Source: Candidatus Limnocylindria bacterium (GTDB lineage: Bacteria > Chloroflexota > Limnocylindria > QHBO01). From it: DNA of 64,000 nucleotides. The translations under genes were made by a program, and so were the position numbers. Shown in pieces: positions 1 to 64,000 of this stretch. Location: positions 8,347 to 72,346 of the forward strand of contig DASUFJ010000021.1 of the NCBI GenBank assembly GCA_036274575.1, in the 5' to 3' direction. The notes under the pieces were generated by a model that saw only the letters and a list, made by a program, of their open reading frames with translations, searched no databases and had not been told where the DNA came from. Within the stretch, counting starts at the first letter, position 1, and every line of letters starts with the position of its first letter.

Positions 1-1200
1 GGCGAGGTCGCCCGCGGCCTCGAGAACCTCGAGTTCGCGACCGGCATCCCGCACCTGCTGAAGGGAAGCTTCAGCGAGCAGGTCTCGACCGGGATCGACG
101 TCTACCAGATCCGCCAGCCGCTGGGCGTGGTGGCCGGCATCACCCCCTTCAACTTCCCGGCCATGGTGCCGATGTGGATGTTCGCCAACGCCATCGCCTG
201 CGGCAACACGTTCGTGCTCAAGCCATCCGAGAAGGACCCGTCCGCATCGGTCTATCTGGGTGAGCTGCTGAAGGAGGCGGGTCTGCCAGACGGCGTCTTC
301 AACGTTGTCCATGGCGACAAGATCGCGGTGGATCGGATCCTCGAGCATCCGGACATCGCGGCCGTCAGCTTCGTCGGCTCCACGCCGATCGCCCGCTACA
401 TCTACGAGACGGGCACGAAGAACGGCAAGCGGGTCCAGGCGCTGGGCGGCGCCAAGAACCACATGATCGTGCTGCCCGACGCCGACATCGAGATGGCCGC
501 CGATGCCGCCGTGTCCGCCGCCTACGGCTCCGCCGGCGAGCGCTGCATGGCGATCAGCGTGGTAGTCGCGGTCGGCGATGTCGCCGATCCACTGGTCGCG
601 GCCATCGAGGAGCGGCTGCCGAAGATCAAGATCGGCCCGGGCAACGAGGACGGCTCCGAGATGGGTCCGCTCATCACCCGCGAGCACCGCGACAAGGTCG
701 CCGGATACGTCGAGCATGCCGCCGGCCACGGCGCGACTGTCCGAGCCGACGGTCGTCAGCACGTCCTCTACGACCAGGAGAAGGGCGGCTTCTTCCTCGG
801 CGTCTCCTTGCTCGACAACGTCACCCCCGACATGGAGTGCTACCAGAACGAGATCTTCGGTCCCGTGCTCGAGGTGGTCCGGACGCACGACTATCCGGAG
901 GCGCTGAAGATCGTCAACGACAACCAGTACGGCAACGGGACGGCGATCTTCACCCGCGATGGTGGGGCGGCGCGCCAGTACCAGTTCGACGTCAATGTCG
1001 GCATGGTCGGCATCAACGTGCCGATCCCGGTGCCGGTCGCGTACTACAGCTTCGGCGGCTGGAAGGCCTCGCTGTTCGGCGACCTCCACATGTACGGACC
1101 GGAGGGCATCCAGTTCTACACCCGCTCCAAGGTCGTCACAGCCCGCTGGCCGGACCCGGGCACCAGCTCGGTCGATCTCGGCTTCCCGCGCACCAGGTAG
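1..1200 (+). CDS. mmsA: CoA-acylating methylmalonate-semialdehyde dehydrogenase (ALDH family); 5' end cut by window edge
   Basis: Frame 1 is open from base 1 to the TAG at 1198-1200. Shows ALDH motifs [12 protein letters not shown] and VLKPSEKDP, the catalytic-Cys motif GERCMA, and the C-terminal [19 protein letters not shown] typical of MmsA. Confidence 0.9.
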
Positions 1201-1262
1201 GGTTCGAGCACCGCCCGTCAGCTGCGTCGCGGGGTCCGAGCAACACACGGAGGAACGCTCAC

Positions 1263-1691
1263 ATGGCCCAGCGCATCGCGCGTCCGGTGCATCTCGTCGT
1301 CGCCGGGTTGCTCGTCGTCGGTCTGTTCATCCAGGTCTTCCTGGCCGGGATGGGGGTCTTCTCGTCGGCCACCGAGTTCGAGACGCATCGGCAGTTCGGC
1401 TACACGCTGACGGTCCTGCCGGTCATCCTGATCGTGACCTCGATCGTCGGACGCTTCGGGCGCTGGGAGGCCATCGCCGCGGCCGTCATGTTCGGCCAGT
1501 TCATCCTGCAGTCGGTCCTGGTCCTGATGCGCGACTCGACGCCGGAGGTCGCGGCGCTCCACCCGGTCAACGGCTTCCTGGTCCTGCTCATCGCGATCTG
1601 GCTGCTGCTCGATGCCTGGCGGGTCTTCAACCGGGCTCGCGTTCCCGAACCGGAGCACGCCGGAGCCGGGCACGAATCGACCGCCGGCTGA
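1263..1691 (+). CDS. hypothetical integral membrane protein (about 4 TM helices)
   Basis: ATG at 1263 lies inside ORF 837..1691. From MAQRIARP onward there are four hydrophobic segments (LVVAGLLVVGLFIQVFLAGMGVF, YTLTVLPVILIVTSIVG, AIAAAVMFGQFILQSVLVLM, FLVLLIAIWLLLDAW). The upstream part of the ORF is Arg-rich and overlaps mmsA. Confidence 0.65.
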   Translation: MAQRIARPVHLVVAGLLVVGLFIQVFLAGMGVFSSATEFETHRQFGYTLTVLPVILIVTSIVGRFGRWEAIAAAVMFGQFILQSVLVLMRDSTPEVAALHPVNGFLVLLIAIWLLLDAWRVFNRARVPEPEHAGAGHESTAG

Positions 1692-1714
1692 GGCCACCGC
1701 CCGGTGCTGGCACA

Positions 1715-2878
1715 ATGGCCGGCACCATGACCGATCGTATCGAGACGCTCGTCGTGCACGCCGGCGCCGAGCCGGACCCACAGACGGGGGCCGTCGTGCC
1801 ACCCATCCACATGAGCGCGACGTTCAAGCAGGACGGCGTCGGGGGGCTTCGAGGCGGGTTCGAGTACGGGCGCTCCGGCAACCCGACCCGGCAGGCGCTG
1901 GAGGAGACGATCGCCGTCCTCGAGGGCGGGACCCACGGCATCGCCTATGCGTCGGGACTGGCCGCCTCGCAGAATCTCCTCTACCTGCTCGACAGCGGCG
2001 ACCGCCTCCTGATGAGCGACGACGTGTACGGCGGGACGTGGCGGCTGGCCGACAAGGTCTGGCGCCGCTATGGGATCCAGACCGACGCGGTGGACCTCAC
2101 CGATCTGGATGCCGTGGCCGCCGCGTTCGAGGCCCAGCCAGCGCCGCGCATGGTGTGGATCGAGACGCCGACCAACCCGCACCTCAAGCTCGTCGACATC
2201 AGCGCCGTGGCGCGGCTGGCGGCCGTGGCCGGCGCCATCACTGTCGTCGACAACACCTTCGCCACGCCGTACCTGCAGCGGCCACTGGACCTCGGTGCCG
2301 ACTTCACGCTCCACTCGGCGACGAAGTACCTCGGCGGCCACTCCGACGTGATCGGTGGGCTGGTGGCCACGAGGTCGGATGAGCTTGCGGAGCGGCTGCG
2401 CTTCCACCAGAACGCTGCGGGTGCCGTGCCGAGCCCATTCGACTGCTTCCTCATCATCCGCGGCATTCGCACCCTCGCGCTGCGGATGGAGCGCTCGAGC
2501 GCCAATGCGCTGGTGCTCGCCCTCTGGCTGTGCGAGCGGCCCGAGGTCGAGCGCGTGAACTACCCGGGACTGCCGGACCATCCGCAGGCCGATCTCGTCG
2601 CGCGCCAGATGCGGCTTCCCGGCGCCATGCTCAGCTTCGAGATGCACAGCGAGGAGGCAGCGCGGGCGCTCGTGGCCAGCACGCGCCTCTTCACCCTCGC
2701 AGAGTCGCTGGGTGCCGTCGAGTCGCTGGTCGAGCTGCCGGCGCCCATGACTCACGCCTCGGTCGCGGAGTCGACCCTGGCCGTGTCGCCGACGCTGGTG
2801 CGGCTGTCGGTCGGCATCGAGGCCGTGGATGACCTGCGCGCCGATCTCGAGGCAGCCTTCGGCGCATCCGGATCGTGA
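1715..2878 (+). CDS. Cys/Met-metabolism PLP-dependent enzyme (cystathionine gamma-synthase/gamma-lyase type)
   Basis: In-frame ATGs at 1715 and 1727 within ORF 959..2878. Motifs: TLVVHAG, YGRSGNPTR, and the PLP-lysine motif HSATKYLGGHSD. The C-terminal LVRLSVGIE is typical of the family. Confidence 0.9.
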   Translation: MAGTMTDRIETLVVHAGAEPDPQTGAVVPPIHMSATFKQDGVGGLRGGFEYGRSGNPTRQALEETIAVLEGGTHGIAYASGLAASQNLLYLLDSGDRLLMSDDVYGGTWRLADKVWRRYGIQTDAVDLTDLDAVAAAFEAQPAPRMVWIETPTNPHLKLVDISAVARLAAVAGAITVVDNTFATPYLQRPLDLGADFTLHSATKYLGGHSDVIGGLVATRSDELAERLRFHQNAAGAVPSPFDCFLIIRGIRTLALRMERSSANALVLALWLCERPEVERVNYPGLPDHPQADLVARQMRLPGAMLSFEMHSEEAARALVASTRLFTLAESLGAVESLVELPAPMTHASVAESTLAVSPTLVRLSVGIEAVDDLRADLEAAFGASGS

Positions 2879-3402
2879 CCGTCGAGCGTCCGCGCGAGGA
2901 CGGCCCCACCGAGGTCGTCGAGACGGAGGAGGGCGAGCTCGTCGAGCGGCTGTCGGGTGGAACGGCAACCCTGCTGCTGACCTGGCTCATCGGCGTCGGT
3001 GCCCTGACGACCCTGCTGGCGGCCTGGATCTATGTCTGGCTCGTGACCGGCGATCGGCTTGGCATCGGCGCGCTGTTCGGTGGCTTCGGGGTCTACACCG
3101 CCGTGGCGGGGGCTGCGGGGCCGTGCGTCCTGTGGCTCACCGGCCGCGCGCAGAACCACGGTCTCGGCTGGTTCCTCGTCACCTCCGCCAAGATCGCGCT
3201 GGTCATGGTCGGCATCGTCCTGCTCTTCATCCTGCTCGCGGTGGTCGTCATGGCAGGCGCCCTCCCCGGCGTGCCGGCCATCCTCGCGGCGCTGCTCATG
3301 GCCGTTGTGGCCATCCCGCTCAGCGCGCTCTGGGCGGTGGCGACGTGGGCCGCGGACCGATGGATCGCGCGCGCCAGGCTCGACGAGTCGGTGCCGCGCT
3401 AG
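2875..3402 (+). CDS. hypothetical membrane protein
   Basis: The GTG start overlaps the previous TGA (GTGA). Acidic N-terminus followed by 4-5 hydrophobic helices. No recognisable family. Confidence 0.6.
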   Translation: MTVERPREDGPTEVVETEEGELVERLSGGTATLLLTWLIGVGALTTLLAAWIYVWLVTGDRLGIGALFGGFGVYTAVAGAAGPCVLWLTGRAQNHGLGWFLVTSAKIALVMVGIVLLFILLAVVVMAGALPGVPAILAALLMAVVAIPLSALWAVATWAADRWIARARLDESVPR

Positions 3403-4163
3403 ATGTCGTAGCTCTTCGCCGGCTCCGCGATCGCGACGTCACCGCCGTAGGCCTCCGCTGCCAGGTTGGTGGCCCACGAGCCGTCGCCGTTCACCGGCAT
3501 GTGGGTCAGCAGCAGCCGGCGGGCCCCCCCGTCGCGGGCAGCGGCCCCCGCCTCGCCGGGCGTGAGGTGACCCCGCGGCTCGGGCGGCGCGGCGTCCTCC
3601 TCGAGCGATCGCAGGGTCGCCTCGCTCAGCAGCAGGTCGGCGCCCGAGGCGATGACGCCCAGGTTCTCGCACGGTGCGGTATCGGCGGTATAGGCGAGGA
3701 GCCGTCCGTCGCCCTCGATCCGGAAGCCCCAGCAGGGTATGTAGTGCTGCGTCGCGATCGGTGTCAACGACAGCTCGCCGAAGCTGAACGGGCTGCTGCC
3801 GTCGTGCTCGGAGAGGCGGAAGCAGTCCTCGAAGTGGCGGGGGTTGCCCACGCCCTTGGCGAGGTCGAGCATCTGGTCCGCGGACCCCGGCGGCATGATG
3901 ACACGCAGCTTTTCGTCCTCGGGCAGCGCGCGCCACGGGTAGACGTAGCGCAACGTGACGAGGTCGAGCATGTGGTCGGCGTGCATGTGGCTCACCACGA
4001 TGGCGTCGAGCTCGCTGGGATGGTGTCGGCGTACGAGCTGCGAGACGACGCCCGGCCCGACGTCCACCAGGATGCGCGCCCCGCCGCCCTCCACCAGGTA
4101 GCCGGCGCACGCCTCGGTCGGGTTGGGCGACGCCGGCGAGCGGCCCATGATGCTGAGCCGCAT
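3399..4163 (-). CDS. MBL-fold metallo-hydrolase
   Basis: Start MRLSIMGRS is the ATG at 4163-4161, found by counting residue 145 of ORF 3399..4595. Contains the HxHxDH motif (VSHMHADHMLD). Its start overlaps the gltA stop (ATGA). Confidence 0.85.
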   Translation of the reverse strand: MRLSIMGRSPASPNPTEACAGYLVEGGGARILVDVGPGVVSQLVRRHHPSELDAIVVSHMHADHMLDLVTLRYVYPWRALPEDEKLRVIMPPGSADQMLDLAKGVGNPRHFEDCFRLSEHDGSSPFSFGELSLTPIATQHYIPCWGFRIEGDGRLLAYTADTAPCENLGVIASGADLLLSEATLRSLEEDAAPPEPRGHLTPGEAGAAARDGGARRLLLTHMPVNGDGSWATNLAAEAYGGDVAIAEPAKSYDI

Positions 4164-5476
4164 CAGGCGGATCGCCGCTCGATGGAGACGTAGTCGCGCG
4201 CGGCCTGGCCGACGTACACCTGGCGCGGCCGCCCGATCTTCGTCTCCGGCGACTCGATCATCTCCTTCCACTGCGCGATCCAGCCCGGCAGGCGGCCGAT
4301 GGCGAAGCAGTTGGTGAACATGTTCTTGGGGAAGCCGATAGCGCGGTAGATGAGGCCGGAGTAGAAGTCGACGTTCGGGTAGAGCTTGCGCTCCACGAAG
4401 TACTCGTCGTGCAAGGCCACCTCCTCCAGCCGTTGGGCGACCTCGAACAGCCGATCGTCGGCCCCGGTTGCCGCAAGGACACGGTCCGCCGCCTTCTTGA
4501 TGATCGTGGCCCGGGGATCGAAATTCTTGTAGACGCGGTGCCCGAAGCCGGCGAGGCGGAAGCTGTCGTCCGGATCCTTGGCGCGGTCGACCCACTTCTG
4601 GACGTCCCCCCCGTCAGCGGCGATGCGCTGGAGGGTGTTGATGACCGCCTCGTTGGCGCCGCCGTGCAGCGGGCCCCACAGGGCGCTGATGCCGGCGCTG
4701 ATGGAGGCATACAGGTTGACGTGTGTGCTGCCGACCAGGCGCACCGTGGAGGCGGACGCGTTCTGCTCGTGATCGGCGTGGAGGATGAGGAGCAGGTCGA
4801 GCGCCTCGGCCACGCCCGCATCGACCTCGTAGTCCTCGGTCGGGACGGCGAACATCATGTGCAGCAGGTTCGCGGCGTAGCCGAGGTCGTTCCGGGGGTA
4901 GACGTAGGGCTGGCCGATCGCCTTCTTGAACGACCAGGCGGCCAGGGTCGGGAGCTTGGCGATGAGCCGGTTGATCGTGACCTCGACCGCATCGGCGTCG
5001 AAGATGTTCTGGCTGTCGGGGTAGAAGGTGCTCATGCCGACGACGCCGGAGGCGAGGACGGCCATGGGGTGGGCATCGGTCGGGAAGGAGTCGAAGAAGT
5101 GCCGCATCTCCTCCCGGATGAGGGTGTGGTGCACGACCTCGGAGACGAACCCATCCAGCTGCTCCTGGGTCGGCAGCTCGCCCCAGATGAGGAGATAGGC
5201 CACTTCCAGGAACGTCGAGTGCTCGGCCAGCTGCTCGATCGGATAGCCGCGGTAGCGGAGGATGCCCTCCTCGCCGTCGAGGAAGGTGATGGCGCTCGTC
5301 GCGGCACCGGTGTTCCCGTACCCCGGATCAAGGGTGATGAGGCCGGTCTCGGGTCGGAGCTTGCCGATGTCGATGGCGTCGTCGCCGTCACTGCCCCGGA
5401 CGATCGGCAGCGAGATCTCCTCGTCGCCGATGCGGAGCGTCGCGGCGTCCGTCGTCGCCGGCGACCTGGTGGTCAC
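4163..5476 (-). CDS. gltA: citrate synthase
   Basis: 437 aa with [32 protein letters not shown] and NVDFYSG motifs. The GTG start overlaps the mdh stop (GTGA). Confidence 0.95.
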
Positions 5477-6465
5477 CCGAGGAGCTCCTCGACCGCCGCA
5501 CGCTCCTCCAGCAGCTCGTTCGTCGTGGCCTCGATCTTCTGCCGCGCGAACTTGCCGTGCTCGATGCCCTCGACGATCTCGACGCCACCGGCCGTGCTGC
5601 GCAGCGGGTAGCCGAAGACGAGGCCCTCGGGCACGCCGTACCCGCCGTCGGTGGGCGCCGGGATGGCCGACGAGAACTGGTGGCCGTCGGCGTCGACGAT
5701 GCTGCGGACGGTGTCGACGACCGCGTTGGCGGCGCTGGCCGCGGAGCTCTGGCCGCGAGCCTTGATGATCGCCGCTCCGCGCTGCTGGACGGTCGATATG
5801 AATTCGTCCTCGAGCCAGCCGTCGTCACCGATGACCTCGGGCGCCGGCCGCCCACCGATCGAGGCATGCCATGCGTCGGGAAACTGCGTCGACGAGTGGT
5901 TGCCCCAGATGGCGAGGTCGGTCACATCGCGCACGTGGACCCCGGCCTTCTGCGCCAGCTGCGTCCGTCCGCGCTTCTCGTCGAGCATGGTCATGGCGAA
6001 CCACCGGTCCCTGGGCATCCCCTCGCGGGCAGCCGCCGTCGACCCGATGAGCGCGTTGGTGTTGCACGGGTTGCCGACGACCAGGACCCGGCAGTCGCCA
6101 GCGGCCCTGCGCGCGATGGATTCACCCTGGCCGGTGAAGATCCCGCCGTTGATGCTCAGCAGGTCCTTGCGCTCCATCCCCTCCCTGCGCGGCACCGCCC
6201 CGACCAGCAGCGCCCAGTTCGCCCCATCGAACGCCTCGCCGGTGTCCGAGGTGCAGACGATCCCATCGAGCAGCGGGAAGGCGCAGTCCTCCAGCTCCAT
6301 CCGCACGCCGTCGAGTGCCGGCAGCGCGGCCTCCAGCTCCAGGAGCTGGAGCGTGACCCGCGTGTCGGGACCGAACGCCTGCCCCGAGGCGATGCGGAAA
6401 AGGAGCGCATAGCCGATCTGGCCGGCGGCACCGGTTACGGCAACGCGAAGGCTTGGATCGGCCAT
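5473..6465 (-). CDS. mdh: malate dehydrogenase (long, LDH-unlike type)
   Basis: 330 aa. N-terminal Rossmann motif [14 protein letters not shown]; also [12 protein letters not shown] and [12 protein letters not shown]. Confidence 0.95.
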
Positions 6466-6519
6466 CGGTCTCCTTGGGGATGCGGGTCTGCCCGAGTGTA
6501 GCGGGCACCTCCCGGCGCG

Positions 6520-7041
6520 TCAGTCACTCTCGGGTTCGGTCCGCGTCCGCGCCCATTCGACCAGTGCCGCGGCCATGGAGCCGAAGGCGATCCGCGGCAG
6601 CCATTGGCCGAGCTCCGAGCGCGGCACCCAGGCGTGGTCGCTCGACTCGGCATCGAGGCGGACCGGGGCATCTGCGCGGATCGCGCGGCCGCGAAACACC
6701 GCCGTCACCGCGTTCGCGGGGGCCGAGTGATAGAGGCCGTTGAGCCCGATCAGCGTGACTTCGATGCCCGACTCCTCGAGCGTCTCGCGCCGCGCGGCCA
6801 TCTCGAACGACTCACCGGGGTCGAGGTACCCCGCCGGCAGGTCCCAGTCGCCGAATCCCGGCTCGACCGCGCGCTTCAGGAGGAGGACCGATGGCTCGGC
6901 GTCCGCCTCGCCCTGGCGCTCCAGCAGCACCGCCGCGGCGGGTCGTGGGTTGGCGTACCAGCGCCACCCGCAGCGGTCGCAGGTGAGCGGCTGCTCGTCG
7001 CCGGTGGCGCAATGCGGGCAGGCGGGGACGCTCCGGCTCAT
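6520..7041 (-). CDS. NUDIX hydrolase with N-terminal zinc ribbon
   Basis: Two CxxC pairs at the N-terminus (CPHCATG...CDRCG). Nudix box GYLDPGESFEMAARRETLEESG. Confidence 0.85.
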   Translation of the reverse strand: MSRSVPACPHCATGDEQPLTCDRCGWRWYANPRPAAAVLLERQGEADAEPSVLLLKRAVEPGFGDWDLPAGYLDPGESFEMAARRETLEESGIEVTLIGLNGLYHSAPANAVTAVFRGRAIRADAPVRLDAESSDHAWVPRSELGQWLPRIAFGSMAAALVEWARTRTEPESD

Positions 7042-7065
7042 CCGCGGCAGGGTATCAGCGGGTCA

Positions 7066-7096
7066 ATGTCCACCACTGTGGATAACCTGTGGAAAA
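7066..7096. promoter_or_regulatory. cluster of three DnaA-box-like 9-mers upstream of the NUDIX gene
   Basis: ATGTCCACC (7066-7074), TGTGGATAA (7077-7085, the exact complement of the TTATCCACA consensus) and TGTGGAAAA (7088-7096, one mismatch). The last two are direct repeats 11 bp apart. The cluster lies 25-55 bp upstream of the start at 7041. Confidence 0.35.
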
Positions 7097-7266
7097 GCCT
7101 CGGGGGCGGCGCGAGACTCGTGGAGAACCGGGATTGCGTCGCCGATTCGGCGGCGCCTATGCTGCCGTCGTCCCGAAGGGGCAGCCAACAGCACCGGCGA
7201 TTGCATCAAAGGTCTGGCGGCGGTTCCTTCGGGACATTTCGTTGCCCCGAATCTCGCCGGAACCCG

Positions 7267-7974
7267 CTAGCGGTCGAGATCGCGCTGGAGGCGCCTGACG
7301 ACCTCCGCCGTCTCGTCGTCAGGGCCGTGGCCGGGCTCGGAGGCCGGCCCGGCGAACGTCCCGAACTGACGGTCGCCCGCATCGCCCAGGCCGGGAACGA
7401 TGTAGCCCCGCTCGTTGAGATGCGAGTCGAGGGCCGCGACGTGGATGTCGACGTCGGGATGGGCGCTGCCCAGCGTCTGGACGCCCTCGGGCGCCGCGAT
7501 GAGGGAGACCTGCTTGATCCGCGCCGCTCCCCATGCCTTGAGGATGTCGACCGTCGCGGCTGACGAGCCGCCAGTGGCGAGCATCGGGTCCAGGATGAGG
7601 CAGACCTGGACGGTCGCCGCGTCAGGCAGCTTGTTGTAGTACTCGACCGGCTTCAGGGTGCGCTCGTCGCGGTAGAGGCCGATGTGCCAGACCTCGGCGG
7701 TCGGGATCAGCTCGAGCATGGCCTCGACCATCCCGAGCCCCGCGCGCAGAACGGGCACGAGGCCGACACGCGGCTCGACCTCCGCGCCCGGCGTCGCTTC
7801 CAGCGGCGTCTCCACCGTGCGCTCGCGCGTCGCGAGGTCGGCCATGGCCTCGTACCCGAGGAGCCACGTCAGCTCGCGCACGAGCTCGCGGAACTTCTTC
7901 GGCTCCGTGGTCTTGTCGCGCAGGATCGCCAACTTGTGCGCAACCAGCGGGTGGCTGCTGACATGGAGCGGCAT
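7267..7974 (-). CDS. upp: uracil phosphoribosyltransferase
   Basis: Start [10 protein letters not shown] is the ATG at 7974-7972, by residue counting in ORF 7267..8745. Contains the PRPP motif [13 protein letters not shown] and [15 protein letters not shown]. The upstream extension of the ORF is antisense to the MFS gene. Confidence 0.93.
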
Positions 7975-8028
7975 CGCGGCCGATTCTAGTCGCGACCCCC
8001 GACCCGCGGCGCTGCGCACAATGCACCG

Positions 8029-9159
8029 ATGCGTCCGCCCCAGCTTCCCCTCGCCTTCGCGGTATTCGGCGCGGTGTGGGGAGCGTGGCAGGCGGCGCTC
8101 CCCGACCTGGCGTCGCACTACGGCCTCTCGAGCGGACCGCTGGGCCTCATCCTGACCGCCGCCTTCGCCGTCTCGCTGCCGGCCATGCTCGTCACGGGAC
8201 GGCTCACCGACCGTATCGGCGCGGGCTGGGCGATCGGACTCTGCGCGGCGGCCATGGCCCTCGGCCTGCTGTTGGTCGGCCTCCTGCCCGGCATGCCGCT
8301 GTTCGTCGCGGCGGTCGTCCTGTTCGTGACCGGCAGCGGCTCGTACGACGTCGCCATCAACGGTGCCGCAATGGGCAGCGGCCGCTGGAGCGGCCCGGCC
8401 TCGCTGACGCTGCTGCACGCCGGATTCAGCGGCGGCGGCGCGCTCGGCGCCGTCGCGGCGGGCCTCGTCCTCGGCGCCGGAACCCCGTTCGCGCTCGTCT
8501 ACCCCGCGGCGGCCGTGTCGCTGGCGGCGGCCGTGGCGCTCGTCGTGCGTGGCCGCTGGCCGGCCCCACCGGGCGCTCAGGGCCGGGTTCCGCGCGCCGT
8601 CGTCATGGCGTTGCTGCCGCTGGCGGGCCTCGCCGGTCTCGCCTTCCTGATCGAGGGCTCCATGGAAAGCTGGTCGGCCATCTACCTGCGCGAGGTCCTC
8701 GGCGCGGCCGCCTTCGTGGGTGCGTTGGGCCCTGCCTCCTTCCACGCGGCCATGTTCACGGGACGGCTCGTCGGTGCCGCAATCGCGGCACGGCTGGGCA
8801 GGGCCACGACCGTCCTCGTGGCGGGCTCGATGATCGTTGCCGGCATGGCGGTCGCGCTGCTGGTCAGCTCACCGGCTCCGGCGGTCGCCGGCATGGCGGT
8901 GGCCGCGCTGGGGGCCTCATTCGTCGTGCCGGTCGTGGTCAGCCTCGCGGCCGTCCGCGCCGGATCGCACGCCGGGCGCGCCGCGTCGTACGTGCTGACG
9001 CTCGGCTATGCCGGCTTCCTCATCGGTCCCTCGCTCATCGGCATCCTGGGCGAGGTGGCCGGCCTGCGCGTCGCACTCGCCGTCGTTCCCGCCGCCGCGG
9101 CGGTCATCGCGATCGCGTCGCGCTCGCGCCATGTGGCGGGAGCGGATGTGCCGGCCTGA
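8029..9159 (+). CDS. MFS transporter
   Basis: 376 aa with about 12 hydrophobic helices and an MFS-like loop ([11 protein letters not shown]). Confidence 0.8.
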
Positions 9160-9523
9160 TGACCCCACACTCTGGTGCACGTGGGCGGCCTCACGGCCGC
9201 CGATTGGCGATCCTTTCCAGTTACCAACCCCCGGGTCGGTCACGGAAGGCGAATCGACCCCGCGATCGCACACGCGCCGAGATCTGAGCTTGGCGACAGC
9301 CAGCACGTCGCCCGCTGTGCGCGCCGCGGCCGTCATGGCCGATCGTGGTTGGCAGTTGGCAGAGCCTGGCGCGGATGCGCTGGTACGCAGTCTGCGGCCA
9401 GGAGGGGGATCTACCTCCTTCGGCGGCATGCTGGTAGGCTATCGGTCCTGCACGCACACCTGAACATGCAACGGACCGTGCCCAGACCGTCGCCGGAGCC
9501 GTACCTGAGGAGGTTAGGAGAGC

Positions 9524-10174
9524 ATGGTCTTCGGATCGAAGCGTGAAACCAAGCCGGACAGTCTCTCGCGCGAGGACGTCGTCGGAAACCTGTATCCGGA
9601 TAGCCTGACGAGTGAGGTCGATGTGGCACAGCCAGCTAGCGAGTTCCCACGCGGCAGTGATCGGGGCAACGAGTCGGTGATCGATCCCCACGCACGCTTC
9701 AACGGCAAGTACGTCAGCGACCGTGACCTCCGCATCGAGGGTGAGGCGCAGGGCGAAATCGAGTGCCAGGGGACGCTGATCATCAGCCCGCAGGCCCGGG
9801 TGCGCAGCGCCATCAAGGCGCACAACGTCATCGTCAGCGGGGACTACGAGGGCGACGTCGACTGCGGTGGACGCTTCGAGATCGGCTCCACCGGCCGGGT
9901 CAAGGGCAACATCAAGACCCAGGTCCTTGTCGTCAAGGAAGGCGCCCATTGGGAGGGCGGCGTGACCATGACCCGCGAGCCCGGCGCGCGCCCGACCGCT
10001 CCGGCGCCCGGCGCATCGGGAACGGGGGCGTCCGGCTCACAGCCGTCACCGCGCTCCGGCGGAAACGCCCAGGGCGGTGGCAGCATCTTCAGCAAGGGCG
10101 AGCGCGAGCCGGCGGCCGCCGGCGCCGAGCAGCGCGAGGGGCAGCCTGCCGGCCAGGGTGGCGGAGGCCAGTAG
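9524..10174 (+). CDS. bactofilin-family polymer-forming protein with Gly/Pro/Ala-rich tail
   Basis: GAGGAGG Shine-Dalgarno upstream of the ATG. Beta-helical repeat core (LRIEGEAQGEIECQGTLIISPQARVRSAIKAHNVIVSGDYEGDVDCGGRFEIGSTGRVKGNIKTQVLVVKEGAHWEG) followed by a disordered C-terminus. Confidence 0.8.
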   Translation: MVFGSKRETKPDSLSREDVVGNLYPDSLTSEVDVAQPASEFPRGSDRGNESVIDPHARFNGKYVSDRDLRIEGEAQGEIECQGTLIISPQARVRSAIKAHNVIVSGDYEGDVDCGGRFEIGSTGRVKGNIKTQVLVVKEGAHWEGGVTMTREPGARPTAPAPGASGTGASGSQPSPRSGGNAQGGGSIFSKGEREPAAAGAEQREGQPAGQGGGGQ

Positions 10175-10192
10175 GCTCTCCGACACCCGTCC

Positions 10193-11275
10193 GTGACGCG
10201 GGGAGGGCGCGGGTCCGCATCGGCTCCGCCGGTGCTGGTCGAGGTCACCCGGGGAGACCGCGTCGAGTCGGTCCACCGCGGCGCGATCGCCTTGCTGGCC
10301 GGCGATGGCAGGCTTGTGGCCAGCGTCGGTGATCCGGACCAGTTCGCCTTCATCCGCTCCAGCGCCAAGCCGTTCCAGCTGGCGCCGTTCGTCGCCTCCG
10401 GTCGCTTCGACGAGTACCGCCTCGGCACCGAGGCCCTCGCGATCATGGCCTCCAGCCACAGCGGTGAGGACCGCCATGTCCGGCTGGTCCAGGAGATCCT
10501 GCGTGGCGCCGGGCTGACCAGCACCGTCCTCCAGAACCAGGTCCACGCCCCGTTCGACGTGAGCACGAACAAGCGCCTCATCCGCGACGGCGAGAAGCCG
10601 ACGGTCCTCCGCGGCAACTGCTCGGGCAAGCACGCCGGCATGGTCCTCTTCGCCAAGGCATCCGGCTGGCCGATCGACAGCTACTGGCATCCCGATCACC
10701 CCGTCCAGCGGCTCGCGCTCGAGACGGTCTCGGCCCTCTCCGACGTCCCGGTCGAGGAGATCGCCACGGCGACCGATGGGTGCGGCGTGGTGACCTTCGG
10801 GATGCCGATCCGCGGCCTGGCAACCGCCTTCGCGCGCCTGGCAGACCCATCCGCGGTCGCCGACCCACCGCTGCGATCCGCGCTGACCCGGATCAGGGAC
10901 GCGATGATGGCGCATCCGGAGCTCATCGCCGGTGAGCATCACCGGATCGACACGGCACTGATGCGCGCCCAACCGTCGCGGATCGTCAGCAAGGGCGGGG
11001 CGGAGGGCGTGCTGGCCATGGGCATCCCGCCCGGGGCGCTGCCGCCCGACGCGCCGTTCGGCAGCGAGCCGCTGGGCATTGCCGTGAAGGTCGAGGACGG
11101 CAACCTGGCCCGTCGCGCCGGCGACGTCGTCAGCGTGGAGGTGCTCCGGCATGTCGGGCTGCTGACCGATCCGCTGTCGGACTCGCTCGACGAGTACGCC
11201 GATCCGCCGATCGAGGACCCGCGCGGTGAGCGATCCGGGGAGGTCCGGGCCGTCTTCCGACCGCGAGCCGCCTGA
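10193..11275 (+). CDS. L-asparaginase II family protein
   Basis: Motifs VEVTRGDRVESVHRG, IRSSAKPFQ, SSHSGE, NCSGKHAGM and ATDGCG are characteristic of the Rhizobium-type asparaginase family. An alternative GTG start lies near 10232. Confidence 0.85.
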   Translation: MTRGGRGSASAPPVLVEVTRGDRVESVHRGAIALLAGDGRLVASVGDPDQFAFIRSSAKPFQLAPFVASGRFDEYRLGTEALAIMASSHSGEDRHVRLVQEILRGAGLTSTVLQNQVHAPFDVSTNKRLIRDGEKPTVLRGNCSGKHAGMVLFAKASGWPIDSYWHPDHPVQRLALETVSALSDVPVEEIATATDGCGVVTFGMPIRGLATAFARLADPSAVADPPLRSALTRIRDAMMAHPELIAGEHHRIDTALMRAQPSRIVSKGGAEGVLAMGIPPGALPPDAPFGSEPLGIAVKVEDGNLARRAGDVVSVEVLRHVGLLTDPLSDSLDEYADPPIEDPRGERSGEVRAVFRPRAA

Positions 11276-11288
11276 CCCAGCCGCCGCT

Positions 11289-14200
11289 CTACGTCGCGCT
11301 CGGCCGGCCTGACCGCTCCGCCGGCCGGCGCATGTGCCTGGCGTCCTCCGGCGCGAGCAGGCGCTCCAGGCCGTTGGCGCCAAGCGACCGCAGGAGACCG
11401 ATGAGCTCGGCCTCGTCGGCTCCCGGGTCGGCCGACAGGTGCCGCTCGTCGACGAGGCAGAGACAGAGGTGAAGCGGCAGGTCGAGTGAGCGCCATGCCT
11501 CGGCGGCCGCTCGATACCGGCCGCGCACGTCCGGGTCGCCCTCGAGCGCGGCGAGCCCGGCGCGGAGGGTCGTCGTGGTTGCCGCGGTCGCGCGGCCGCG
11601 CTGGTCCACGCCCTCGAGCGCATCGATGGCAGCGGCTGCCGCCTCGCGATCACCCTGCCAGAGGCTGGCCCGTGCGATGAGCGTGCGCTGGTACACGGGG
11701 TCGGCACCGCCGTAGCCCGCGACCGATGCCTCGCCCTGTGACCTCGCCTCGTCGAAGCGGCCGGCCACGAACGCGGCCCAGCCCCGCGCCTGGTGCACGC
11801 CGGCGAGGACCTGGGCGTCGGTGTCGGGAGGGATCGGCTCGAACGCGTCGAGGCCGCGCATCGGCGCATCGTCGCCCTGCAGGGCGTGGATGATGGCGGC
11901 GCTCGATGCCAGGACGATGCGATACTCGTCCGCCATCCCGTGCTCGGTGAGCTCATCGATGGTCGCCAGCGCCCATGCCCACTCGCCGGTGTCGATCGCG
12001 GTGGTGCAGGCGACGTCGGCCAGCTGGACGGCGACGTCGCCGAGGCCCATGGTCGAGGCCAGTTCGAAACCCTGACGCGCGATCTCCATCGTCGTGCGCG
12101 GGTCGTCGGCGACCAGCAGCCACGCCAGGTTGTTGCGCGCGCGCAGCTCAGTGTGCAGCGACCCGGCCTCCGCCGCCTGGGCGATGGCGGTGCGCAGGTC
12201 CGCCAGGCCGGCTTCCTCCTCGCCGAGCGCGTGGCGCGCCGTCCCACGCGTGATGAGGACGTCGGTGGCGACATTCGTCAGCCCAAGCGTCTGGGCGGCG
12301 GCGAGCGCTCGCTCTGCCCACTCGAGGGCGCCGCGGCTGTCGAGGATGACGAGCCGCGCTCGGGCGAGCTGGGCGGCGAGCTCGACGCGCGAGGGATCGG
12401 TCTCGAGGTGGCGGACGGCGCGCATCGCCGACTCGAGCTCGGCGAGGGCGGGCTCGTTGCGCTGACCGGAGAGGAGCACGCTCGCCAGGCGGGCCCGCGC
12501 GCGTGCCGCGCTCGACCGGTCGCGCGCCGACTCGTGGAGCTGCATGAGCCGCCGCAGATGCCGCTCGCTGACGTCGAGCTCGCCGGCGGCCCGCGCGGTG
12601 TCGGCGGCCTCGTCCAGGAGGGCGATCGTCTGCTCGGCGCCGTCCGCCAGCCGCAGGGCGACGTCGAGGTGAGCCAGCGCCCGCTGCGGGAGGTGCAGCC
12701 GGTTCGCGTCACGTGCGGCGGCGCGCAGCGCGGACACCGCTCGGCGCGCCAGCCTTCCTGCCTCTCGCTGGTCCGTGGTGAGGGCGTGCGCTGCCACGAG
12801 ATGGCCGGCCAGGGGTTCGGCCGATCCCTCGTCCTCCCGCGACTCGAGGTAGCGTGCCGCCGCGAGGTGGAGCGCGCGACGATCGCTGCGCGACAGCGTG
12901 CGATAGGCGAGCTCGCGAATGAGCTCCTGAACGAATGACAGCTCGCCTCGGCGTGGCGAGTTCAGGTCCTCGTCCACGGCCAGGAGCTCGCGGCGCACGA
13001 GGGCCTCGATCCGCTCCCGAGCGTCCTCGACGTCGGCACCCGCCACGCTGAGCAGCGCCTCGGGCCGGAACCGATGCCCGAGCACCGCCGCCGCCAGCAG
13101 GAGGCGCCGCTCCGATGCCGGCAGCGCATCGATGCGGGCGGCGATGAGTCCGTGGAGCGAGTCCGGAATCTCGATCGCGCGTGCCGCGTCGGCGCCGTCC
13201 AGGATGCGGGCGACCTCGACCGCGTAGAGCGGCACCCCGCCCGAGTGCTCCAGGATGCGGCCGACGAGCTCGCTTGGCAGGTTCGCCGCACGGCCGAGCA
13301 AGAGCTCGCGCATGGCGTCGTCGGGAAGCCGTTCCAGGTGGAGCGCGGTGAAGCTGCCGAGACCGACGCCCCATCCGGGCCGATGGTCGAGCAGCTCGGG
13401 CCGCGCCAGCGTGATGAGCAGGATCGGATGCGCGCGTGTCCAGGTGGCCAGGTGCTCGATGAACTCGAGGAGTCCCGGATCGGCCCAGTGGATGTCCTCG
13501 AACACGAGAACGGCCGGCGTGAGATCGGAGACACGCTCGAAGAAGCGTCGCCAGGCGGCGAACAGCTCGTCGCGGTCGAAGCCGTCGGCCCCCTCGCGGT
13601 CGAGCAGGACGGCCAGCCTGGGCTCGATCCAGCCGCGCTCATCCTCGTCGCGCACGAACACGGCGAGCGCCGTGCTCAGCTGGCGGCGTGCCAGCTCGGG
13701 CGCCATGCCCTCCTCGATCCGCAGCCTCCGCCGAACCATCTCGGCGACCGCCGCGTAGGCGACCTCTGCGCCGTACGCGGGTGCGCGGCCCGCGTGCCAG
13801 GCCACCTCCTGCGGGAGCTGGTCGATGTACGCGTACAGCTCCTCCACCAGGCGGCTCTTCCCGATGCCCGCAATGCCCACGATCGAGACGAGCCGGCTGC
13901 GCCGGTCGCGCGTCACCGCCGTCAGGAGATCGGTGAGCTCACGAAGCTCGCGCTCGCGTCCGACGAAGGCGCCGGTGTGCCGGCCGGCCGGACGGCCCGG
14001 GGTGGCCGCGTCGGACGGATCCGCGCGGTAGGCCTCCAGCCGGCCGGACCTGCCCTTCAGCGAGAGGCTGCCGACCGCCTCGAACGCCGCGGCCTGCGGC
14101 GCGAGGTCGCGCGTCGCGGTGTCGACCAGGACGCCGGCCCGGGGAGCGCGCGACTGCAGGCGGGCCGCGACGTTGACGAGGTCGCCGGCCACCATCCCCT

Positions 14201-14750
14201 GCCCGAGGGCGCCGACGGTCACCGCGGCCTCGCCGGTGGCGACCGCGCCCCGAGCCCGAAGCGATCGGCCGGACGCGGGGCCGCCGAGCCGACCGACGGC
14301 GTCGACGAGGGCGAGGGCGGCCCGGACCGCCCGCTCGGCGTCGTCCTCGTGGGCGGTCGGCGCGCCCCACACGGCCATCACGGCGTCGCCGATGAACTTC
14401 TCGATCGTCCCGCCGTAGCTGGCCACCACCGATCGCGCGACGTCGAAGTAGCGGGACTGGACGGCGCGCACCTCCTCCGGATCCATCGACTCTGCGAGGG
14501 GGGTGAAGTTCTCGAGGTCGACGAACATGACCGAGACCCGGCGGCGCTCAGCGGTTGCCGGTGCTTCGGCCGGCGCATCGATCGGGGCGGGGATCGCCCC
14601 GCCGACCGGCGTGCCGCAGGATGCGCAGAAACGGGCACGCGGCGGGAGCTCCGCGTCGCAGCTGGGGCACGTCGAGGCGAGGCGGCTCCCGCAGGACGCG
14701 CAGAAGCGCGCGCCCTCCGGGTTATCCGACTCGCAGGTCGCGCAGAGCAT
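11289..14750 (-). CDS. double zinc ribbon / class III nucleotidyl cyclase / AAA(STAND-like) ATPase / TPR-like repeat protein
   Basis: 1153 aa. Four CxxC pairs at the N-terminus. Cyclase motifs VMFVDLENFT, EKFIGDAVMAVWG and GDLVNVAARLQ. Walker A GIAGIGKS and Walker B LVFEDIHWAD. The C-terminal roughly 450 aa is helical-repeat (Ala/Leu/Arg rich). No LuxR HTH at the end. Confidence 0.9.
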   Translation of the reverse strand: MLCATCESDNPEGARFCASCGSRLASTCPSCDAELPPRARFCASCGTPVGGAIPAPIDAPAEAPATAERRRVSVMFVDLENFTPLAESMDPEEVRAVQSRYFDVARSVVASYGGTIEKFIGDAVMAVWGAPTAHEDDAERAVRAALALVDAVGRLGGPASGRSLRARGAVATGEAAVTVGALGQGMVAGDLVNVAARLQSRAPRAGVLVDTATRDLAPQAAAFEAVGSLSLKGRSGRLEAYRADPSDAATPGRPAGRHTGAFVGRERELRELTDLLTAVTRDRRSRLVSIVGIAGIGKSRLVEELYAYIDQLPQEVAWHAGRAPAYGAEVAYAAVAEMVRRRLRIEEGMAPELARRQLSTALAVFVRDEDERGWIEPRLAVLLDREGADGFDRDELFAAWRRFFERVSDLTPAVLVFEDIHWADPGLLEFIEHLATWTRAHPILLITLARPELLDHRPGWGVGLGSFTALHLERLPDDAMRELLLGRAANLPSELVGRILEHSGGVPLYAVEVARILDGADAARAIEIPDSLHGLIAARIDALPASERRLLLAAAVLGHRFRPEALLSVAGADVEDARERIEALVRRELLAVDEDLNSPRRGELSFVQELIRELAYRTLSRSDRRALHLAAARYLESREDEGSAEPLAGHLVAAHALTTDQREAGRLARRAVSALRAAARDANRLHLPQRALAHLDVALRLADGAEQTIALLDEAADTARAAGELDVSERHLRRLMQLHESARDRSSAARARARLASVLLSGQRNEPALAELESAMRAVRHLETDPSRVELAAQLARARLVILDSRGALEWAERALAAAQTLGLTNVATDVLITRGTARHALGEEEAGLADLRTAIAQAAEAGSLHTELRARNNLAWLLVADDPRTTMEIARQGFELASTMGLGDVAVQLADVACTTAIDTGEWAWALATIDELTEHGMADEYRIVLASSAAIIHALQGDDAPMRGLDAFEPIPPDTDAQVLAGVHQARGWAAFVAGRFDEARSQGEASVAGYGGADPVYQRTLIARASLWQGDREAAAAAIDALEGVDQRGRATAATTTTLRAGLAALEGDPDVRGRYRAAAEAWRSLDLPLHLCLCLVDERHLSADPGADEAELIGLLRSLGANGLERLLAPEDARHMRRPAERSGRPSAT

Positions 14751-14766
14751 CAGGCGTTGGGACGGG

Positions 14767-15240
14767 TCAGACGCCCTCGCCGAAGCCCGGCGTCTCCTGC
14801 GACGTGTCCTCCTGCTTGTAGATCATCATGCCGGCCCGGGCGCCGTCCTCGGCGACGAGCGCGAACCACTTCCAGCGGGCCATGGTGCGGTCGTGATTGA
14901 TGACGAACGTGCCGATCTGGGCGTGGGCGTCGTCATCGGGGAATCCGTCGATGCCGCCCTCAATGCCGTCGACCTCGCCACGGAAGACCTTGTGCGGCTT
15001 GTGCAGCATCCATTCGGATTCGCGGGTGCTGCTCTTGAAGACGGCGAACGTGAAGCTGAACGGCGCGTTCAGGAAGGCCTGGATGACCGGGTCCTCCCTG
15101 GCTTCGTCCGTGAACAGCGCGGGGTTGTTGAGCCGGGTGAAGGCGTTGTAGCCCTCATCCGGACCGTACCCATTGTCCGCCCCGGCAGGAAAGGCGTCGT
15201 AGTTGGCTTCTTCGTCGAAGCCGCCCTGGTTGACCACCAT
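14767..15240 (-). CDS. hypothetical acidic cytoplasmic protein (157 aa), family not recognised
   Basis: ATG at 15240-15238, by residue counting in ORF 14767..16302. The remainder of that ORF is antisense to gltX. Composition looks protein-like (K, F, Y, W, D, E rich; no Arg bias). Its stop lies 16 nt upstream of the cyclase/STAND gene on the same strand. Confidence 0.6.
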   Translation of the reverse strand: MVVNQGGFDEEANYDAFPAGADNGYGPDEGYNAFTRLNNPALFTDEAREDPVIQAFLNAPFSFTFAVFKSSTRESEWMLHKPHKVFRGEVDGIEGGIDGFPDDDAHAQIGTFVINHDRTMARWKWFALVAEDGARAGMMIYKQEDTSQETPGFGEGV

Positions 15241-15327
15241 TGCTCGGACCTCCGGTGCTATCCGGCGATGATAAGGGCGGTCGAGGGTGGTGCCTACCCC
15301 TCGGGATCGGGCTGGTAGCATCGACGC

Positions 15328-16812
15328 ATGGACCGACCGATGCGGGTGCGCATGGCGCCCAGCCCGACCGGCCCGCTCCACATCGGCACCGCGCGCACCA
15401 GCCTCTACAACTACCTGGCGGCGCGGCACGCCGGCGGGACCTACGTCCTGCGCATCGAGGACACGGACACCGCTCGGAGCACGGCCGACCACGAGCGCGA
15501 CATCATCGACAACCTCCACTGGCTTGGGATCACCTGGGACGAGGGTCCCCAGGTGGCCGGCGGTGAGGACGTCGGGCCGTATGGCCCGTATCGGCAGAGC
15601 GAACGGATGGACCTGTATCGTCGCGAGGTCGAGCGGCTGCTGGTGTCGGGCGCGGCGTATCGGTGCTGGTGCACGCCGGAGGAGCTCGAGGCGGTTCGCA
15701 AGGCGCAGGAGGCAGCCAAGGAGCCGCCCCGCTACAACCGGCGCTGCCTGAACCTGACCGATGCGGAGCGTGCCGCTTTCGAGGCGGAGGGTCGCCCCTC
15801 GGTCATTCGCTTCAGGGTGGAGCCGGAGCGGATCCGCTTCGACGACCTCATTCGCGGCGAGGTCGAGTTCGACAACGCGCTGCTCGGCGACTTCGTCATC
15901 GTTCGCGCGGATGGCGTCCCGCTCTACCACTTGGTGGTGGTCGTGGACGATCAGGCGATGGAGATCACCGATGTCATCCGCGGCGAGGACCACCTCAGCA
16001 ACACGCCGAAGCACATCGCCCTGATCCGCGCCCTCGGCTACCGCGAGCCGCGCTTCGGGCACATCCCGCTCATTCTCAACCCGGACCGCAGCAAGATGAG
16101 CAAGCGGAAGAGCCAGACCGCGATAGGCGACTACCGGCTGCAGGGCTACCTGCCCGAGGCGATGGTCAACTTCCTCGCCTTCCTCGGCTGGTCGCCGGGG
16201 ACGGAGGAGGAGATCTTCAGCCTCGACCAGCTCGCCGATCGGTTCTCGATCGACAAGGTGCACAAGGGTGGGGCCATCTTCGACCGGGATCGACTCGACC
16301 ACCTCAACGGGGTCTACATCCGCGCGCTGGAGGACACCGAGCTGGCGCGCCGCCTGCGCCCGTGGGTGCCGGAGGAGGTGACGGACGACGCGCTCGAGGG
16401 CCTCGTGCCACTCGTCAAGGAGCGCATGGTGCGGCTGGGAGACGTCGCCGAGCTGGCCGGCTTCACCTGGGAATCGGACGACCTGGTCGCCAGCCGCTAC
16501 TCGCCGGAGGGCCTGGAGCCGAAGCGCGGCGGGCCGGATGCCGCGCGCATGGCGCTCGCGGGCGCGCGGGAAGCGGTCGCGTCGGTGTCCGAGGCCGATT
16601 TCGACGCCGAGATCCTCGAGGAGCGATGCCGCGCTGCCGCGGAGGCCGCCGGCATGAAGGCCGGTGACTTCTTCGCGCCCATCCGCATGGCGGTGACCGG
16701 CCGCAGCGTGTCGCCTCCGCTGTTCGCCTCGATGGCAGTCCTCGGCCGTGAGCGGGTCCTGGCGCGCATCGACGCCGCGCTGGGCACGCTGGTCCCGGAG
16801 CCGGCGGCATGA
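15328..16812 (+). CDS. gltX: glutamate--tRNA ligase
   Basis: HIGH motif (PTGPLHIGTAR) and KMSKS motif (KMSKRK). 494 aa. Confidence 0.95.
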   Translation: MDRPMRVRMAPSPTGPLHIGTARTSLYNYLAARHAGGTYVLRIEDTDTARSTADHERDIIDNLHWLGITWDEGPQVAGGEDVGPYGPYRQSERMDLYRREVERLLVSGAAYRCWCTPEELEAVRKAQEAAKEPPRYNRRCLNLTDAERAAFEAEGRPSVIRFRVEPERIRFDDLIRGEVEFDNALLGDFVIVRADGVPLYHLVVVVDDQAMEITDVIRGEDHLSNTPKHIALIRALGYREPRFGHIPLILNPDRSKMSKRKSQTAIGDYRLQGYLPEAMVNFLAFLGWSPGTEEEIFSLDQLADRFSIDKVHKGGAIFDRDRLDHLNGVYIRALEDTELARRLRPWVPEEVTDDALEGLVPLVKERMVRLGDVAELAGFTWESDDLVASRYSPEGLEPKRGGPDAARMALAGAREAVASVSEADFDAEILEERCRAAAEAAGMKAGDFFAPIRMAVTGRSVSPPLFASMAVLGRERVLARIDAALGTLVPEPAA

Positions 16813-17552
16813 CCGACGCGACGCCCGGCGAGCAGGCGCCGCGCCTGGACCAGCTCCTGGACGGCGACCTCCTCGTCCCCATTCGCTCCTCCTCCGGCGA
16901 GATGCCCGATGCCGAGCGGCTGCTGCCCGACGCCTATCGCCATGGCACCGATGAGTCGGGTGAGCGCTTCATCGCCGCCTTCACGGCGCCCGACACGCTG
17001 CGCGACTACGGGCCGCCGGGCAGCGACCACGTCCGGATGGCGGCCCGAGACCTCTTCGAGCGTGCCGATGCCGTCCAGGAGCGCGTGGTCATCGATGCCG
17101 GCGCGCCGACGCAGGTCGAGATCGCCGTCGGCGTGCTCCCGTTCCTGGCCGCGGGCATCGACCCCAACCGTCCGGATGCGATGCGGGCGCGGAGGCCACT
17201 CGGCGACCTGCCGCCGCTCGAGGCGCCCGAGCAGGTGCCCGACCCGTTCGGCCGAGAGCTGACGGCGGCGCTCGAGGAGATGGCGAAGGTGGACCGCGCA
17301 TGGCTGCTCCGAGCCGGTACGGCCTGGACCGCCGGGATCCAGCTCGCGCCGGACGCGGTCCTGGCCGACTTCGATGCCGTTCGCAACCGGCTCCACGCGG
17401 TCGCCACCGAGCACCTCGGCTCGCGGCGCCTGCTGGCCGTCACGGACCTCCGGGCGCCGGCGCTGCGCGAGCTGTACGACGCCACCGCCGCACCGTTCTA
17501 CGTGCGCCGGGGCGCGCAGAGGAGCATCCTCGGCCGGATCTTCGGCGGCTGA
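16809..17552 (+). CDS. SseB-family protein (function unknown)
   Basis: The ATG overlaps the gltX TGA (ATGA at 16809-16812). The N-terminal region LLVPIRSS...ERFIAAFTAPDTL resembles the SseB N-terminal domain. Family assignment is by eye only. Confidence 0.65.
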   Translation: MTDATPGEQAPRLDQLLDGDLLVPIRSSSGEMPDAERLLPDAYRHGTDESGERFIAAFTAPDTLRDYGPPGSDHVRMAARDLFERADAVQERVVIDAGAPTQVEIAVGVLPFLAAGIDPNRPDAMRARRPLGDLPPLEAPEQVPDPFGRELTAALEEMAKVDRAWLLRAGTAWTAGIQLAPDAVLADFDAVRNRLHAVATEHLGSRRLLAVTDLRAPALRELYDATAAPFYVRRGAQRSILGRIFGG

Positions 17553-17561
17553 CGCAGGCCG

Positions 17562-18593
17562 TCAGGGAACCAGGACGAAGCGCCCGTCCACCTTCCGCTC
17601 CCGCAGCTTCGCGTGCGCCTTCGCGGCGTCCCGCAGCGGCACGCGCTCGACGTTCCATCGCAGGCGGCCGCGGCGCGCGAGGCGCACCACGTCGCGCAGG
17701 TCGTCGCGCGAGCCCCAGGCGACGGTCGTGAGCCAGGCTTCGAGCGGGGTCGTCTCGAAGCCGAAGGGCAGATGGCCGCCGGCCTCGCCGACGAGCATGA
17801 CGAGGCCGTCCGGCGCCACGACGGCGGCGGCATGCGCGAGGGTCTCGTCGGTGCCGACGACGTCGAAGATGACGTCCGCCGCTCCGCCCAGCGCCTCGAT
17901 CGTCATCTCCGGTTCGCCGCCCAGCAGGCCGTAGTCGGCGCCCAGCTCGGCGGCGCGCTCGAGGCGAGCGGGGTCCAGCTCGCGGACGCCGATGCGACGG
18001 CTGGCTCGGCCGCGTCCGAGGCGCAGGTACTGGAGCGTGAACTGGCCGAGCGCGCCACAGCCGATGAGGAGCACGCGCCGCTCGCCCTCGAGCCACGGCC
18101 CGGCCCGACGAACGGCGCGATAGGGCGTAACGCCCGCGTCGGCGAGGGGTGCGGCCGCGACCGGATCGAGGTCTCCGAGGCCGACCAGGTATCGCGGGTG
18201 CGGCACCAGCATGGCCTCCGCGTAGCCACCGTCGGCCTGGAAGCCCGGCGCCGTCGAGCGGGCGCAGCGCTGCTCCTGCCCCGCGAGGCAGTCGTCGCAG
18301 GCGCCGCAGCCCCAGCCGCCGGCGACGACGACGGGGTCTCCAACCTTCAGGCGAGCGCGGCGAAGGAGCTTGGGGGCATCGGGGCCGACGGCATCGATGA
18401 CCCCGGCCACCTCGTGGCCGAGCGTCCGCGGCAGCTCGACGCGGGCCTGGATGCCGTCGACGACGTGGAGATCGGTGTGGCACACGCCGCAGCCGGCGAC
18501 GCGGATGCGGACCTCGGTGCCGGCCGGCTCGGGGAGCGGGACGTCCTCGATCGTCAGCTGCTCGCCCGGGCCGCGGAGGCGGACGGCGAGCAT
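17562..18593 (-). CDS. zinc-binding alcohol dehydrogenase family protein
   Basis: GCGVCHTDLH catalytic-zinc motif, a second Cys cluster CGACDDC, and an LLIGCGALG Rossmann motif. Confidence 0.9.
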   Translation of the reverse strand: MLAVRLRGPGEQLTIEDVPLPEPAGTEVRIRVAGCGVCHTDLHVVDGIQARVELPRTLGHEVAGVIDAVGPDAPKLLRRARLKVGDPVVVAGGWGCGACDDCLAGQEQRCARSTAPGFQADGGYAEAMLVPHPRYLVGLGDLDPVAAAPLADAGVTPYRAVRRAGPWLEGERRVLLIGCGALGQFTLQYLRLGRGRASRRIGVRELDPARLERAAELGADYGLLGGEPEMTIEALGGAADVIFDVVGTDETLAHAAAVVAPDGLVMLVGEAGGHLPFGFETTPLEAWLTTVAWGSRDDLRDVVRLARRGRLRWNVERVPLRDAAKAHAKLRERKVDGRFVLVP

Positions 18594-18597
18594 CGGC

Positions 18598-19116
18598 TCA
18601 GGCGGAGGCGGCGGCGTCCCGGGTGGCGATGGGCATCGGCTCCGAGAGGATGCGCACCGCCTGGTCGACGATGCTGTCGGGATTCACCGGATCGATCACC
18701 GCCCGGACGCGTCCCTCGCGGTCCACCGCCAGCGCCATCGGCCGCGAGACGTTCACGTTGCTGCCGTCGGCAACCGTATCGACCTTCAGCAGGGCCACCG
18801 CCGAGCGGCGCTCATCGCTGAGCAGGATGAACGGGAGCTCGTGCTTCTTCACGAAATCGGCCTGCTGCTGCTCCGAATCGGTGCTGATCCCGGCGACCGC
18901 GATGCCCGCCTCGCGCAGGCGTTCGTGGCCCGCAGCCAGCGCCTCCACCGCGCTCACGCCCTTCTTGCGCGCCGCCCCCTTCAGGGTCGGGCCGCCGAAG
19001 AAGAGGAGGAGGACCGGCTGCTTCGTCACGAAGCTGCGCAGGTTGAGGAGATAGCCATCGGTCGCGCGAAGTCCGACCGAGGGAAGCGGATCGCCCTCGG
19101 CGAGGGGGGTGGTCAT
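18598..19116 (-). CDS. redoxin/peroxiredoxin-fold protein lacking any cysteine
   Basis: Bcp/AhpC-like layout (PLPSVGL..., VLLLFFGG..., ISTDSEQQQADFVKKHELPFILLSDE). The translation contains no Cys. The ATG overlaps the mutY TGA. Confidence 0.75.
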   Translation of the reverse strand: MTTPLAEGDPLPSVGLRATDGYLLNLRSFVTKQPVLLLFFGGPTLKGAARKKGVSAVEALAAGHERLREAGIAVAGISTDSEQQQADFVKKHELPFILLSDERRSAVALLKVDTVADGSNVNVSRPMALAVDREGRVRAVIDPVNPDSIVDQAVRILSEPMPIATRDAAASA

Positions 19117-20015
19117 GCGCCGATTGTAGCCACGCCCAGTCGGAGCCGGCCGCGGGACCGATGGGCGAGCCCGTCTCGCTCCAGCCCGGCCAGGATTCGG
19201 GACCAGGCGGCGTCGTCGACCGGCGGACCTATGCGCTCTGCATCGCGGTCGAGGATGCGACGTGCCTCCCGCTCGCGAAGGCTGTGACCGCGAGCCGCGC
19301 TCAGCTCCCGGATGACGGCGCCGCGGTAGGCGCGGTCGGAGCCAAGGAGGCGTGGTTGTCGCGGCACGACGACGGGGCTTGCGGCATCGCGTGAGGGACA
19401 GCCAGGGGCGATGGGGCAGACCTCACAGCGCGGCGCTCGCGGACGGCAGATCGATGCGCCGAATTCCATCGTCGCGTGCGTCCAGGCGTCCACATCGGCC
19501 TCCGATCCCCGCGCGGCGAGGTCGTCCGCCAGCGCCTGAAGCCGGCGCGGTCTGTCCTCCACCGCAAAACGCCGGATCAGCCAGCGCCGCACGTTCGTGT
19601 CGACCACGCCCACCGGCTGGCCGAATGCCAGCGAGGCGATCGCCCGCGCGGTATAGGGACCGATGCCGGGCAGACGCTCGAGGCCGGCCACGTCACCCGG
19701 CCAGCCGCGCTCGGCGACGGCTCGTGCCGCGGCCTGCAGGGCGGTCGCCCGCCGGTTGTAGCCGAGGCCGCTCCACGCCGCGAGCACGGAGGCCGGCGCC
19801 GCCGCCGCCAGCGCCCCAACCGTCGGGAAGCGCGACAGGAAGGTCGGATAGCGCTCAGCCACGCGCGACGCCTGTGTCTGCTGCAGCATCACCTCGCTCA
19901 CCAGCACCGCGTACGGGTCGCGAGTCCGGCGCCACGGAAAGTCGCGGTGCTCAGTCGCGTACCAGGCCAGGACGGCCGCGCGAACGGCGATCAGGTCTGC
20001 GCTCGGCTGGGGCAC
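19113..20015 (-). CDS. mutY: A/G-specific adenine DNA glycosylase (HhH-GPD, FeS-cluster loop)
   Basis: Motifs WYATEHRDFPWR, VSEVMLQQTQ, LPGIGPYTA and VDTNVRR, plus the 4-Cys cluster CRPRAPRCEVCPIAPGC. Confidence 0.9.
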   Translation of the reverse strand: MPQPSADLIAVRAAVLAWYATEHRDFPWRRTRDPYAVLVSEVMLQQTQASRVAERYPTFLSRFPTVGALAAAAPASVLAAWSGLGYNRRATALQAAARAVAERGWPGDVAGLERLPGIGPYTARAIASLAFGQPVGVVDTNVRRWLIRRFAVEDRPRRLQALADDLAARGSEADVDAWTHATMEFGASICRPRAPRCEVCPIAPGCPSRDAASPVVVPRQPRLLGSDRAYRGAVIRELSAARGHSLREREARRILDRDAERIGPPVDDAAWSRILAGLERDGLAHRSRGRLRLGVATIGA

Positions 20016-20062
20016 GCGGCGAGGGTATCAGGGCGGTTGGCGTGCGCTACCGTTGCCGCCTC

Positions 20063-20878
20063 ATGGGCTATCGGCTGCTGTGCCTCGACGCGGGCTTCAC
20101 GATCCTCTCGCCGCGGCGCTCCCTGTCGGACGCGCTGAAGGGCGTGATCGCCAGCGACGGTCACGCGGTGACCGAGGAGGAGCTGCACGCGGCATGGGAG
20201 GCGGGAGACCAGTTCTTCTGGGACGAGTATCACCGCCCCGGGAACGACACCTGGGCCGACGACACACGCATCGAGGACTACTGGCGCAACTACCACAGCG
20301 CGATGCTCGAGCGCGTCGGCGTCGCGAGGCAGCGCGACCTCCTCGACCGCATCCTCGCCAGCCAGTTTGCGCCGGGCGCGTGGGAGCCGTACCCGGACGT
20401 GGAGCCCATGCTCGACGCCATTGCGGCGCTCGGCGACGTCCGAGTCGGCGTCGTCAGCGACTGGGGCTCGAACCTGCGCGGCGTGCTCGCCGAGCTCGAG
20501 CTGGACCGGCGGCTGGACTTCGTCCTCCCGTCGGGCGCGGTCGGCGTCGCCAAGCCGAACGCCGCCTTCTTCCGCATGGCGGCCGATGCAGCTGGAGTGC
20601 GCCCGGAAGAGGCGCTCATGGTGGGCGACAGCTACCGCGCCGATGTTCTCGGCGCGTGGAGCGCGGGGATGGATGCCGTCTGGCTGGACCGAAGCGAGGG
20701 GATCAGCATCACGCCGGACGGGGAGCCGCGGCCGGATGACGTCCGGCGCATCACCTCGCTCGACGAGGTCCCGGCCATCATCCGCCGGGGCGGCCCGCTG
20801 CCGCGCGGCGCGGCAGGGCGGCAGGGACCATCGGAGGCAGTACCGATCGAGCCGTCGACGGGCCATCGGTCGGAGTAG
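20063..20878 (+). CDS. HAD-superfamily hydrolase
   Basis: ATG at 20063 inside ORF 19352..20878. Motif I LLCLDAGFT, plus a later VGDSYRADVLGA motif. Confidence 0.8.
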   Translation: MGYRLLCLDAGFTILSPRRSLSDALKGVIASDGHAVTEEELHAAWEAGDQFFWDEYHRPGNDTWADDTRIEDYWRNYHSAMLERVGVARQRDLLDRILASQFAPGAWEPYPDVEPMLDAIAALGDVRVGVVSDWGSNLRGVLAELELDRRLDFVLPSGAVGVAKPNAAFFRMAADAAGVRPEEALMVGDSYRADVLGAWSAGMDAVWLDRSEGISITPDGEPRPDDVRRITSLDEVPAIIRRGGPLPRGAAGRQGPSEAVPIEPSTGHRSE

Positions 20879-20920
20879 AGTGCCGCGCATCGGTGCCGCA
20901 CCACGAGGAATGACTGCCCC

Positions 20921-22075
20921 ATGACCCGAGCTCAGACCCATCGGCGGCGCGGGCGCGCTGCGGTCTTGCTCCTCTCGCTGTTCCTGCTGACAGCATCGCT
21001 CCTCCCCACCCCGGTCCTCGGCGCGAACCCCGTCATCCGCGGCGTGGTGGTGCAGGACGGCCTGGTCAATCCGTGGGACGTCGCGTTCCTGCCGGGGGGC
21101 CAGATGGTCGTCACCGAGCGCCCCGGTCGCGTGCGCATCTTCGCCAGCGGCCTGCCGAACGCCTCGCTGCTGGGGACGACGACCCTCATCAGCGTGCGCG
21201 CCGAGGGTGAGTCGGGGGTCATGGGCGTCGCCGTGGACCACCTGTTCAGGACCAACCGGCTCATCTACGTCTGCGCGTCGCGCATGTACGGTGGCCAGTG
21301 GGTGAACCAGGTCATCCGGTTCAAGGTGAACACGAACTGGACCCTCACCCAGAACAAGTACCTCATCGCGACCGGCATCCGGGCCAACACCATCCACAAC
21401 GGATGCGCGGTGGAAGAGGGACCCGACCAGAGGATCTGGGTCAGTACCGGCGAAGCCAACAACCCGATGCTCGCGCAGAATCCGTCCAGCCTGAACGGCA
21501 AGATCCTGCGCATCAACCGTGACGGCAGCGTGCCCGCCGACAACCCGATCATGCCCGGCACCAGCAAGCGGACGTTCGTGTACTCGATGGGCCACCGGAA
21601 CCCGCAGGGCATCGCGTTCATGCCGAGCCCGGCCCGGGTGTACGCGGTCGAGCACGGACCGGAACGGGATGACGAGATCAACTGGATCCGGCCCGGTCGG
21701 AACTACGGATGGCCCTGCCGAACCGGTTACAACCACTTCTATCGAAGCTGCAGCGGCGTGATCGGGTCGTTCACGAACCCGGTCTGGACCTCCGGCGCGA
21801 CGACGATCGCGACCTCCGGTGCGGCCATCGTCAACGGCACGGTCTGGCAGGACGTCTCGCGCCAGCTGTTCGTCGCGACCCTCAAGCAGTCTGACCTGCG
21901 CCGCTTCTCGATCGCCTCGGTCGGCCTGCCCGCGACCTACCGGCAGACGTACTTCAACAACATCTGGGGCAGGCTGCGCGCCGTGGTGAACGGCCCGGCC
22001 GGCACGACGCTCTACCTGACGACGTCCAACGGGTCGAACGACAAGATCATCCGGGTCATCCCGCGCAGCAGCTAG
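20921..22075 (+). CDS. PQQ-dependent sugar (glucose/sorbosone) dehydrogenase, secreted
   Basis: Signal-peptide-like N-terminus (RRRGRAAVLLLSLFLLTASLL). Beta-propeller motifs NPWDVAFLPGG, ESGVMGVAVD, GHRNPQGIAF, HGPERDDEIN and NYGWP. Confidence 0.85.
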   Translation: MTRAQTHRRRGRAAVLLLSLFLLTASLLPTPVLGANPVIRGVVVQDGLVNPWDVAFLPGGQMVVTERPGRVRIFASGLPNASLLGTTTLISVRAEGESGVMGVAVDHLFRTNRLIYVCASRMYGGQWVNQVIRFKVNTNWTLTQNKYLIATGIRANTIHNGCAVEEGPDQRIWVSTGEANNPMLAQNPSSLNGKILRINRDGSVPADNPIMPGTSKRTFVYSMGHRNPQGIAFMPSPARVYAVEHGPERDDEINWIRPGRNYGWPCRTGYNHFYRSCSGVIGSFTNPVWTSGATTIATSGAAIVNGTVWQDVSRQLFVATLKQSDLRRFSIASVGLPATYRQTYFNNIWGRLRAVVNGPAGTTLYLTTSNGSNDKIIRVIPRSS

Positions 22076-22249
22076 CCGCGCGGGGGATCAGTTCGCGAAG
22101 TTGATGGCCCGGGTGTCCAGGAGCCAGTAGCCGGCCCACGCGCCTGGATCGGGCCAGCATCGGATCCTGCGCCCAGAAGATCCTCTGATTGGAGGATTAG
22201 TCCGCGGACCCCAGACCGGGCGCCCGGTCCTGCCCGTACAGTTCAGCGC

Positions 22250-23272
22250 ATGAGGTCCCGGACCGAGCCGCCCATCGTCGTCGACAAATTCGGCGGCTCC
22301 GTCCTGCGCCGGCCGGACGATATCGCTGCGGCCGTCGCCGTCGTCGAGCGGCAGCGTGCGCGCGGCCTGCGCCCGGTCGTCGTGGTCAGTGCCTTCGAGG
22401 GGGTGACGGACACGATCCTGGGTGCGGCCGAGGTCCTCCTGCCCGCCGGCGCCGGCTGGCTGCGCGAGCCCGGCTCCGACCCCTCCTCGCCCATGGCGCG
22501 CGAGACGGACCGCGCGCTCGCCACCGGAGAGGCGCTCTCTGCCGCCCTCTTCGCGCTCGGCCTCCAGGCGCGAGGGATTCCCGCCCGCTCGTTCTCGGGG
22601 GCGGAGGCGGGCATCCGTACCGCCGCTGCCCACCTGGGGGCGGAGGTCCGGCGCGTCCTCTCGCGTCCGCTGCGCGCGGCGTTATCCGGGGGCCTCGTCC
22701 CGGTGGTGGCCGGGTTTCAGGGAATCGGCACGCACGGCGAGCTGACGACTCTCGGCCGCGGCGGCACCGACCTGTCGGCAGTGGCATTGGCCGTCGCCCT
22801 TCGCGCCGACCGATGCGAGCTATTCAAGGACGTCGGCGGGGTGATGGAAGCCGATCCGCACCTCGTCCCGAATGCGCGCTTCCTGCCGGCGGTCGACGCC
22901 ATCCAGCTCGAGCTGCTGGCCGAGATGGGCGCCGAGGTCGTCCACCCGGTCGCCGTGCGGCGCGCCCGTCGGGGCCGGCTTGACCTCGTCGTGCGCGCGC
23001 TGGACGACGATGCGCCGCAGACGGTCGTGCGGCCCACCACGCCCCAGTCGGATGGGGTGCTCATGTTGGCCGTCGACCGCAAGGAACGGATGGCTCGCAT
23101 CAGCCTCGTCGGCCCGGCCCGCCTGACCCCCGAGGTGCTTCCCGTTCCGGCCCACGGGGAGGGCTCGTTCGACGAGGGCGGGATGCGGGTCGTGTGGGCC
23201 GAGGTTCCGCTGGCCGCGGCCGCGTCGGCGGCGCAGGCCGTGCACGCCGCCTATTGCCTCCCGCGCACGTAG
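22250..23272 (+). CDS. aspartate-kinase-like amino-acid kinase (short, 340 aa)
   Basis: Motifs VVDKFGGSVL, VVVVSAFEGVTD, TTLGRGGTDLSAVALA and FKDVGGVMEADP. The C-terminal regulatory region is much shorter than a usual double-ACT tail. Confidence 0.8.
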   Translation: MRSRTEPPIVVDKFGGSVLRRPDDIAAAVAVVERQRARGLRPVVVVSAFEGVTDTILGAAEVLLPAGAGWLREPGSDPSSPMARETDRALATGEALSAALFALGLQARGIPARSFSGAEAGIRTAAAHLGAEVRRVLSRPLRAALSGGLVPVVAGFQGIGTHGELTTLGRGGTDLSAVALAVALRADRCELFKDVGGVMEADPHLVPNARFLPAVDAIQLELLAEMGAEVVHPVAVRRARRGRLDLVVRALDDDAPQTVVRPTTPQSDGVLMLAVDRKERMARISLVGPARLTPEVLPVPAHGEGSFDEGGMRVVWAEVPLAAAASAAQAVHAAYCLPRT

Positions 23273-23315
23273 CGGGGCTGGCCGTCCGTTGCGTCGGACG
23301 ACAACCGCCGGCGGA

Positions 23316-24296
23316 TCAGCCCGCCTCGGCGACGGCCTCGTGCTCAGCGGCCGTGGCCGTCGGGCGCAGCTGGAGAAGGACCGCTGCGACGAGGATCAAC
23401 GCCCCGCCCAGCAGCTGGACCGGTGCCGGCCGTTCGTCGAGGAGCCAGGCGGCGAGCGCGACGCCGACGACTGGCTCGAAGGTGGCAAGGATTGCCGCGC
23501 GGGGCGGCCCGAGGCGCCGGATTCCGACGATGTAGCAGACGGTGGGCACGCCGGCGCCCACCAGCCCTGCCGCCAGGACCGGCCAGAAGGCGGCCGCGGA
23601 CGTGAGCGGCTGGCCGAGGGACGCGAACGCCCCGAGGCCGAGCGCGATCGCGAGGTAGAGCACGAACGCGCCCCCCATCGTCATCGTCGCCGCCTGCGGG
23701 CCGGGGACGTGGGCGAAGCCATGACGAGCGGCGAGCACGTAGAAGACCTGCATCATTCCGGCGAGGAAGGCGAGACCGATGCCGAGCGCGTCGATCGTCC
23801 CGAGGTCGCCGGCGCCGGCGACCACCAGCGCCGTCCCGGCAAGTGACACGGCGAGCGCCCCCCACCGAAGGCGGTCCAGCCGCTCGCCGAGCCAGGCGAC
23901 CGACACGATCGCGACGCCGGCCGGGTAGAGGTAGAAGACCAGGAGCGTGAGAGCGATCGTGATCCGCTCGAACGCGATGAAGGCGGCCAGGTTGAGGACG
24001 GTGTTGGCAACGGCTGCGGCGACGATGAACCATCGGTCGCGCCGCGGCAGCCGGCGCAGCGGGACGAGCCGGCCACGGCCGAGGGCGCGGAGCGCCAGGA
24101 GCGAGCCGCCGACGACCGCCGCGCCGAGGCCGGCACGCCAGGTGACGATGGTCAGCGAGTCGACGCCGGCCTCACCGGCGAAGCGGCTCAACGGCCCGAG
24201 GGTCCCGAAGCAGGCGGCGGCGACCAGGATGAGCGCCACGCCGCCAGCATCCGGACCGTGCGAGGGCGGCCTGGGGCTGGATTCGCCCTCGCTCAC
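23316..24296 (-). CDS. EamA/DMT-family transporter
   Basis: 326 aa with about 10 TM helices and two EamA-like halves. The GTG start overlaps the ABC-F stop (GTGA). Confidence 0.85.
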
Positions 24297-26299
24297 CCGC
24301 CGCCGGCGCTGACGGTCGCCGCCTCTGACTCCGCGGCATCGAGCTCCGCTGCAAGCCGGTCGCGCTCGGAGGCGAGCCGGTCGCCGCGGTCACGCAGCAG
24401 GTTGTGGCGCTCGACGAGAGCGCGCACCACGCCCGGATCGGCGTAGGTGGCTGGGTCAGCCAGGCGCTCGCTGACCGTCGTGAGCTCGGCGGCGGCGGCG
24501 GCCGCTTCGGTCTCCGCCTGGTTCAATGCCGCGCGCAGGTCACGCGTCCGGCGATGACGATCGTTTCGCTCTTCGGCCTCCCGACGCTTGCGCTCTGAGG
24601 ATGCGCGCGCCGTCTCCCGGGGCTCCTTCACGACCACGCCGCGCGGCGTGCTGCGAGCGCCCTCGACGGCGCCGCGCTGCTCGATGTCGAGGCCGCGCTT
24701 GGCGGCGTAGTACTCGAAGTCGCCGGGATACAGGGTGGCATCGCCGTCATTCACCTCGACGATCGTGTTCGCGACGCTGCGGATGAGATACCGGTCGTGG
24801 GTGATCAGGACGATCGTGCCGCTGAAGGCGTTCAGTGCGTCCTCCAGCACGTCGCGGCTCTGGATGTCGAGGTGGTTCGTCGGCTCGTCGAGGCACAGCA
24901 GGTTTGCCGGATCGGCGAGCAGCTTGGCGAGGGCCAGCCGCGTCTGCTCGCCACCCGAGAGGACGCCGACCCTCTTGTTGATCGCGTCGCCGGAGAAGAG
25001 GAAGGCGCCGAGGAGGGCGCGCATCTCGCCGGTGGCCATCATCGGTGCAGCGTCGTTCAGCTCCTCGAACACGGTGTTCGACGGGTTCAACGCCTCGATC
25101 TGGTGCTGCGCGAAGTAGGCGACCCGGACGTTGCTGCCCAGCGTGCGCGTGCCCGCCTCGAAGTCCAGGACGCCCGCCAGGATCTTCAGGAGGGTCGACT
25201 TGCCAGCCCCGTTCGGACCGATGAGGGCCACGCGCTGCCCACGCTCGAGCGTGAGGTCGAGGTCGCCGTCGTAGACGACGGTGTCGCCGTAGCGCTTGGC
25301 GATGTCGGTGAGGGTGATCACCGTTCGGCCGGAACGGGGCGGGGACGGGAAGCGGAACTTCACGCTCCGCGACCGCCGCTGCGGCTGCGCCACCCGCTCG
25401 AGCTTCTCGAGCGACTTGATGCGCGACTGGACCTGGCGTGCCTTCGACGCCTTGTAGCGGAAGCGCTCGATGAACGCGGTGGTGTGGGCGATCTTGCGCT
25501 GCTGGTTCTTCGCCGCCGCCTCGAGCTGGGCCATGCGCTCGGTGCGCTGCTCCACGAAGTCGGCGTAGTCGCCGACGTACTCGGTCGCACGCCCGTCGTG
25601 AAGCTCGACCACGCGGTTGGCGACATCGTTGATGAAGTCACGATCGTGGCTGACGAGGACGATGGCTCCCGCGTACTGAGCGAGGAAGCCCTGGAGCCAC
25701 TCGACCGAGGCAAGGTCAAGATGGTTCGTGGGCTCGTCGAGGAGGAGGACGTCGGGGTTCTGGAGCAGGAGGCGCGCGAGGGCGACGCGCATCATCCAGC
25801 CGCCGGAGAACTCGCCGATCTCTCGCTCGACATCCTCATCCGCGAAGCCGAGTCCGGCGAGGATTCGCCGGGCCTCCGCCTCCAGCCCGTACCCACCCAG
25901 CGCCTCGAACCGATGCTGGAGCCGCCCGTACTCGTCGACCAGCTCCGCAAGCTCGTCCTCATCGTCGGCGTCCGACAGCTCGGCCTCCACGTGGCGCATT
26001 CGGCGCTCGACGCCGCTCACCTCCCCGGCGCCACCGATGACCTCGGCGAGGGCGCTACGGCCCTTGCTCTGGGCGACCTCCTGGCGCAGGTAGCCGATGA
26101 CCGTGTCGCGGGCGCGGGCGATGGTGCCGGTGTCGGGCTCCTGGTCGCCGGTGATCAGCTCCAGGAGCGTCGTCTTGCCGGCGCCGTTAGGCCCGACGAC
26201 CGCGATCCGGCGGCCCGCGGCGATGAGCAGGCCGACGTCGCTGAACAGGTGCTGCGCGGCGTGGCTCTTCGACACGCCCGCCAGTGTCACGAGGCTCAT
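24293..26299 (-). CDS. ABC-F family ATPase (two ABC domains, no TMD, charged C-terminal coiled coil)
   Basis: Two Walker A motifs ([18 protein letters not shown]), two signature motifs ([16 protein letters not shown]) and an Arg/Glu-rich C-terminus. Confidence 0.92.
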
Positions 26300-26395
26300 G
26301 GGGGGATACGCATGGTAGCCGCGGGGAAGACCGGCGTGCCCAACGCGACTCGGGACCCGCGCGTGGAAGCTTGCTCGTGAGGGCTCCGCAGTCCC

Positions 26396-27310
26396 TCAGT
26401 CCGCGGCGAGCCTCGCCCCGCTGGTATCGAACCGCAGTCGCGTGGCCATGCCCAGAATCCCAGCCGCATTCCAGGCCTTTTCGACGGCGTGGGCCGATGC
26501 CGGCGAGTCGCAGATGGCGAGCACCGTCGGGCCGGCGCCGGAGAGGCACGCACCCGCCGCGCCGCGATCGTAGGCGAGCTCGATCAGGTCGCGCGAGCCG
26601 GGCAGCCGCGGCAGGCGGAAGGGCTGATGCAGCTCATCGGTCATCGCCGTGCGCAGGAGACCGGCGTCCGAGGTCATCACCGCCGCCGCCAGCAGTGCCG
26701 TCCGACCGGCCTGTCGCGCCGCCGCGGCATGCGGCACCACAGCGGGTAACGCGGCTCGCATCTCGGCCGTGAGGCTCTCGCGCTGCGGGATGAAGGCGAC
26801 CGGGATCCATGCTTCAGGCACGCGGAATCGGCGCAGGACGACGCGGCCGTCCGTGTCGGTCAGTGCAACCGTGAAGCCGCCGTAGAAGGCCGCCGCAACG
26901 TTGTCCGGGTGCCCCTCGAGGCGCGATGCGAGCTCGAGCAGCTCATCCGCCTCGACCTGGCGCCGTCCAACCGCCGCGCCCAGGACCACGCCAGCCACGA
27001 TGGCGGCGGCGCTCGAGCCCAGCCCACGCGCGGAGGGGATCATGCTCGACACCTCGAGTCGCCAGGACGCGGCTCCCGGCGCCATGGAGACGCGCAACCC
27101 CTCACGGAAGGCGCGGATGAGCAGGTTGTCGTCGGCGGGCTCGCCGTCGCGCGGCGCCCCCTCGCCGCGGGCGTTCAGCGTGATCCCCGCGTCCTCCCCG
27201 TGCCACAGCTCGGCGCGAAGCTTCAACGAGAGTGCGACCGCGAAACAATCGAAGCCGCTGCCGAGGTTCGCGCTCGAGGCGGGCACGTCGACGCTCGCGA
27301 TGGGGGGCAT
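26396..27310 (-). CDS. thrB: homoserine kinase
   Basis: Motifs VPASSANLGSGFD and the GHMP motif PSARGLGSSAAAIVAG. Confidence 0.9.
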   Translation of the reverse strand: MPPIASVDVPASSANLGSGFDCFAVALSLKLRAELWHGEDAGITLNARGEGAPRDGEPADDNLLIRAFREGLRVSMAPGAASWRLEVSSMIPSARGLGSSAAAIVAGVVLGAAVGRRQVEADELLELASRLEGHPDNVAAAFYGGFTVALTDTDGRVVLRRFRVPEAWIPVAFIPQRESLTAEMRAALPAVVPHAAAARQAGRTALLAAAVMTSDAGLLRTAMTDELHQPFRLPRLPGSRDLIELAYDRGAAGACLSGAGPTVLAICDSPASAHAVEKAWNAAGILGMATRLRFDTSGARLAAD

Positions 27311-27432
27311 GGCGTGGCGAGTATAGGGTCGGCCCTACGTCATCCGGCCGCAGCGACGCTCGGCCAACGTCCCACATTCGAGTACGACGTTGTCCGGTGG
27401 GTCATCGAACGCCCCCGGGTGAAACTGCGCGC

Positions 27433-27891
27433 ATGACCGCCCAACCCTCGGCTGGCTGCCGCCCCCACGTCCAGGCCGCCCTCCGCGACGATCCGGTGGT
27501 CTGGCTCAGCTCCGTGCAGGCCGACGGCCGGCCGCACCTTGTGCCGGTCTGGTTCCACTGGGACGGTGAGCGGATCGTGGCGTTCAGCAAGCCCCACGCG
27601 CGCAAGGTCGACAACCTTCGCGGCCAGCCGCGGGTCATGCTCGCCGTCGGCACGCCGGGGCCTGACTTCGAGGTCGAGCTGATCGAGGCCACCGCCGAGC
27701 TGCCCGAGGAGCCGGCCAAATCGCTCATCCCGGAGGGCTTCGGCGCGAAGTACCGCGAGCTGCTGCGCCGGGCAGGGCTCACCGTGCAGCGCTACGCCGA
27801 GGTCTACTCGCAGCCGATCGTCCTGCGTCCGACGCGCTTCCTCGGCTACGGCGGCCGTGGCTGGGAGGGCGGTCGCGCTCTCCTGACCTGA
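27433..27891 (+). CDS. pyridoxamine 5'-phosphate oxidase (PPOX)-class / F420-type flavin-binding family protein
   Basis: ATG at 27433 in ORF 27232..27891. Segment VVWLSSVQADGRPHLVPVWFHWDGERIVAF...KVDNLR is typical of the split-barrel fold. Confidence 0.75.
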   Translation: MTAQPSAGCRPHVQAALRDDPVVWLSSVQADGRPHLVPVWFHWDGERIVAFSKPHARKVDNLRGQPRVMLAVGTPGPDFEVELIEATAELPEEPAKSLIPEGFGAKYRELLRRAGLTVQRYAEVYSQPIVLRPTRFLGYGGRGWEGGRALLT

Positions 27892-27899
27892 GGGGCGTC

Positions 27900-28262
27900 T
27901 CAGCCGCTCGACGAGCCCCGCTCGACGGCGCCGATGAGGTCGTCGAACCCGAACGGCTTGGCGACGAAGGTTGCGGCCGCGATCTCGCCGGCCCAGTGGG
28001 CGGCGTCGCGCGCCGCGGTCATCACCACGATCGGGATCCGGTGACCGCGACGGCGAAGCTCGGCGGCGAAGCCCCAGCCGTCGAGGATTGGCATCCGCAT
28101 GTCGAGCAGGATGAGGTCCGGAACGCGCTCCTCGACACGTGCCAGCGCATCGGCTCCATTGGCGGCCTCCGCGACGTCATAGCCCTCGATCTCGAGCATG
28201 GCGGCGACGGTGGCGCGGATGTCGGGCTCGTCGTCGACGACGAGGACATGGAGCTCAGGCAT
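27900..28262 (-). CDS. single-domain response regulator (receiver only)
   Basis: Start MPELHVLVVDDEPD (ATG at 28262). Phospho-acceptor in LILLDMRMP, T in VVMTA, K in FVAKPF. No output domain. Overlaps the kinase stop by 8 nt. Confidence 0.9.
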   Translation of the reverse strand: MPELHVLVVDDEPDIRATVAAMLEIEGYDVAEAANGADALARVEERVPDLILLDMRMPILDGWGFAAELRRRGHRIPIVVMTAARDAAHWAGEIAAATFVAKPFGFDDLIGAVERGSSSG

Positions 28263-30141
28263 CGCCGAGCGCCTCCGCACCGCTGACGGTAGGCGGCACA
28301 TCGGGCTCAGCCTCCGGCGCGTCGGACGGCACGAGCGAGAGCGAGACGACGAACGTGCTGCCGCCGCCCGGCGTGGCCTCGACCCAGATGCGCCCGCCGT
28401 GCGCGTCCACGACGCGCCGGCAGATGTAGAGGCCCAGGCCGATGCCCGTGTCGGTGATGCTCTGGACGTTCGAGGCGCGGTAGAAGCGCTCGAAGATACG
28501 GTCGCGCTCCTCGTCCGGAACCCCCAGGCCGTGATCGACGACGGCCAGCCGGGCGTCACCGTCGACGACCTCGAGCTCGACGTCGGGGAGCACGTTGTCG
28601 GACGTGTACTTCATCGCGTTGTCGACGAGGTTGTGCAGCACCTGCGCGATGCGCGGCGCATCGATCCGGCTCGCGACCGGCTCGTCGGGAACCCGCGTGC
28701 GAATGTCGAGCCCGCGCTCGTGGAGGTCGTCGCGAACGTCCGTCACCACGTCGCGCAGGTCCGCCGGCACCGGGTCGATGGCGGCGACGCCCTGCTCCAG
28801 GCGCTGTGCGTCAAGCAGCTGCGTGACCAGCTCGCCCAGCCGCCGCGCCTCACGGGCAAGGCGGGCGATGCCGGCCGCGTCGACGGCCGCGTTCGGGTCG
28901 CGCTCGACACGTCGCTCGAGCAGCTCGGCCTGGCCCAGGACGACGGTCAGCGGCGTACGGAGGTCGTGGGCCGCCGCCGACAGGAATTCCTCCTTGAGGC
29001 GTGCCGCCTCCTCGCGCGCCGTGACCGCGTGCTCCACCTCGGCCAGGGCTCGCGACTCGAGAAGGACGCCGACCTGGTCGGCAAGGAGCTCGAGCAGCCA
29101 GAGGTCGTCCTCCACGAAGATCGAGGCGCGCTGTGCATAGATGCTGATCACGCCCAGCCGCCGGTCGTCGGCCGTGATGGGCGAGGAGATGACCGATTCC
29201 GCCTCCGAGCGCTGATAGACCTCGGCGTGCTCGGGGTCGGCCGCGCCGGCGTCGTGAACGAAGATGCGTCGCTGCTCGGTGAAGGCCCGCCCGGCGATGA
29301 ACGCGTCGTCCGGATGCTCGACCCAGCTTCCGTCGCGGGTCGCGTAGCGCAGGAGCCGGCGCTCGGGCACCGCGATCCCGATGCTGGCGCCACCCGCGCC
29401 GAAGGCCTCCGCCGCGGCGTTCTGCAGCTCGAGCACCATGCGCCGCTCGTCGGCCACCCAGGCGAGCTGCATCGACCGCTGGAGGAAGCGACGCAGCTCC
29501 GGCTCTCGCCAGGCGCGACGGATCCAGGCCGGCGGTGCGAAGCCCAGGAAGAACGAGACGACGGCTGCCAGGGCCAGGATCTGGCCCGCGATCGCCAGGT
29601 CGGGCGGCTCGACGAGGGCATCGATGAAGATGCTGACGATGGCGCCGATGAACAGCAGGGCGCCCATGAAGACCGCGGTCATCCGGCGCCGGGTGATCCC
29701 GCGCGCCTGCGTGGCGGCGATGCCGAAGGCATACGCGGCGTAGCCCCCGACACCCAGGAACCAGGCGATCGTGACGATCTCGTACAGCCGCTCGGCCGAC
29801 GCGATGCCCACGAACCCGAAGACGGCGACGGCCGCGAAGGCCACGTACGCCGCCACGAGCATGCCCCTTGGCGTCGGGCTGAAGTCGGCCACCAGCCGCA
29901 GCATCGCCAGCGGTGCGAGGTTGAGCAGCAGCAGGCTGATGCCGACGGTCCACGGCTCGCCGGCGATGTCGAGGCGGTCGGCGACCAGGCCGACGATGAC
30001 GATCGCGGCCACCGAGCCGAATAGGAGGACGATGTCCAGGCTCGTGCCCGACGGGTCCCGGAGGGCACGCCAAGCGACGGCCGCGAAGAGGCCGATGAAC
30101 AGGACCTGGTTCGCCAGGGCGATGAGCTCGAGTGCTGTCAT
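28255..30141 (-). CDS. sensor histidine kinase: about 7 TM helices, GAF-like domain, HisKA, HATPase_c
   Basis: Start MTALELIAL (ATG at 30141), followed by seven hydrophobic helices. A GAF-like segment ends in LLELLADQVGVLLESRALAE. H-box FLSAAAHDLRTPL. N/G boxes LHNLVDNAMKY, DHGLGVP and GIGLGLYIC. Confidence 0.88.
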   Translation of the reverse strand: MTALELIALANQVLFIGLFAAVAWRALRDPSGTSLDIVLLFGSVAAIVIVGLVADRLDIAGEPWTVGISLLLLNLAPLAMLRLVADFSPTPRGMLVAAYVAFAAVAVFGFVGIASAERLYEIVTIAWFLGVGGYAAYAFGIAATQARGITRRRMTAVFMGALLFIGAIVSIFIDALVEPPDLAIAGQILALAAVVSFFLGFAPPAWIRRAWREPELRRFLQRSMQLAWVADERRMVLELQNAAAEAFGAGGASIGIAVPERRLLRYATRDGSWVEHPDDAFIAGRAFTEQRRIFVHDAGAADPEHAEVYQRSEAESVISSPITADDRRLGVISIYAQRASIFVEDDLWLLELLADQVGVLLESRALAEVEHAVTAREEAARLKEEFLSAAAHDLRTPLTVVLGQAELLERRVERDPNAAVDAAGIARLAREARRLGELVTQLLDAQRLEQGVAAIDPVPADLRDVVTDVRDDLHERGLDIRTRVPDEPVASRIDAPRIAQVLHNLVDNAMKYTSDNVLPDVELEVVDGDARLAVVDHGLGVPDEERDRIFERFYRASNVQSITDTGIGLGLYICRRVVDAHGGRIWVEATPGGGSTFVVSLSLVPSDAPEAEPDVPPTVSGAEALGDA

Positions 30142-30205
30142 CCTGTCGCGGACGAGCGGTTGGCGCCCGATCCAGCACGCGGTGTGCCACTGAGCAAGCG
30201 GTTGG

Positions 30206-30775
30206 TCACGGCTCGGTGCCGCCGAGCGCCGCGTGCCGGAAGCAGCGCACCAGGTGGTCGTTGACGAGCCCGGCTGACTGCATGAAGGCGTAGCAGATCG
30301 TGGGGCCAACGAACCGGAAGCCCCGCTTCCGCAAGTCCTTCGACATGCGGGTCGATGCATCGGTCAGGTCCGGGACCTCGCCCATCTCGCGCCATCGGTT
30401 CTGGACCGTCCGTCCGTTCACGAAGGACCACAGGAAGCCATCGAAATCGTCGATCTCGGCCAGCGCGCGGGCGTTGTCGATGGTCGCGCCGATCTTCGCG
30501 CGGTTGCGCACGATGCCGGCGTCGGCCATCAGACGCGCGCGGTCCTCATCGGTGTAGGCCGCGACGCGCTCGGGATCGAAGCCGTCGAACGCCGCGCGGT
30601 AGCCGTCGCGCTTGCGGAGGACCGTGATCCACGCCAGGCCGGCCTGGGCTCCCTCCAGGCAGAGCAGCTCGAAGAGCGCGCGCCGATCGTGGATGGGGAC
30701 GCCCCACTCGTCGTCGTGATAGGCGCGGTACAGCGGGTCGCCCTCGGCCCAGTCGCAGCGGATCGGGTTGCTCAC
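30206..30775 (-). CDS. tag: DNA-3-methyladenine glycosylase I
   Basis: Motifs RCDWAEGDPLYRAYHDDEWGVP, FELLCLEGAQAGLAW and TICYAFMQSAGLVNDH. Confidence 0.92.
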   Translation of the reverse strand: MSNPIRCDWAEGDPLYRAYHDDEWGVPIHDRRALFELLCLEGAQAGLAWITVLRKRDGYRAAFDGFDPERVAAYTDEDRARLMADAGIVRNRAKIGATIDNARALAEIDDFDGFLWSFVNGRTVQNRWREMGEVPDLTDASTRMSKDLRKRGFRFVGPTICYAFMQSAGLVNDHLVRCFRHAALGGTEP

Positions 30776-32139
30776 AGCCGGAGCACCGCGCGCGCGACGA
30801 CGAAGTACACGACCAGGCCCGTCGCGTCGACCAGGGTCGTGATGAACGGCGCGCTGACGACCGCGGGATCGACCCCGACCCGACGCGCGACGAGCGGCAG
30901 CAGCGAGCCGACGAGCGCCGCGAGGGTGCAGACCGTGAGGAGCGTCACACTGACGACGATCGCGATCTCGCGCCCGACGAAGAGCCAGGTCGGCACGAAC
31001 GCCAGAAGGCCGAGCATGGTACCCAGGAGCAGCCCCACCCTCGCCTCCCGCAGCACGACGACGCCGAGGTCGTCGAAGCGCACTTCGCCTACGGCCAGGG
31101 CCCTGGTCACCGTGGTCGCCGCCTGCGCGCCGGTGTTGCCGCCGGTGCCGATGACGAGCGGGATGAACAGGGCGAGGGTTACGGCCTGGCTGAGCGTCTC
31201 CTCGAAGGCATGGAGGACGTTGACGGTCAGCGTGGCGGCCACAATGAGGACGAGCAGCCAGACAACCCGCGAGCGCGCGATGTGCATTACCGAGGTGGCG
31301 AGATAGGGCCTCCCCAACGGCTCCGCGCCGCCGGCGCGGGCGACGTCCTCCGTCTCCTCCTCCTCGAGGACCTCCATGGCGTCGTCGACGGTCACGACCC
31401 CGACGAGGCGGTCCTCCGAGTCGACAATCGGGAGCGCCAGCAGGTCCGCCTCGCGGATGAGGCGCGCGGCCTGCTCCTGGTCGGTGTCGACGCGGGCCGA
31501 GAAGACATCGATGTCCATGAGGTCGCCGACCAGGGCGTCGGGATCGGCGAGGACGAGATCGCGGAGGCCGAGCATGCCGAGCAAACGGCGCCGGTCGTCG
31601 GTCACCGGCAGCGCGTAGATCGTCTCCGCGGAGTGGCCGACCCGCCGCAGCCGCTCCAGGGCCTCGGTCGCGGTCATGCCGGCTCGCAGGCTGGCCACCT
31701 CCGGCGACATGAGGCGCCCCGCCGAGTCCTCGGGATACCCGAGGAGCGTCGCCGTCAGCCGGCGCTCGTTCGCCGACAGCCCGGCCAGCAGCCGATGCGC
31801 CACCTTGGCCGGCAGCTCCTCCGTGAGCCGGGCGCGGTCGTCGGGGTCCATCTCCTCGAAGAGCTGCCGGACGTTCGCCTCCCGCATCCCGTCGAGCAGC
31901 TCCTGCTGCAGCGACGGATCAAGGAGCTCGAAGACCTCGAGCGCCCGGTCGCGCGCCAGCAGGCGAAACGGCACCGCGCGGGCCTCGCGCGGCAGCCTCG
32001 ACAGCTCCTCGGCGATCCCGACCACATCCGCCTGTTCGAGCCAGCGACCGATGAGGTCGAGGTCGCCGCTCGTCAGGAGCTCATCCGGCTCGACGGTCGG
32101 GACCGCGTCCGGCGTGCCGGTGAGCGTGGGCCGCGTCAC
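30772..32139 (-). CDS. mgtE: magnesium transporter MgtE
   Basis: N-domain, tandem CBS region (ALPVTDDRRRLLGML, ALPIVDSEDRLVGVV) and C-terminal TM domain with GTGGNTGAQ. The start (GTG at 32139) is uncertain because no SD is visible. Confidence 0.9.
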   Translation of the reverse strand: MTRPTLTGTPDAVPTVEPDELLTSGDLDLIGRWLEQADVVGIAEELSRLPREARAVPFRLLARDRALEVFELLDPSLQQELLDGMREANVRQLFEEMDPDDRARLTEELPAKVAHRLLAGLSANERRLTATLLGYPEDSAGRLMSPEVASLRAGMTATEALERLRRVGHSAETIYALPVTDDRRRLLGMLGLRDLVLADPDALVGDLMDIDVFSARVDTDQEQAARLIREADLLALPIVDSEDRLVGVVTVDDAMEVLEEEETEDVARAGGAEPLGRPYLATSVMHIARSRVVWLLVLIVAATLTVNVLHAFEETLSQAVTLALFIPLVIGTGGNTGAQAATTVTRALAVGEVRFDDLGVVVLREARVGLLLGTMLGLLAFVPTWLFVGREIAIVVSVTLLTVCTLAALVGSLLPLVARRVGVDPAVVSAPFITTLVDATGLVVYFVVARAVLRL

Positions 32140-32163
32140 GCGCGGAGGATAGCCCGCAGATGA

Positions 32164-32192
32164 AGACGCCCGGGGCTCGGTCCCGGGCGTCT
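32164..32192. terminator. strong GC hairpin between the small ORFs and mgtE
   Basis: AGACGCCCGGG-gctcggt-CCCGGGCGTCT: an 11-bp perfect stem with a 7-nt loop. It lies 20 nt downstream of the sORF stop and 25 nt upstream of the annotated mgtE start. Confidence 0.5.
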
Positions 32193-32211
32193 GGGTCGTT
32201 TCGGCGGTCGA

Positions 32212-32388
32212 TCAGCTGGGTTGGTCCTGCATGCTGAAGCGCGGGAATCGGAGGATCGCGGTCCACGAGCCACGCGACTCACGGCGCGGCGCCGGCTCCG
32301 GCCGGTGTGTCCGTCGCCTCTGGGCGGCGGACCGCTCGCGATCCTGTTCCATTGCCCGCGCCACCATCAGCGCGGCATACGGGTTCAT
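32212..32388 (-). CDS. candidate small protein (58 aa), Arg/Pro-rich
   Basis: ATG at 32388-32386 is preceded by GGAGAA with 6-nt spacing. Translation: MNPYAALMVARAMEQDRERSAAQRRRTHRPEPAPRRESRGSWTAILRFPRFSMQDQPS. Starts 28 nt after the stop of the upstream sORF. Confidence 0.35.
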   Translation of the reverse strand: MNPYAALMVARAMEQDRERSAAQRRRTHRPEPAPRRESRGSWTAILRFPRFSMQDQPS

Positions 32389-32416
32389 CGGTCGTTCTCC
32401 ACGTGTCTCGGGTGGC

Positions 32417-32629
32417 TCAGTACGGGTACTGCCGGAGCCGGGGGAGCCACGGCTCAGCCGTGTCGCCGGCAAGCTCCGCGAGCGCCTGGCGGATTGAGCC
32501 GATGAGGCTCGGGCGCTGGCCCGCGTCCCCCTCGGCGCGCCGGTCCGGCCCCGTGGACCGATGCGGAGGCTGCGGGAAGAACGCGATCTCGACGGCGGCG
32601 CCGAAGGCTAGAGCGCCAGCTGCGAACAT
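32417..32629 (-). CDS. candidate small protein (70 aa) with hydrophobic N-terminus
   Basis: ATG at 32629-32627 is preceded by a perfect AAGGAGG (32644-32638) with 8-nt spacing. The N-terminus MFAAGALAFGAAVEIAFF is hydrophobic. Confidence 0.45.
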   Translation of the reverse strand: MFAAGALAFGAAVEIAFFPQPPHRSTGPDRRAEGDAGQRPSLIGSIRQALAELAGDTAEPWLPRLRQYPY

Positions 32630-32805
32630 CGTTCATGCCTCCTTGAAATGCTCAGTGCGGTGGATGACGGTGACATCGTCGCCATGGCCGCGTCCTTCGG
32701 CGACTGACACGGGTCGCGGGGGCGCGACCGATCTTCCGCCGACGGCGCCTACGTCATACGGCCGCCGCCTCGCAATTGCCCGCGCACCTATCCTGTGACG
32801 TGCCC

Positions 32806-34038
32806 ATGGAGACGGACGCCGCCCTGCGCGAGCTCACCTTCCTGTTTGCCGACGTCGAGGGCTCGACCCGCCTCGCGGAGCGTCACGGCGCGCTGGCCGG
32901 CGCCGCCCTGGCGCGCTATCACGATCTCGTGGCCGAGATCGCGGATCACCACGGTGGTCGCCTCTTCGAACGCATCGGTGACGGCGCGTACGCCAGCTTC
33001 GCCGATGCGGCCGCGGCGGTGGCGGCGGCGGACGAGCTCCAGATGGCCATCGCCGAGGAGGACTGGGGACCCATCGGCCGCATGCGGATCCGCATAGCCC
33101 TCGTGTCCGGCGAGGTGGAGGTCCGCGAGGACCGCTACTACGGCCGGCCCCTGTTCCGTGCCGCACGGCTCCAGGCGCTGGCCAGTGGCGGCGAGACGCT
33201 CGTCTCGGGCGTGACGATCGACCGCATGGGCGGCCGCGTGCCGGACGGTGCCGTCCTCCGCGACCTGGGACAGCAGCGGCTGCGCGACGTGCCCGACCCC
33301 GAGCGGGTGTTCGCGCTGGTGCATACTTCCCGCGCGCGCCCGGCCGAGGCGCCCGAGAGGGAGACGGATGATCAGCAGGGGACGGTGAGGGTGACTGAGG
33401 AAGAGGGTCCGATTCGAGTGCTCCTGGTCGACGACCACGCGGTCGTTCGGCGCGGGCTGCGCGGGTTCCTCGAGCTGCTCAAGGACTTCGACGTGGTCGG
33501 CGAGGCCGAGAACGGCCGCGAGGGCGTCGCCGCCGCCGACCGGCTCGTCCCCGACGTGGTCCTCATGGACCTGCTCATGCCCGAGATGGGCGGCCTCGAG
33601 GCCATCTCGGCGATCAAGTCCTCGCATCCGGAGATCGAGATCGTCGCCGTCACGTCGTTCATCGAGGAGGAGAAGGTCACCTCCGCCCTCGAGGCCGGCG
33701 CGTCCGGCTACCTCCTGAAGGACGCCGAGGCGGAGGAGGTGGCCCAGGCCATCCGGGCCGCCTACAACGGCGAGGTCCACCTGGACCCGGCGGTCTCACG
33801 CCTCCTCGCACAGCGCCTCCGCCAGCGGCGCGATGCGGAGCCGGTGGAGCCGCTCACCGGTCGCGAGAAGGAGGTCCTCGCCCAGCTCGCCAAGGGAGCC
33901 TCCAACAAGGAGATCGCCTACGAGCTCGGCATCACCGAGCGCACCGCCCGGACGCACGTCTCGAACATCCTGGGCAAGCTCGGCCTCGCGTCCCGGACGC
34001 AGGCCGCGCTCTACGCGGTCGAGCACAAGCTCGTCTGA
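32806..34038 (+). CDS. cyclase-homology domain fused to a NarL/LuxR-type response regulator (CHD-REC-HTH)
   Basis: Cyclase-like motifs FLFADVEGSTRL, GGRLFERIGDGAYASF and YYGRPLFRAARLQALASGGETLVS. REC: LLVDDH, VLMDLLMP, VTSF, LLKD. LuxR HTH: LTGREKEVLAQLAKGASNKEIAYELGITERTARTHVSNILGKLG. Alternative in-frame starts are TTG 32776 and GTG 32800. Confidence 0.88.
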   Translation: METDAALRELTFLFADVEGSTRLAERHGALAGAALARYHDLVAEIADHHGGRLFERIGDGAYASFADAAAAVAAADELQMAIAEEDWGPIGRMRIRIALVSGEVEVREDRYYGRPLFRAARLQALASGGETLVSGVTIDRMGGRVPDGAVLRDLGQQRLRDVPDPERVFALVHTSRARPAEAPERETDDQQGTVRVTEEEGPIRVLLVDDHAVVRRGLRGFLELLKDFDVVGEAENGREGVAAADRLVPDVVLMDLLMPEMGGLEAISAIKSSHPEIEIVAVTSFIEEEKVTSALEAGASGYLLKDAEAEEVAQAIRAAYNGEVHLDPAVSRLLAQRLRQRRDAEPVEPLTGREKEVLAQLAKGASNKEIAYELGITERTARTHVSNILGKLGLASRTQAALYAVEHKLV

Positions 34039-34080
34039 GCCCCGCGCTCATTGGCTCCGGTGGGGTTAGGTCGACGCGTC

Positions 34081-34349
34081 GCGCCCTGGAGTCGCATGAC
34101 GCTCGGCCCGGCGAGCATGTTTCGAGAAGCGACGCCTGGAGTTGTAAAACGCTCGCCTGCGGGAGCATTACGGGCGAAATGGCAGGCCGATGGGCCCACG
34201 CCACTCTCGCGCGCCTCGCCCTGCGGCCGATCTTCCCGCTAGTGCTCCGCCATGCGAGCATATTTCGAGAAGCGACACTTAGCGTTGAATAACGCTCCCC
34301 CGGCGAGCACATTTTCGAGAAGTCGCGCCCCGGAGTCGCATGACTCGCC
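34081..34349 (+). repeat. cluster of ~48-nt intergenic repeat units (three full units plus one half unit)
   Basis: Unit 1, 34110-34157: GGCGAGCATGTTTCGAGAAGCGACGCCTGGAGTTGTAAAACGCTCGCC. Unit 2, 34254-34300: GCGAGCATATTTCGAGAAGCGACACTTAGCGTTGAATAACGCTCCCC. Unit 3, 34302-34349: GGCGAGCACATTTTCGAGAAGTCGCGCCCCGGAGTCGCATGACTCGCC. Half unit 34081-34106 matches the 3' half of unit 3. Units carry terminal inverted repeats GGCGAG...CTCGCC. Confidence 0.7.
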
Positions 34350-34404
34350 GCCCGCGAGGACCGTCGACCGTAACCAGGCCCACAGCTCCGCACGGCACGA
34401 AGAG

Positions 34405-34432
34405 GCGCCCCGTCCCGGACCGGACGGGGCGC
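34405..34432 (-). terminator. GC-rich hairpin, likely terminator of the convergent genes
   Basis: GCGCCCCGTCC-cggacc-GGACGGGGCGC: an 11-bp perfect stem. On the minus strand it is followed by CTCTTCGT. Confidence 0.55.
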
Positions 34433-34444
34433 TGAGAGAACGAA

Positions 34445-34472
34445 GGAGTGGACCGAGGGACCGGCCCACTCC
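34445..34472 (-). terminator. second hairpin just after the stop of the membrane-protein gene
   Basis: GGAGTGG-(14 nt)-CCACTCC, located 15 nt downstream (minus strand) of the TAG at 34489-34487. Confidence 0.4.
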
Positions 34473-34486
34473 TCGATGGCCGTTGC

Positions 34487-34918
34487 CTAGGCGGTAGTGG
34501 GGCGCGACATCCCTGGGATGAACTCGGCGACCGAGTCAAGGGCTGCGCTGACGAAGGCCTTCGGGCTTCCGTAGACGCGGAGGATGTCAACGCCGACGAG
34601 GACGATCAGCGCGACCTCGATCCCTTTGGCGATCCAGCCGAGGGTGAAGTACGGGCCGATGACCAGGTAGCCGACGATGGTGGTGGCGGCGTAGCCCATC
34701 AGGGCGATCCGCGGAAACCAACTGAAGCGCTTGACGAGCGCCGTCGGAGCCAGGGCGCCGATCACGTAGAGGCCGGCGAGGCCGATGTAGCCGAGGCCGT
34801 TCAATGTGAAGAGCATGCCGCCGAGGCCGAGGTGGATGTACGCCGTGGCGCCGCTGAGGGCGACGATCGCGGCGGTGAGCATCACGCCGGCGGTTCGGCT
34901 GCGCATGAACTGGGGCAT
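34487..34918 (-). CDS. hypothetical membrane protein (4 TM helices)
   Basis: ATG at 34918-34916 preceded by GGGAGG. Translation begins MPQFMRSRTAGVMLTAAIVALSG. The longer ORF up to 35452 is Arg-rich and lacks support. Confidence 0.7.
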   Translation of the reverse strand: MPQFMRSRTAGVMLTAAIVALSGATAYIHLGLGGMLFTLNGLGYIGLAGLYVIGALAPTALVKRFSWFPRIALMGYAATTIVGYLVIGPYFTLGWIAKGIEVALIVLVGVDILRVYGSPKAFVSAALDSVAEFIPGMSRPTTA

Positions 34919-35134
34919 CTGGGACCTCCCGGTTGGATGGCTCGACGCCGGCGGCCGGCATCGGTTGATTTCGACCCCCTCAGTCTCCCGGTCCTCGACC
35001 GGTGTGCCATTCGGCAGACGGGCGACCTTCGAGGGCGACATACGCGGCAGGTTCGGTCGGTCAAATGACGTAGCCACGGCGGCCTGCCTGCCGATGGGGA
35101 GCCCGGAGCCCGATGGCGTATCCTTCCCGCGGCC

Positions 35135-38100
35135 ATGACCCGAGCGCCATCCCGACCAGGGCCAGCGACGGCTCCGCCCATCGGCGCGGTGCAGCCGCCG
35201 GATACCCACGCCATGCTGGCGCATGCGGTCGACGAGGCGGCGCGACTTCTGAAGGCCGACGGCGCGATGGTCTACCTGGTCGACGGCGAGCGGATGCGCT
35301 TCGCGGTCGATGCGGGGATCAAGAACGCCGAGGCGCAGCAGCTCATCCGCGACATGTCGCTGGATACGGGCGTCGGGCTCTTTGGCCATGCCGTTGCGAC
35401 CCGGGAGCTCGTCGTCACCGGCGACTACCGGAAGGACAAGCGGTTCTCCCACTCACCGACCGCGGACCGCATCGCCGACATCGCCAGCATGCGCTCGATG
35501 GCCGCCGCGCCGCTCATCTCGGGCGACGAGGTGCTGGGAGCCATCGGCGCCTATTCCTCGAGGCTCGATGACTTCACCGAGGCGGAGCTCGCACTGCTCC
35601 GCGCCCTGGCCGACCACGCAGCTGCCGCGATCGGCAACCAGCGGCTCATCGAGCGACTGGCCCGATCGCAGGAGGAGCTGGCGCGGAGGGTCGAGGCCCA
35701 GCGCACGCTGGGCGAGATCGCGGCACGCATCGCGGTGATCCGCGAGCCGGAGGCGGTGCTCCGGTCGGTGGTCGACGCGGCGCGCCGTCTCATCGGCTCC
35801 GACGGTGCGCACATGACCGAGATGCTGCCCGGTGGGATGGCGCTGCGACCGACCGTGGTCGTCGGCGGCAATCCGGCGTGGACGGAGGAGTGGCTGGCAC
35901 AGCTCCAGTTTCCGGTCAACGACGGCATCAACGGGCTTGCCGCCGGCACCGGCGCCGTCGTCGCCACCGAGGACTACCCGCTCGACCCGCGCATCCCCCA
36001 CGAGCCGACCGACCAGACCGTCGCCGAGCGCCTCGAGCTGCGAGGCATGGCCGCGGCTCCCCTGCGCGGCCCGGAGGGGAGGGTGATGGGCACGCTCGCC
36101 GTGTCCTTCGAGCGTCCGCATCGGTTCGGTGGCGACGAGCTGGAGCTCCTCCAGGGCCTCGCCGACCAGGGTGCCATCGCCATCGCGAACGCCAGGCTGA
36201 CCGAGGAGCTGCAGACGCACTCCGACGAGCTCGCACGCCGGGTCGACACGCAGCGAACGCTGGCCGAGATGGCGGCGCAGCTGACCTCGGTACGCGATCC
36301 GTCGGCGGTGCTGATCCAGACGCTCAAGGCGGCGGTGCGCCTGCTCAAGGGCCACGGCGGACAGATCGGCATGGTCTTCGCCGACGAGGAGGGCACGCTC
36401 CGCTGGGGCGATGGCCACTCGCTCGTCCACGGACGGCTGGTCCCGTTCACCAAGCAGGATCGCACGCGCGTGGACGACGGGATCTCTGGCAGATCAGTCC
36501 GCGAGCGCCGGCCGTCCTGGACCGACGACTACCTCGCCGACCAGTCGTTCCCCCACGACGACCGCTCGGACGAGGTCGGGCGCAGGCTCGGCATCCGGTC
36601 CGTCATGGCCGCGCCGCTCATCGGTGAGGAGGGCGCCGTGGGCGCCATCGGTGTGTACTCCGAGGAGCCTGGCGTCTTCGATGCCGATGACGGCGATCTG
36701 CTGGGCCTCCTGGCGGCGCAGGCGACCATCGTCCTCAGCAACGCCCGTCTCAACGCGGAAGCGGAGGTCTTCGCCGAGCAGCTGGCGCACCAGGTCGAGG
36801 CACAGCGCACGCTGGGTCGCATCGCCGCCTCGATCACCTCGCTGCGCGACCCGTCCGCGGTCCTGAGCCGGACGGTCGACGAGACGAAGCGCCTTCTTCA
36901 CGCCGACCACGTGATCATCCACCAGGTGCGCCCGGGGACCCACGAGCTCGCCGACTTCCGCGACGTGCTCACCGTCGGGGCCGATACGCCGGCGGCCGAT
37001 GAGGTCACGGTCAGCATCGGACAGGGAATCGCCGGGAGGGCGATCTCGGAGCAGCGCGTGTCATGGACGGGCAACTACCTCGCTGATGAGTCGTTCCAGC
37101 ACACGACGAGGGCCGACGAGTGGATCACGCGCTTCGGCTACCGATCGCAGATGAGCGCGCCGCTCATCGGTGAGGAGGGCGCGCTGGGCGCCATCAGCGC
37201 CTACTCGACGCGGTCCGACGCCTTCGGCGACGAGGACAGCGAGCTGCTCGGGGCTCTCGCCAGCCAGGCGGCGATCGTGCTGGGCAACGCCCGCCTCTAT
37301 GAGGAGCTCGAGCACCGGGTCGAGGCGCAGCGCTCGCTCGGCGCGATCGCCGCCCGCATCACGGCCATCCGCGAGCCCGGCGACGTCCTCCAGCGAACCC
37401 TCGACGAGGCGGTCCGCCTCCTGGACGCGGATGGCGGCCGGATCGAGCTCGTCTCCGAAGGGGGTGGCCTGCACTGGGCCTTCGGGCATTCGGCCATCGA
37501 CCTGCCCATCGAGCGAGCGGTGGGCGAGAGCCCCGTCGCCGCGGACGAGGGCGTCTCCGGTCGCGCGGTGGCCGAGCGCCGGGTGGTCCGCACCGGCGAC
37601 TATCTCGCCGACGAGGGCTTCTCCCACGCCGAGGCTCCGGACCGATACATCCGCCAGCACGGCATCCGGTCAGTCATGAGCGCGCCGCTCATCGGTGAGC
37701 TGGGAGCCATCGGCTCGCTCACCGTCCACTCTCAGACGCGCGAGGCGTTCGACGAGTCCGATGCCGAGCTCCTCGAGGTCCTCGCCAGCCAGGCGGCGAT
37801 CGCGGTCACCAACGCCAGGCTGTACGAGCAGCTGCGCGACCGCATCGACGCCCAGCGGACGCTCGCCTCCATCACCGCCGAGATCGCCGCGCTCCACGAG
37901 CCGGCCACCGTGCTCCAGCGCACCGCGGAGGAGGCACTGCGCCTGCTGCACGCCGATGCCGCGATCATCAACCCGCTCGAGGAGGACGAGACGCTCCTCG
38001 GGTGGCCGATCGCCTACGCGCCGTCGGACGGCCCGGCGGACGACGTTCCGGTGCGAGTCGGCCATGGCGTCAGCGGCCGGGCGATGTCCGAGCGCCGCGT

Positions 38101-40417
38101 CGTGCGCACCGGTGACTACCTCACCGATGCCGCCTTCGACCACGACGGTGAGCTGGACGACTACATCCGGCGCCGCGGGAGCCGATCGGTGATGAGCGCA
38201 CCACTCATCAGCAGCGCCGGTGGACTCGGCGTCCTGACCGTCCAGTCCGCCCGGGCGAACGCCTTCGACGAGGGCGACGCCGAGCTGCTGCGCCTCCTGG
38301 CCGACCAGGCGGCGATCGCCATCACGAACGCGCGTCTCTACGACGAGCTCGGCGACGAGTCGGCGGCGCTCGCGCGCCAGACCGATTCCCAGCGGCGACT
38401 GCTCGAGATCAACCAGGAGCTCCTGTCGACGCTGGAGCCGGAGGGCGTCCTCAACCTCATCGCCGACGGAATGAAGACCGTGGTCTGGTACGACAACCTC
38501 GCCATCTACCGGGTCGACGACAACGAGGAGATGCTCACCCCGGTCCTGGCGCGGGACCAGAACGCGGCGGCCGTGCTCGAGTTCCCGGTCCCGAAGGGAA
38601 GCGGCCTGACGTGGTGGACGATCGAGCACCGCGAGCCGGTGCTGCTCAACGATGCGCTCGACGATCCGCGCCTCGTCCAGATCCCGGGCACACCGCTCGA
38701 GGAGGAGGCGATCATCTCCGTGCCCCTCATCTCGGGCGACGAGGTCGTGGGCGCCATGAACATCAGCCGCACGGGCGGCGCCGAGGTCTCCTTCACCGAC
38801 GTCGACTTCGAGCTCGTCCGCCTCTTCGCCGCGCAGGCCGCGGTGGCGATCACCAACGCCCGCCTCTACGAGCAGCTGCGGGAGCGCATTGACGCGCAGC
38901 GCTCGCTGGCCGAGATCGCCGCACAGATCGCCTCGCTGCACGAGCCGCAGACGGTCCTCGATCGCGCGGTGGCCGACGCGGCGAGGCTGCTGCGAGCCGA
39001 TCGGGCCCAGATCAACCTGCTCGGTGACACCCCTGGGCACCTCGACCCGCCGATCGCCGCGGCGCCCGTCCCGCCCTCGCAGGAGGACGTGGTCGTGCCG
39101 ATCGGGTCCGGCATCGCGGGGATGGCCGCCGCCGAGCGGACGGTTCGCTGGACCGGCGACTATCTGGCCGACGACGCGTTCCCCCACGACGAGGGCGACA
39201 CCTGGATCGAGGCCCAGGACATCCATTCCATGATGTCGGCGCCGCTGCTCGGCCCGGACCGCCTCATCGGAACGATCACGGTCCAGGCCGTGGAGCGGGC
39301 GGCCTTCGGCACCGAGGACGCCGAGCTCCTCCAGCTCCTCGCCGACCAGGCGGCGATCGCGCTCACCAACGCGCGCCTGTACGCCGAGCTGGAGGAGTCG
39401 GAGCGCCGCTACCGCCACCTGGTCGACTACTCGCCCGACATCGTGTGGAGCCTCGACGCCGACGGCATCATCACCTACGTCAGCGACTCGCTCGAGCCGC
39501 GCTCGGGCTGGAAGCCGGAGCAGATCATCGGTCAGCCGTACTCGGTCATGATCAACGCGGATCGTCCGGAGGCCGTCGCCGTGTGGGAGGCGGTCCGGGA
39601 GCGACCCACCGAGGAGCACCGCCTGCGGACCGAGATGCCGCTGCTCGACGGCCGCCGCGCCCAGGTGGAGGTGGCGATGACCGGCACCATCGTCGATGGC
39701 AAGTTCGCCGGCGCTCATGGATCGGTCCGCGACATCAGCGAGCGGGAGCGGCTCGAGGGCGACCTGCGCAGCCAGGCGGCGGAGCTCGCGGCCAGCCAGG
39801 AGCGCGCCCACCTCGCACGCGAGCTGCACGACTCGGTCACGCAGGCGCTGTTCAGCATGGGGCTGACGCTCCGCACGCTCGAGCTGCTTCTGAACTCGGA
39901 CCCGGAGGGGGCGCGGACGAAGCTGATGGAGCTGCGGGAGCTCCAGAAGGATGCCCTGGCCGAGATGCGCACGCTCATTTTCGAGCTGCGTCCGTCGTCG
40001 CTCGAGTCCGACGGCCTGGTCCAGGCGCTGCGGACCCACGCCACGGCGGTCCAGCGGCGGACGGGCCTGGTCATCGTCGTCGACGCGGAGCCGATCGAGC
40101 GCATGCCGCTGCCCGCGGAGGAGGCGCTGTACCGCATCGGCCAGGAGGCGCTCCACAACGTCGTGAAGCACGCCAATGCCGCGAACGCCACCATCAAGAT
40201 CTGGATCGAAGCCGATCGGGTCCACCTCGCGGTGACCGATGACGGCGAGGGCTTCGACCCGGCCGACGTGCCGCGCGGTAGTCACCTGGGCCTCATCGGG
40301 ATGCGACAGCGCGTGGATCTCGTCGGCGGCGAGCTGCGCGTCGAGAGCCACAAGGGGACTGGTACGACCATCGCCGCCTCGGTACCGCAGGTCGGAGCGT
40401 CTGAATCGGCGGAATGA
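35135..40417 (+). CDS. soluble sensor histidine kinase with eight tandem GAF modules, one PAS, HisKA_3 and HATPase_c
   Basis: 1760 aa. Eight recurrences of the motif ..LL..LA.QAAIA..NARLY.. plus linker R.VEAQRTL..IA..I....EP..VL. PAS-like YRHLVDYSPDIVWSLDADGIITYVSDS. H-box ARELHDSVTQALF. N/G boxes LHNVVKHANA, DDGEGFD and GLIGMRQRV. An alternative start is ATG 35213 (MLAHAVDEAARLL). Confidence 0.92.
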   Translation: MTRAPSRPGPATAPPIGAVQPPDTHAMLAHAVDEAARLLKADGAMVYLVDGERMRFAVDAGIKNAEAQQLIRDMSLDTGVGLFGHAVATRELVVTGDYRKDKRFSHSPTADRIADIASMRSMAAAPLISGDEVLGAIGAYSSRLDDFTEAELALLRALADHAAAAIGNQRLIERLARSQEELARRVEAQRTLGEIAARIAVIREPEAVLRSVVDAARRLIGSDGAHMTEMLPGGMALRPTVVVGGNPAWTEEWLAQLQFPVNDGINGLAAGTGAVVATEDYPLDPRIPHEPTDQTVAERLELRGMAAAPLRGPEGRVMGTLAVSFERPHRFGGDELELLQGLADQGAIAIANARLTEELQTHSDELARRVDTQRTLAEMAAQLTSVRDPSAVLIQTLKAAVRLLKGHGGQIGMVFADEEGTLRWGDGHSLVHGRLVPFTKQDRTRVDDGISGRSVRERRPSWTDDYLADQSFPHDDRSDEVGRRLGIRSVMAAPLIGEEGAVGAIGVYSEEPGVFDADDGDLLGLLAAQATIVLSNARLNAEAEVFAEQLAHQVEAQRTLGRIAASITSLRDPSAVLSRTVDETKRLLHADHVIIHQVRPGTHELADFRDVLTVGADTPAADEVTVSIGQGIAGRAISEQRVSWTGNYLADESFQHTTRADEWITRFGYRSQMSAPLIGEEGALGAISAYSTRSDAFGDEDSELLGALASQAAIVLGNARLYEELEHRVEAQRSLGAIAARITAIREPGDVLQRTLDEAVRLLDADGGRIELVSEGGGLHWAFGHSAIDLPIERAVGESPVAADEGVSGRAVAERRVVRTGDYLADEGFSHAEAPDRYIRQHGIRSVMSAPLIGELGAIGSLTVHSQTREAFDESDAELLEVLASQAAIAVTNARLYEQLRDRIDAQRTLASITAEIAALHEPATVLQRTAEEALRLLHADAAIINPLEEDETLLGWPIAYAPSDGPADDVPVRVGHGVSGRAMSERRVVRTGDYLTDAAFDHDGELDDYIRRRGSRSVMSAPLISSAGGLGVLTVQSARANAFDEGDAELLRLLADQAAIAITNARLYDELGDESAALARQTDSQRRLLEINQELLSTLEPEGVLNLIADGMKTVVWYDNLAIYRVDDNEEMLTPVLARDQNAAAVLEFPVPKGSGLTWWTIEHREPVLLNDALDDPRLVQIPGTPLEEEAIISVPLISGDEVVGAMNISRTGGAEVSFTDVDFELVRLFAAQAAVAITNARLYEQLRERIDAQRSLAEIAAQIASLHEPQTVLDRAVADAARLLRADRAQINLLGDTPGHLDPPIAAAPVPPSQEDVVVPIGSGIAGMAAAERTVRWTGDYLADDAFPHDEGDTWIEAQDIHSMMSAPLLGPDRLIGTITVQAVERAAFGTEDAELLQLLADQAAIALTNARLYAELEESERRYRHLVDYSPDIVWSLDADGIITYVSDSLEPRSGWKPEQIIGQPYSVMINADRPEAVAVWEAVRERPTEEHRLRTEMPLLDGRRAQVEVAMTGTIVDGKFAGAHGSVRDISERERLEGDLRSQAAELAASQERAHLARELHDSVTQALFSMGLTLRTLELLLNSDPEGARTKLMELRELQKDALAEMRTLIFELRPSSLESDGLVQALRTHATAVQRRTGLVIVVDAEPIERMPLPAEEALYRIGQEALHNVVKHANAANATIKIWIEADRVHLAVTDDGEGFDPADVPRGSHLGLIGMRQRVDLVGGELRVESHKGTGTTIAASVPQVGASESAE
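35213..39380 (+). repeat. intragenic array of eight GAF-coding modules (period about 520-550 nt)
   Basis: Linker motifs recur near 35686, 36238, 36790, 37312, 37840, 38380 and 38883. Similarity is at the protein level and partly visible at the DNA level. Boundaries are approximate. Confidence 0.7.
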
Positions 40418-40480
40418 CGTAGTCGGCGCTGCGCCATAGCGCCAGTGGTCGTCCGCAGGCCAGCGGCATAGGCTCAGTTC

Positions 40481-40870
40481 ATGCCGCTCAGCCCGCTGCC
40501 CGATTCGAGGACCCCTCCGCGGGTGCTGATCGTGGATGCGGACCGTCGCGTGCAGCAGAGCCTTTCAGACCTCCTCGGCATCACCGGGGAGGTCGACGTC
40601 GTGGGGCGCGCCGGCGACGTCCGCGCGGCGCTCGAGCAGGTCGAGATGTCGCATCCCGATGTCGTCCTCATGGACCCGCGACTTCCCGACATCGAGGCCG
40701 GGGTCGCGCTCATCGGGGGCATGAGCCGCGCGTGGCCGGGCCTGCGGATCGTGCTCACCGGCTGGAGCGACACGGAGGGCCACGCACTGACGAACGTGCC
40801 CACCCGATACGTGAGCAAGGACGGCACACCCGAGGAATTCGTCCGCGCCGTCCTCAGGGCCTGCGCGTAG
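40481..40870 (+). CDS. single-domain response regulator (receiver only, NarL-like REC without HTH)
   Basis: RVLIVDAD, phospho-acceptor in VVLMDPRLPD, T in VLTGW, K in YVSKD. Ends after the REC fold (129 aa). Starts 63 nt downstream of the GAF kinase. Confidence 0.88.
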   Translation: MPLSPLPDSRTPPRVLIVDADRRVQQSLSDLLGITGEVDVVGRAGDVRAALEQVEMSHPDVVLMDPRLPDIEAGVALIGGMSRAWPGLRIVLTGWSDTEGHALTNVPTRYVSKDGTPEEFVRAVLRACA

Positions 40871-40919
40871 TCCTCAGCCCTCGACCGCCAACCTGGCCGC
40901 GCCCCGTTGACGGCGCCCG

Positions 40920-41954
40920 TCAGAGATCCAGAGCCTGCCGCACCGACGCGAAGTCGGGCGGGATCGGTGTGAGCGAGCCCTCGTCGGCCTGGATGGCGTC
41001 CGGATCCTTCAGGCCATGACCGGTCAACACGCAGACCACCACCTCCTGCGGGCCGATGCGTCCGTCGCGTCGCAGGGTGCGCACGCCGGCCACGCCGGCA
41101 GCGGACGCGGGCTCGCAGAAGACACCCTCCATCGCCACCACCATGCGCTGCGCCTCGAGGATCTCCTCGTCGCTCACCGCCTCGATGCTGCCACCGGACT
41201 CGTCGCGCGCCGCGGTCGCACCCGCCCATGACGCCGGGTTGCCGATGCGGATCGCGGTCGCCACCGTCTCCGGTGACTCAACCATCTCGCCGCGAACGAT
41301 CGGCGCCGCGCCCTCGGCCTGGAAGCCGAGCATCCGCGGCCGGCCGCGTTCGTATCTGACGAAGCCGCGCCAGTAGGCGGTGATGTTGCCGGCGTTGCCC
41401 ACCGGCAGGGCGAGCGCATCCGGCGCACGGCCCAGCACGTCGACGACCTCCCACGCCGCGGTCTGCTGTCCCTCGAGTCGATCGGGGTTGATCGAGTTGA
41501 CGACGACCGCGACGCCCTCGTCCCCGAGCCGGCGGACCGCGTCGAGCGCCGCGTCGAAATTGCCATCGACCATCGTCAGCCGAGCTCCGGCGGCCAGCGC
41601 CTGCGCCAGCTTGCCACGAGCCACCTTCCCGGCCGGCAGGATGACGTGGCAGGGGAGTCCGGCCGCCGCCGCGTATGCCGCCGCCGAGGCCGACGTATTG
41701 CCGGTCGACGCGCAGACGACGGCCTGCGCGCCCGCGCTCAGGGCGCGGTTGACGGCGAGCACCATGCCGCGATCCTTGAACGAGCCGGTTGGGTTCGTGC
41801 CCTCGAACTTCAGGTGGAGCGCGTTGAGGCCGATCTCGGCGCCGAGACGCCGCGCATGGATGAGCGGGGTGCCTCCCTCGCCGAGCGTCAGGCGGAACGA
41901 CTCGTCGTCGCGCGCCAGGAGGCTGCGGTAGCGCTCGAGGAGTGGTGGGATCAC
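40920..41954 (-). CDS. thrC: threonine synthase
   Basis: PLP-lysine motif FEGTNPTGSFKDRG, plus ASTGNTSAS and GNAGN. Confidence 0.93.
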   Translation of the reverse strand: MIPPLLERYRSLLARDDESFRLTLGEGGTPLIHARRLGAEIGLNALHLKFEGTNPTGSFKDRGMVLAVNRALSAGAQAVVCASTGNTSASAAAYAAAAGLPCHVILPAGKVARGKLAQALAAGARLTMVDGNFDAALDAVRRLGDEGVAVVVNSINPDRLEGQQTAAWEVVDVLGRAPDALALPVGNAGNITAYWRGFVRYERGRPRMLGFQAEGAAPIVRGEMVESPETVATAIRIGNPASWAGATAARDESGGSIEAVSDEEILEAQRMVVAMEGVFCEPASAAGVAGVRTLRRDGRIGPQEVVVCVLTGHGLKDPDAIQADEGSLTPIPPDFASVRQALDL

Positions 41955-41988
41955 GCCGCTGAGTATGACCGCCGCGCGGCGCCTCCCG

Positions 41989-44900
41989 CTATCGCTCGGT
42001 CAGCGCCTCGCGGACGATCCGGGCCTGCTCGACATGGTGCGTCGCCGGGTAGCCCTCGGCCGGGCGGGATCGTTCGGGCCGCGAGATGTCGCCGAGCGGG
42101 ATCTTGTACGGCACGAGATGTCGGATGCGGGGCAGGACGAACTTGCGGGCCCCCATGTTCCGCGGCTCCTCCTGGACCCAGGCGAACGACTCGATCTTCG
42201 GATAGCGATCGAGGATCGGCTGCAGGTCCTCCGCGGGGAACGGGTAGAGGCGCTCCACCCGGACGACGGCGACGTCCTTGGCAGCCTCGAAGTCCGGCGA
42301 GGCGAGGAGGTCGTAGTAGACCTTTCCGCTGCACAGCAGGAGACGGCGCACGCGGCCGGCGGCGCGGTCGCTGGAGAAGCGCGGATCGTCGAGGACCGAA
42401 CGGAAGGCGCCGTCGGCCAGCTCGCCCGGACGAGACGCCGCCTGCGGCAGGCGGAGCAGCGACTTCGGCGTCATGACCACCAGCGGCCTCGCGTCGGGGT
42501 GGCGGGCCTGGCGGCGGAGGAGGTGGAAGTACTGTGCCGGCGTGGTGGGGTAGACGACGCGGATGTTGCCCTCCGCGCCGAGCGCCAGGAACCGCTCGAG
42601 CCGCGCCGACGAGTGCTCCGGCCCCGATCCCTCGTAGCCGTGCGGCAGGAGGAGGGTGAGCCGTGACGTCTGACGCCACTTGGCGAGGCCGGAGACGAGG
42701 AACTGGTCGATGATGATCTCGGCCCCGTTGACGAAGTCCCCGTACTGCGCCTCCCACAGGACGAGCGCGTCGGGCGCCGCTACGGCATAGCCGTACTCGA
42801 AGCCGAGGCAGGCGTATTCGGACAGCGGCGAGTTGTGGAGCTCGAAGCTCGCCTTCGCGCCGGGGAGGTGCTGGAGCGGAACGTGGGGCTCGCCGGTCCC
42901 GGCATCCCACAGCCCCGCGTGGCGCTGGCTGAACGTGCCACGCACCGTGTCCTGGCCGGTGAGCCGCACCGGAATCCCCTCGCGAAGCAGGGATGCAAAG
43001 GCCAGGAGCTCGGCGTGCGCCCAGTTGACCGATGGCTGGTCGCGGTCCAGGGCGTGGACGCGCTGCTCGAGCTGCTTGACCAGCTTGGGATGCACCGCGA
43101 ACCCGTCGGGAACGTTGGCCATCCCCGCGTTGAGGTCGCGGAGTGTCTCGAGCGGCACCGGGATCTCCGGCTCGCCGACGTCCTCGGGCGGCAGCGCCTC
43201 CGGACCGCGGTCGAGCTCCGGCTCCGGCTCCTCGGCGCGCTTGCGCACGGTCGCCTGCCGTTTCGCGAGGTCGCGCTGTGCGTCCTTCACCAGCTTGTCG
43301 GCCTGCGCCTCGGAGATGACCCCGGCCTCGACCAGCCTGGCCTGATAGAGCTCACGGACCGATGGATGGTCGTCGATCGCGGCATACATGGCCGGCTGCG
43401 AGTACGCCGGCTCGTCGCCCTCGTTGTGCCCGTATCGGCGGTAGCCGACGAGGTCGATGACGACGTCGTGCCCGAATCGCTCTCGGTACATCATCGCCAG
43501 GCGCGCCGCGGCCAGGCACGCCTCCGGATCGTCGGCGTTGACGTGGACGATCGGCGCGTCGAAGCCCTTCGCCAGGTCCGAGGAGTAGTCGGTCGAGCGT
43601 CCCTCGCGCGTGCCGGTCGTGAAGCCGACCTGGTTGTTCGCGATGAGATGGACCGTGCCGCCGGTGGCATAGCCATCCAGCCTGGCGAGGTTGAGCGTCT
43701 CGGCCACCACTCCCTGGGCGGCGAACGCCGCGTCGCCATGGATGAGGATCGGGAGCGTCGTGTCGTGGTCGACCGTCACGATCGGGCGCGATCTGTCCGT
43801 CTGCTCGGCGCGCGTTCGGCCCTCGATCACCGGGTTCACGGCCTCCAGGTGGCTCGGATTCGGCGACAGGATGACCCGCACCTCCGCGTCGTCGCTGGCG
43901 AGGAACGAGCCCTCGGCGCCGAGGTGGTACTTCACGTCGTCGGAGCCGCCCTTCGGCGCCGTCGGCGCATCGGTCCCGGCACGTCCCGCCTCGAACTCCG
44001 CGAGGATGGCCTCGTAGCTCACGCCCACGACGTGGGCCAGCACGTTGAGCCGTCCGCGGTGCGCCATGCCGATCATCACGCGCCGCGCACCCTGGTCGGC
44101 GGCGTCCCCGAGGATGACGTCCAGCATCGGGACCATGGTGTCGAGGCCCTCGATGCTGAACCGCTTCTGGCCCAGGTACGCGCGATGAAGGAAGCGCTCC
44201 AGGGCCTCCACGCTGACCAGGCGCTCGAAGAGGGCGAGCTGGTCCTCGGCCTCCATCGGCCTCCGATGCTCGCCCGACTCGATGACCCGGCGCAGCCAGA
44301 CGCGCTCCTCGTGGGAGCCGATGTGTTCGACCTCGTAGGCGATCGTCCCCGAGTACGTGTCGCGAAGGCGGGGCAGCGCCTCGCCGAGCGTTGCGCCGGG
44401 CACGTAGATCCGCATGAGCTCGGCCGGGATGCCCGCCATGTTCGCCTCAGTCAGACCCAGCGGACCCGGGTCGAGGGCCGGGTCACCGGGCGGTTCGGAG
44501 CCCAGCGGGTCGAGATGCGCGGCAAGGTGGCCGAAGTGCCGGTACGCCTTGACCAGCGCCATCCCGGCCGCCACCGCCTTCAGCGGCTCGTCGGCGTCGC
44601 CGGCGGTCGCGGGCGGCGGCGCGGCGATCGCCTCGGCGGGCGCCGGCATGGGCTCGCCCGTCGTCACGTCCGCAGCTCGGGCCCCGAGAGCAGCGAAGAC
44701 ATCGGCATAGAAGGCGTCCTCTCCGGACAGCAGCGCCTCGACGCGACGCAGGAAGGCTCCGGACTCGGCGCCCTGGATGATCCGGTGGTCGTAGGTCGAG
44801 GTGATCGTCATGCGGCGCTCGCCGCCCACGTCGCGGATCGCTCCCGTCGCGACGATGGTGCCCTGGTTCGGCATCAGCCGCGGCACGCTCATCGTCGTGC

Positions 44901-45651
44901 CCAGCGTCCCGGGATTCGTGAGGGTGATCGTGGCGCCCACGAAGTCGTCCGCGGCGAGCTTGTTCGTCCGCGCCTTCTCGACGAGCTCCTCGTAACGCTG
45001 ATGGAACGCGTCGAAGGTCACCTCGTCGGCGTCCCTGATGACCGGCACCACCAGGAACCGACCGCCCGGACGCTCCACGTCCACCGCGAGCCCCAGGTTG
45101 ATCGCGCCAGGATCCACCCGATACGGCGTCCCCTCGACGGTCGTGAAGAAGTGGCTCATCGAGCGCTGCTCGGCCGCGGCGCGCACGATTGCCCAGCCGA
45201 CGAGGTGGGTGAAGCTGACCTTGCGCGGCGCGATCTGCGCGTTGAGCTCGCGCCGCCGCGCCTCGAGCGTCGTTACCGGGATCTCGCGCACGCTCGTCGC
45301 CGTAGGCACGTCCAGGCTGGCCGCCATGTTCCGCGCCAGGGCCGCGGCAGGCCCCTTGATCGCGGTCGCGCCCTCCGGCACGGGTGGCTCGGCGGACGCC
45401 GGCGGCGCGGGCGGTGCGGCTGCTGCGGCAGCCTGCTGCTGGTCGCCGTTCGCCGTCGGCGGCGTCGCCGCTACCGGCTCCAAGCCCGTGGCGCCGGAGT
45501 CGAACAGCGTGCGCCACTCCGGATCGACGCTTGCGGGGTCGAGCCGGTAGCGCTCGTAGAGATCGGCGACGTAGCCCGCGTTGACGAGGTTGAGCTCGTC
45601 CAGCGGCTCGCTCGTCGCGGATGGAGCGGGCTGATCGGGGTCGGTCGGCAT
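41989..45651 (-). CDS. kgd: multifunctional 2-oxoglutarate dehydrogenase/decarboxylase E1 with N-terminal E2-like acyltransferase domain (Kgd/OdhA type)
   Basis: 1220 aa. The N-terminal succinyltransferase-like core contains STYDHRIIQGAESG. This is followed by an E1o ThDP region (GMAHRGRLNVL, HGDAAFAGQGVV, GYRRYGHNEGDEP, LLLPHGYEGSGPEHSS). Confidence 0.95.
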   Translation of the reverse strand: MPTDPDQPAPSATSEPLDELNLVNAGYVADLYERYRLDPASVDPEWRTLFDSGATGLEPVAATPPTANGDQQQAAAAAAPPAPPASAEPPVPEGATAIKGPAAALARNMAASLDVPTATSVREIPVTTLEARRRELNAQIAPRKVSFTHLVGWAIVRAAAEQRSMSHFFTTVEGTPYRVDPGAINLGLAVDVERPGGRFLVVPVIRDADEVTFDAFHQRYEELVEKARTNKLAADDFVGATITLTNPGTLGTTMSVPRLMPNQGTIVATGAIRDVGGERRMTITSTYDHRIIQGAESGAFLRRVEALLSGEDAFYADVFAALGARAADVTTGEPMPAPAEAIAAPPPATAGDADEPLKAVAAGMALVKAYRHFGHLAAHLDPLGSEPPGDPALDPGPLGLTEANMAGIPAELMRIYVPGATLGEALPRLRDTYSGTIAYEVEHIGSHEERVWLRRVIESGEHRRPMEAEDQLALFERLVSVEALERFLHRAYLGQKRFSIEGLDTMVPMLDVILGDAADQGARRVMIGMAHRGRLNVLAHVVGVSYEAILAEFEAGRAGTDAPTAPKGGSDDVKYHLGAEGSFLASDDAEVRVILSPNPSHLEAVNPVIEGRTRAEQTDRSRPIVTVDHDTTLPILIHGDAAFAAQGVVAETLNLARLDGYATGGTVHLIANNQVGFTTGTREGRSTDYSSDLAKGFDAPIVHVNADDPEACLAAARLAMMYRERFGHDVVIDLVGYRRYGHNEGDEPAYSQPAMYAAIDDHPSVRELYQARLVEAGVISEAQADKLVKDAQRDLAKRQATVRKRAEEPEPELDRGPEALPPEDVGEPEIPVPLETLRDLNAGMANVPDGFAVHPKLVKQLEQRVHALDRDQPSVNWAHAELLAFASLLREGIPVRLTGQDTVRGTFSQRHAGLWDAGTGEPHVPLQHLPGAKASFELHNSPLSEYACLGFEYGYAVAAPDALVLWEAQYGDFVNGAEIIIDQFLVSGLAKWRQTSRLTLLLPHGYEGSGPEHSSARLERFLALGAEGNIRVVYPTTPAQYFHLLRRQARHPDARPLVVMTPKSLLRLPQAASRPGELADGAFRSVLDDPRFSSDRAAGRVRRLLLCSGKVYYDLLASPDFEAAKDVAVVRVERLYPFPAEDLQPILDRYPKIESFAWVQEEPRNMGARKFVLPRIRHLVPYKIPLGDISRPERSRPAEGYPATHHVEQARIVREALTER

Positions 45652-45693
45652 CTCCCCGCAAGGATACGGCGCGCGCTCGACCGGCGGCAGTCG

Positions 45694-46290
45694 CTAGGGC
45701 TGCTGCGGCTCCTCGCGCTCCGCGCGCTCCGCGCGCTCCTCGCGCGACAACAGGCCGCGGCCGAGGATCACCACACCGATGGCGATGACGACCGCCGGCA
45801 GGACCCACCCCGGCAGCGGCAGCTTCTCGCCGCTGATGCCGATGACGCCCTCGAAGAAGAGGTAGCCGACGACGAAGAGGGCGAGGCCGGTGAGCAGGCT
45901 CCACGTCCCGTTCCGAACGTCCGACGGGCTCCCCTCGCGCAGTCCCCAGATGATCAGCCCCAGGCCGCTGGCCGCGGGACCCACGAGCGCCCATGCGTAG
46001 GCCCAGCTCTCCCAGTGACCGCTCTGGTCCTGGTACAGCAGCACGAGGCCGACCGTCGTGGTGATCGTGCCGGCCACGACGAGGCCCTGCTCACGGTTCA
46101 CGAACAACCCGACCGCCAGCAGGACGACACCGATGCCCACGACGATGAGCGGCCAGCCCAGCTCGCCGATGGAGAAGCCGGTCAGCTGCCCGACGAACAG
46201 CAGGATGCCGACGATGACGAGGATGGCGCCGAGGGTGACCGCGGGCGACGTGGATCCGTCCGGTCGCCGCTCGGAGGGAACGGGTTCCAT
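45694..46290 (-). CDS. hypothetical membrane protein
   Basis: 198 aa with 5-6 hydrophobic helices and a charged C-terminal tail REERAERAEREE. No family recognised. Confidence 0.65.
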   Translation of the reverse strand: MEPVPSERRPDGSTSPAVTLGAILVIVGILLFVGQLTGFSIGELGWPLIVVGIGVVLLAVGLFVNREQGLVVAGTITTTVGLVLLYQDQSGHWESWAYAWALVGPAASGLGLIIWGLREGSPSDVRNGTWSLLTGLALFVVGYLFFEGVIGISGEKLPLPGWVLPAVVIAIGVVILGRGLLSREERAERAEREEPQQP

Positions 46291-46314
46291 GCGCCGATGC
46301 TACAACGCCCTACC

Positions 46315-47085
46315 ATGGCCGCCGTCATGGACCTGAACGCCGACCTCGGAGAGAGCTACGGCGCCTGGCGCCTGGGCGATGACGAGGGGCTCGTCCAGCA
46401 CATCACCAGCGCCAACCTGGCGTGCGGCTTCCACGCCGGCGACTTCGCGGTGATGGAGAGGACTGTCGCCCTGTGCAAGGACGCGAACGTCGCGGTCGGC
46501 GCCCAGCCGGGCTATCCCGACCTCCTGGGCTTCGGTCGCCGGCCGATGCCCTTCGGCCCCGACGCCATCGAGTCGATCGTGCGCTACCAGATCGGCGCCC
46601 TCGAGGCCTTCTGCCGAGCGCATGGCGTCGAGATGCAGCACGTCAAGCCGCACGGCGCCCTCTACAACCAGGCCGCCACCGACGCCACTCTGGCCTCCGC
46701 AGTCGCCCGGGCCGTCGCGAAGTTCAGCGCGGATCTGGCGCTCTTCGGGCTGGCCTCCTCAGAGCCGATGGCTGCCGCGGCCGCCGACGCGGGCCTGCGC
46801 TTCGTGCCCGAGGCCTTCGCCGACCGGCGCTACCGGCCCGACGGCACCCTTCAGCCTCGCACCGAGCCGGGATCGGTCATCACCGATGCCCGGGCAGCCG
46901 CCACGCAGGCGGTGGCCATCGCCGAAGGACGGGGCGTGACCGCCGTCGACGGCTCCACCGTGGCGTTGCGTGCGGAGAGCATCTGCTGCCATGGCGACAC
47001 GCCGGGCGCCGTCGCGATCGCCGCCGCCGTGCAATCAGGGCTTGAGGCGTCCGGCGTCTCCGTCATCGCCATCGGCCGGCGGTGA
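46315..47085 (+). CDS. pxpA: 5-oxoprolinase subunit A (LamB/YcsF family)
   Basis: ATG at 46315 (alternative 46327) in the tail of artefact ORF 42835..47085. Motifs DLNADLGE, ANLACGFHAGD, KPHGALYN and ICCHGDTPGA. Confidence 0.9.
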   Translation: MAAVMDLNADLGESYGAWRLGDDEGLVQHITSANLACGFHAGDFAVMERTVALCKDANVAVGAQPGYPDLLGFGRRPMPFGPDAIESIVRYQIGALEAFCRAHGVEMQHVKPHGALYNQAATDATLASAVARAVAKFSADLALFGLASSEPMAAAAADAGLRFVPEAFADRRYRPDGTLQPRTEPGSVITDARAAATQAVAIAEGRGVTAVDGSTVALRAESICCHGDTPGAVAIAAAVQSGLEASGVSVIAIGRR

Positions 47086-47741
47086 TCACGCCGTTCGGCG
47101 AATGGGCTTTCCTCGTCGAGCTCGACGACTGGAGGGCCGCGCAGTCCCTGGCGGCGTCGATCGAAGCCGTGCCGCTGGAGGGCGTCGTGGAGGTCGTTCC
47201 CGGCCTCCGTTCGCTGCTCTTCGAGCTCGACCGCAGGGCCGATGCCGTGGCCGTTCGCGCGGCGGTCGAGGCTCGGGTCGCGCGGGGTTCGGCGATCCGG
47301 CCGTCCGGCCGCGAGCGGCGGATCCCGGTGGTCTACGGCGGCGAGCACGGCCCCGACCTGGCCGACGTCGCCAAGCTCTGCGGCCTCGGCACCGATGAGG
47401 TCGTTGCGCGGCACGCCGCGGCCGAGGTCCACGTCCTCTTCGACGGCTTCGCACCGGGCTTCGCCTACCTCGGCGACCTCCCGGAGCAGCTGCACGTGCC
47501 GCGACTGGCGACCCCACGCACGCGGACTCCGGCAGGCTCGGTCGCGGTCGCCGGATCGATGACCGGCATCTATCCGGCCGAGCTGCCGGGCGGTTGGCGG
47601 GTGATCGGCGCCACGCCGGTGACACTGTTCGATCCCGGGCGTCGCCCGCCGGCCTACCTCGTGCCGGGCGACCGGGTGCGCTTCGAGCCGCTCGACGTCG
47701 ACGCCTGGGAGTCGCGCGCATGCCCGGCGTCGGACTGGTGA
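47082..47741 (+). CDS. pxpB: 5-oxoprolinase subunit B (KipI / allophanate hydrolase subunit 1 family)
   Basis: The GTG start overlaps the pxpA stop (GTGA). Motifs GFAPGFAYLG and GSVAVAGSMTGIYPAELPGGWRVIG. Confidence 0.88.
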   Translation: MITPFGEWAFLVELDDWRAAQSLAASIEAVPLEGVVEVVPGLRSLLFELDRRADAVAVRAAVEARVARGSAIRPSGRERRIPVVYGGEHGPDLADVAKLCGLGTDEVVARHAAAEVHVLFDGFAPGFAYLGDLPEQLHVPRLATPRTRTPAGSVAVAGSMTGIYPAELPGGWRVIGATPVTLFDPGRRPPAYLVPGDRVRFEPLDVDAWESRACPASDW

Positions 47742-48667
47742 TCACCGTCGTCGATCCCGGCCCGCTGGCATCGGTCCAGGATCCCGCAGGGCGCCCCGGA
47801 TGGCGGCGTTACGGAGTCCCCGTCGGCGGAGCGGCGGACGGGTGGAGCGCGCGCCTGGCGAACCTCCTCGTCGGGAATCCTGAGAATGCCGCACTGGTCG
47901 AGGTCACCCTCGGCGGCGCAACCTTCGCGACCGATGCGGCCGCGCTGATGGCAGTGTGCGGTGGGGTCACGGCCGCCGTCGATGGCACACCCCTGCCGCT
48001 CGCCGGGGCGCGCGCCGTGCGTGCCGGGGCGACGATCTCGCTCGGGTTCGGGGACGGCGCCCGCGGCTACCTCGCCGTCAGCGGCGGGCTCGAAGTGCCG
48101 CTCGTGCTCGACGGACGCGGCACCGACCTGCGCTCGGCCTTCGGCGGCCATGAGGGACGCGCCCTTCGTGCGGGCGACCGGCTGGCCCTTGGAGCGGCCG
48201 CGGAAGGTCGGCCAGCGAAGTGGACGGGACACCGCGACGGAGGACCGATCCGCGTCATGCCCGGCCCGCATTCGGATGCGCTGCCGCCGCTGCTCGACCG
48301 CGAGTGGACGGTGGGTCCGGAAGCCGACCGCACCGGCGTCCGGCTCGACGGACCGGAGCTCGCCGGCAGCGAGTCGGCATCCATGGGGCTGCCCCTGGGC
48401 GCGATCCAGGTGCCGCCTGACGGGCGGCCGATCGTGATGCTCGTCGATCGGCCGGTGACCGGTGGTTACCTCGTTCCGGCCTGCGTCATCGGCGCCGATA
48501 TCGGTCGCGTCGCGCAGCTCCGCACGGGCGACGCATTGCGCTTCGCGCGGGTGTCGATGGAGGAGGCCCGTGCCGCGTGGCGCACGTCGGAGGAGGCACT
48601 GCAGTCGCTGGAGCCGGTCGCGACCGACAACGAGGAGTGGCTGGGCTGGTCCGGCGCCCACGAGTGA
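47720..48667 (+). CDS. pxpC: 5-oxoprolinase subunit C (KipA / allophanate hydrolase subunit 2 family)
   Basis: ATG at 47720 (MPGVGLVITVVDPGPLASVQD) in ORF 47594..48667. Motifs GVPVGGAADG, TDRTGVRLDG and DRPVTGGY. Confidence 0.88.
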   Translation: MPGVGLVITVVDPGPLASVQDPAGRPGWRRYGVPVGGAADGWSARLANLLVGNPENAALVEVTLGGATFATDAAALMAVCGGVTAAVDGTPLPLAGARAVRAGATISLGFGDGARGYLAVSGGLEVPLVLDGRGTDLRSAFGGHEGRALRAGDRLALGAAAEGRPAKWTGHRDGGPIRVMPGPHSDALPPLLDREWTVGPEADRTGVRLDGPELAGSESASMGLPLGAIQVPPDGRPIVMLVDRPVTGGYLVPACVIGADIGRVAQLRTGDALRFARVSMEEARAAWRTSEEALQSLEPVATDNEEWLGWSGAHE

Positions 48668-48668
48668 T

Positions 48669-49079
48669 CTAACCCGAGGCGCTCCACCCGCTCCAGCGGT
48701 CGACCCGCACGACGATGGCCGGGCCGTCGATCGGCGAGTCCCGGTACTGCGCGTAGCGCGCCCGCAGCAGCCCGACGGCATGCTCCCACGAAGCGCCATC
48801 CCCAACGACGGCGGCATGGCCATCGGCTCGCGCCCACCACAGCCGCGTCCAGTCCTCGTCGTACTCGTCGACCAGGACGGCGACCCGCGGGTCGGCTTCG
48901 ACGTTCCGGATCCGTCGCAGCGGACCGCCGCGTTTCGGCTTGGCGTCGATGGCGGTCACGATCATGTCGCCCTCCACCGCGAACGTGATCGGCACGATGT
49001 GCGGTCCGTTCGGCCCAGACGTTGCGAGACGCGCCACCCGCGCCGCGACGAATCGGGATCGGGCCTCGTGCGGCGTCAT
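48669..49079 (-). CDS. PPOX-class (probable F420-dependent) split-barrel flavoprotein
   Basis: ATG at 49079. Motifs RVARLATSGPNGPHIVPITFAVEGD and RIRNVEADPRVAVLVDEYDEDWTRLWW. The start overlaps the stop of the upstream dehydratase gene (ATGA). Confidence 0.8.
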   Translation of the reverse strand: MTPHEARSRFVAARVARLATSGPNGPHIVPITFAVEGDMIVTAIDAKPKRGGPLRRIRNVEADPRVAVLVDEYDEDWTRLWWARADGHAAVVGDGASWEHAVGLLRARYAQYRDSPIDGPAIVVRVDRWSGWSASG

Positions 49080-50050
49080 GCCAGGACGCTCCGGAGCGCC
49101 TCCGGCGTGACGTTGCGGCCGGTAAGGACCACGGCGACGTGCCGCCCGGACACGTCGACGAGCTCGGGCCGGAGTGCGGCGATGCCAAGCGCCGCGCTCC
49201 CCTCGAGCAGGATGTGCGGCACCTCCAGCGCCCAGCGCATGGCGTCGGCGATCGCCTCCTCCTCGACGATGACCACCTCGTCGACCACCTGGCGGCACAG
49301 CTTCCAGGTGATGCTGTCGCGCTCGATGTTGCCGGCGACCCCGTCGCCCAGGGTCGGCGCGATCGGCATCGGCTCCGTGCTGCCGGTCTGGAAGAACGCG
49401 TACATCGGTGGTGAGGCGGCAGGCTGCACGCCGATGAGCCGCAGGCTCGGCTTGACCGCCTTCGCCCACAGGCCGATGCCGGCGATGAGCCCGCCGCCGC
49501 CGATCGGGACGACGATCGTGTCGACCTCGGGCCACTCCTCGACGATCTCGACGCCCACCGTCGCCTGGCCGGCGATGACCTCGGGGTCGTTGTAGGGCGG
49601 GATGTAGATCGCCTGCCCCGCGTCGTCGCGGCGCCGAGCCTCGGCCTCGGCGGCGTCGCTGTCGTCCCCGGCCAGCTCCACGGTGACGCGGCTCGTCTCG
49701 AGCGACCGCAGCCGCTCCAGCTTGGCCGGCGAGATGTTCCGTCCCACGAGGACCGTGAGTCGCATCCCGTGGCGCACCGCCGCGGTCGCCACGGCGATGC
49801 CGTGGTTGCCGCTGCTGGCGGTGACGAGCCCCGCCTCGGGACGGCCCTCGGCGACGACGGCGACCTTGTTGTGCGCGCCGCGAGTCTTGAAGGCGCCCGT
49901 CGGCTGGAGCTCCTCGCGCTTGAGACGCACCTCCTCGGCGCCGCTGGCCTCGGCCAGCTCCGTCGTCCGCTCCAGCGGTGTGCGGAGGGCGATCCCGTCG
50001 AGACGGCGGCGGGCGGCGACGACGTCGCCGAGGGTCGGCATGCGGGGCAT
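49076..50050 (-). CDS. PLP-dependent threonine ammonia-lyase (short form, no C-terminal regulatory domain)
   Basis: PLP-Lys motif LQPTGAFKTRGA, plus SSGNHG and PIGGGGLIAGI. The start is taken at MPRMPTLGD (50050); alternatives are 50041 and 50110. Confidence 0.88.
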   Translation of the reverse strand: MPRMPTLGDVVAARRRLDGIALRTPLERTTELAEASGAEEVRLKREELQPTGAFKTRGAHNKVAVVAEGRPEAGLVTASSGNHGIAVATAAVRHGMRLTVLVGRNISPAKLERLRSLETSRVTVELAGDDSDAAEAEARRRDDAGQAIYIPPYNDPEVIAGQATVGVEIVEEWPEVDTIVVPIGGGGLIAGIGLWAKAVKPSLRLIGVQPAASPPMYAFFQTGSTEPMPIAPTLGDGVAGNIERDSITWKLCRQVVDEVVIVEEEAIADAMRWALEVPHILLEGSAALGIAALRPELVDVSGRHVAVVLTGRNVTPEALRSVLA

Positions 50051-50112
50051 GCGCCGAGTGTAGGGCGCGCGGCGTTCCGAGACCGGCGTCGGATCTGGCA
50101 ATGCGCCCACCT

Positions 50113-50158
50113 GGCGAGCATTTTGCGAGACCGCGGCCTGGATTTCGCAATTCGCTCC
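50113..50158 (+). repeat. dispersed copy of the ~48-nt repeat unit seen at 34081-34349
   Basis: GGCGAGCATTTTGCGAGACCGCGGCCTGGATTTCGCAATTCGCTCC aligns with unit 1 (GGCGAGCATGTTTCGAGAAGCGACGCCTGGAGTTGTAAAACGCTCGCC). A GCCCGCGAGG flank is present in both: directly after unit 3, but about 20 nt after this copy (near 50179). Confidence 0.55.
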
Positions 50159-50283
50159 TGTGAGCGCGCAGTAGCCGGCCCGCGAGGGAGCTGCCCGGGT
50201 TCCCCTGAGCGTGAATCAGGGCCCCCGACGGCGCATCTCAACCGTAATGCGCGCCCTGCGGCGCGTCTTGCAAGCCGGTGGAG

Positions 50284-50694
50284 CTAGGCGGCGGGCATTG
50301 GCTCCGGCGTCGGGCCGGAGGCGGGAGCCTCGCGGATCTCGCGCAGACGCATCCCGGCGCGCATCATCGAGCCCAGCCTGTCCTCCACGCGCGCCCGCTC
50401 CACCGGAGTCGCCCAGTGGCGCAGCGTGTAGTCGATCTCGTGCTTGTGACGCGTCGCCGTCGCCAGCAGGTCATCGGCGCGTCGCCGGAGGTTCTCGTCG
50501 GGGAACCCGGCCATGATCTGCCGATGCGACTCGAGGATGTCGACGAAGTAGGACGTCGCCAAGCGGTCGAGGTCGCGCTGGGCACCGTGCTCCCACGGCT
50601 CGGGTGGCCCTCCGAACCCGTACTTGCGCCACTCGTGCGGTCGCACCTGCTGCATCGGTCCCTCGCCTGTCTGATGGACGTGCCCCAACAGCAC
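50284..50694 (-). CDS. hypothetical protein
   Basis: Protein-like composition (H, K, Y, F, W, D, E) compared with the Arg-rich opposite strand. The GTG at 50694 has no SD. The internal ATG at 50655 (MQQVRPHEW) follows GAGGGA and may be the real start. Confidence 0.55.
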   Translation of the reverse strand: MLLGHVHQTGEGPMQQVRPHEWRKYGFGGPPEPWEHGAQRDLDRLATSYFVDILESHRQIMAGFPDENLRRRADDLLATATRHKHEIDYTLRHWATPVERARVEDRLGSMMRAGMRLREIREAPASGPTPEPMPAA

Positions 50695-50904
50695 GGAAGG
50701 TATGCGCTGTCCGCTCGCCCGGCGAGTGACCGTTCCGGCTATCCGGCATCACCCGATCGGATGTCGCCCCACCCCACCTGACCCATACGGACCCTCGCGA
50801 TCTCACGCACCTGTTGCCGCCTGCGTTTCATTGGGCATGAGGCACATTGGTCCGGTCCGGCACGCGCGCGCCGGCTCTTTGACTTCGGGTGACGACGCGT
50901 CACC

Positions 50905-51891
50905 ATGGTCGCCATGACCCCCTCGGCGTCCCGCATTGACTGGCTGCTCTTCGTCCTGCTCGGTTTCTTCTGGGGCAGCAGCTACCTGTTCATCAAGATC
51001 GGCGTCGACGCCGGCCTCGAGCCATTCACGCTCGTCTCCCTCCGCCTGCTCTTCGGCTTCACGCTGCTGGCCATCGTGGTGGTGGTCGCACGCGAGCCGC
51101 TGCCCCGCGAGCCACGGATCCTGGGCCACCTGGCGGTGATGGGCTTCTTCAGCGTCGCCCTGCCCTTCGGCCTCATCACGTGGGCCGAGCAGAGCGTCGA
51201 TTCCAGCCTCGCCGCTGTCCTGACGGCCGCGGTTCCGCTGTTCGTCATTCCGTTTGCCGCGCTGTTGCTGCCGGCGGAGCGCATCACGATCAACGGCATC
51301 CTGGGCGTCGCCATCGGCCTGGTGGGCGTCGCGATCATCGTCGGGTTCGACCCGCAGTCGCTGACCGGCACCAGCCTCGCGGCCGAGCTGGCCCTCATCG
51401 GTGCGGCGGCGTCATACGCCATCGGCGGCGTCTACGCCCGGCGCAACGCGCACGGCCTGAGGCCGATGATCCCGGCCGTGTTCCAGGTCGGCTACGCCCT
51501 GGTCATGATGGCTATCCCGGCGCTCATCCTCGAGCGGCCCTGGGAGCGAGGCATAGCGCCCGACGCGCTGTTCGCCGTCATCTGGCTGGGCCTGCTCGGA
51601 TCGGGCGCGGCGTACCTCATCTTCTTCCGGCTCCTCGGCCGCTGGGGCGCGACGCGAACCTCGCTCGTCGCCTACCTCCTGCCGATCTGGGGCATCGTCC
51701 TCGGGGCACTGGTCCTCAGCGAGGCGATCGACACGCGCCTCCTGCTCGGGACGGCGCTCGTCATCGGCGGCATCGCGCTGGTGAACATGCGGGGCCGGCT
51801 CCCGTTCCGGCGGCAGCCAGAGCCCGCAGAGCCGGCCCTGCCGGATCGACCGGTCAAGGCCGCTGAGGCACGCCGTGGCGACCTGGGCTGA
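50905..51891 (+). CDS. EamA/DMT-family transporter
   Basis: 328 aa with 10 TM helices and two EamA halves (FFWGSSYLFIK..., AASYAIGGVY...). Confidence 0.85.
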   Translation: MVAMTPSASRIDWLLFVLLGFFWGSSYLFIKIGVDAGLEPFTLVSLRLLFGFTLLAIVVVVAREPLPREPRILGHLAVMGFFSVALPFGLITWAEQSVDSSLAAVLTAAVPLFVIPFAALLLPAERITINGILGVAIGLVGVAIIVGFDPQSLTGTSLAAELALIGAAASYAIGGVYARRNAHGLRPMIPAVFQVGYALVMMAIPALILERPWERGIAPDALFAVIWLGLLGSGAAYLIFFRLLGRWGATRTSLVAYLLPIWGIVLGALVLSEAIDTRLLLGTALVIGGIALVNMRGRLPFRRQPEPAEPALPDRPVKAAEARRGDLG

Positions 51892-52324
51892 GTTCGAGTC
51901 CGCTGAGCCCGAGCTTGCCGCGAGAGCTCGCCGGCTGCTGTCGCCGGGCGATGACGGCCGTGCGATGCTCGCCACCGTTCGGGCCGCTGGGGCGCCCCGC
52001 ATCCATCCCATCAGCGTCGCGATCGTCGACGGCGAGCTGCTGGCCTTCATCCTGCCGTCGGCGAAGCTGACCGACCTCGAGACCGATGGCCGCTACGCCC
52101 TCCACGCTCAGTACGATCCGCGCCATCCGAACGAGCTCATGCTTCGCGGCCGCGTCCGCGAGGTGACCGATGCCAATCTGCGCGCGATGGCGATCGGCTC
52201 TTGGGCGTTCGAACCGGACGACACCTATCGGCTCTTCGCCTTCGACATCGAGTCGGTCCTGGCGGGCAAGCGCGACTCCCCGAGTGACTGGCCGCCGATG
52301 TACCAGCGCTGGAACGCCGTCTGA
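51875..52324 (+). CDS. pyridoxamine 5'-phosphate oxidase family protein
   Basis: GTG at 51875 with GAGG 6 nt upstream. The segment ...MLATVRAAGAPRIHPISVAIVDGELLAFI... is split-barrel-like. Assigned by eye. Confidence 0.7.
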   Translation: MATWAEFESAEPELAARARRLLSPGDDGRAMLATVRAAGAPRIHPISVAIVDGELLAFILPSAKLTDLETDGRYALHAQYDPRHPNELMLRGRVREVTDANLRAMAIGSWAFEPDDTYRLFAFDIESVLAGKRDSPSDWPPMYQRWNAV

Positions 52325-52355
52325 TCTCGCCGCGGTGGTCGGCTGCGGTGCCGCC

Positions 52356-52724
52356 TCAGCGATGCGAGTGGGCGGGCCGTGCCCTCAACGCATCGGCGAG
52401 CACCTGCGCCTCGTTGTGGTCGCGGTCGCGAGCCCCATACAGGAGCGTGACGCGATCGTGGTGTCGCTCGACATCCTGGACAAGGTCCAGCAACTGCGCA
52501 TGGCCCTTCAGCTCGGCGGTGTAGCGCACCTGGAACTCGGGCCAGCGCTCCACGGCGTGGCCGAACCACTTCCGCAGCTCGGTAGTCGGCCCAAGATCTC
52601 GCAACCACAGATCGACGTCTGCCGCCGCGCGGGTCAGGCCGCGGGGCCACAGCCGATCCACGAGAACGCGGTAACCGTCCTCTGGAGCGGGTGGGTCGTA
52701 GACGCGCTTCACGTTGATGCTCAT
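52356..52724 (-). CDS. DUF488-family protein
   Basis: ATG at 52724. Motifs KRVYDPPAPEDGYRVLVDRLWPRGL, LRKWFGH and LLYGARD match the DUF488 pattern. Confidence 0.8.
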   Translation of the reverse strand: MSINVKRVYDPPAPEDGYRVLVDRLWPRGLTRAAADVDLWLRDLGPTTELRKWFGHAVERWPEFQVRYTAELKGHAQLLDLVQDVERHHDRVTLLYGARDRDHNEAQVLADALRARPAHSHR

Positions 52725-52728
52725 GGCT

Positions 52729-53481
52729 TCAGTACCCGGTGAACTCCTCGGTCCGGATGTCGTCCTCGTCGGTCCCGGAGTCGACGAGCATCCGGCGTAG
52801 TCCCTGTACCATCCCGGGCGGGCCGGTGAGGTAGTAGATCGCACCGCCCACGCCGCCGAGGTGGCGCTCCAGCATCTCGCTGTCGATGTGACCGCGCTCG
52901 CCTTCCCAGGACTCGTTGGCGGCGATGGCCGACATGCTGGGAATGAACCTGAGGTTGGGATCGCTCTCGGCCAGCTCGCGGATCTCCTCGAGGAATGCCG
53001 CGTCCTCCGGCCGGCGGTTGGCATAGAAGACGAACACCGGATAGCGGAGTCCGCCGCCACCTCCGCGCGCCGCCTCGACGAGGATGCTGCGGAAGGGCGT
53101 GATGCCGATGCCTCCGGTGAGGACGACGGCGGGCCGCTCAGCGGAGTGGAGGCGCAGGTCGCCGAACGGGCCCTCGATCCTGACCCGCGTCCCGAGCGGC
53201 ATGGCCTGGAGGACGCGCTTGAATGCGGTATCCCGCAGGCGGGTCGTGATCATGATCTCGTCCTCGCTCGGCGCGCTCGAGATCGAGAAGCCTCGCGTGT
53301 TGCCCTCGGCATCGGTCTCGGGAGGGTCGAGCAACGTGATGTCGATGAACTGACCGGCCCGGAATGACCACCCCGCCGGCTTGGTGAAGCGAAACGTCAT
53401 CGTGCGCTCCGCGACGAGCTCGCGGCCCAGGAGCGCCGCCTCGAAGATCGGCCATGCCGTCGTCGTCGCTGTCGCCGTCAT
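52729..53481 (-). CDS. ferredoxin-NADP reductase-type FAD/NAD(P)-binding oxidoreductase (no FeS domain)
   Basis: ATG at 53481. FAD motif RGFSISS and NAD(P) motif LTGGIGITP. C-terminal TEEFTGY. Confidence 0.85.
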   Translation of the reverse strand: MTATATTTAWPIFEAALLGRELVAERTMTFRFTKPAGWSFRAGQFIDITLLDPPETDAEGNTRGFSISSAPSEDEIMITTRLRDTAFKRVLQAMPLGTRVRIEGPFGDLRLHSAERPAVVLTGGIGITPFRSILVEAARGGGGGLRYPVFVFYANRRPEDAAFLEEIRELAESDPNLRFIPSMSAIAANESWEGERGHIDSEMLERHLGGVGGAIYYLTGPPGMVQGLRRMLVDSGTDEDDIRTEEFTGY

Positions 53482-53488
53482 GGCTGGG

Positions 53489-54514
53489 TCACGCGGCGGC
53501 TGCGACCGGCAGCCGGGCTGCGACGAGGCGGATGAGGTCGGCCATGCGGCAGCTGAATCCCCATTCGTTGTCGTACCAGGTGATGACCTTGACCAGCGTT
53601 CCACCAATGACCATCGTCATTCCCGCGTCGACGATGCTGGAGCGGCTGTCGCCCCGAAAGTCGGACGAGACGAGCGGCTCCTCGCTGACTCCCAGGATGC
53701 CCTCCATCGGCCCGGATTCGGCAGCATGGAACGCGGCATTCAGCTCTTCGACGGAAGTGGGGCGACTGACGTCCGCCGTGAAGTCGACGACGCTCACGGT
53801 GGGCGTCGGGACGCGCAGGCTGAACCCGTCGAACTTGCCGTCGAGCTCGGGCATCACGAGCGCGAGCGCCTTGGTCGCACCACTCGTCGTGGGGACGATG
53901 TTCTGCGCGGCGGCCCGCGCTCTGCGCGGGTCTTTGTGCCCGGTGTCGAGGAGGCGCTGCGAGGTCGTGTACGAGTGAACGGTGTTCATCAGACCGCGCT
54001 CGATGGAGACGAGGTCGTGGACGACCTTGACGGCCGGGGCGAGGCAGTTCGTGGTGCAGGACGCGGCGCTGATGAGATGGTGCCGCTCGGGATCGTAGGT
54101 GTCCTGGTTGACGCCGAGGACGATGGTGACGTCGGCGCCACGCGCCGGGGCGCTGACGATCACCTTCTTCGCGCCCGCCTCGAGGTGGGCGTCCGCCTGA
54201 CCGGGTTCGCGGAACCGTCCAGTCGACTCGAGGACGACATCCACACCGAGGTCACCCCACGGCAGCCGAGCCGGATCGGCCTCCTTGAACACGCGGATCT
54301 CGTGACCGTCGACCACGATGGCGTCGTCCGTCGACTCAACGGAGCCCGGATACGCTCCGTAGGTCGAGTCGTGCTTGAACAGCAGCGCGTTGAGGGACGG
54401 ATCCACCAGGTCGTTGACGGCCACGACATCGATCGAGGGATCGCGCTGGAGCAGTGCACGCAGCGACTGCCGCCCGATTCGTCCGAAGCCGTTGATTGCA
54501 ACTCGCGCTGCCAT
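53489..54514 (-). CDS. gap: type I glyceraldehyde-3-phosphate dehydrogenase
   Basis: ATG at 54514 preceded by GAGGAG. Motifs INGFGRIGR, active site SCTTNC and WYDNEWG. Confidence 0.95.
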
Positions 54515-54627
54515 GGACCGTCGCTCCTCGTCGCACTCGACCTGTTGAGTCAACCCTCAGGCTAGGGAGCGACCGTGACGGAGCCGGGCAAACGCCATGA
54601 ACAGAGGGTGAACAGGCCGAGGTCGGG

Positions 54628-54633
54628 TAGGCT
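54628..54633 (+). promoter_or_regulatory. candidate -10 hexamer (TAGGCT, TANNNT type) placed for a leaderless ptsH transcript
   Basis: The hexamer ends 6 nt before the GTG start at 54640, and there is no usable SD spacing in between. This is an inference only. Confidence 0.3.
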
Positions 54634-54639
54634 GGGGAG

Positions 54640-54945
54640 GTGCGAACCGTCGAACTGGTGATCCACAACCCGAGCGGCCTGCACGCTCGCCCGGCGACGG
54701 TGTTCACGGATGCCGCCGGCAGGTTCCAATCGAAGATCACGATCGAGAACCTCACGCGGGGCAGGCCGGCGGTTGACGCCAAGTCGACCCTCATGCTGCT
54801 CACCTCCGGCGTGGCGCGGGACCACAGGATCCGGCTGGTGGCTGACGGCCCGGACGACGACCAGGCCATCGCGCAGCTCGTCGAGCTCATCGAGTCCGGC
54901 CTCGGAGAGGGCCCGGGCGCGCCGGAACCGGTCGTCAGGGAGTAG
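54640..54945 (+). CDS. ptsH: phosphocarrier protein HPr
   Basis: The GTG start places the active-site His at residue 15 (GLHARPA). A Ser46-like KS is present (VDAKSTLMLL). Confidence 0.88.
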   Translation: MRTVELVIHNPSGLHARPATVFTDAAGRFQSKITIENLTRGRPAVDAKSTLMLLTSGVARDHRIRLVADGPDDDQAIAQLVELIESGLGEGPGAPEPVVRE

Positions 54946-56659
54946 CGGCCACCAGCTCGCCGAGTCGGGCGCGCGCGGGAGCGGCCGATCCCTCGCCGAG
55001 CGCCTTTCGCATCACGGCGCTGAGCTGCCGATGATGGGCACCGCGAATGGCGCGCCGCACGGCCGGAAGGCCCGATGCGGCCATGCTGAGGGAGCGCACG
55101 CCCAGGCCCACGAGCGCCAGGGCCGAGACCGGATCTCCGGCCATCTCGCCGCAGACCGAGATCTCGATCCCGGCCCGGTCGCCGGCGTCGACGGCCATCC
55201 GGACCAGTCGCAGCACGGCGGGATGCAGCGGGTCGCGATAGCGCTCGAGGCGTGGGTTGGTGCGGTCGACGGCGACCGTGTACTGCAGCAGGTCGTTCGT
55301 GCCCAGGCTCGCGAACCCGATCCGCCCGAAGTACGCGTCACTCACCAGGACTGACGACGGGATCTCGAGCATCACGCCGAGGTTCACAGCGCCGATGGGG
55401 ATGGACTCGGCCGCCAGCTCACGCCTCGCCTGCTCCGCGAGCTCGTGCAGGAGGTCGACGTCCCCCGCGTCCGCCACCATCGGCGCCATCACCTTCAGCC
55501 GTCCCGCGGTGGCGGCCCGGTAGCAGGCCCGCAGCTGGGTGACGAAGAGACCGCGCTCGACATCGGCGAGACGGAGTGCGCGAACGCCGAGGAACGGGTT
55601 GGCCTCCGGGGCGATCGGCAGGTACGGGATTGCCTTGTCACCGCCGACGTCCAGCAGCCGGACCGTGACCGGACGCGGGGCGAAGGCGCGGACGACGCGC
55701 TCGTAGGCAGCCGCCTGCTCCTCTTCTGACGGCGGCAACGATCGCTCGAGGAAGAGGAACTCCGTCCTGAACAGGCCGACGCCGTCCGCGCCGAGCTCGA
55801 TGGCGGACTCGCTCTCGTCGGGGCCGCCGATGTTGGCGAGGAGCGCCACCTCCACGCCGTCTGACGTCACGGCCGGTCGGCCGGCCTCGCGCAGGTCGGC
55901 ATCGTGCCGCTGCCGATCCCGATCCGTTGCCGCGTCGATGCTGGCCGCCGTCCCTGTGTCGGGATCGATGACCACAGCGCCGGTCCCGCCATCGATCGCG
56001 ATCTCGGAGGCGGGGCCGAGGGCATCCAGCAGGTCGCCCACGCCGACAACCGCGGGAATCCCATAGGCTCGGGCGAGGATCGCGGCGTGGGCCGTCGGCG
56101 ACGAGCCCTCGAGCGCGATGCCGAGGAGCCGCTCGCGGGGCAGGGTCGCGGTCACCGACGGCGGCAGGTCGGCGGCGACCACGATCGTTGGCCTGTCCAG
56201 CCCGGTGGCGGAGGCAGCGTCCGGGATCCCGCTGAGGCGCCTCGCGATCCGTTGCCCGACGTCGATGACGTCCGCCGCGCGAGCCGACAGCACCTCGTCG
56301 TCGAGGGACCGCAGCTGGTCGGCGAACGAGTCGGCCGCGGCCTGGACCGCCGCGACCGCATCCTCGCCGTGGTCATCGATGCGCCCAGTGGCCAGCGTGA
56401 CGAGCGCCGGGTCGCGGGCGATGCTCGCCTGGGCCCGAAAGATTGCGCCCTCCTCCGGATGGCCGTCCCCTTCCACGCGGGCCGCGATCTCCTCGAGCTC
56501 GGCGCTCGCTGCCACCGTGGCGTCGTGAAGGCGCTGGGTCTCGCGCATGGCATCGCCGGGCTCAATGCGCCCGCCCGTCGGGGCGCTGACGGCATCGATT
56601 CGGAGCCAGGGTCCGCGGACGACCCCGGGAGAGGCTCCGATCCCTTGCAATCGCTTCAC
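54935..56659 (-). CDS. ptsI: phosphoenolpyruvate--protein phosphotransferase (PTS Enzyme I)
   Basis: 574 aa. Phospho-His region GSSPTAHAAILAR. PEP-utilising C-domain motifs LFRTEFLF, GTNDLLQY and SVCGEMAGDP. The GTG start overlaps the upstream HPr-like stop. Confidence 0.93.
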   Translation of the reverse strand: MKRLQGIGASPGVVRGPWLRIDAVSAPTGGRIEPGDAMRETQRLHDATVAASAELEEIAARVEGDGHPEEGAIFRAQASIARDPALVTLATGRIDDHGEDAVAAVQAAADSFADQLRSLDDEVLSARAADVIDVGQRIARRLSGIPDAASATGLDRPTIVVAADLPPSVTATLPRERLLGIALEGSSPTAHAAILARAYGIPAVVGVGDLLDALGPASEIAIDGGTGAVVIDPDTGTAASIDAATDRDRQRHDADLREAGRPAVTSDGVEVALLANIGGPDESESAIELGADGVGLFRTEFLFLERSLPPSEEEQAAAYERVVRAFAPRPVTVRLLDVGGDKAIPYLPIAPEANPFLGVRALRLADVERGLFVTQLRACYRAATAGRLKVMAPMVADAGDVDLLHELAEQARRELAAESIPIGAVNLGVMLEIPSSVLVSDAYFGRIGFASLGTNDLLQYTVAVDRTNPRLERYRDPLHPAVLRLVRMAVDAGDRAGIEISVCGEMAGDPVSALALVGLGVRSLSMAASGLPAVRRAIRGAHHRQLSAVMRKALGEGSAAPARARLGELVAATP

Positions 56660-56943
56660 AGCGACGGCGCGGGATGGCAGACCCCGGCCTCGAGCAGGTC
56701 GCCGATGGCCTCGATCGCCGCCGCCTCATCGGCGCCCTCGGCCGCGATCCGAACGCGATCGCCGGTGCGGATGCCGGAGCCGATGAGTGCGAGCATGCTC
56801 CGGGCGTCGAGCTGCGAGGCGCTGCCGTCGAGGTTCGTGATCGACACGTCTGCCGTGAGATCGCCGATCGCCTCACCGATTCGGCGTGCGGCGCGGGGAT
56901 GCAGACCGTAACGATCGCGGAAGACCACGTCCCTCGAAGTCAT
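56656..56943 (-). CDS. HPr-family phosphocarrier protein (second paralogue)
   Basis: ATG at 56943. His15 sits in GLHPRAA and a Ser46-like RS in LDARSMLAL. 95 aa. Confidence 0.8.
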   Translation of the reverse strand: MTSRDVVFRDRYGLHPRAARRIGEAIGDLTADVSITNLDGSASQLDARSMLALIGSGIRTGDRVRIAAEGADEAAAIEAIGDLLEAGVCHPAPSL

Positions 56944-57016
56944 GACAGTCGCTCCCACTCGATGGGCGGCCGCGACGCAACGTGGCGTCACGGCCGCCCG
57001 AGATTTCGGGTCGCCG

Positions 57017-58531
57017 TCAGGCGGCGCTCTGCGCCTCGGCGGCCGTATGCGTCCCGGCTTCCTGTTCGGGCGCCCCGCCGGGCACCCAGCCGGTGTCGAC
57101 GAATCGCCGCTGGAACCAGCTCGCGACCACGAGCAGGAAGCCACACAGGACCGCGACGCCGATCGCCGCCACGTTGCCCTCGATGCGGGCGATGTTCCCG
57201 ACGATGAAGCCGAACCACTGGAAGTCGGCGTCTCCGAAGGTCGTCCCCTGGAATCCGATGGCGCCCATGACCGGGATCAGGAACGCCGCGAACAGGGTGA
57301 TGATCAGCCCGTTGACGAATCCGCCGGCGACGGCACCGCGGCGTCCGCCGGTTGCGTTGCCGAACACGCCGGCCGTCCCACCCGTGAAGAAGTGCGGGAT
57401 CATGCCCGGCAGGATGAGCGGGACGACGAGCGCCGCCCCCAGCCAGGCCCACAGGATCCCGAACCCGAGCATGCCACCGGCGACGCTCGCCAGGAACCCG
57501 ACGATCACGGCGTTGGGCGCGTACGGGAACGAGATGGGGCAATCGAGCGCGGGAACGGCGCCCGGGATGACGCGCTCGGCGATGCCGGCGAAGGCGGGCA
57601 CGATCTCGCCGAGGATGGTCCGGACGCCGAGCAGGATGACGGCAACGCCACCTCCGAAGAGGAGCGCCTGGTTGAACATCGTGCTCAAGAGGCCGAGGAA
57701 TCCACCTGCGGCGCCGGCGGCACCGGCAAAGCCGGCATCGGTCACCGCCTGGATGGCGGGTCCCTCTCCGACGCGGACCACGAAGATCGCCGAGAGCACG
57801 AGATAGATGATGATCATGGCGACGGCCGTGCCGACCATCGGGTCACGTAGGAAGCGGAGGCCTTGCGGGAATTCCATGTCCTCGGTGCTCTTCGAACCGC
57901 GGCCGACGAGCTGGCCCGTCACGCCGGCGGCGATGTAGCCCAGGGATCCGAAATGGCCCATCGCCACCGGCTCGTTTCCCGTGACCTTCTTCATCCACGG
58001 CATCGTGAACGCCGGCATGATCACCATCATCGTGGCGAGGCCGAGGGCAGCCACCAGGATCTGCACGATGGGGGCGACGTTGGCGTTGTACAGCACGACG
58101 GTGAGCACCGTGGCCATGAACAGCATGTGATGACCGGTCAGGAAGACGTAGCGCAGCGGAGTGAGCCGCGCGATCACCAATGAGCCAATCACTCCGATGA
58201 ACATCGCAAACGCGATGTTCTGGGCGACGTCGGGGATGTCGCTGACGATTGCGGTGATGGCCTCGTTCGTGGGGACGACGCCGGAGACGCCGAAGGAGCC
58301 CGTGATGAGCGCTCCGAGCGGCGTCAGGGCCCCAATGACCGCGCCGGCGCCGATGCCCAGGATGATGAAGCCCAGCGTCGCCTTCAGCGCGCCGCCGACC
58401 ACGTCCCCGGCGCCCTTCCGAGACGCGACGAGCGCGCTCAGCGTCATCAACCCCACGAGATATGCGGGTACGCCGAAGATGTCCTTGGCGACCCAGTTCA
58501 CGATGTAGTTCAGCTGATCCACAACGACCAC
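57017..58531 (-). CDS. PTS EIIC, ascorbate (SgaT/UlaA) family
   Basis: 504 aa polytopic membrane protein with UlaA-like N-terminus (...IVNWVAKDIFGVPAYLVGLMTL...). GTG start at 58531, or at 58522 with better SD spacing. Confidence 0.88.
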   Translation of the reverse strand: MVVVDQLNYIVNWVAKDIFGVPAYLVGLMTLSALVASRKGAGDVVGGALKATLGFIILGIGAGAVIGALTPLGALITGSFGVSGVVPTNEAITAIVSDIPDVAQNIAFAMFIGVIGSLVIARLTPLRYVFLTGHHMLFMATVLTVVLYNANVAPIVQILVAALGLATMMVIMPAFTMPWMKKVTGNEPVAMGHFGSLGYIAAGVTGQLVGRGSKSTEDMEFPQGLRFLRDPMVGTAVAMIIIYLVLSAIFVVRVGEGPAIQAVTDAGFAGAAGAAGGFLGLLSTMFNQALLFGGGVAVILLGVRTILGEIVPAFAGIAERVIPGAVPALDCPISFPYAPNAVIVGFLASVAGGMLGFGILWAWLGAALVVPLILPGMIPHFFTGGTAGVFGNATGGRRGAVAGGFVNGLIITLFAAFLIPVMGAIGFQGTTFGDADFQWFGFIVGNIARIEGNVAAIGVAVLCGFLLVVASWFQRRFVDTGWVPGGAPEQEAGTHTAAEAQSAA

Positions 58532-58601
58532 CCTTCTCTCATTGGCGGCCCGGGAGGGGTCGCCACGCTCTTTGCGGTCCGTTCCCGGGCCACCACTTAA
58601 A

Positions 58602-58874
58602 TCAGTCGATCGCTGCCTTGAGCTTCGTCACCATCTCGCGCAGATCGATGAAATTCGAGATCGTCACGACCTTCGGCTTGACGGCTCCGAGCTGTGGAGC
58701 GAGCTCCTCTGAAGTGAGGATCAGGTCGGCCTTCGGGGCGATCGCGCGGGCGGTCCCGATGTCCGTGACCTCCAGCTCGGCTTCGAGCCCGAGCTCCTTG
58801 AGCGCCTTTTCGGCCTGCATCCGCAGGACGAGGGCGCTCCCGAGTCCCATGCCGCAGACCGCCAGGATCCTCAT
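58602..58874 (-). CDS. PTS EIIB (ascorbate/lactose type)
   Basis: 90 aa with an active-site Cys in MRILAVCGMGLGS. Confidence 0.85.
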   Translation of the reverse strand: MRILAVCGMGLGSALVLRMQAEKALKELGLEAELEVTDIGTARAIAPKADLILTSEELAPQLGAVKPKVVTISNFIDLREMVTKLKAAID

Positions 58875-59350
58875 GAGTGATCCCCCCGTTCGAAGCCGCG
58901 AACCATGCGGGCGACGTCGTCCGCGGTTTCGGCGCTCAGCAGCTCCTGTTGGCGCCCCTCGTCGGCCAGGAACTCGGCAAGGGTCGAGAGCGCAGTGACG
59001 TGACCGTCCTCGTCGGGTGCCGCCAGTCCAACGACCAGGCGGACCGGATCGTTCCTGCTATGCCCGAAGGTCACCGGTTCGGCAAGGGTCACCAGGCTCA
59101 TGCCTGCGCGAATGACCGCCGGCGACGGCCGCGAGTGCGCCAGCGCAATGCCGGGAGCGATCACGATGTACGGACCCAGCTCCTCGACGGCGGCGATCAT
59201 CTCGTCCGTGTAGGCGTCTGTGGTCGCGCCGCTCGACACGAGCGCGTCGCCGGCTTCCCGTATCGCAGCTCGCCAGTCGGCCGCGCTCGCCCCGATGCGG
59301 ATGGCATCGACCGACAGCAGCGTGGACAGCTCGGGCGCGGAGGCCGTCAT
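58871..59350 (-). CDS. PTS EIIA (EIIA-2, mannitol/fructose/ascorbate type)
   Basis: 159 aa with an active-site His in APGIALAHSRP. Overlaps both neighbouring genes by 4 nt. Confidence 0.85.
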   Translation of the reverse strand: MTASAPELSTLLSVDAIRIGASAADWRAAIREAGDALVSSGATTDAYTDEMIAAVEELGPYIVIAPGIALAHSRPSPAVIRAGMSLVTLAEPVTFGHSRNDPVRLVVGLAAPDEDGHVTALSTLAEFLADEGRQQELLSAETADDVARMVRGFERGDHS

Positions 59351-60045
59351 GACGCACCGGTACCGAGGGCGAGGACGGCGTGGCGTCGGTCCGGCCGCTC
59401 GACCGCCTGGGCCGTCTGCCAGTCCTTCCGGAACTGCACGATGCCGCGATCCGTCAGCGGGTGATGAACCATCTGGCGCAGCACCTTGATCGGGACCGTC
59501 GCGATGTGGGCGCCGGCCAGCGCGGCATCGGTGACGTGGCGGGGATGCCGGACGGAGGCGACCAGCACCTCTGCGGGCAGGCCGTGCATCCTCACGATGG
59601 CCGTCAGCTCCCTGATGACGCTCAGACCGTCTTCGTTGATGTCGTCCAGGCGGCCGACGAACGGCGAGAGGAGCGATGCTCCGGCCTTGGCCGCCAGGAG
59701 ACCCTGGTTGGCGTTGAAGATGAGTGTGCAGTTGGTCGAGATGCCTTCGGCGGAGAAGCGGGCGATCGCTTCGAGGCCCTCTTCGCTCATCGGCACCTTG
59801 ACGATGATGTTCGGCGCGAGCGTCGAGAAATGGCGGCCCTCGCTCAGCATTCCGTCGACGTCGTCGGCCACCACCTCGGCACTGACCGGACCGGACGTGA
59901 TCGCGCAGATCTCCTGGAGCACCGCGTCATAGCTGCCACCCACCTTCGCGAACAGGCTCGGGTTGGTGGTCACGCCGTCGAGCACACCCCAGCGAGACGC
60001 CGTGCGGATGTCATCGATGGCCGCCGTATCGAGAAAGATCTTCAT
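59347..60045 (-). CDS. tal: short (type 3B) transaldolase / fructose-6-phosphate aldolase family protein
   Basis: Motifs MKIFLDTA and GVTTNPSL, the Schiff-base Lys in IIVKVP, and SPFVGRLDD. 232 aa. Confidence 0.9.
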   Translation of the reverse strand: MKIFLDTAAIDDIRTASRWGVLDGVTTNPSLFAKVGGSYDAVLQEICAITSGPVSAEVVADDVDGMLSEGRHFSTLAPNIIVKVPMSEEGLEAIARFSAEGISTNCTLIFNANQGLLAAKAGASLLSPFVGRLDDINEDGLSVIRELTAIVRMHGLPAEVLVASVRHPRHVTDAALAGAHIATVPIKVLRQMVHHPLTDRGIVQFRKDWQTAQAVERPDRRHAVLALGTGAS

Positions 60046-60356
60046 GCCTCGTCCTGCGTTTCAGTGAGAATCGCGCCGTCCTGAACCTGGACCCGATGTG
60101 ACATGACCGGGCGTTGCGCCGGGCCACGAATGACCGCCCCGGTGGTCACGTCGAACTGGCTGCCGTGGCAGGCGCAGGTCACCGTCGTCCCGTCGAGGTC
60201 CCCGTTCGCGAGCGAGCAGCCCATGTGGGTGCACGTGTCATCGAACGCGTAGAGCTGGCCGCCGGCGTTCGTCACGTTCACCGCCGCGCCACCCACCTCG
60301 AACACGCGCATCTGCCCTTCGGGCACCGCGCCCACGTCACCGACCCGAACGAACAT
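60042..60356 (-). CDS. Rieske [2Fe-2S] ferredoxin
   Basis: CTHMGCSL ... CACHGSQF (CxH / CxxH ligands). 104 aa. Its stop overlaps the tal start (ATGA). Confidence 0.88.
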   Translation of the reverse strand: MFVRVGDVGAVPEGQMRVFEVGGAAVNVTNAGGQLYAFDDTCTHMGCSLANGDLDGTTVTCACHGSQFDVTTGAVIRGPAQRPVMSHRVQVQDGAILTETQDEA

Positions 60357-60441
60357 CAGCCATTTCCTCGCGACGCCAGCTCTTTGGATCGGCCCAGGTG
60401 ATCGATCCTCGTTGGCTCTTGGGCGACGCTAGTCCCGCGAC

Positions 60442-60516
60442 CTGAACGCGGGTTGGAACCGACGTGAACGTCGCGTGAACACTCCCGGCCGACCGGGACG
60501 TTCACTTGATGTTCAC
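60442..60516. promoter_or_regulatory. array of GTGAAC-type hexamers with about 11-bp periodicity, arranged as an extended palindrome
   Basis: cTGAAC 60442, tGGAAC 60454, GTGAAC 60464 and GTGAAC 60475. Central palindrome CCCGG-ccga-CCGGG. Inverted copies GTTCAC at 60500 and 60511. Lies between the divergent Rieske/PTS operon and the two-component operon. Confidence 0.5.
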
Positions 60517-60610
60517 CAGCATTCCCGCGCGACTTCAGGCGGCTGCCGTACGGTGGCGGGCCATCTCACTCGTCATAGCCCGAGGTTTCCCGGCGTATGC
60601 TTGGTTCTCG

Positions 60611-61609
60611 ATGCCGACCGAGGCACCACTACCCTCACCGCTCGGCGTGGCCGCCCTCGCGCTGGTCGGGGACGGAGTGACGGCCCCGGGCCTGGTCAGT
60701 CGTTTCGCGGAGCTGGACGCCCGGATCGATGAGCGTGCCGCCCAAGCGCGACTCGATGAGCTCGTGCGGCTGGGCCTCGTCCGCGTCCGTCGTCGGGCGG
60801 CTGACAACGATTGGTATGGCCTCACCCCCCTCGGCGAGAGGCTTCTGGGTGTCTCCTTCGCGGGGAATCGCGAGCAGGCGGAGCTGCTGGCGGAGATGGA
60901 ACAGATGCGCACCGACCTGCTGAGCACGATCGCACACGAGCTCAGGACGCCGCTGACGGCCGTTCGGACGAGCATCGGGCTCCTCCTCGATCCTGAAATC
61001 GAGCCGAGCTCCGAGGAGCACCAGGCCATGCTCGAGGCGATCGACCGGAACGCCACCCGGATGCATCGAGTGGTCGGCGAGATCCTGGAGCTGGCCCGAT
61101 TCCGTGCGGGCAGCGCCCAGCTGCAGCTTCGGCGCTTCGACGCGAGAGAGCTGGCGGAGTCGGCGATCGCATCGGTGTCGTCGCTCGTGGACGCGCATCG
61201 GCAGACGATTGAGCTCGACGCCCCGTCGGAGGCCGTCTGGGTCTTCGGCGACTACCGGCGCCTCGAGCAGGCCGTCGTCAACCTCCTGTCGAACGCTCAG
61301 AAGTACTCACCGGACGGGACGCCGATCCGCGTCTCGGTCGCGACCCAGGGACCGGAGGTCACCTGGACGGTTTCCGACTCTGGTCCGGGCATCGAACCCG
61401 CCGACCGGGCGCGGCTCTTCGAGCGATTCTTCGTGGCCCCGCGCAAGCGCTCCGAAGGGGTGCCGGGCATCGGCCTCGGGCTCCCGATCTCGCTCCTGAT
61501 CGTCCAGGCCCACGAGGGCCGAATCGACGTCGACAGCGAGCCGGGGGTCGGCAGCACCTTTCGCATCGCGGTTCCGGCAGCAGGGCCTGAGGGGGGACCG
61601 GGCGAATGA
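60611..61609 (+). CDS. cytoplasmic sensor histidine kinase with winged-helix-like N-terminal domain
   Basis: H-box STIAHELRTPL. N/G boxes LLSNAQKYSP, DSGPGIE and GIGLGLPIS. No TM helix. N-terminus contains LDELVRLGLVRVRRRAADNDWYGLTPLGERLL. The longest ORF starts at TTG 60506, but its first 35 aa are Arg-rich and overlap the repeat array. Confidence 0.85.
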   Translation: MPTEAPLPSPLGVAALALVGDGVTAPGLVSRFAELDARIDERAAQARLDELVRLGLVRVRRRAADNDWYGLTPLGERLLGVSFAGNREQAELLAEMEQMRTDLLSTIAHELRTPLTAVRTSIGLLLDPEIEPSSEEHQAMLEAIDRNATRMHRVVGEILELARFRAGSAQLQLRRFDARELAESAIASVSSLVDAHRQTIELDAPSEAVWVFGDYRRLEQAVVNLLSNAQKYSPDGTPIRVSVATQGPEVTWTVSDSGPGIEPADRARLFERFFVAPRKRSEGVPGIGLGLPISLLIVQAHEGRIDVDSEPGVGSTFRIAVPAAGPEGGPGE

Positions 61610-62304
61610 AGATCCTCGTGATCGACGACGAGCCCGACGTCATCGAGTCGGTCAGGCTCGGATTCACGCTTCAATGGCGCGAGGTTGATGTCATCGGCGT
61701 CGCCATGGGTGAGCCCGGGCTCGACGCGGTCGAACGCGAGCTTCCGGATCTCGTGCTGCTCGACATCGGCCTACCCGACATCGACGGCTTCGAGGTGCTG
61801 CGCCGGATTCGCGCGTTCTCCGACGTGCCCGTGGTGATGCTCACGGCCCATGACGAGTCAATGGACAAGGTCAAGGGCCTGGAGCTCGGCGCGGACGACT
61901 ACGTGACGAAGCCGTTCAACCATCTCGAATTGATGGCACGCGTCAAGGCACTCCTGCGCCGGCTCGACATGCCGGCACCATCGAGCCGCACGCCGTCATT
62001 TCGGTCGGGCGACCTGGAGGTCGACTTCACCCGACAGGAGGCCCGATTGGCGGGTCAACGCCTCGACCTCACGCCCACCGAGTACAAGCTGCTCTACCAC
62101 CTCGTCCGGAACGCCGGTCACATCCTCCCGCACGCGACGCTGCTCGCGAAGGTCTGGGGCCGCGACTACGTGGACGAGGTCGATTACATCCGGGTCTACG
62201 TCCGCCGGCTGCGAGAGAAGCTCCGCGACGACCCCGACCAACCGCGCTACATCCGGACCGAACGCGGCCTGGGCTATCGGTTCATGGTCGACGAGCCCGC
62301 CTGA
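61606..62304 (+). CDS. OmpR/PhoB-family DNA-binding response regulator
   Basis: REC motifs KILVIDDEPD, LVLLDIGLPD, VMLTA and YVTKPF. Winged helix: LTPTEYKLLYHLVRNAG...IRTERGLGYRF. The ATG overlaps the kinase stop. Confidence 0.93.
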   Translation: MKILVIDDEPDVIESVRLGFTLQWREVDVIGVAMGEPGLDAVERELPDLVLLDIGLPDIDGFEVLRRIRAFSDVPVVMLTAHDESMDKVKGLELGADDYVTKPFNHLELMARVKALLRRLDMPAPSSRTPSFRSGDLEVDFTRQEARLAGQRLDLTPTEYKLLYHLVRNAGHILPHATLLAKVWGRDYVDEVDYIRVYVRRLREKLRDDPDQPRYIRTERGLGYRFMVDEPA

Positions 62305-62417
62305 TCCACCCGACACGGCCGAATTCGGACGTTCGGCTACAATCCTCGTCGGAGTTCGTCCGAATGCAGAAGGGATGGCCAATAGCCGATCCCGCACGCG
62401 CGTTCGGCCCTCGTCGT

Positions 62418-62492
62418 TGGGGAGTGGCCAAGCGGTAAGGCGCCTGACTCTGGATCAGGAGACCGAAGGTTCGAATCCTTCCTCCCCAGCCA
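62418..62492 (+). tRNA. tRNA-Gln (anticodon CTG), CCA encoded
   Basis: Hand-folded cloverleaf. Acceptor TGGGGAG/CTCCCCA; 3-bp D stem GCC/GGC; anticodon stem CCTGA/TCAGG with loop CT-CTG-GA (anticodon 62450-62452); T arm GAAGG-TTCGAAT-CCTTC; discriminator G then CCA. Confidence 0.9.
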
Positions 62493-62517
62493 ACCACCGC
62501 CGGCACCCGAGGGAACG

Positions 62518-62910
62518 TTGGACGTGGTCAGACGCCTTTCGAACGCGGCGAAGCTGAACGTCGCGGGCCTCGTCCTGACGGCCGCCGGGATGCTGGTCCA
62601 GATCGCGGCGGGCTCGGAGCTCTACCCGAGCCTCGCCGGGCCGATCGTCCTGCTCGTGACGGCGGTCGTCGTGGCGGTCTGGCCCCGTCGCTGGGTGGCT
62701 TACGTGGCGCTGCTCATCCCGCTGGTGTTGGGACTGGGGGCGATCGTCGCCGCCGTCATGACGGGCGAATTCACCGAGCAACTGACCGACACCGGCAATG
62801 TGGGAATCCTGGTCGGGAGCCTGATGCACGTGGTCGGCCTGATAGCGGCGGTCGCTGGCGGCGTCGGGATGCTGTTGGGTCGTCAGGGCACGGGTGAGCG
62901 TGAGCGTTGA
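62518..62910 (+). CDS. hypothetical membrane protein (4 TM helices)
   Basis: 130 aa. TTG start at 62518 (alternative GTG at 62524). Hydrophobic helices throughout. Confidence 0.6.
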   Translation: MDVVRRLSNAAKLNVAGLVLTAAGMLVQIAAGSELYPSLAGPIVLLVTAVVVAVWPRRWVAYVALLIPLVLGLGAIVAAVMTGEFTEQLTDTGNVGILVGSLMHVVGLIAAVAGGVGMLLGRQGTGERER

Positions 62911-63595
62911 GGTCGGCGCTTCCGTCCTGCTGATCGGAGTGCCGATCGCCTTCAACGTGGCCTTCCTCGAGCTCGGTCGCGCCTTCGACTACCCGAAGAT
63001 TCTGCGCAAGGAGCCTGATGAGATCCTTCGGCGCTTCGCGGCCGGCGGCCCGGGCCTCCTTCTGCGCTGGCACGCGCTGCTGGTCAGCGCGCTCGCCTTG
63101 CTGCCGCTGGTCGCCCTGCTCGCGGTCGTCCTCGCCGCGCCGCCCGCGTTCACAGCACTCTCGATCGTCATCGGCGCGGCCGCCGGGCTCGTTCAGGCGC
63201 TCGGACTCGTGCGTTGGCCATTCGCGGTGCCGGAGCTCGCGCGCCGCTACGTGGCCGCCCAGGGACCCGACGCCGAGGCCACCCGCCGCACGGTGGAGCT
63301 CACCTTCGCGACGATCCATCGGCTGCTCGGGGTGGGCATCGGGGAGCACCTTGGGTATCTGCTGACTGGGCTGTGGACGCTGCTGGTCGGGGCATCGATC
63401 CTGTCGACTGCGGTCCTGCCGGGCTGGCTCGGCGTCATCGGCATGCCGATCGGGGTCGCCCTCCTGATCGGCACGCTCGAGTTCGTGGGACCCAACGAGG
63501 AGAACGGGTGGCCGCTGGGCGGCACCATCGTGCCGATCGCCTACATCGCCTGGTCGCTGTGGCTCATCGCACTGGGAGTATTCCTTCTGGTCTGA
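62894..63595 (+). CDS. hypothetical membrane protein (possibly DUF4386-like)
   Basis: 233 aa with 6 TM helices. The GTG start overlaps the previous gene by 17 nt. Family guess is by eye only. Confidence 0.6.
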   Translation: MSVSVEVGASVLLIGVPIAFNVAFLELGRAFDYPKILRKEPDEILRRFAAGGPGLLLRWHALLVSALALLPLVALLAVVLAAPPAFTALSIVIGAAAGLVQALGLVRWPFAVPELARRYVAAQGPDAEATRRTVELTFATIHRLLGVGIGEHLGYLLTGLWTLLVGASILSTAVLPGWLGVIGMPIGVALLIGTLEFVGPNEENGWPLGGTIVPIAYIAWSLWLIALGVFLLV

Positions 63596-63634
63596 CGAGG
63601 CGCTCCGGTTCAAGCAAGCACCGAGAATGAGCCG

Positions 63635-64000
63635 ATGAAGAACGAAGCGATCGCCGCCCTGGAGCCGCTCATCGGTACGTGGAAGCTCACCATGACCAAC
63701 GCCTGGTTCCTCGACAGCCTCGAGACCAGGGTCGAGGGAACGGCGACCATCGAGTGGCTGGACGACGCGTTCCTCATCCTCCGGTCCGACTTCGGCGCCG
63801 ATGAGCGCGAGTGGACCTGGGTCTTCGGCCGTAGCGACGCGAATGATCGGTACGTCCTGCTCTACCACGACGGCCGCGGTGTGGCGCGGGTCTTCGACAT
63901 GACCTTCGGCGACGGCACGTGGAGCATCTCGCGCGAGGATCCCGACTTCCACCAGCGCATCGTCTCGACGGTGGAGCCCGACCGCATCGTGAGCGATGTC
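63635..64000 (+). CDS. hypothetical protein, 3' end cut by window edge
   Basis: From ATG 63635 the frame is open to the window end (122 codons): MKNEAIAALEPLIGTWKLTMTNAWFLDS...DGTWSISREDPDFHQRIV. Composition is protein-like. It is not in the ORF track because no stop is reached. Confidence 0.55.
   Translation, partial: MKNEAIAALEPLIGTWKLTMTNAWFLDSLETRVEGTATIEWLDDAFLILRSDFGADEREWTWVFGRSDANDRYVLLYHDGRGVARVFDMTFGDGTWSISREDPDFHQRIVSTVEPDRIVSDV

Follow-up and report, generated by a model that had tools for sequence, protein, structure and literature searches.

Three genes in the 64,000-nt stretch of DNA analysed here (the window) are best explained as a three-protein two-component system that is specific to some Limnocylindria and would set its own level, and whose cyclase-homology domain (CHD) is a later addition; we put the probability of this reading at roughly two in three. 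The window belongs to a 95%-complete MAG of the Limnocylindria (Chloroflexota), a soil lineage that is uncultured but widespread. Coordinates and architectures of the three genes hold as the preliminary description gave them: a CHD-REC-LuxR response regulator (32806..34038, + strand, 410 aa), a soluble sensor histidine kinase (35135..40417, + strand, 1760 aa) and a REC-only single-domain response regulator (40481..40870, + strand, 129 aa). From these coordinates the gap between kinase and REC-only gene is 63 nt (40418-40480) and that between regulator and kinase 1096 nt (34039-35134), also as described before. The longer gap holds the gene of a four-helix membrane (4-TM) protein (34487..34918, - strand, 143 aa), which is divergent from the kinase gene.

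We took the ATG at 32806 and not the TTG at 32776 as start of the regulator, because orthologues align from about residue 2-10 of the ATG-initiated product. The protein is composed of the CHD (residues 1-176), an acidic disordered linker of 23 residues (177-199), a receiver (REC, about 203-320) and a GerE helix-turn-helix (about 349-404). Pfam detects Response_reg with 96 bits and GerE with 71.5 bits, and the receiver residues Asp209/Asp210, Asp255, Thr283 and Lys305 are all invariant, as in NarL/LuxR regulators of the LiaR/VraR type. The core shows 52% identity to Enterococcus faecium LiaR (E 3.9e-61) and 47% to Staphylococcus aureus VraR, and its recognition helix reads RTARTH as compared to KTVKTH in LiaR. 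By sequence the regulator core is thus LiaR/VraR-like.

The kinase is a HisKA_3 sensor kinase with eight GAF stretches, a PAS domain, HisKA_3 (63.6 bits) and HATPase_c (58.2 bits) according to Pfam; the PAS domain had not been mentioned before. The phospho-accepting His1565 sits in the motif ELHDSV. Pfam domains cover residues 23 to 1752 of 1760, and no hydrophobic membrane helix was seen when the translation was inspected by eye. Against the LiaS model the kinase core reaches E 7.9e-29, which falls short of the model's cut-off. The top NCBIfam names, MadS and MadR, used for an Enterococcus envelope-stress system, lie far under their cut-offs (225 vs 500 bits and 165 vs 300 bits), and we rejected this identity in favour of mere family likeness. 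The REC-only protein contains Response_reg alone and no output domain according to Pfam, and in NCBIfam it comes closest to NarL-type receivers. Its phospho-acceptor Asp65, located in a DPRLPD motif, never varies; conservation is 90% or more for Asp19, Asp21 and Lys113 and is lacking at the Thr/Ser position.

The preliminary description had named conservation of the gene neighbourhood as a test of the circuit it proposed, and the outcome is positive: the trio travels together in two gene orders and two families. A kinase core was present in 57 of 80 loci collected with the regulator as seed, and the REC-only gene followed within 700 bp downstream in 57/57, the loci not being independent, since several come from the same genomes in both collections and L075 is identical to L130. 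Of the 57 kinase-bearing loci, 32 are arranged regulator / 4-TM / kinase / REC, here called type A, and 25 belong to type B, arranged 4-TM / kinase / REC / regulator. The family f3 relatives carry kinase, REC-only gene and regulator as a tandem in this order. We also searched in the reverse direction with a REC-only profile against 141 genomes of the class, where orthologues scored at least 108 bits (36 genomes) and generic receivers at most 85 bits. The REC-seeded set consisted of 20 of the 24 orthologue-bearing genomes outside the genus of the window. In 19/20 of these loci 200 aa or more of the kinase core could be matched directly upstream, the last one (L126) showing six GAF matches in this place instead. 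The regulator was found in 19/20 with 71–81% identity and is missing in L125, which stops at a contig edge. Among the 80 regulator-seeded loci the kinase was not found in L104 and L110 (10 kb of flank per side) and in L072, so regulator homologues (71–74% identity) also occur alone.

The genome of the window contains seven HisKA_3 kinases and seven full NarL-type regulators, with exactly one such regulator within 8 kb of each kinase. This positional 7:7 pairing leaves the CHD regulator as partner of the GAF kinase. Since the trio is co-conserved and the other HisKA_3 kinases have a NarL-type regulator of their own, the LuxR-type regulator and the REC-only protein are probably both served by this kinase, a possibility already raised in the preliminary description. 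The locus illustrates how a cognate pair can be assigned although kinase and regulator genes are not neighbours; gene order in the sister family together with the genome-wide 1:1 count settles the pairing beyond what a single locus allows.

A conserved box, tCGGcCGrATGACGTAG, stands upstream of all three genes. Its core ATGACGTA is found inverted (TATGACGTAG) at 32749..32758 on the - strand, 48–57 nt upstream of the regulator ATG, and as AATGACGTAG on the + strand both at 35064..35073, 62–71 nt upstream of the kinase ATG, and at 40413..40422, where it overlaps the kinase stop codon 59–68 nt upstream of the REC-only ATG. A fourth ATGACGTA box (27335..27344, - strand) is located 12 nt upstream of a TATACT hexamer preceding thrB, the homoserine kinase gene (26396-27292, - strand). 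The thrB box is kept in the closest relatives only (19 of 35 thrB-holding loci, all with at least 75% protein identity). The 64 kb of the window contain four matches where 0.62 would be expected, a count attained by 1 of 100 shuffles. The ATGACGTA(G) 9-mer occurs 40 times in the genome vs 6 expected; this excess was not used as evidence, because the flanks, judged by eye, suggest a coding location for most copies. Copies with a CGG-containing flank number four genome-wide, and all of them are in the window.

We determined the position of the box in the relatives, where offsets rest on start codons estimated by tblastn. In type A loci with CHD (n = 25) the box is located upstream of the kinase in 21, of the REC-only gene in 23 and, inverted, of the regulator in 20. 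The respective numbers are 6, 16 and 5 for type A loci without CHD (n = 16) and 18, 17 and 0 for type B (n = 35). In total the REC-only box is present in the same orientation in 56/76 loci. In the 25 CHD-bearing loci the three places upstream of the genes contain 64 of 81 boxes across 451 kb. The exact 8-mer is absent upstream of the kinase in 10/16 CHD-less type A and 17/35 type B loci.

The LiaR consensus has been given as T-N4-C-N4-G-N4-A (PMC4482077). The full 17-mer at the kinase, TCGGTCAAATGACGTAG, fits all four fixed positions of this loose consensus and the other three boxes of the window fit three of four. In the flanks of the box T at -8 (43%) and C at -3 (73%) are enriched, both of which are fixed positions of the LiaR consensus. 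The box lacks symmetry, whereas repeats are the usual target of NarL-type regulators, and its binding factor could be a different protein. Since one box precedes all three genes, transcriptional autoregulation is suggested; a loop seems, from the sequence, to exist at the level of transcription and not of cyclic nucleotides (cNMPs).

Hexamers resembling a -10 element are found on the + strand before each of the three genes: TATCCT at 32789..32794, 11 nt before the regulator ATG, TATCCT at 35119..35124, 10 nt before the kinase ATG, and a putative TAGGCT at 40469..40474, 6 nt before the REC-only ATG. The kinase hexamer lies within the block GATGGCGTATCCTC, which is conserved across 32 type A intergenic regions. 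A scan for sigma-70 and terminator consensus returned no promoter-like site and one terminator-like site vs 1.1 expected, which is why we only infer a -10-like function for the TATCCT before the regulator. Its placement suggests that the regulator mRNA is leaderless or nearly so. We considered the box itself as a -35 or ECF-type promoter element and rejected this, the spacing to the -10-like hexamers being 45, 47, 31 and 12 nt. Neither the regulator/4-TM spacer with the kinase leader (33900-35300) nor the MgtE/regulator intergenic region (32100-32850) matched Rfam at E up to 1.

The CHD reaches only 18.2 bits with Pfam Guanylate_cyc, under the cut-off of 21.9. A phmmer search of the PDB with the domain returned Ma1120 at E 7.8e-14, the AlphaFold model has mean pLDDT values of 84–98 over 10-residue blocks for residues 11-170, and Foldseek retrieved Ma1120 and Rv1900c with TM 0.87–0.93 and rmsd 1.5–2.1 Å. 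By sequence match and predicted fold the CHD is therefore real despite its Pfam score. Mapping via the Ma1120 alignment showed that all 28 sequences keep the metal-binding Asp16 and Asp59; the transition-state Arg121 is invariant too. Phe117 stands at the Asn position, and the substrate-specifying positions are occupied by Glu55 (Lys position) and Arg110 (Asp position), both invariant. Characterised pairs are Lys/Asp for ATP and Glu plus Cys, Ser, Thr, His, Ala or Gly for GTP (PMC4215837); no characterised specificity pair matching Glu55/Arg110/Phe117 was found. Ma1120 is an active cyclase although Ala stands at its Asn position (PMC4215837).

We also predicted the CHD as a homodimer with ESMFold2. 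The score was 0.65 and the best of three controls reached 0.00; among proteins with known structures, 20 of 30 homo-pairs and 1 of 23 single chains attain this mark. Runs share at least 90% of contacts, and partner pLDDT is at least 89. The predicted interface includes residues 55-59, 110, 117 and 121. As class III cyclase dimers have already been solved, ESMFold2 may owe this result to those known structures.

Among the relatives only part of family f1 has the CHD, and no f3 locus that we examined showed it. On the tree it switches between presence and absence at least five times, and well-supported branches force at least three of these switches; even the 20-row clade of the window contains two rows without it. 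Since the CHD repeatedly changes while the trio persists, it is, judged by this distribution, a later and dispensable add-on and not the heart of a cyclic-nucleotide loop.

A feedback loop had been put forward in the preliminary description on the condition that the CHD makes or binds a nucleotide. In its closed form the CHD would be an active cyclase set by phosphorylation of the receiver, and its product would bind the kinase GAF domains and feed back; the evidence does not support this as the logic of the system. In its favour one can cite the invariant Asp pair and Arg, the motifs FERIGDGAY and DRYYGRPLFRAARL of the pocket, which are the best conserved parts of the CHD, the activity of its nearest solved relative Ma1120, and the predicted dimer, which puts the metal-binding and Arg pocket residues at the interface. 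A profile of the eight GAF units moreover has the cAMP-binding tandem GAF of CyaB2 as best PDB match (E 8.7e-18), but the profile also hits the GAF-A domain of haem-binding DevS (E 7e-12) and the GAF domain of an HD-domain protein (E 6e-15), so that these matches are generic; a single unit gave no PDB match at E up to 0.01, and solved GAF domains are reached with the 8-unit profile only. GAF domains of the PDE2/5/10 and CyaB1/2 type that bind cNMPs have the signature NK-X(5-24)-F-X3-DE. This motif, as usually defined, is matched by none of the eight units, and alignment to PDE10A and CyaB2 shows that F and D alone are kept while the N-K pair is absent. Against the loop stand further the non-canonical residues at the Lys, Asp and Asn positions, the patchy occurrence of the CHD, and GAF arrays that coexist with plain regulators: kinases have 3–8 GAF units in CHD-bearing loci, 2–6 in CHD-less type A and 3–9 in type B loci, counted with a home-made HMM that probably undercounts, so the upper figure is to be read as at least 9. 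No link of GAF number to CHD presence is evident across these three groups. The genome also has 20 CHD matches besides that of the regulator (21 overall), so any cNMP pool need not stem from the regulator. We consequently regard the loop as quite improbable. Equally doubtful in our opinion is a version restricted to family f1, in which phosphorylation would trigger two outputs, DNA binding and assembly of a cyclase dimer with a Glu/Arg pair, whose product is read by the kinase GAF domains. If this were true, the locus would have a closed kinase-regulator-second messenger-kinase loop on top of autoregulation via the ATGACGTA boxes, and the Glu/Arg specificity pair would be unprecedented.

The opposite view takes the CHD as a dead pseudo-enzyme, a nucleotide sensor or chain-pairing module that gives a second input to a LiaR-like regulator needing higher oligomers on DNA. 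We give this close to even odds. It overlaps with the three-protein reading preferred here and differs solely in its denial of catalysis. The non-canonical specificity residues agree with it, and so do the closest CHD paralogues of the genome (34–40% identity), two of which form the N-termini of STAND (NB-ARC/AAA-TPR) proteins and likewise lack canonical Lys, Asp and Asn. The disordered linker in front of the receiver, the passing homodimer prediction, the dispensability of the domain and the activation of LiaR by a dimer-to-tetramer change (PMC4482077) point in the same direction; however, dimerisation alone needs no invariant metal-binding Asp pair and Arg, and a ligand for the CHD is hypothetical. 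A different question is whether the REC-only protein is the main partner of the kinase, leading to another target or acting as DivK/CheY-like feedback, with the regulator under another kinase and their linkage mere synteny. The REC-only gene does adjoin the kinase more closely and more constantly than any other gene, the type A regulator has moved away and has its own promoter region, and a few regulator homologues occur without the kinase. Nevertheless the regulator is still linked in both gene orders and both families, the 95%-complete genome has no spare HisKA_3 kinase for it, and the same box precedes all three genes, which makes this arrangement unlikely.

Which domains the proteins have, that their genes travel together, how kinases and regulators pair up in the genome, and where the box lies and is conserved are observations; phosphotransfer, the identity of the box-binding protein and the roles of the REC-only protein and the CHD are deduced. 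In the three-protein system as we propose it, the long GAF array and the single PAS domain of the soluble kinase would sense an intracellular signal. The kinase would autophosphorylate on His1565 and pass the phosphoryl group to two NarL-type receivers, the LiaR/VraR-like DNA-binding regulator and the REC-only protein, which may compete for or drain the phosphoryl group or feed back on the kinase. The phosphorylated regulator probably binds tCGGcCGrATGACGTAG before its own, the kinase and the REC-only gene, and in the closest relatives would bind upstream of thrB too; the system would thereby fix its own level. The CHD would have joined the N-terminus of the regulator later, in part of one family. 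It most likely dimerises head to tail and so may help or modulate oligomerisation of the regulator; binding or turnover of a nucleotide may be a further role. Against dimerisation as its sole function speaks the active-site region, whose conservation, the highest within the CHD, is easier to reconcile with a functional pocket.

The closest known systems are LiaFSR and VraTSR of Firmicutes, which respond to cell-envelope stress. They resemble the Limnocylindria system in the regulator core, in the LiaS-like kinase core, in the fit of the box to the LiaR consensus and in that the system appears to regulate its own genes. In contrast to intramembrane-sensing LiaS the kinase is soluble with eight GAF units and PAS, and no homologue of LiaF/VraT was found; the three-component arrangement of intramembrane-sensing LiaS and membrane inhibitor LiaF is thus not present. 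The REC-only protein and the N-terminal CHD are additional, and each gene has a separate box instead of one operon promoter. DosS/DosT-DosR (DevS/DevR) of Mycobacterium tuberculosis likewise pairs a soluble GAF-GAF-HisKA_3 kinase with a NarL/LuxR-type regulator, DevR matching the regulator at E 1.2e-37 and the GAF-A domain of DevS matching the GAF profile. However, there are two GAF units in DosS and eight here (2 to at least 9 in the relatives), DosS binds haem whereas no sign of haem binding was seen here, and the REC-only partner and CHD are extra.

A class III CHD N-terminal on a LuxR-type DNA-binding protein is shared with the mycobacterial CHD-ATPase-LuxR proteins (Rv0386 group), which however have a STAND/AAA ATPase where the regulator has a phosphorylatable receiver between CHD and HTH. 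Substrate-specifying residues of Rv0386 are non-canonical as well. The CHD+LuxR subfamily has been described (PMC3466318), and CHD+REC+LuxR is not among the architectures listed in the available part of that census. The minimal class III cyclase domains Ma1120 and Rv1900c are the best sequence and fold matches of the CHD; Ma1120 shares the lack of the canonical Asn (PMC4215837), but has Lys101 and Asp157 in place of Glu55 and Arg110. Literature searches on tandem-GAF HisKA_3 kinases found no description of this three-protein system, those on two-component systems of Limnocylindria returned nothing, and those on CHD + receiver + LuxR gave no description of it among the matches listed.

A conserved set of kinase, single-domain receiver and regulator is hereby defined in an uncultured soil lineage along with a candidate operator sequence, so that all parts are testable in vitro with synthetic genes. 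The CHD-REC-LuxR fusion and a GAF array varying in unit number represent natural experiments in the gain and loss of signalling modules, and sister species with and without each module are ready comparison pairs.

The spacer between the convergent regulator and 4-TM genes contains local direct repeats (34071..34354, unstranded): a 57-nt pair at 81%, a 40-nt pair at 83% and a 16-nt unit in three copies, which substantiates the repeat-filled spacer reported earlier. No further copy exists anywhere in the genome, and none of the orthologous spacers contains their core motif; we treated them as a merely local feature. The 4-TM protein said to lie between the two halves of the locus is real, too, its translation showing four hydrophobic helices. 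Pfam and NCBIfam assign no family to it, and the ESM Atlas returned only unnamed Chloroflexota clusters plus a weak DUF7475 lead (score 0.84). Its gene adjoins the kinase in 47 of the 57 kinase-bearing loci, including both gene orders, and in 16 of the 20 REC-seeded loci.

The signalling locus lies in a stretch of 71% G+C from a metagenome-assembled genome (2.7 Mb, 141 contigs, 95% complete) and is flanked by thrB (homoserine kinase, 26396–27292, minus strand; 212 bits against a cut-off of 168) and thrC (threonine synthase, 40920–41954, minus; 305 bits against 167). Between them are located a GAF-HisKA kinase (28255–30360, minus), mgtE (30772–32139, minus), the CHD-REC-LuxR regulator (32806–34038, plus), a 143-aa four-helix membrane protein of no known family (4-TM protein; 34487–34918, minus), the 8xGAF-PAS-HisKA_3 kinase (35135–40417, plus) and the REC-only protein (40481–40870, plus); a fused 2-oxoglutarate dehydrogenase (41989–45651, minus) lies beyond thrC. 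Pfam and NCBIfam matches bear out the domain architecture of the trio of regulator, GAF kinase and REC-only protein given in the preliminary description, apart from two corrections: the kinase, correctly read as GAF/HisKA_3, also carries a PAS domain absent from that description, and the cyclase-homology domain (CHD) of the regulator is real, yet its Pfam score of 18.2 bits is below the cut-off of 21.9. Ma1120 was found as its sequence match in the PDB (E 7.8e-14), and the predicted fold (block-mean pLDDT 84–98 over residues 11–170) matches Ma1120 and Rv1900c with TM 0.87–0.93.

Within the window's genus the entire block from the upstream kinase through the dehydrogenase is syntenic, which by itself is little information on function. 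We analyzed 80 loci seeded with the regulator. The kinase core was present in 57, each of which also has a REC-only gene no more than 700 bp downstream of that core. Two gene orders were distinguished: in type A (32 of the 57) the 4-TM gene is located on the opposite strand between the regulator and the kinase and REC genes, in type B (25 of the 57) the 4-TM gene is followed by kinase, REC and regulator in tandem; the REC-only gene in the type B gaps was supported by phmmer in 19 of 25. Contig ends truncate most of the 23 loci that lack a kinase core, and L041 shows six GAF matches with no kinase-core match. No kinase was found at L104 and L110, both with 10 kb of sequence to either side, or at L072, so regulator homologues (71–74% identity) also occur alone. 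In the reverse direction, a REC-only profile was run against 141 evenly drawn genomes of the class, and its scores left a clear gap between orthologues (108 bits or more) and generic receivers (85 bits or less). Orthologues were present in 36 genomes, including two unpublished ones (G143, G117): 24 of 47 in family f1, 12 of 42 in f3, and none of 46, 5 and 1 in f2, f4 and f5, respectively. Loci were then taken from 20 of the 24 genomes that carry an orthologue and do not belong to the window's genus. In 19 of them a kinase-core match of 200 aa or more lies directly upstream of the REC-only gene, the exception (L126) having six GAF matches in that place. A regulator at 71–81% identity was found in 19, the only locus without it (L125) ending at a contig edge, and the 4-TM gene in 16; all f1 loci of this set are type A and all f3 loci type B. 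Since the loci are related by descent and some of them occur in both collections, these counts are to be read as a pattern and not as independent trials. The window's genome holds seven HisKA_3 matches and seven full NarL-type regulators, with exactly one such regulator within 8 kb of each HisKA_3 kinase; the other six kinases and six regulators match up among themselves, which leaves the GAF kinase with the CHD regulator. Together, both seeded searches and the genome count make the regulator the cognate partner of the GAF kinase and give this pair a constant third member in the REC-only protein. The trio is linked across families f1 and f3 in both gene orders, and the phosphorelay half of the original proposal, in which the kinase may feed both receivers, stands on comparative evidence.

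Of the relatives L028 (G005:C277) and L063 (G021), one has its CHD in another frame than its REC-LuxR part, and in the other the regulator, kinase and neighbouring genes are split by frameshifts into many pieces. Assembly errors or decay of the copies may account for this.

Judged by their residues, both receivers look phosphorylatable. The regulator keeps Asp209/Asp210, Asp255, Thr283 and Lys305, and the REC-only protein keeps Asp65 within a characteristic DPRLPD motif, Asp19, Asp21 and Lys113, its Thr/Ser position being variable. In sequence the REC-HTH core of the regulator is LiaR/VraR-like (52% identity to E. faecium LiaR, E 3.9e-61), with RTARTH in the recognition helix vs KTVKTH in LiaR.

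Alignment of the 4-TM/kinase intergenic regions of the 32 type A loci showed two conserved blocks, ATGACGTA and, near the start codon, GATGGCGTATCCTC. Allowing one mismatch, the 10-mer AATGACGTAG occurs four times in the window (0.62 expected), a number reached in 1 of 100 shuffles. The copies of this box are located at 35064 (plus strand, 62–71 nt before the kinase ATG), at 40413 (plus, on the kinase stop codon and 59–68 nt before the REC-only ATG), at 32749 (inverted, 48–57 nt before the regulator ATG) and at 27335 (minus, immediately ahead of the TATACT hexamer that precedes thrB). An exact 8-mer of the box recurs at the same places in relatives: before the kinase, the REC-only gene and, inverted, the regulator it was counted in 21, 23 and 20 of 25 type A loci with CHD, in 6, 16 and 5 of 16 type A loci without CHD, and in 18, 17 and 0 of 35 type B loci. 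The type B regulator follows REC in the same direction, which fits its lack of a box of its own. Across the 25 loci with CHD, 64 of all 81 boxes in 451 kb are at these three places. Only the closest relatives share the thrB box (19 of 35 loci); this ATGACGTA box in the thrB promoter region and the flanking thrB and thrC hint at threonine synthesis as a possible part of the regulon.

The extended box reads tCGGcCGrATGACGTAG (198 distinct instances), the only enrichments in its flanks being T at −8 and C at −3. Both coincide with fixed positions of the LiaR consensus T-N4-C-N4-G-N4-A, as given in the available text of PMC4482077; the kinase box fits all four fixed positions of this consensus and the other three window boxes three of four. 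Hexamers resembling a −10 element lie 6–11 nt before the start codons of the regulator, kinase and REC-only genes, and no Shine-Dalgarno sequence is visible before these codons. From this we infer that the trio transcripts are leaderless or near-leaderless, which would place the box centre about 45–65 nt upstream of the predicted transcription start. The boxes are probably bound by the locus's own regulator, which would then raise the kinase, itself and its competitor, the REC-only protein, in a closed transcriptional loop.

Several other elements were noticed between the genes. Between the regulator and 4-TM genes, which converge, is a near-perfect G+C-rich hairpin (GCGCCCCGTCCCGG / CCGGACGGGGCGC, 34404–34433) that lacks a T-run; the terminator scan gave no call there. 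The mgtE/regulator intergenic region (666 nt) contains two short minus-strand frames (32212–32636), one with AAGGAGGC directly 5' of its ATG at 32636, and an Rfam search of the region returned no riboswitch or other family. Between the upstream kinase and the thrB box (27345–28254, about 900 nt) no frame has coding-like codon-position G+C.

The proposal had further raised a possible coupling of the CHD to the GAF array through a cyclic nucleotide. This half is not supported and is at best a lineage-specific overlay. Ma1120 served as the reference for locating the active site; its key residues are Lys101, Asp157, Ala164 and Arg168 according to the available text of PMC4215837. The CHD retains the metal-binding Asp16 and Asp59 as well as Arg121, and carries Glu55, Arg110 and Phe117 at the Lys, Asp and Asn positions. 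Asp16, Glu55, Asp59, Arg110 and Arg121 are invariant in 28 orthologues and Phe117 differs in a few rows. Conservation within the domain is highest in the pocket motifs; elsewhere the CHD diverges among relatives to about 50% identity, that of the REC-HTH core being near 80%. Among the closest CHD paralogues in the genome (34–40% identity) are those at the N-termini of two STAND (NB-ARC/AAA-TPR) proteins, which are equally non-canonical at the Lys, Asp and Asn positions. These two proteins (C114:27458–30139 and C57:37885–40632; loci L118 and L119) carry the CHDs most similar to that of the regulator, among 21 CHD matches in the 2.7-Mb genome.

Besides the window's genus, genera g15, g17 and g18 of family f1 carry the CHD; it is missing in the fetched g19, g23 and g25 loci and was found in none of the f3 loci examined. 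On a 72-row tree of the regulator and kinase cores, types A and B form separate groups with 100% support, and the CHD state changes at least five times, at least three changes being forced by well-supported branches. Two CHD-less rows nested in the window's own 20-row clade are most simply read as losses; the change counts themselves cannot separate gain from loss. This distribution marks the CHD as accessory. A disordered linker of 23 residues joins it to the receiver. A CHD homodimer prediction passed (score 0.65, best control 0.00) at a mark that 20 of 30 solved homo-pairs and 1 of 23 single chains also attained; contacts agree to at least 90% between runs, pLDDT is at least 89 and the pocket residues lie at the predicted interface. 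Since class III cyclase dimers are already solved, the prediction indicates likeness to those dimers and is not proof that the CHD dimerises.

Six of the eight GAF units share the signature T-G-D-Y-x-x-D-x-x-F-x-H, and the seventh is of a different subtype. GAF domains of the cNMP-binding PDE2/5/10 and CyaB1/2 type carry the signature NK-Xn-F-X3-DE, which occurs in none of the eight units; aligned to PDE10A and CyaB2, these units keep the F and D and the N-K pair is absent. A profile of the eight units matches CyaB2 best (E 8.7e-18), and also the GAF of an HD-domain protein (E 6e-15) and haem-binding DevS (E 7e-12). Orthologous kinases have from 2 to at least 9 GAF units between related species (L033–L140), 2 to 8 within the window's genus, in stop-to-stop frames of 723–2451 codons, with no evident link between unit number and CHD among the orthologues.

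Among known systems, LiaSR/VraSR comes closest in regulator, box and autoregulation, and DosS/T-DosR in its soluble GAF-HisKA_3 kinase. A CHD joined to a LuxR-type regulator has its nearest counterpart in mycobacterial CHD-LuxR proteins, described in the available text of PMC3466318. The trio is a full member of none of these systems. Our literature search found no description of the CHD-REC-LuxR regulator or of the trio, and the fusion has already been named 'NarL/FixJ response regulator/class 3 adenylate cyclase' by automated JGI annotation.

Follow-up and report, generated by a model that had tools for sequence, protein, structure and literature searches.

Positions 35135-40417 of the window (the whole 64,000-nucleotide stretch of Candidatus Limnocylindria DNA analysed here) encode a putative HisKA_3-class (DesK/NarX/DevS-type) sensor histidine kinase, in which eight GAF modules and a PAS domain precede the kinase core. 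Comparison of the modules with each other and with those of orthologues indicates old duplications followed by the individual retention of each module, and the linkers between GAF modules differ in length by whole heptads only. On balance we think that the protein is probably a dimeric DesK/DevS-class kinase, which would relay many sensor inputs along a helical spine to neighbouring receivers. The features of the gene are as follows, with GAF boundaries set by module alignment and an in-house HMM:

35135..40417, + strand: predicted sensor histidine kinase, 1760 aa, complete ORF (ORF and Pfam)
35192..35659, + strand: GAF1, aa 20-175 (Pfam, module alignment, in-house HMM)
35660..36211, + strand: GAF2, aa 176-359, including at its N-terminus a long linker helix of the 18-residue class (alignment, HMM, linker measurement)
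36212..36763, + strand: GAF3, aa 360-543 (alignment, HMM)
36764..37309, + strand: GAF4, aa 544-725 (alignment, HMM)
37310..37834, + strand: GAF5, aa 726-900 (orthologue conservation, DevS alignment)
37835..38350, + strand: GAF6, aa 901-1072 (orthologue comparison, AlphaFold2)
38351..38878, + strand: GAF7, aa 1073-1248 (module identities, PDB sequence search, AlphaFold2)
38879..39391, + strand: GAF8, aa 1249-1419 (module alignment, AlphaFold2)
39392..39769, + strand: PAS domain, aa 1420-1545 (Pfam PAS, TIGR00229, AlphaFold2)
39800..40003, + strand: HisKA_3 dimerisation and phosphoacceptor domain (Pfam, DesK match)
39815-39844, + strand: H-box ARELHDSVTQ, aa 1561-1570, with His1565 (sequence)
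40118..40390, + strand: HATPase_c catalytic domain with HNVVKHA, DDGEGF and GLIGMRQR (Pfam, sequence)

The reading frame runs uninterrupted from the ATG at 35135 to the stop at 40415-40417 with zero internal stops, in line with the 1760-aa ORF described in an earlier reading of the sequence only. No in-frame start codon was found between the upstream stop and 35135, and the N-terminus, MTRAP, is also that of the orthologue consensus. Pfam bore out the domain order proposed in that reading, and the number of GAF domains did not shrink under profile search: the GAF_2, GAF and GAF_3 models each returned eight stretches (GAF_2 E=1.4e-142), with whole-protein scores for PF13185, PF01590 and PF13492 of 469, 418 and 262 bits against curated cut-offs of 28.6, 22.4 and 27. 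A single PAS domain (aa 1425-1521, 42.2 bits, cut-off 22.6) was also supported by TIGR00229, and was followed by HisKA_3 (aa 1556-1623, 63.6 against 24) and HATPase_c (aa 1662-1752, 58.2 against 26.4). As judged from sequence, the eight-helix repeat and the domain set far exceed chance expectation. Weak Pfam matches to DUF3369 and Trans_reg_C were rejected as spurious, their individual stretches all being sub-threshold and probably drawn by the repeated helix. NCBIfam equivalogs including MadS (NF047786; 225.5 bits against an equivalog cut-off of 500), MctS, LiaS, RamA and NorR were also rejected, each scoring far under its own cut-off. The maximum 19-residue Kyte-Doolittle mean was 1.44, and the protein reads as soluble and cytoplasmic with no TM segment, as had been proposed. 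Cysteine is absent from all 1760 residues; among 122 sequences (the query, 120 homologues and one unrelated receiver protein that the tally took in) 48 had none and 62 had one. An exact-sequence look-up found no match for the kinase, and did match the receiver protein encoded downstream. A promoter and terminator scan of 34400-41100 gave no signal over shuffled expectation, and the sole Rfam match in the whole window was a tRNA at 62418-62489.

The closest solved kinase core (DHp and CA) is that of DesK (E=3.5e-18), and assignment to the HisKA_3 class draws on the profile match and the sequence LHDSVTQ, in which His is followed by DxxxQ. The H-box lies where the sequence-only reading had placed it, and the HDxxxQ arrangement is found in both the kinase and Bacillus subtilis DesK. 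Unlike the kinase, DesK lacks both GAF and PAS domains; it senses via its transmembrane helices. The HNVVKHA, DDGEGF and GLIGMRQR segments we take to be the N, G1 and G2 boxes.

All eight end-of-GAF helices that had been quoted as recurrent were recovered as exact matches, at aa 154, 338, 522, 704, 879, 1051, 1227 and 1398 (spacings of 184, 184, 182, 175, 172, 176 and 171 aa). At the DNA level the same eight-copy family appears at spacings of 552 to 513 nt, with just 60-72% identity between copies. Module-versus-module protein identity, computed pairwise as had been suggested, was 25-55% within the kinase, whilst modules at the same position in orthologues shared 72-86%. In 46 eight-module homologues the same-position figure was 74-86%; in the same homologues the ATPase domain shared 79%, comparable to the GAF modules, and the PAS domain a lower 66.5%. 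Module order was collinear with the orthologues, each module having a clear same-position counterpart with large bit-score margins, and 18 alignment columns were module-specific yet conserved across orthologues. The gap between paralogous and same-position identities therefore implies old duplications and individual retention, and the earlier judgement against recent duplication was right. GAF5 is the most conserved module (median identity to orthologues 85.7%), and GAF7 is the outlier, sharing only 25-30% identity with the remaining modules and having neither Y nor H in its version of the DYxxDxxFxH motif.

The linkers point to a single helical path through the array, and the earlier proposal of continuous helical linkers gained support from both structural models and linker lengths. 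AlphaFold2 placed a single unbroken helix at each of the four junctions modelled (54, 47, 40 and 54 residues), and the domain models, which cover GAF6, GAF7 and GAF8, had the GAF fold of antiparallel beta-sheet and flanking helices at a domain pLDDT of ~80-93. All of these are monomer models; their pTM is low (0.39 and 0.50), and the mid-linker pLDDT reaches only 41-59. The distance from NARL to VEAQRTL was 11, 18, 25, 32 or 39, that is 11+7n in 494/494 junctions measured, and from NARL to EP it was 29 in 284 cases and 36 in 290. The motif QR[TS]L is present in five of the seven inter-GAF linkers, with SQRRL in the GAF6-to-GAF7 linker and AQQAL as the orthologue consensus entering GAF6. Hydrophobic residues flank QR[TS]L at 3-4 spacing, the 3.5-residue hydrophobic periodicity being modest and the Fourier test on single linkers weak and not decisive. 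Foldseek matches to the models were headed by GAF structures (E down to 1e-17), the best being tandem GAFs with a long connecting helix: CyaB2 (1ykd), PDE2A (1mc0), PDE6 and PDE5. In these tandem GAFs the connecting helix forms the dimer axis. The S-helix is a coiled-coil signalling linker, parallel and ~40 residues long, whose central heptad bears an ERT signature (Anantharaman, Balaji and Aravind 2006; PMC1592074); in the linkers here the signature reads QRT and stands one residue off from V. The rod need not be parallel, as the tandem-GAF dimer of CyaB2 is antiparallel (PMC1592074).

Three neighbouring genes bear on the output of the kinase or on its locus:

40481..40870, + strand: stand-alone receiver, 129 aa (63 bp downstream of the kinase, same strand)
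32806..34038, + strand: regulator with a degenerate class III cyclase-homology domain, REC and LuxR/GerE HTH (synteny, domain searches)
34490..34918, - strand: conserved 143-aa hydrophobic protein, divergent from the kinase (orthologous loci)

The 129-aa receiver has its acceptor Asp, Thr and Lys all in place, is retained in the orthologous loci examined and is likely the operon partner of the kinase. The REC and GerE regulator lies 1.1 kb upstream, is syntenic in the orthologous loci L001-L004 and is probably a NarL-class partner; both genes are syntenic with the kinase in independent assemblies. The 143-aa protein reads as a membrane protein from its sequence. In the mechanism that we favour, two kinase chains would pair in parallel around a central coiled-coil spine, giving a homodimer like those of the PDE2A/PDE6 tandem GAFs and of phytochromes. 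Binding of ligands or cofactors in single GAF or PAS modules would alter the packing or register of this spine, and the sum of these changes would pass to the DHp helix, on which His1565 lies, and determine how far kinase or phosphatase activity prevails. The presumably co-transcribed receiver, and probably also the cyclase-like-REC-LuxR regulator close by, would then accept the phosphoryl group, and this regulator would in turn alter transcription. Whether many ligands are integrated or the helix acts as a cooperative switch is a matter of inference.

The orthologues, mostly found in assemblies of Candidatus Limnocylindria (Chloroflexota), have a common gene order, and their GAF number varies from five to eight by clean gain or loss of entire modules. 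Most of them also have an extra PAS of 126-127 aa immediately N-terminal of GAF3, which is missing from the present kinase. Clean loss was seen for GAF6, the module most frequently absent, and for GAF2, GAF3 or GAF7; the existence of orthologues with 5-7 modules implies that no single module is indispensable, except perhaps GAF1, 5 and 8. This pattern is equally compatible with modules whose role is partly structural, and it is possible, if not what we expect, that most GAFs bind no ligand and provide structure, dimerisation or spacing, with only one or two (e.g. GAF7, GAF5 or the PAS) sensing and the array serving as a rigid lever or gain-setter. Besides the tolerated losses, such a role is suggested by the finding of known ligand signatures in none of the modules and by the fact that the residues most conserved across all modules belong to the helices or to the generic GAF_2 core motif. 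However, each module is conserved among orthologues as well as the catalytic domain is, and the alpha2/alpha3-side segment varies between modules yet is conserved within each, which is not expected of mere spacers. At the opposite extreme, the kinase might be a multi-input logic device in which most GAFs and the PAS each bind a different metabolite or cofactor, the inputs being summed mechanically along a heptad-registered coiled coil and rewired by whole-module, register-preserving insertion or deletion, with the degenerate cyclase domain perhaps adding second-messenger or dimerisation feedback; we regard this fuller scheme as tentative and rather unlikely.

Comparison with characterised tandem GAFs gave two narrower candidates for the ligand. 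The PDE2A, PDE5, PDE6 and CyaB2 segments, the best structural matches, resemble the kinase in joining their GAFs by one long connecting helix. They consist of two GAFs, bind cNMP via the NKFDE motif and have a phosphodiesterase or cyclase output, whereas the protein here has a kinase output and is without NKFDE: strict and relaxed searches (N[KR]x5-24Fx3DE) gave zero matches across its 1760 aa, and PDE-type cNMP binding is disfavoured for this reason. A cNMP feedback, in which the cyclase-homology domain of the phosphorylated regulator makes a cNMP that is bound by at least one GAF, with GAF7 the best candidate, seems very unlikely to us. The N-terminal domain of the regulator does match entries deposited as the Ma1120 cyclase (E=9e-14) with both metal-binding Asp kept, the nearest PDB sequence to GAF7 is 5w10, deposited as a cGMP-specific phosphodiesterase (with DevS GAF-A also close), and the pairing of regulator and kinase is syntenic. 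Yet in the alignment Pro stands opposite the catalytic Asn in 5/5 orthologues, Glu and Arg stand opposite the substrate Lys and Asp, the Pfam Guanylate_cyc score of 20.2 is under the gathering score of 21.9, and the missing NKFDE applies to all of the GAFs.

The second candidate derives from DevS (DosS) and DosT of Mycobacterium tuberculosis, which are built of GAF-A, GAF-B, HisKA_3 and HATPase_c (PMC8534201). Like the kinase they are soluble, with tandem GAF input, a HisKA_3-class core and a NarL/LuxR-type partner regulator, and the C-terminal helix of DevS GAF-A, AAAAGIAVANARLYQQ, is nearly identical to the helix repeated here; they have two GAFs, against eight GAFs and a PAS. DevS GAF-A was the best PDB sequence match of GAF5 (E=8e-5) and a strong match of GAF7. 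In phmmer alignments the DevS His, which we take to be the proximal haem ligand, falls on Gln841 of GAF5, within the segment YIRQHGIRS (aa 838-846) beside the haem-His region, and on a residue other than His in GAF7; an aligned His was found in no module. Inspection for cNMP and haem signatures, as had been called for, showed neither the NKFDE motif nor a His aligned to that of DevS, and gave no evidence for haem. A DevS/DosT-like haem sensor of gas or redox state remains highly improbable in our estimation: the kinase class, the soluble GAF-kinase layout and the almost invariant RQHGIRS of the orthologues are in its favour, and GAF5 is the haem candidate because its conserved His842 adjoins the aligned position, but that position itself is Gln, GAF7 lacks a His there, much of the DevS similarity comes from the shared C-terminal helix, and haem could account for only one of eight modules. 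Multi-GAF cyanobacteriochromes such as PtxD (NpF2164), with seven GAFs that are each an independent sensor (PMC5812497), likewise string many non-identical GAFs together in series. They differ in attaching bilin covalently via Cys and in their MCP or HisKA output, the present kinase being Cys-free and of a Chloroflexota lineage; the lack of Cys disfavours phytochrome- or cyanobacteriochrome-type bilin attachment, and bilin or thiol chemistry was rejected. Finally, an assembly artefact or decaying pseudogene deserves almost no credence, for although repetitive genes are in principle prone to mis-assembly no evidence was found in favour, DNA copies only 60-72% identical make repeat collapse or expansion unlikely, GC3 is 0.91 (typical for coding regions of the window), and 44 homologues from independent assemblies have the identical collinear eight-module layout.

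The kinase is not a new kind of system: its domains, kinase class and tandem-GAF geometry are known, and longer arrays are already public. A profile built from its modules found many proteins with 9-22 such modules, for example the 3673-aa RefSeq protein WP_340333471.1 of Variovorax robiniae, so that eight modules are unremarkable. The usual occurrence of GAFs as single domains or pairs, stated in the sequence-only reading, accordingly holds for characterised proteins and fails for sequence space. Poly-GAF hybrid kinases of the V. robiniae type, like the kinase here, have GAF_2-type modules in series before a kinase core. They differ in having 10-22 modules, against eight, and, in the three whose C-termini were examined (P0133, P0144, P0137), a HisKA-type hybrid kinase with two receivers, against HisKA_3 and no fused receiver. 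A genome-collection scan recovered only two true relatives from the species representatives, owing to the high specificity of the peptide patterns used. Literature searches for non-cyanobacterial arrays of at least five GAFs gave papers that dealt almost exclusively with cyanobacteriochromes and phytochromes, and a search for Limnocylindria and histidine kinases returned nothing; similar and much longer GAF arrays are common in public sequence data but unstudied.

Serial sensor arrays are frequent in genomes, whilst the way in which they combine signals is poorly understood. The orthologous group to which this kinase belongs offers a natural experiment, with eight distinguishable modules, variants that have lost single modules or carry an extra PAS, and linkers in whole-heptad classes, and these module variants and heptad linkers make it a reasonable model for multi-domain signalling along one coiled coil.

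The multi-GAF kinase occupies a single open-reading frame in a window of ~70% G+C, running from an ATG at 35135 to a stop at 40417. Its third-position G+C is 0.91, like that of the other probable genes in the window, no alternative in-frame start exists between the upstream stop and 35135, and MTRAP forms the N-terminus of both the kinase and the orthologue consensus. The sequence-only reading described a soluble protein in which an end-of-GAF helix recurs eight times ahead of a PAS module, a HisKA_3 H-box and a HATPase_c domain, and this was confirmed to the last detail. The helices match the quoted sequences exactly, at aa 154, 338, 522, 704, 879, 1051, 1227 and 1398 (spacings of 184, 184, 182, 175, 172, 176 and 171 aa), whilst the Pfam models GAF_2 (E = 1.4e-142), GAF and GAF_3 all count eight stretches, not fewer, and Pfam also detects the remaining domains:

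35135–40417, plus strand: multi-GAF kinase, ATG to stop, 1760 aa
aa 1425–1521: PAS domain (Pfam, TIGR00229 agrees)
aa 1556–1623: HisKA_3 domain (Pfam)
aa 1561–1570: H-box, ARELHDSVTQ
aa 1662–1752: HATPase_c domain (Pfam), containing HNVVKHA, DDGEGF and GLIGMRQR

The kinase core is DesK-like. The highest 19-residue Kyte-Doolittle mean is 1.44, from which we read the protein as soluble and lacking a transmembrane segment, as had been proposed.

The eight-copy family is also visible at the DNA level, where copies are only 60–72% identical. Pairwise module identity within the kinase is 25–55%, with GAF7 the outlier (25–30% to the other GAFs); seven modules have the motif DYxxDxxFxH in common (NY in GAF4), and GAF7 carries DALDDPRLVQ there. 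A homologue search among ~5.8 billion proteins returned 710 matches at E ≤ 1e-30, the named ones mostly from Candidatus Limnocylindria or Chloroflexota assemblies, with no fuller annotation than ‘GAF domain-containing protein’ or ‘PAS domain S-box-containing protein’. We counted GAFs in the query and the 120 best homologues (n = 121) with an HMM of the query's own eight modules: 5 proteins had five, 17 had six, 52 had seven and 47 had eight. When each homologue module was assigned to its best-scoring query module (median bit-score margins were large, 88–223), the architectures of the 120 homologues were strictly collinear with the query: 44 possessed modules 1–8, 42 were missing GAF6 alone, and smaller groups were without GAF2, GAF3, GAF7 or others. 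Across 46 eight-module homologues, median identity to the query was 74–86% per GAF, 92.6% in the phosphoacceptor (DHp) domain, 79% in the ATPase (CA) domain and 66.5% in the PAS. With all modules in one alignment frame, 49 columns were universal, 18 were conserved inside a given module yet differed across modules, and only six were variable. The low paralogue identity, the collinearity, the high same-position identity and the module-specific columns together argue that the GAF duplications are ancient and that every array position is under purifying selection of its own, which bears out the claim that the modules are not recent duplicates. A PAS of 126–127 aa is inserted after GAF2 in about half of the sequences counted (68/121), including 37 of the 47 eight-GAF proteins (for example the orthologous locus L001, gene 6001–11640), and the window's kinase is in the minority that lack it, along with nine other eight-GAF proteins.

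Linker lengths across the family are quantised. From the N of NARL to the EP opening the next GAF there are 29 residues (284 junctions), 36 (290) or, once, 43, leaving out a few other distances whose anchor pairs were not treated as GAF-GAF junctions; the V of the conserved VEAQRTL lies 11 (204), 18 (285), 25 (1), 32 (3) or 39 (1) residues from NARL, and each of the 494 measured junctions fits 11+7n. In the window's kinase, the linkers that follow GAF1, 2, 3 and 6 are of the long class and those that follow GAF4, 5 and 7 of the short one. A polar QR[TS]L motif, bordered by hydrophobic residues at 3–4 spacing, is conserved in five of its seven inter-GAF linkers (SQRRL between GAF6 and GAF7) and resembles, though it is not identical to, the S-helix ERT signature (PMC1592074). 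Monomer AlphaFold2 models, built with orthologue alignments, were obtained for two segments:

GAF6-GAF7-GAF8: mean pLDDT 81.8 (domains ~80–93), pTM 0.39, junction helices of 54 and 47 residues, differing by seven
GAF8-PAS-DHp-CA: mean pLDDT 80.1, pTM 0.50, a 40-residue helix linking GAF8 to the PAS and a 54-residue helix that leads from the PAS into DHp alpha1, which carries His1565

The predicted helices are unbroken, which together with the heptad steps supports the continuous helical linkers first proposed; mid-linker pLDDT is low (41–59), so the models do not fix domain orientation. Foldseek against the PDB ranked tandem GAFs highest (CyaB2, 1ykd, E = 1e-17; PDE2A, 1mc0; PDE6; PDE5), followed by phytochrome GAF-PHY pairs, and the modules are predicted to adopt the same pairwise geometry as the PDE and CyaB2 tandems.

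Gene order in the window matches L001 and L002, the two orthologous loci with listed gene content:

28255–30363, minus: second sensor kinase with one GAF, HisKA and HATPase_c (~300 aa N-terminus without domain assignment)
30772–32211, minus: MgtE magnesium transporter; like the second sensor kinase, upstream of the multi-GAF kinase in the same order in orthologous loci
32806–34038, plus: regulator, ~410 aa, cyclase-like domain, REC and LuxR HTH; also upstream of the kinase in loci L003 and L004
L001 4895–5278, minus: cupredoxin beside the 143-aa protein gene, present in L001, absent from L002 and the window
34490–34918, minus: 143-aa hydrophobic protein, divergent, upstream of the multi-GAF kinase, syntenic in L001 and L002
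directly after the multi-GAF kinase, plus: stand-alone receiver, 115–130 aa
after the receiver gene, minus: PLP-dependent enzyme
41989–45651, minus: Kgd-type 2-oxoglutarate dehydrogenase with fused acyltransferase domain, 1219 aa

The receiver gene starts 63 bp past the kinase stop, and its product keeps the acidic pocket, acceptor Asp, Thr and Lys. The 143-aa product, which gave nothing significant in Pfam (DUF7475, E = 0.77), reads as a putative membrane protein. By our own reading the dehydrogenase is Kgd/OdhA-like; in L001 (13431–16857) its gene is called in several short pieces, pointing to probable frameshift errors there. Elsewhere in the window, a 1176-aa reading frame (11289–14822, minus) encodes a class III cyclase domain whose catalytic Asn is retained (GDLVNVAAR), together with a double zinc ribbon and a STAND-like AAA_16 ATPase, and a tRNA gene (62418–62489, plus) is the sole Rfam match at gathering score.

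In the regulator, a class III cyclase-homology domain lies N-terminal to the REC and GerE HTH, an unusual order; it matches entries deposited as Ma1120 cyclase (E = 9e-14), and its Pfam score falls just under the gathering score. Aligned to what we take to be the catalytic residues of Ma1120, all five orthologues compared retain both metal-binding Asp residues and have Pro at the catalytic Asn site, with Glu and Arg at the substrate Lys and Asp sites; it is unlikely to act as a canonical cyclase. The combination with REC, with or without GerE, forms a family whose named members are from Limnocylindria or Chloroflexota assemblies.

Alongside the domain content, predicted unbroken helices, heptad-quantised linkers, module conservation and syntenic partners shown here, we propose that the kinase would form a parallel homodimer in which the linker helices pair as one uninterrupted coiled coil, a spine like those of PDE2A/PDE6 and phytochromes. 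Changes in single modules, dependent on ligand or cofactor, would add up along this spine. The HDxxxQ motif gives HisKA_3 kinases phosphatase activity, and the summed change would set kinase versus phosphatase activity at this H-box, with phosphotransfer to the stand-alone receiver and the LuxR-type regulator. Serial GAF arrays can be real multi-sensor devices, as in PtxD (PMC5812497). That the GAF modules are mostly structural is a less likely but serious alternative. Sequence signatures for the most familiar GAF ligands are either missing or out of alignment, with no NKFDE motif, no cysteine in the 1760 aa and no His aligned with the DevS haem ligand. That the regulator's cyclase-like domain closes a cNMP feedback loop is improbable. 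Slightly more doubtful still is haem sensing in the manner of DevS, with GAF5 at its centre. DevS/DosT follow the same overall logic, pairing a soluble tandem-GAF HisKA_3 kinase with a NarL-type regulator (PMC8534201). An assembly artefact is effectively excluded. The exact kinase sequence is absent from a 15-billion-protein collection that holds the adjoining 129-aa receiver; in the source record the gene may be missing or start elsewhere.

The size of the array is unexceptional. Searching 1.84 billion representative proteins with the eight-module profile gave 14,383 matches at E ≤ 1e-30, and most of the best 150 had 9–22 matched modules; our own HMM recount found a maximum of 20, with at least 10 in 108 of 168 fetched sequences. 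Serial GAF proteins of this module type with 10–22 modules (for example P0148, P0181 and P0133) reach 3952 aa, and the C-terminal linker carries the classical ERT signature in both giants read (P0148, P0181). Variovorax robiniae WP_340333471.1 (RefSeq, 3673 aa), in which Pfam counts 16 GAFs and our profile 18, continues into HisKA, HATPase_c and two receiver domains, making it a hybrid kinase, and a 3475-aa protein with Herpetosiphon members in its cluster is another example. Literature searches on arrays of at least five GAFs yielded almost only cyanobacteriochrome and phytochrome papers, so non-photoreceptor poly-GAF kinases are apparently annotated and unstudied. A multi-GAF sensor histidine kinase is a known kind of protein, and its existence would cause a specialist little surprise; its value lies in unusually clean family-level evidence that modules are position-specific, that they are gained and lost whole and that linkers are locked to heptads, which makes the multi-GAF kinase usable as a model for signal integration.

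Follow-up and report, generated by a model that had tools for sequence, protein, structure and literature searches.

Our results make it reasonably probable that the locus described here encodes a PEP-dependent phosphotransferase system (PTS) importing a non-ascorbate carbohydrate into the pentose-phosphate pathway, joined to an older block of genes for a Rieske ferredoxin, a transaldolase, a second GAPDH (GAPDH-2) and a reductase. The window, i.e. the whole stretch of 64,000 nucleotides that was analysed, comes from the metagenome-assembled genome (MAG) of a soil Limnocylindria (Chloroflexota), which is 95% complete and not closed. Seven intact genes follow each other on its minus strand, encoding the Rieske ferredoxin, a short transaldolase (Tal-R), EIIA, EIIB, an SgaT/UlaA-type EIIC, an HPr (HPr2) and Enzyme I (EI). 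Their identities, order and strand agree with an earlier sequence-only reading, which had also called the HPr a paralogue; a further gene, HPr1, is indeed present on the plus strand. The features are the following:

60506..62304, plus strand: histidine kinase with an OmpR-type response regulator, oriented divergently to the operon (Pfam, synteny)
60357..60505, no strand: divergent intergenic region separating the Rieske operon from the histidine kinase, 149 nt (ORF coordinates)
60042..60356, minus strand: Rieske [2Fe-2S] ferredoxin, first gene of the co-directional run (PF00355, 76 bits)
59347..60045, minus strand: TAL_FSA protein (Tal-R, short type 3B transaldolase; TAL_FSA profile, 194 bits)
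58871..59350, minus strand: PTS EIIA (EIIA_2, UlaC-like; PF00359, 110 bits)
58602..58874, minus strand: PTS EIIB (UlaB-like; PF02302, 53 bits; Cys7 in AVCGMG, read from the sequence)
58532..58601, minus strand: EIIB/EIIC intercistronic gap, 70 nt (ORF coordinates)
57017..58531, minus strand: PTS EIIC (EIIC-GAT, SgaT/UlaA family; PF03611, 380 bits; NF006919, 454 bits for a cut-off of 380)
56944..57016, minus strand: EIIC/HPr2 intercistronic gap, 73 nt (sequence reading: EIIC stop at 57017, HPr2 ATG at 56943)
56656..56943, minus strand: HPr2, operon-internal HPr paralogue (PF00381, 63 bits; His15 in GLHPR, Arg17)
54935..56659, minus strand: EI, PEP-protein phosphotransferase (TIGR01417, 441 bits for a cut-off of 342)
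54640..54945, plus strand: HPr1, convergent on EI (PF00381, 88 bits; synteny in related loci)
53489..54514, minus strand: GAPDH-2, second GAPDH copy (TIGR01534, 410 bits)
52729..53481, minus strand: FNR-like NAD(P)H flavoprotein reductase (PF00175)
52356..52724, minus strand: DUF488 protein (PF04343 and PF22752)

Four of the six junctions within the run (Rieske/Tal, Tal/EIIA, EIIA/EIIB and HPr2/EI) are 4-nt overlaps, and not five as had been read; nor is the 70-nt gap before EIIC the sole exception, as a second gap separates EIIC from HPr2. The EIIB/EIIC gap is also present in genome G011 (45 nt). The Tal/EIIA overlap is peculiar to the window's genome, because Tal-R carries a non-conserved C-terminal extension there, and it is replaced by a 100-nt gap in G011. 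The 3' ends of HPr1 and EI overlap by 11 nt. The divergent region upstream of the Rieske gene is likely to be the promoter/operator region, and a consensus scan of its 149 nt gave no match.

The PTS of the window is the only one found in this genome, in which whole-genome counts give one EIIC-GAT match, one EIIA_2 match and one EI, and no Glc/Fru-type EIIC. Phosphorelay residues are present in all its parts, according to sequence and profile reading. Its three-protein EII architecture is that of the E. coli L-ascorbate PTS UlaABC (SgaTBA; TC 4.A.7), both systems combining a UlaA-type EIIC (PF03611) with a UlaC-type EIIA_2 and a UlaB-type EIIB whose Cys is N-terminal, although the gene order is A-B-C here and C-B-A in E. 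coli. Unlike the Ula system, the locus encodes EI and two HPr genes, the enzymes linked to this type of PTS are Tal, transketolase (Tkt) and GAPDH, and no UlaR was found in the genome. Where related loci reach that far, HPr2 is mostly found downstream of EIIC, and the majority of related loci keep HPr1 beside EI.

A sugar other than L-ascorbate is the probable substrate, since UlaG, UlaD, UlaE and UlaF were not found, EIIC is only 26% identical to E. coli UlaA (ecUlaA) and 5 of the 11 ascorbate contacts differ. An ascorbate-family PTS devoid of the Ula catabolic genes had been claimed for this locus, and this claim holds: the four genes are missing from the window by gene content, have no tblastn match (E<=1e-3) in the MAG, and adjoin none of 74 EIIC relatives outside Limnocylindria, some of which are in complete genomes. 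When the ascorbate contact residues of ecUlaA (PMC6048161) are compared with EIIC, Y87, I136, Q139, Q195 and M410 are replaced, the polar changes being Y87 to Asn, Q139 to Phe and Q195 to Phe, together with M410 to Asp. These replacements are common to the aligned Limnocylindria and Coprothermobacter sequences, except for Tyr instead of Phe at two Coprothermobacter sites, which suggests that the binding pocket of this EIIC subfamily is not ascorbate-like.

Transketolase or transaldolase genes repeatedly adjoin EIIC relatives in Chloroflexota, Actinomycetota and Firmicute-like contigs. A full-length Tkt is divergent from HPr1 in loci with the layout of the window (L006, L011, L012, L035, L039) and likewise in loci with the other layout (L014, L016, L020, L027, L031), while Tkt is found as two ORFs directly after EIIC, and before HPr2 where the contig extends, in L022, L028, L040, L046 and L047; much of this synteny is drawn from related Limnocylindria MAGs and such counts are not independent. 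Outside Limnocylindria, Tkt lies within 6 kb of EIIC in 19/74 relatives, and in-operon arrangements include EIIC-Tkt-Tal in Streptomyces (L303), PRD regulator-EIIB-EIIC-Tal (L240) and GmhA-like-EIIB-EIIC-Tkt-GmhA-like (L239). Among PTS relatives transketolase is a more constant partner than transaldolase, and many relatives, among them most Streptomyces loci and several Limnocylindria PTS loci devoid of Rieske-Tal, have neither nearby. As Tal or Tkt stands beside the same EIIC subfamily in distant phyla, the link between the PTS and a transaldolase-family enzyme, noticed from the sequence, does not seem accidental, and on this comparative evidence the tie to the pentose-phosphate pathway looks real.

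Tal-R itself had been proposed to be an F6P-aldolase-type enzyme splitting a phosphorylated ketose alone, which its residues do not bear out. It matches short transaldolases of the PDB over its full length with E-values of 1e-67 to 1e-70, against 1e-42 for FSA, with which it shares fold and family (TIGR00875 above cut-off) and the Schiff-base Lys. In Tal-R, Glu, Phe and Ser stand in place of the FSA hallmarks Gln59, Tyr131 and Ala129, and Glu57, Lys83 and Phe130 align with FsaA Gln59, Lys85 and Tyr131; an FSA-type identity was rejected on the Glu and Phe, the active site being of the Tal type. Asp6, Asn28, Glu57, Lys83, Thr107 and Phe130 align with the catalytic set of the subfamily 3B transaldolases of T. 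thermophilus (1WX0), B. subtilis (3R8R), T. maritima (1VPX) and T. acidophilum (3S0C). What distinguishes Tal-R from these is its 18-aa C-terminal tail and its position in a separate, Rieske-linked paralogue clade (SH-like support 0.978); no active-site change specific to it was found.

The Rieske protein is a stand-alone protein of 104 aa (CTHMGC...CACHGS; ligands C42-x-H44...C61-x-x-H64), which among solved structures comes nearest to dioxygenase ferredoxins and to a small Rieske protein of the b6f type (E about 1e-15). The oxygenase ferredoxins BphF (1FQT), TodB (3DQY), CarAc (1VCK) and 2I7F, matched with E about 1e-14 to 1e-15, are likewise soluble, single-domain proteins of about 105 aa with CxH...CxxH. 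As with them, GR-type or FNR-type reductases adjoin the Rieske gene in relatives: its recurrent partners are ferredoxin reductases, which accompany it in 26/59 orthologue loci and are encoded immediately downstream in 10/21 more distant homologues, and an FNR-like reductase directly follows the orthologue of L078. The FNR-like reductase of the window is, by this analogy, a candidate electron donor to the ferredoxin. Unlike the oxygenase ferredoxins, the window's protein has no oxygenase partner either within the window or among the related loci examined, and the usual neighbours of its gene are Tal, GAPDH, DUF488 and cupredoxin. Its extra Cys pair, conserved in 119/120 homologues, is shared with the b6f-type 8HN2 and absent from the aligned dioxygenase ferredoxins.

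Judged from its neighbourhoods, this ferredoxin is not a PTS component but part of an older gene pair that is mostly PTS-free in relatives. Its adjacency to the PTS is largely not conserved, about 20 related PTS loci being devoid of it; five genomes with a PTS locus lacking Tal and Rieske contain no Rieske orthologue at all (best match 38% identical). Conversely, Tal is directly downstream in 22/57 Rieske orthologue loci, and 15 of these 22 have no PTS. The older block is seen without PTS as Rieske-Tal-PK-GAPDH-FNR in L073 (an order kept in the frameshifted L072); L074 has Rieske-GAPDH-DUF488 and L078 has Rieske-FNR-DUF488. DUF488 is a constant member of it by synteny, the histidine kinase and response regulator travel with it in PTS-free genomes, and the GAPDH gene of the window is a second copy, the housekeeping gap adjoining pgk on contig C100.

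Other explanations can be weighed against this reading. An ordinary L-ascorbate PTS equivalent to UlaABC, whose catabolic genes would either lie in the part that the incomplete MAG lacks or have given way to non-homologous enzymes, seems very improbable. NF006919, "PTS ascorbate transporter subunit IIC", exceeds its cut-off on EIIC, so that automatic annotation labels it ascorbate-specific, as are its relatives in public annotations, and the scaffold and elevator-core residues H135, H194, R288, D314, I358 and F362 of ecUlaA are conserved; but the E. coli-type model NF009549 reaches 387 bits for a cut-off of 890, and the low identity, the replaced contacts and the missing Ula genes, also beside non-Limnocylindria relatives, all argue against ascorbate. 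It is also unlikely that the PTS has no metabolic link with Tal, Tkt and GAPDH, either sitting by chance in a region rich in central-carbon genes or acting mainly as a regulatory phosphorelay. The genes downstream of HPr2 do differ by locus (primase, sigma factor, peptidases), EIIA and EIIC form an orphan pair in most Streptomyces relatives, and two HPr paralogues could indicate a regulatory branch; against this, Tkt or Tal is repeatedly adjacent in three groups of phylum level, in differing gene orders and in places within the operon, and an EIIC that is full-length and keeps its core residues speaks for transport.

It is rather doubtful, finally, that Rieske, Tal-R, PTS, GAPDH-2 and FNR-like reductase form a single pathway, in which Rieske and reductase would serve a sugar-modifying oxygenase or demethylase, or couple redox state to Tal-R and GAPDH-2. 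The Rieske-Tal pair may be functionally tied to the PTS, because it adjoins two PTS lineages (that of the window and that of L092/L116, 52-55% identical) and 4-nt overlaps join Rieske, Tal, EIIA and EIIB. Tal-R and GAPDH-2 are moreover dedicated paralogues rather than housekeeping copies, the extra Cys pair is kept, and the Rieske-Tal pair has divergent flanking genes in the Gemmatimonadota-labelled contigs L115, L124 and L133, suggesting that it moves as a unit. This is opposed by the lack of an oxygenase partner nearby and of a Tal-R-specific active-site change, by the absence of Rieske from most loci of this PTS subfamily and of a PTS from most Rieske-Tal pairs, and by the 35/57 Rieske loci with no same-strand Tal directly downstream; nothing was found in support of a redox gating of uptake.

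We therefore favour a composite of two modules, because of the PTS-free Rieske blocks, the Rieske-free PTS genomes, the separate Tal-R clade and the second GAPDH copy. The first module, a complete PTS (EI, two HPr paralogues, EIIA, EIIB with Cys7 and EIIC), would import and phosphorylate a carbohydrate other than L-ascorbate, whose product could directly enter the non-oxidative pentose-phosphate pathway, through transaldolase here and transketolase in most relatives, and then flow to GAPDH. Such a route would need no lactonase, decarboxylase or epimerase. Best fitting a need for Tal or Tkt only, the candidate substrates could be: (i) a C7 sugar, giving sedoheptulose-7-P, (ii) a C4 sugar, giving erythrose-4-P, or (iii) a pentulose, giving xylulose-5-P or ribulose-5-P. 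The second module would be the older, lineage-typical block (Rieske, Tal-R, sometimes Tkt or pyruvate kinase, GAPDH-2, FNR-like reductase and DUF488), with the PTS cassette sitting between Tal-R and the remainder. The Rieske protein would be a soluble electron carrier fed by the flavoprotein reductase, and its predicted co-transcription with the PTS would only be due to the position of the cassette.

A comparable arrangement is known in S. pneumoniae, where the Asc-type EIIB/EIIC of SP2129-30, with no EIIA of its own and under the control of a PRD regulator, is followed by a split transketolase (SP2128/SP2127) without Ula enzymes; its substrate was inferred as "pentoses", which is not established experimentally (Bidossi et al., 2012; PMC3302838). 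Limnocylindria relatives also have a split Tkt directly after EIIC, a likeness of gene arrangement. The window's locus differs from that of S. pneumoniae in having EIIA, EI and two HPr and no PRD regulator, and in that Tal replaces Tkt.

The operon lies on contig C21 of a metagenome-assembled genome (MAG) of 2.7 Mb (141 contigs, 95% complete), in a window of about 68-73% GC; its nearest relatives carry the labels Candidatus Limnocylindria or Limnocylindrales (Chloroflexota). Limnocylindria are abundant, uncultured Chloroflexota of soil and freshwater, and all 20 public runs containing this DNA are DNA metagenomes from soil, rhizosphere or groundwater, none being listed as RNA. The genes are arranged as follows.

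Genes of the PTS locus and its flanks
60357-62304 including intergenic sequence, upstream and divergent: histidine kinase/OmpR-type regulator pair (family matches)
60042-60356, minus strand: Rieske ferredoxin (PF00355)
59347-60045, minus strand: short transaldolase, Tal (TAL_FSA)
58871-59350, minus strand: EIIA (EIIA_2)
58602-58874, minus strand: EIIB (PTS_IIB)
57017-58531, minus strand: EIIC (EIIC-GAT/SgaT)
56656-56943, minus strand: HPr2, the HPr inside the operon (PTS-HPr)
54935-56659, minus strand: EI (Enzyme I)
54640-54945, plus strand: HPr1, a second HPr, convergent with EI
downstream of EI, minus strand: GAPDH, then FNR-like reductase, then DUF488 protein (family matches)

The Rieske/Tal, Tal/EIIA, EIIA/EIIB and HPr2/EI junctions are 4-nt overlaps, and EIIB is separated from EIIC by 70 nt and EIIC from HPr2 by 73 nt. 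The sequence-only reading had placed the first gap correctly; its count of five overlaps comes down to four, the second gap having been overlooked. A scan of both strands between 54300 and 60700 returned neither promoter nor terminator, a result of little weight for Chloroflexota of 70% GC.

As had been read from the sequence, these genes encode a complete PTS of the ascorbate family, all parts of which match their families. EIIC fits the SgaT/UlaA type (L-Asc family, TC 4.A.7; PF03611, 380 bits; NF006919, 454 bits for a cut-off of 380). EIIB is a separate, UlaB-like protein (PF02302) with its N-terminal phospho-Cys, Cys7, in AVCGMG, EIIA is a UlaC-like EIIA_2 (PF00359) with its active-site His in GIALAHS, EI (TIGR01417, 441 bits) has the TAH (His) and CGEMAGD (Cys) motifs, and both HPr1 and HPr2 carry His15 and Arg17. 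By sequence reading, the phosphorelay is complete from EI His/Cys through HPr His15 and EIIA His to EIIB Cys7. The same genome yielded no second EIIC, EIIA_2 or EI. A complete PTS with two HPr proteins is thereby described at the genome level for Limnocylindria; in the literature, we found nothing on Limnocylindria PTS, Rieske-transaldolase clusters or a sedoheptulose PTS.

To our knowledge, L-ascorbate is the sole firmly assigned substrate of the SgaT/UlaA PTS family. Public records label EIICs like this one ascorbate-specific because they pass the broader model NF006919; the window EIIC falls far under the cut-off of the E. coli-type model NF009549 and is 26% identical to the E. coli ascorbate EIIC (ecUlaA, whose numbering is used here). 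Ascorbate is contacted in ecUlaA by T86, Y87, H135, I136, Q139, H194, Q195, D314, I358, F362 and M410 (PMC6048161). Five of these 11 contacts differ in the window EIIC (Tyr87 to Asn, Ile136 to His, Gln139 to Phe, Gln195 to Phe and Met410 to Asp, the alignment near 86/87 being uncertain), and the scaffold residues His135, His194, Arg288, Asp314, Ile358 and Phe362 are conserved. This pattern is the same across the aligned Limnocylindria EIICs, and also in Coprothermobacter except for Tyr instead of Phe at two sites. The lack of UlaG lactonase, UlaD decarboxylase and UlaE/UlaF epimerases, already remarked in the sequence-only reading, is borne out across the 95%-complete MAG by tblastn with E. 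coli queries (E <= 1e-3), and no Ula gene was found beside 74 relatives outside Limnocylindria, which are mostly Actinomycetota with a 47-56% identical EIIC. On these sequence grounds, ascorbate is probably not what this PTS takes up. SgaT/UlaA members that lack Ula genes are widespread, and 'ascorbate-specific' is their default annotation.

What accompanies this EIIC subfamily, in varied arrangements and across three phylum-level groups, is recurrently a transketolase (Tkt) or a transaldolase. Neighbours were found by tblastn with the window's proteins and a few extra queries, a search to which unrelated neighbours are invisible, and locus counts refer mostly to MAG contigs from related organisms, which are not independent. 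The 39 EIIC-related loci display two layouts. In the first one (about eight loci), Rieske-Tal-EIIA-EIIB-EIIC-HPr2-EI is followed, after HPr1 on the opposite strand, by Tkt and GAPDH; Tkt is lost from the window's copy. The second one (about 20 loci) is tkt(-) HPr1(+) EI(-) EIIA-EIIB-EIIC-HPr2(+), and Tal and Rieske are absent from it. In five loci of this second layout (L022, L028, L040, L046 and L047), a split Tkt lies directly 3' of EIIC, ahead of HPr2 where the contig extends; it consists of two ORFs of about 270 aa, corresponding to the N- and C-terminal halves, inside the PTS operon. This resembles the S. pneumoniae SP2129-30 system with its split tkt SP2128/27, a published parallel whose substrate is only inferred as pentoses (PMC3302838).

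Outside Limnocylindria, Tkt lies within 6 kb of EIIC in 19 of the 74 relatives. The order is EIIC-Tkt-Tal in Streptomyces fuscus, and in Cryobacterium a DeoC-like aldolase and Tkt are divergent from ROK-EIIA-EIIB-EIIC. Two further contigs are taken as Firmicute-like because of their PRD regulators: one (L240/L241) carries PRD regulator-EIIB-EIIC-transaldolase, of staphylococcal type, and the other (L239) PRD regulator-GmhA-like isomerase-EIIB-EIIC-Tkt-GmhA-like isomerase. Caldisericum and Coprothermobacter relatives were also considered as a clue, and the GFO/IDH/MocA oxidoreductase or xylose-isomerase-like TIM barrel found nearby indicates no clear substrate. In Mycobacterium aurum (L262:8750-10267), a 505-aa FAD-dependent oxidoreductase of the DAO family, bearing a Rieske domain at its C terminus, is encoded 1.2 kb downstream of a related EIIC, on the opposite strand, possibly by coincidence.

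The recurrence of Tkt or Tal suggests that the phosphorylated product of uptake would itself be a substrate of one of these enzymes, and the PTS-Tal/Tkt relation looks functional. Sedoheptulose-7-P (S7P) and erythrose-4-P (E4P) are substrates of both Tkt and Tal and lie outside glycolysis; pentulose-5-phosphates suit Tkt. The GmhA-like genes, seen at one locus only, lean towards a heptose. Together with the pocket signature, these neighbour genes (Tal or Tkt, and GmhA-like isomerases once) narrow the substrate search to a few testable sugar phosphates.

Among solved structures, the transaldolase of the window is closest to the short transaldolases from Thermus, Bacillus, Thermotoga and Thermoplasma (E of 1e-67 to 1e-70), compared with 1e-42 for E. 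coli FSA. The hallmarks of FSA, in FsaA numbering, are Gln59, the catalytic Tyr131 and Ala129 (PMC13259622). In the alignment, Tal has Glu57, Phe130 and Ser128 at these positions and retains Asp6, Asn28, the Schiff-base Lys83 and Thr107. Short transaldolases of subfamily 3B combine the Schiff-base Lys with a Glu/Phe pair, Glu60 and Phe132 in TacTal, at the positions equivalent to FsaA Gln59 and Tyr131. An enzyme of F6P-aldolase type, acting directly on a phosphorylated ketose, had been proposed from the sequence, together with a comparison of FSA- and Tal-type active sites; this comparison gives a Tal-type site (Glu57, Lys83, Phe130), and the proposal does not survive the Glu and Phe at the FSA Gln59 and Tyr131 sites. 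As judged from its residues, Tal is a short subfamily 3B transaldolase, not an FSA, and would as such need an aldose-phosphate acceptor and not split a ketose phosphate alone. Two more TAL_FSA genes are present in the genome, one of them a long form beside transketolase on contig C11, in the usual tkt-tal adjacency. At its 3' end (59347-59400), the window's Tal gene encodes an 18-aa C-terminal tail, VERPDRRHAVLALGTGAS, which is absent from relatives; as it runs into the EIIA start, the ATGA overlap probably results from the loss of the original stop codon.

A phylogeny of 100 short Tals groups all 23 Rieske-linked sequences within a 30-member clade (SH-like support 0.978), sister to a clade of 61 stand-alone Tals. 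One Tal of each clade occurs within single MAGs (L081/L211, L084/L208 and L162/L221), and no alignment column distinguishes the two clades at an 85% threshold. The association of Rieske with this paralogue (Tal-R) is conserved. Among 57 loci with a Rieske orthologue of at least 60% identity and a contig that extends far enough downstream, a short Tal lies directly downstream in 22, seven of which have a PTS and 15 none. Conversely, no Rieske orthologue lies directly upstream in 75 of 79 short-Tal loci, and one of the other four has a Rieske match only 38% identical. Five genomes with Rieske-less PTS loci were searched; a short Tal orthologue is found elsewhere in three of them and a Rieske orthologue in none (best match, 38% identical).

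The Rieske protein is a soluble domain of about 100 aa (PF00355, 76 bits) with the [2Fe-2S] ligands C42, H44, C61 and H64 (C-x-H...C-x-x-H) and neither signal nor TAT sequence. Beyond the canonical ligands it has an extra Cys pair (CTHMGC...CACHGS), which 119 of 120 homologues share; the pair is also found in the small b6f-type Rieske 8HN2, but not in dioxygenase ferredoxins, which are otherwise the best matches, and it predicts a midpoint potential above that of BphF-type ferredoxins. Homologues number more than 2,000 in metagenomes, and larger ORFs with Rieske domains are present elsewhere in the same genome. As for the Rieske-type ferredoxins of multicomponent oxygenase systems, an NAD(P)H reductase is often nearby: the FNR-like gene is located 6.5 kb downstream of Rieske in the window and is contiguous with it in L078, and a GR-type reductase adjoins it in L076, L077 and distant homologues. 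A reductase of either type is encoded no more than 8 kb away in 26 of 59 Rieske orthologue loci, and a reductase is the immediate downstream gene of 10 of 21 more distant homologues.

A single integrated pathway, in which Rieske-Tal would work with the PTS, could still be envisaged. The window genes are joined by overlaps, and two PTS lineages are found beside Rieske-Tal, since two of the seven PTS-bearing loci (L092 and L116) have another PTS, with an EIIC 52-55% identical and in the order HPr-EI-EIIA-EIIB-EIIC, divergent from Rieske-Tal. However, most PTS loci have no Rieske gene, most Rieske-Tal pairs have no PTS, and no terminal oxygenase was seen as a partner, either around the window's locus or in those related loci that were annotated. 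The Rieske-PTS relation thus looks positional, and the Rieske gene, which had been read as part of the PTS cluster, is better set apart from it. The Rieske-Tal paralogue pair may be a sign that the pentose-phosphate pathway has a redox link.

The locus is best read as a composite, in which a complete PTS cassette has been added to an older block typical of Limnocylindria, comprising Rieske, Tal-R, (Tkt/PK), GAPDH-2, FNR and DUF488. GAPDH-2, the window's GAPDH (53489-54514), is a second copy and shares 65% identity with the housekeeping gap, which is directly upstream of pgk on contig C100 (C100:1682-3845); it is followed after 7 nt by the FNR-like reductase and then DUF488, a trio that recurs in relatives. 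PTS-less blocks include cupredoxin-Rieske-Tal-PK(-)-GAPDH-FNR in L073 (and in the frameshifted L072), where pyruvate kinase (PK) lies between Tal and GAPDH, exactly where the window has the PTS; other PTS-less contigs have Rieske-GAPDH-DUF488, FdR-Rieske-Tal or Rieske-FNR-DUF488. No PK (PF00224) was found in the 95%-complete MAG, and it is present in 14 of 14 control genomes. A replacement of PK by the PTS was considered, and any exclusivity between the two is rejected, because G002, G011, G014 and G052 hold both and many class members neither, in a tally that includes the unpublished genome G033, on which no conclusion depends.

It is possible, if rather unlikely as a whole, that the EIIC subfamily with the pocket His136, Phe139, Phe195 and Asp410 serves a heptose/sedoheptulose (S7P) or a tetrose/tetrulose (E4P), a sugar class without known PTS, whose product would enter central metabolism by a single Tal/Tkt step. 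In Limnocylindria, this PTS would have been connected to a parallel shunt with dedicated enzymes (Tal-R, Tkt and GAPDH-2), coupled to a redox acceptor by its Rieske/FNR pair.

Several minor observations concern the block and its relatives. In the long-read MAG contigs L011, L039 and L072, the EI, EIIC, Tal, Tkt and GAPDH orthologues are in multiple frame-shifted pieces, which look like assembly error rather than pseudogenes. A cupredoxin gene, absent at the window, is directly upstream of Rieske in many relatives (e.g., L073, L081, L084 and L093). Taxon labels of some contigs (Gemmatimonadota, Acidimicrobiia) are possible binning errors; the Gemmatimonadota-labelled L115, L124 and L133 have a Rieske-Tal pair 60-66% (Rieske) and 77-79% (Tal) identical, and the GAPDH and Tkt that flank the pair in L115 are only 32-48% identical to the Limnocylindria versions. 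This suggests that the pair was transferred laterally as one unit or else that the contigs are mis-binned. Finally, the histidine kinase/OmpR-type pair accompanies GreA, DUF488 and Rieske in the PTS-less L072, L081, L084, L093 and L096; if it controls the operon, the regulator belongs to the Rieske block rather than to the PTS.
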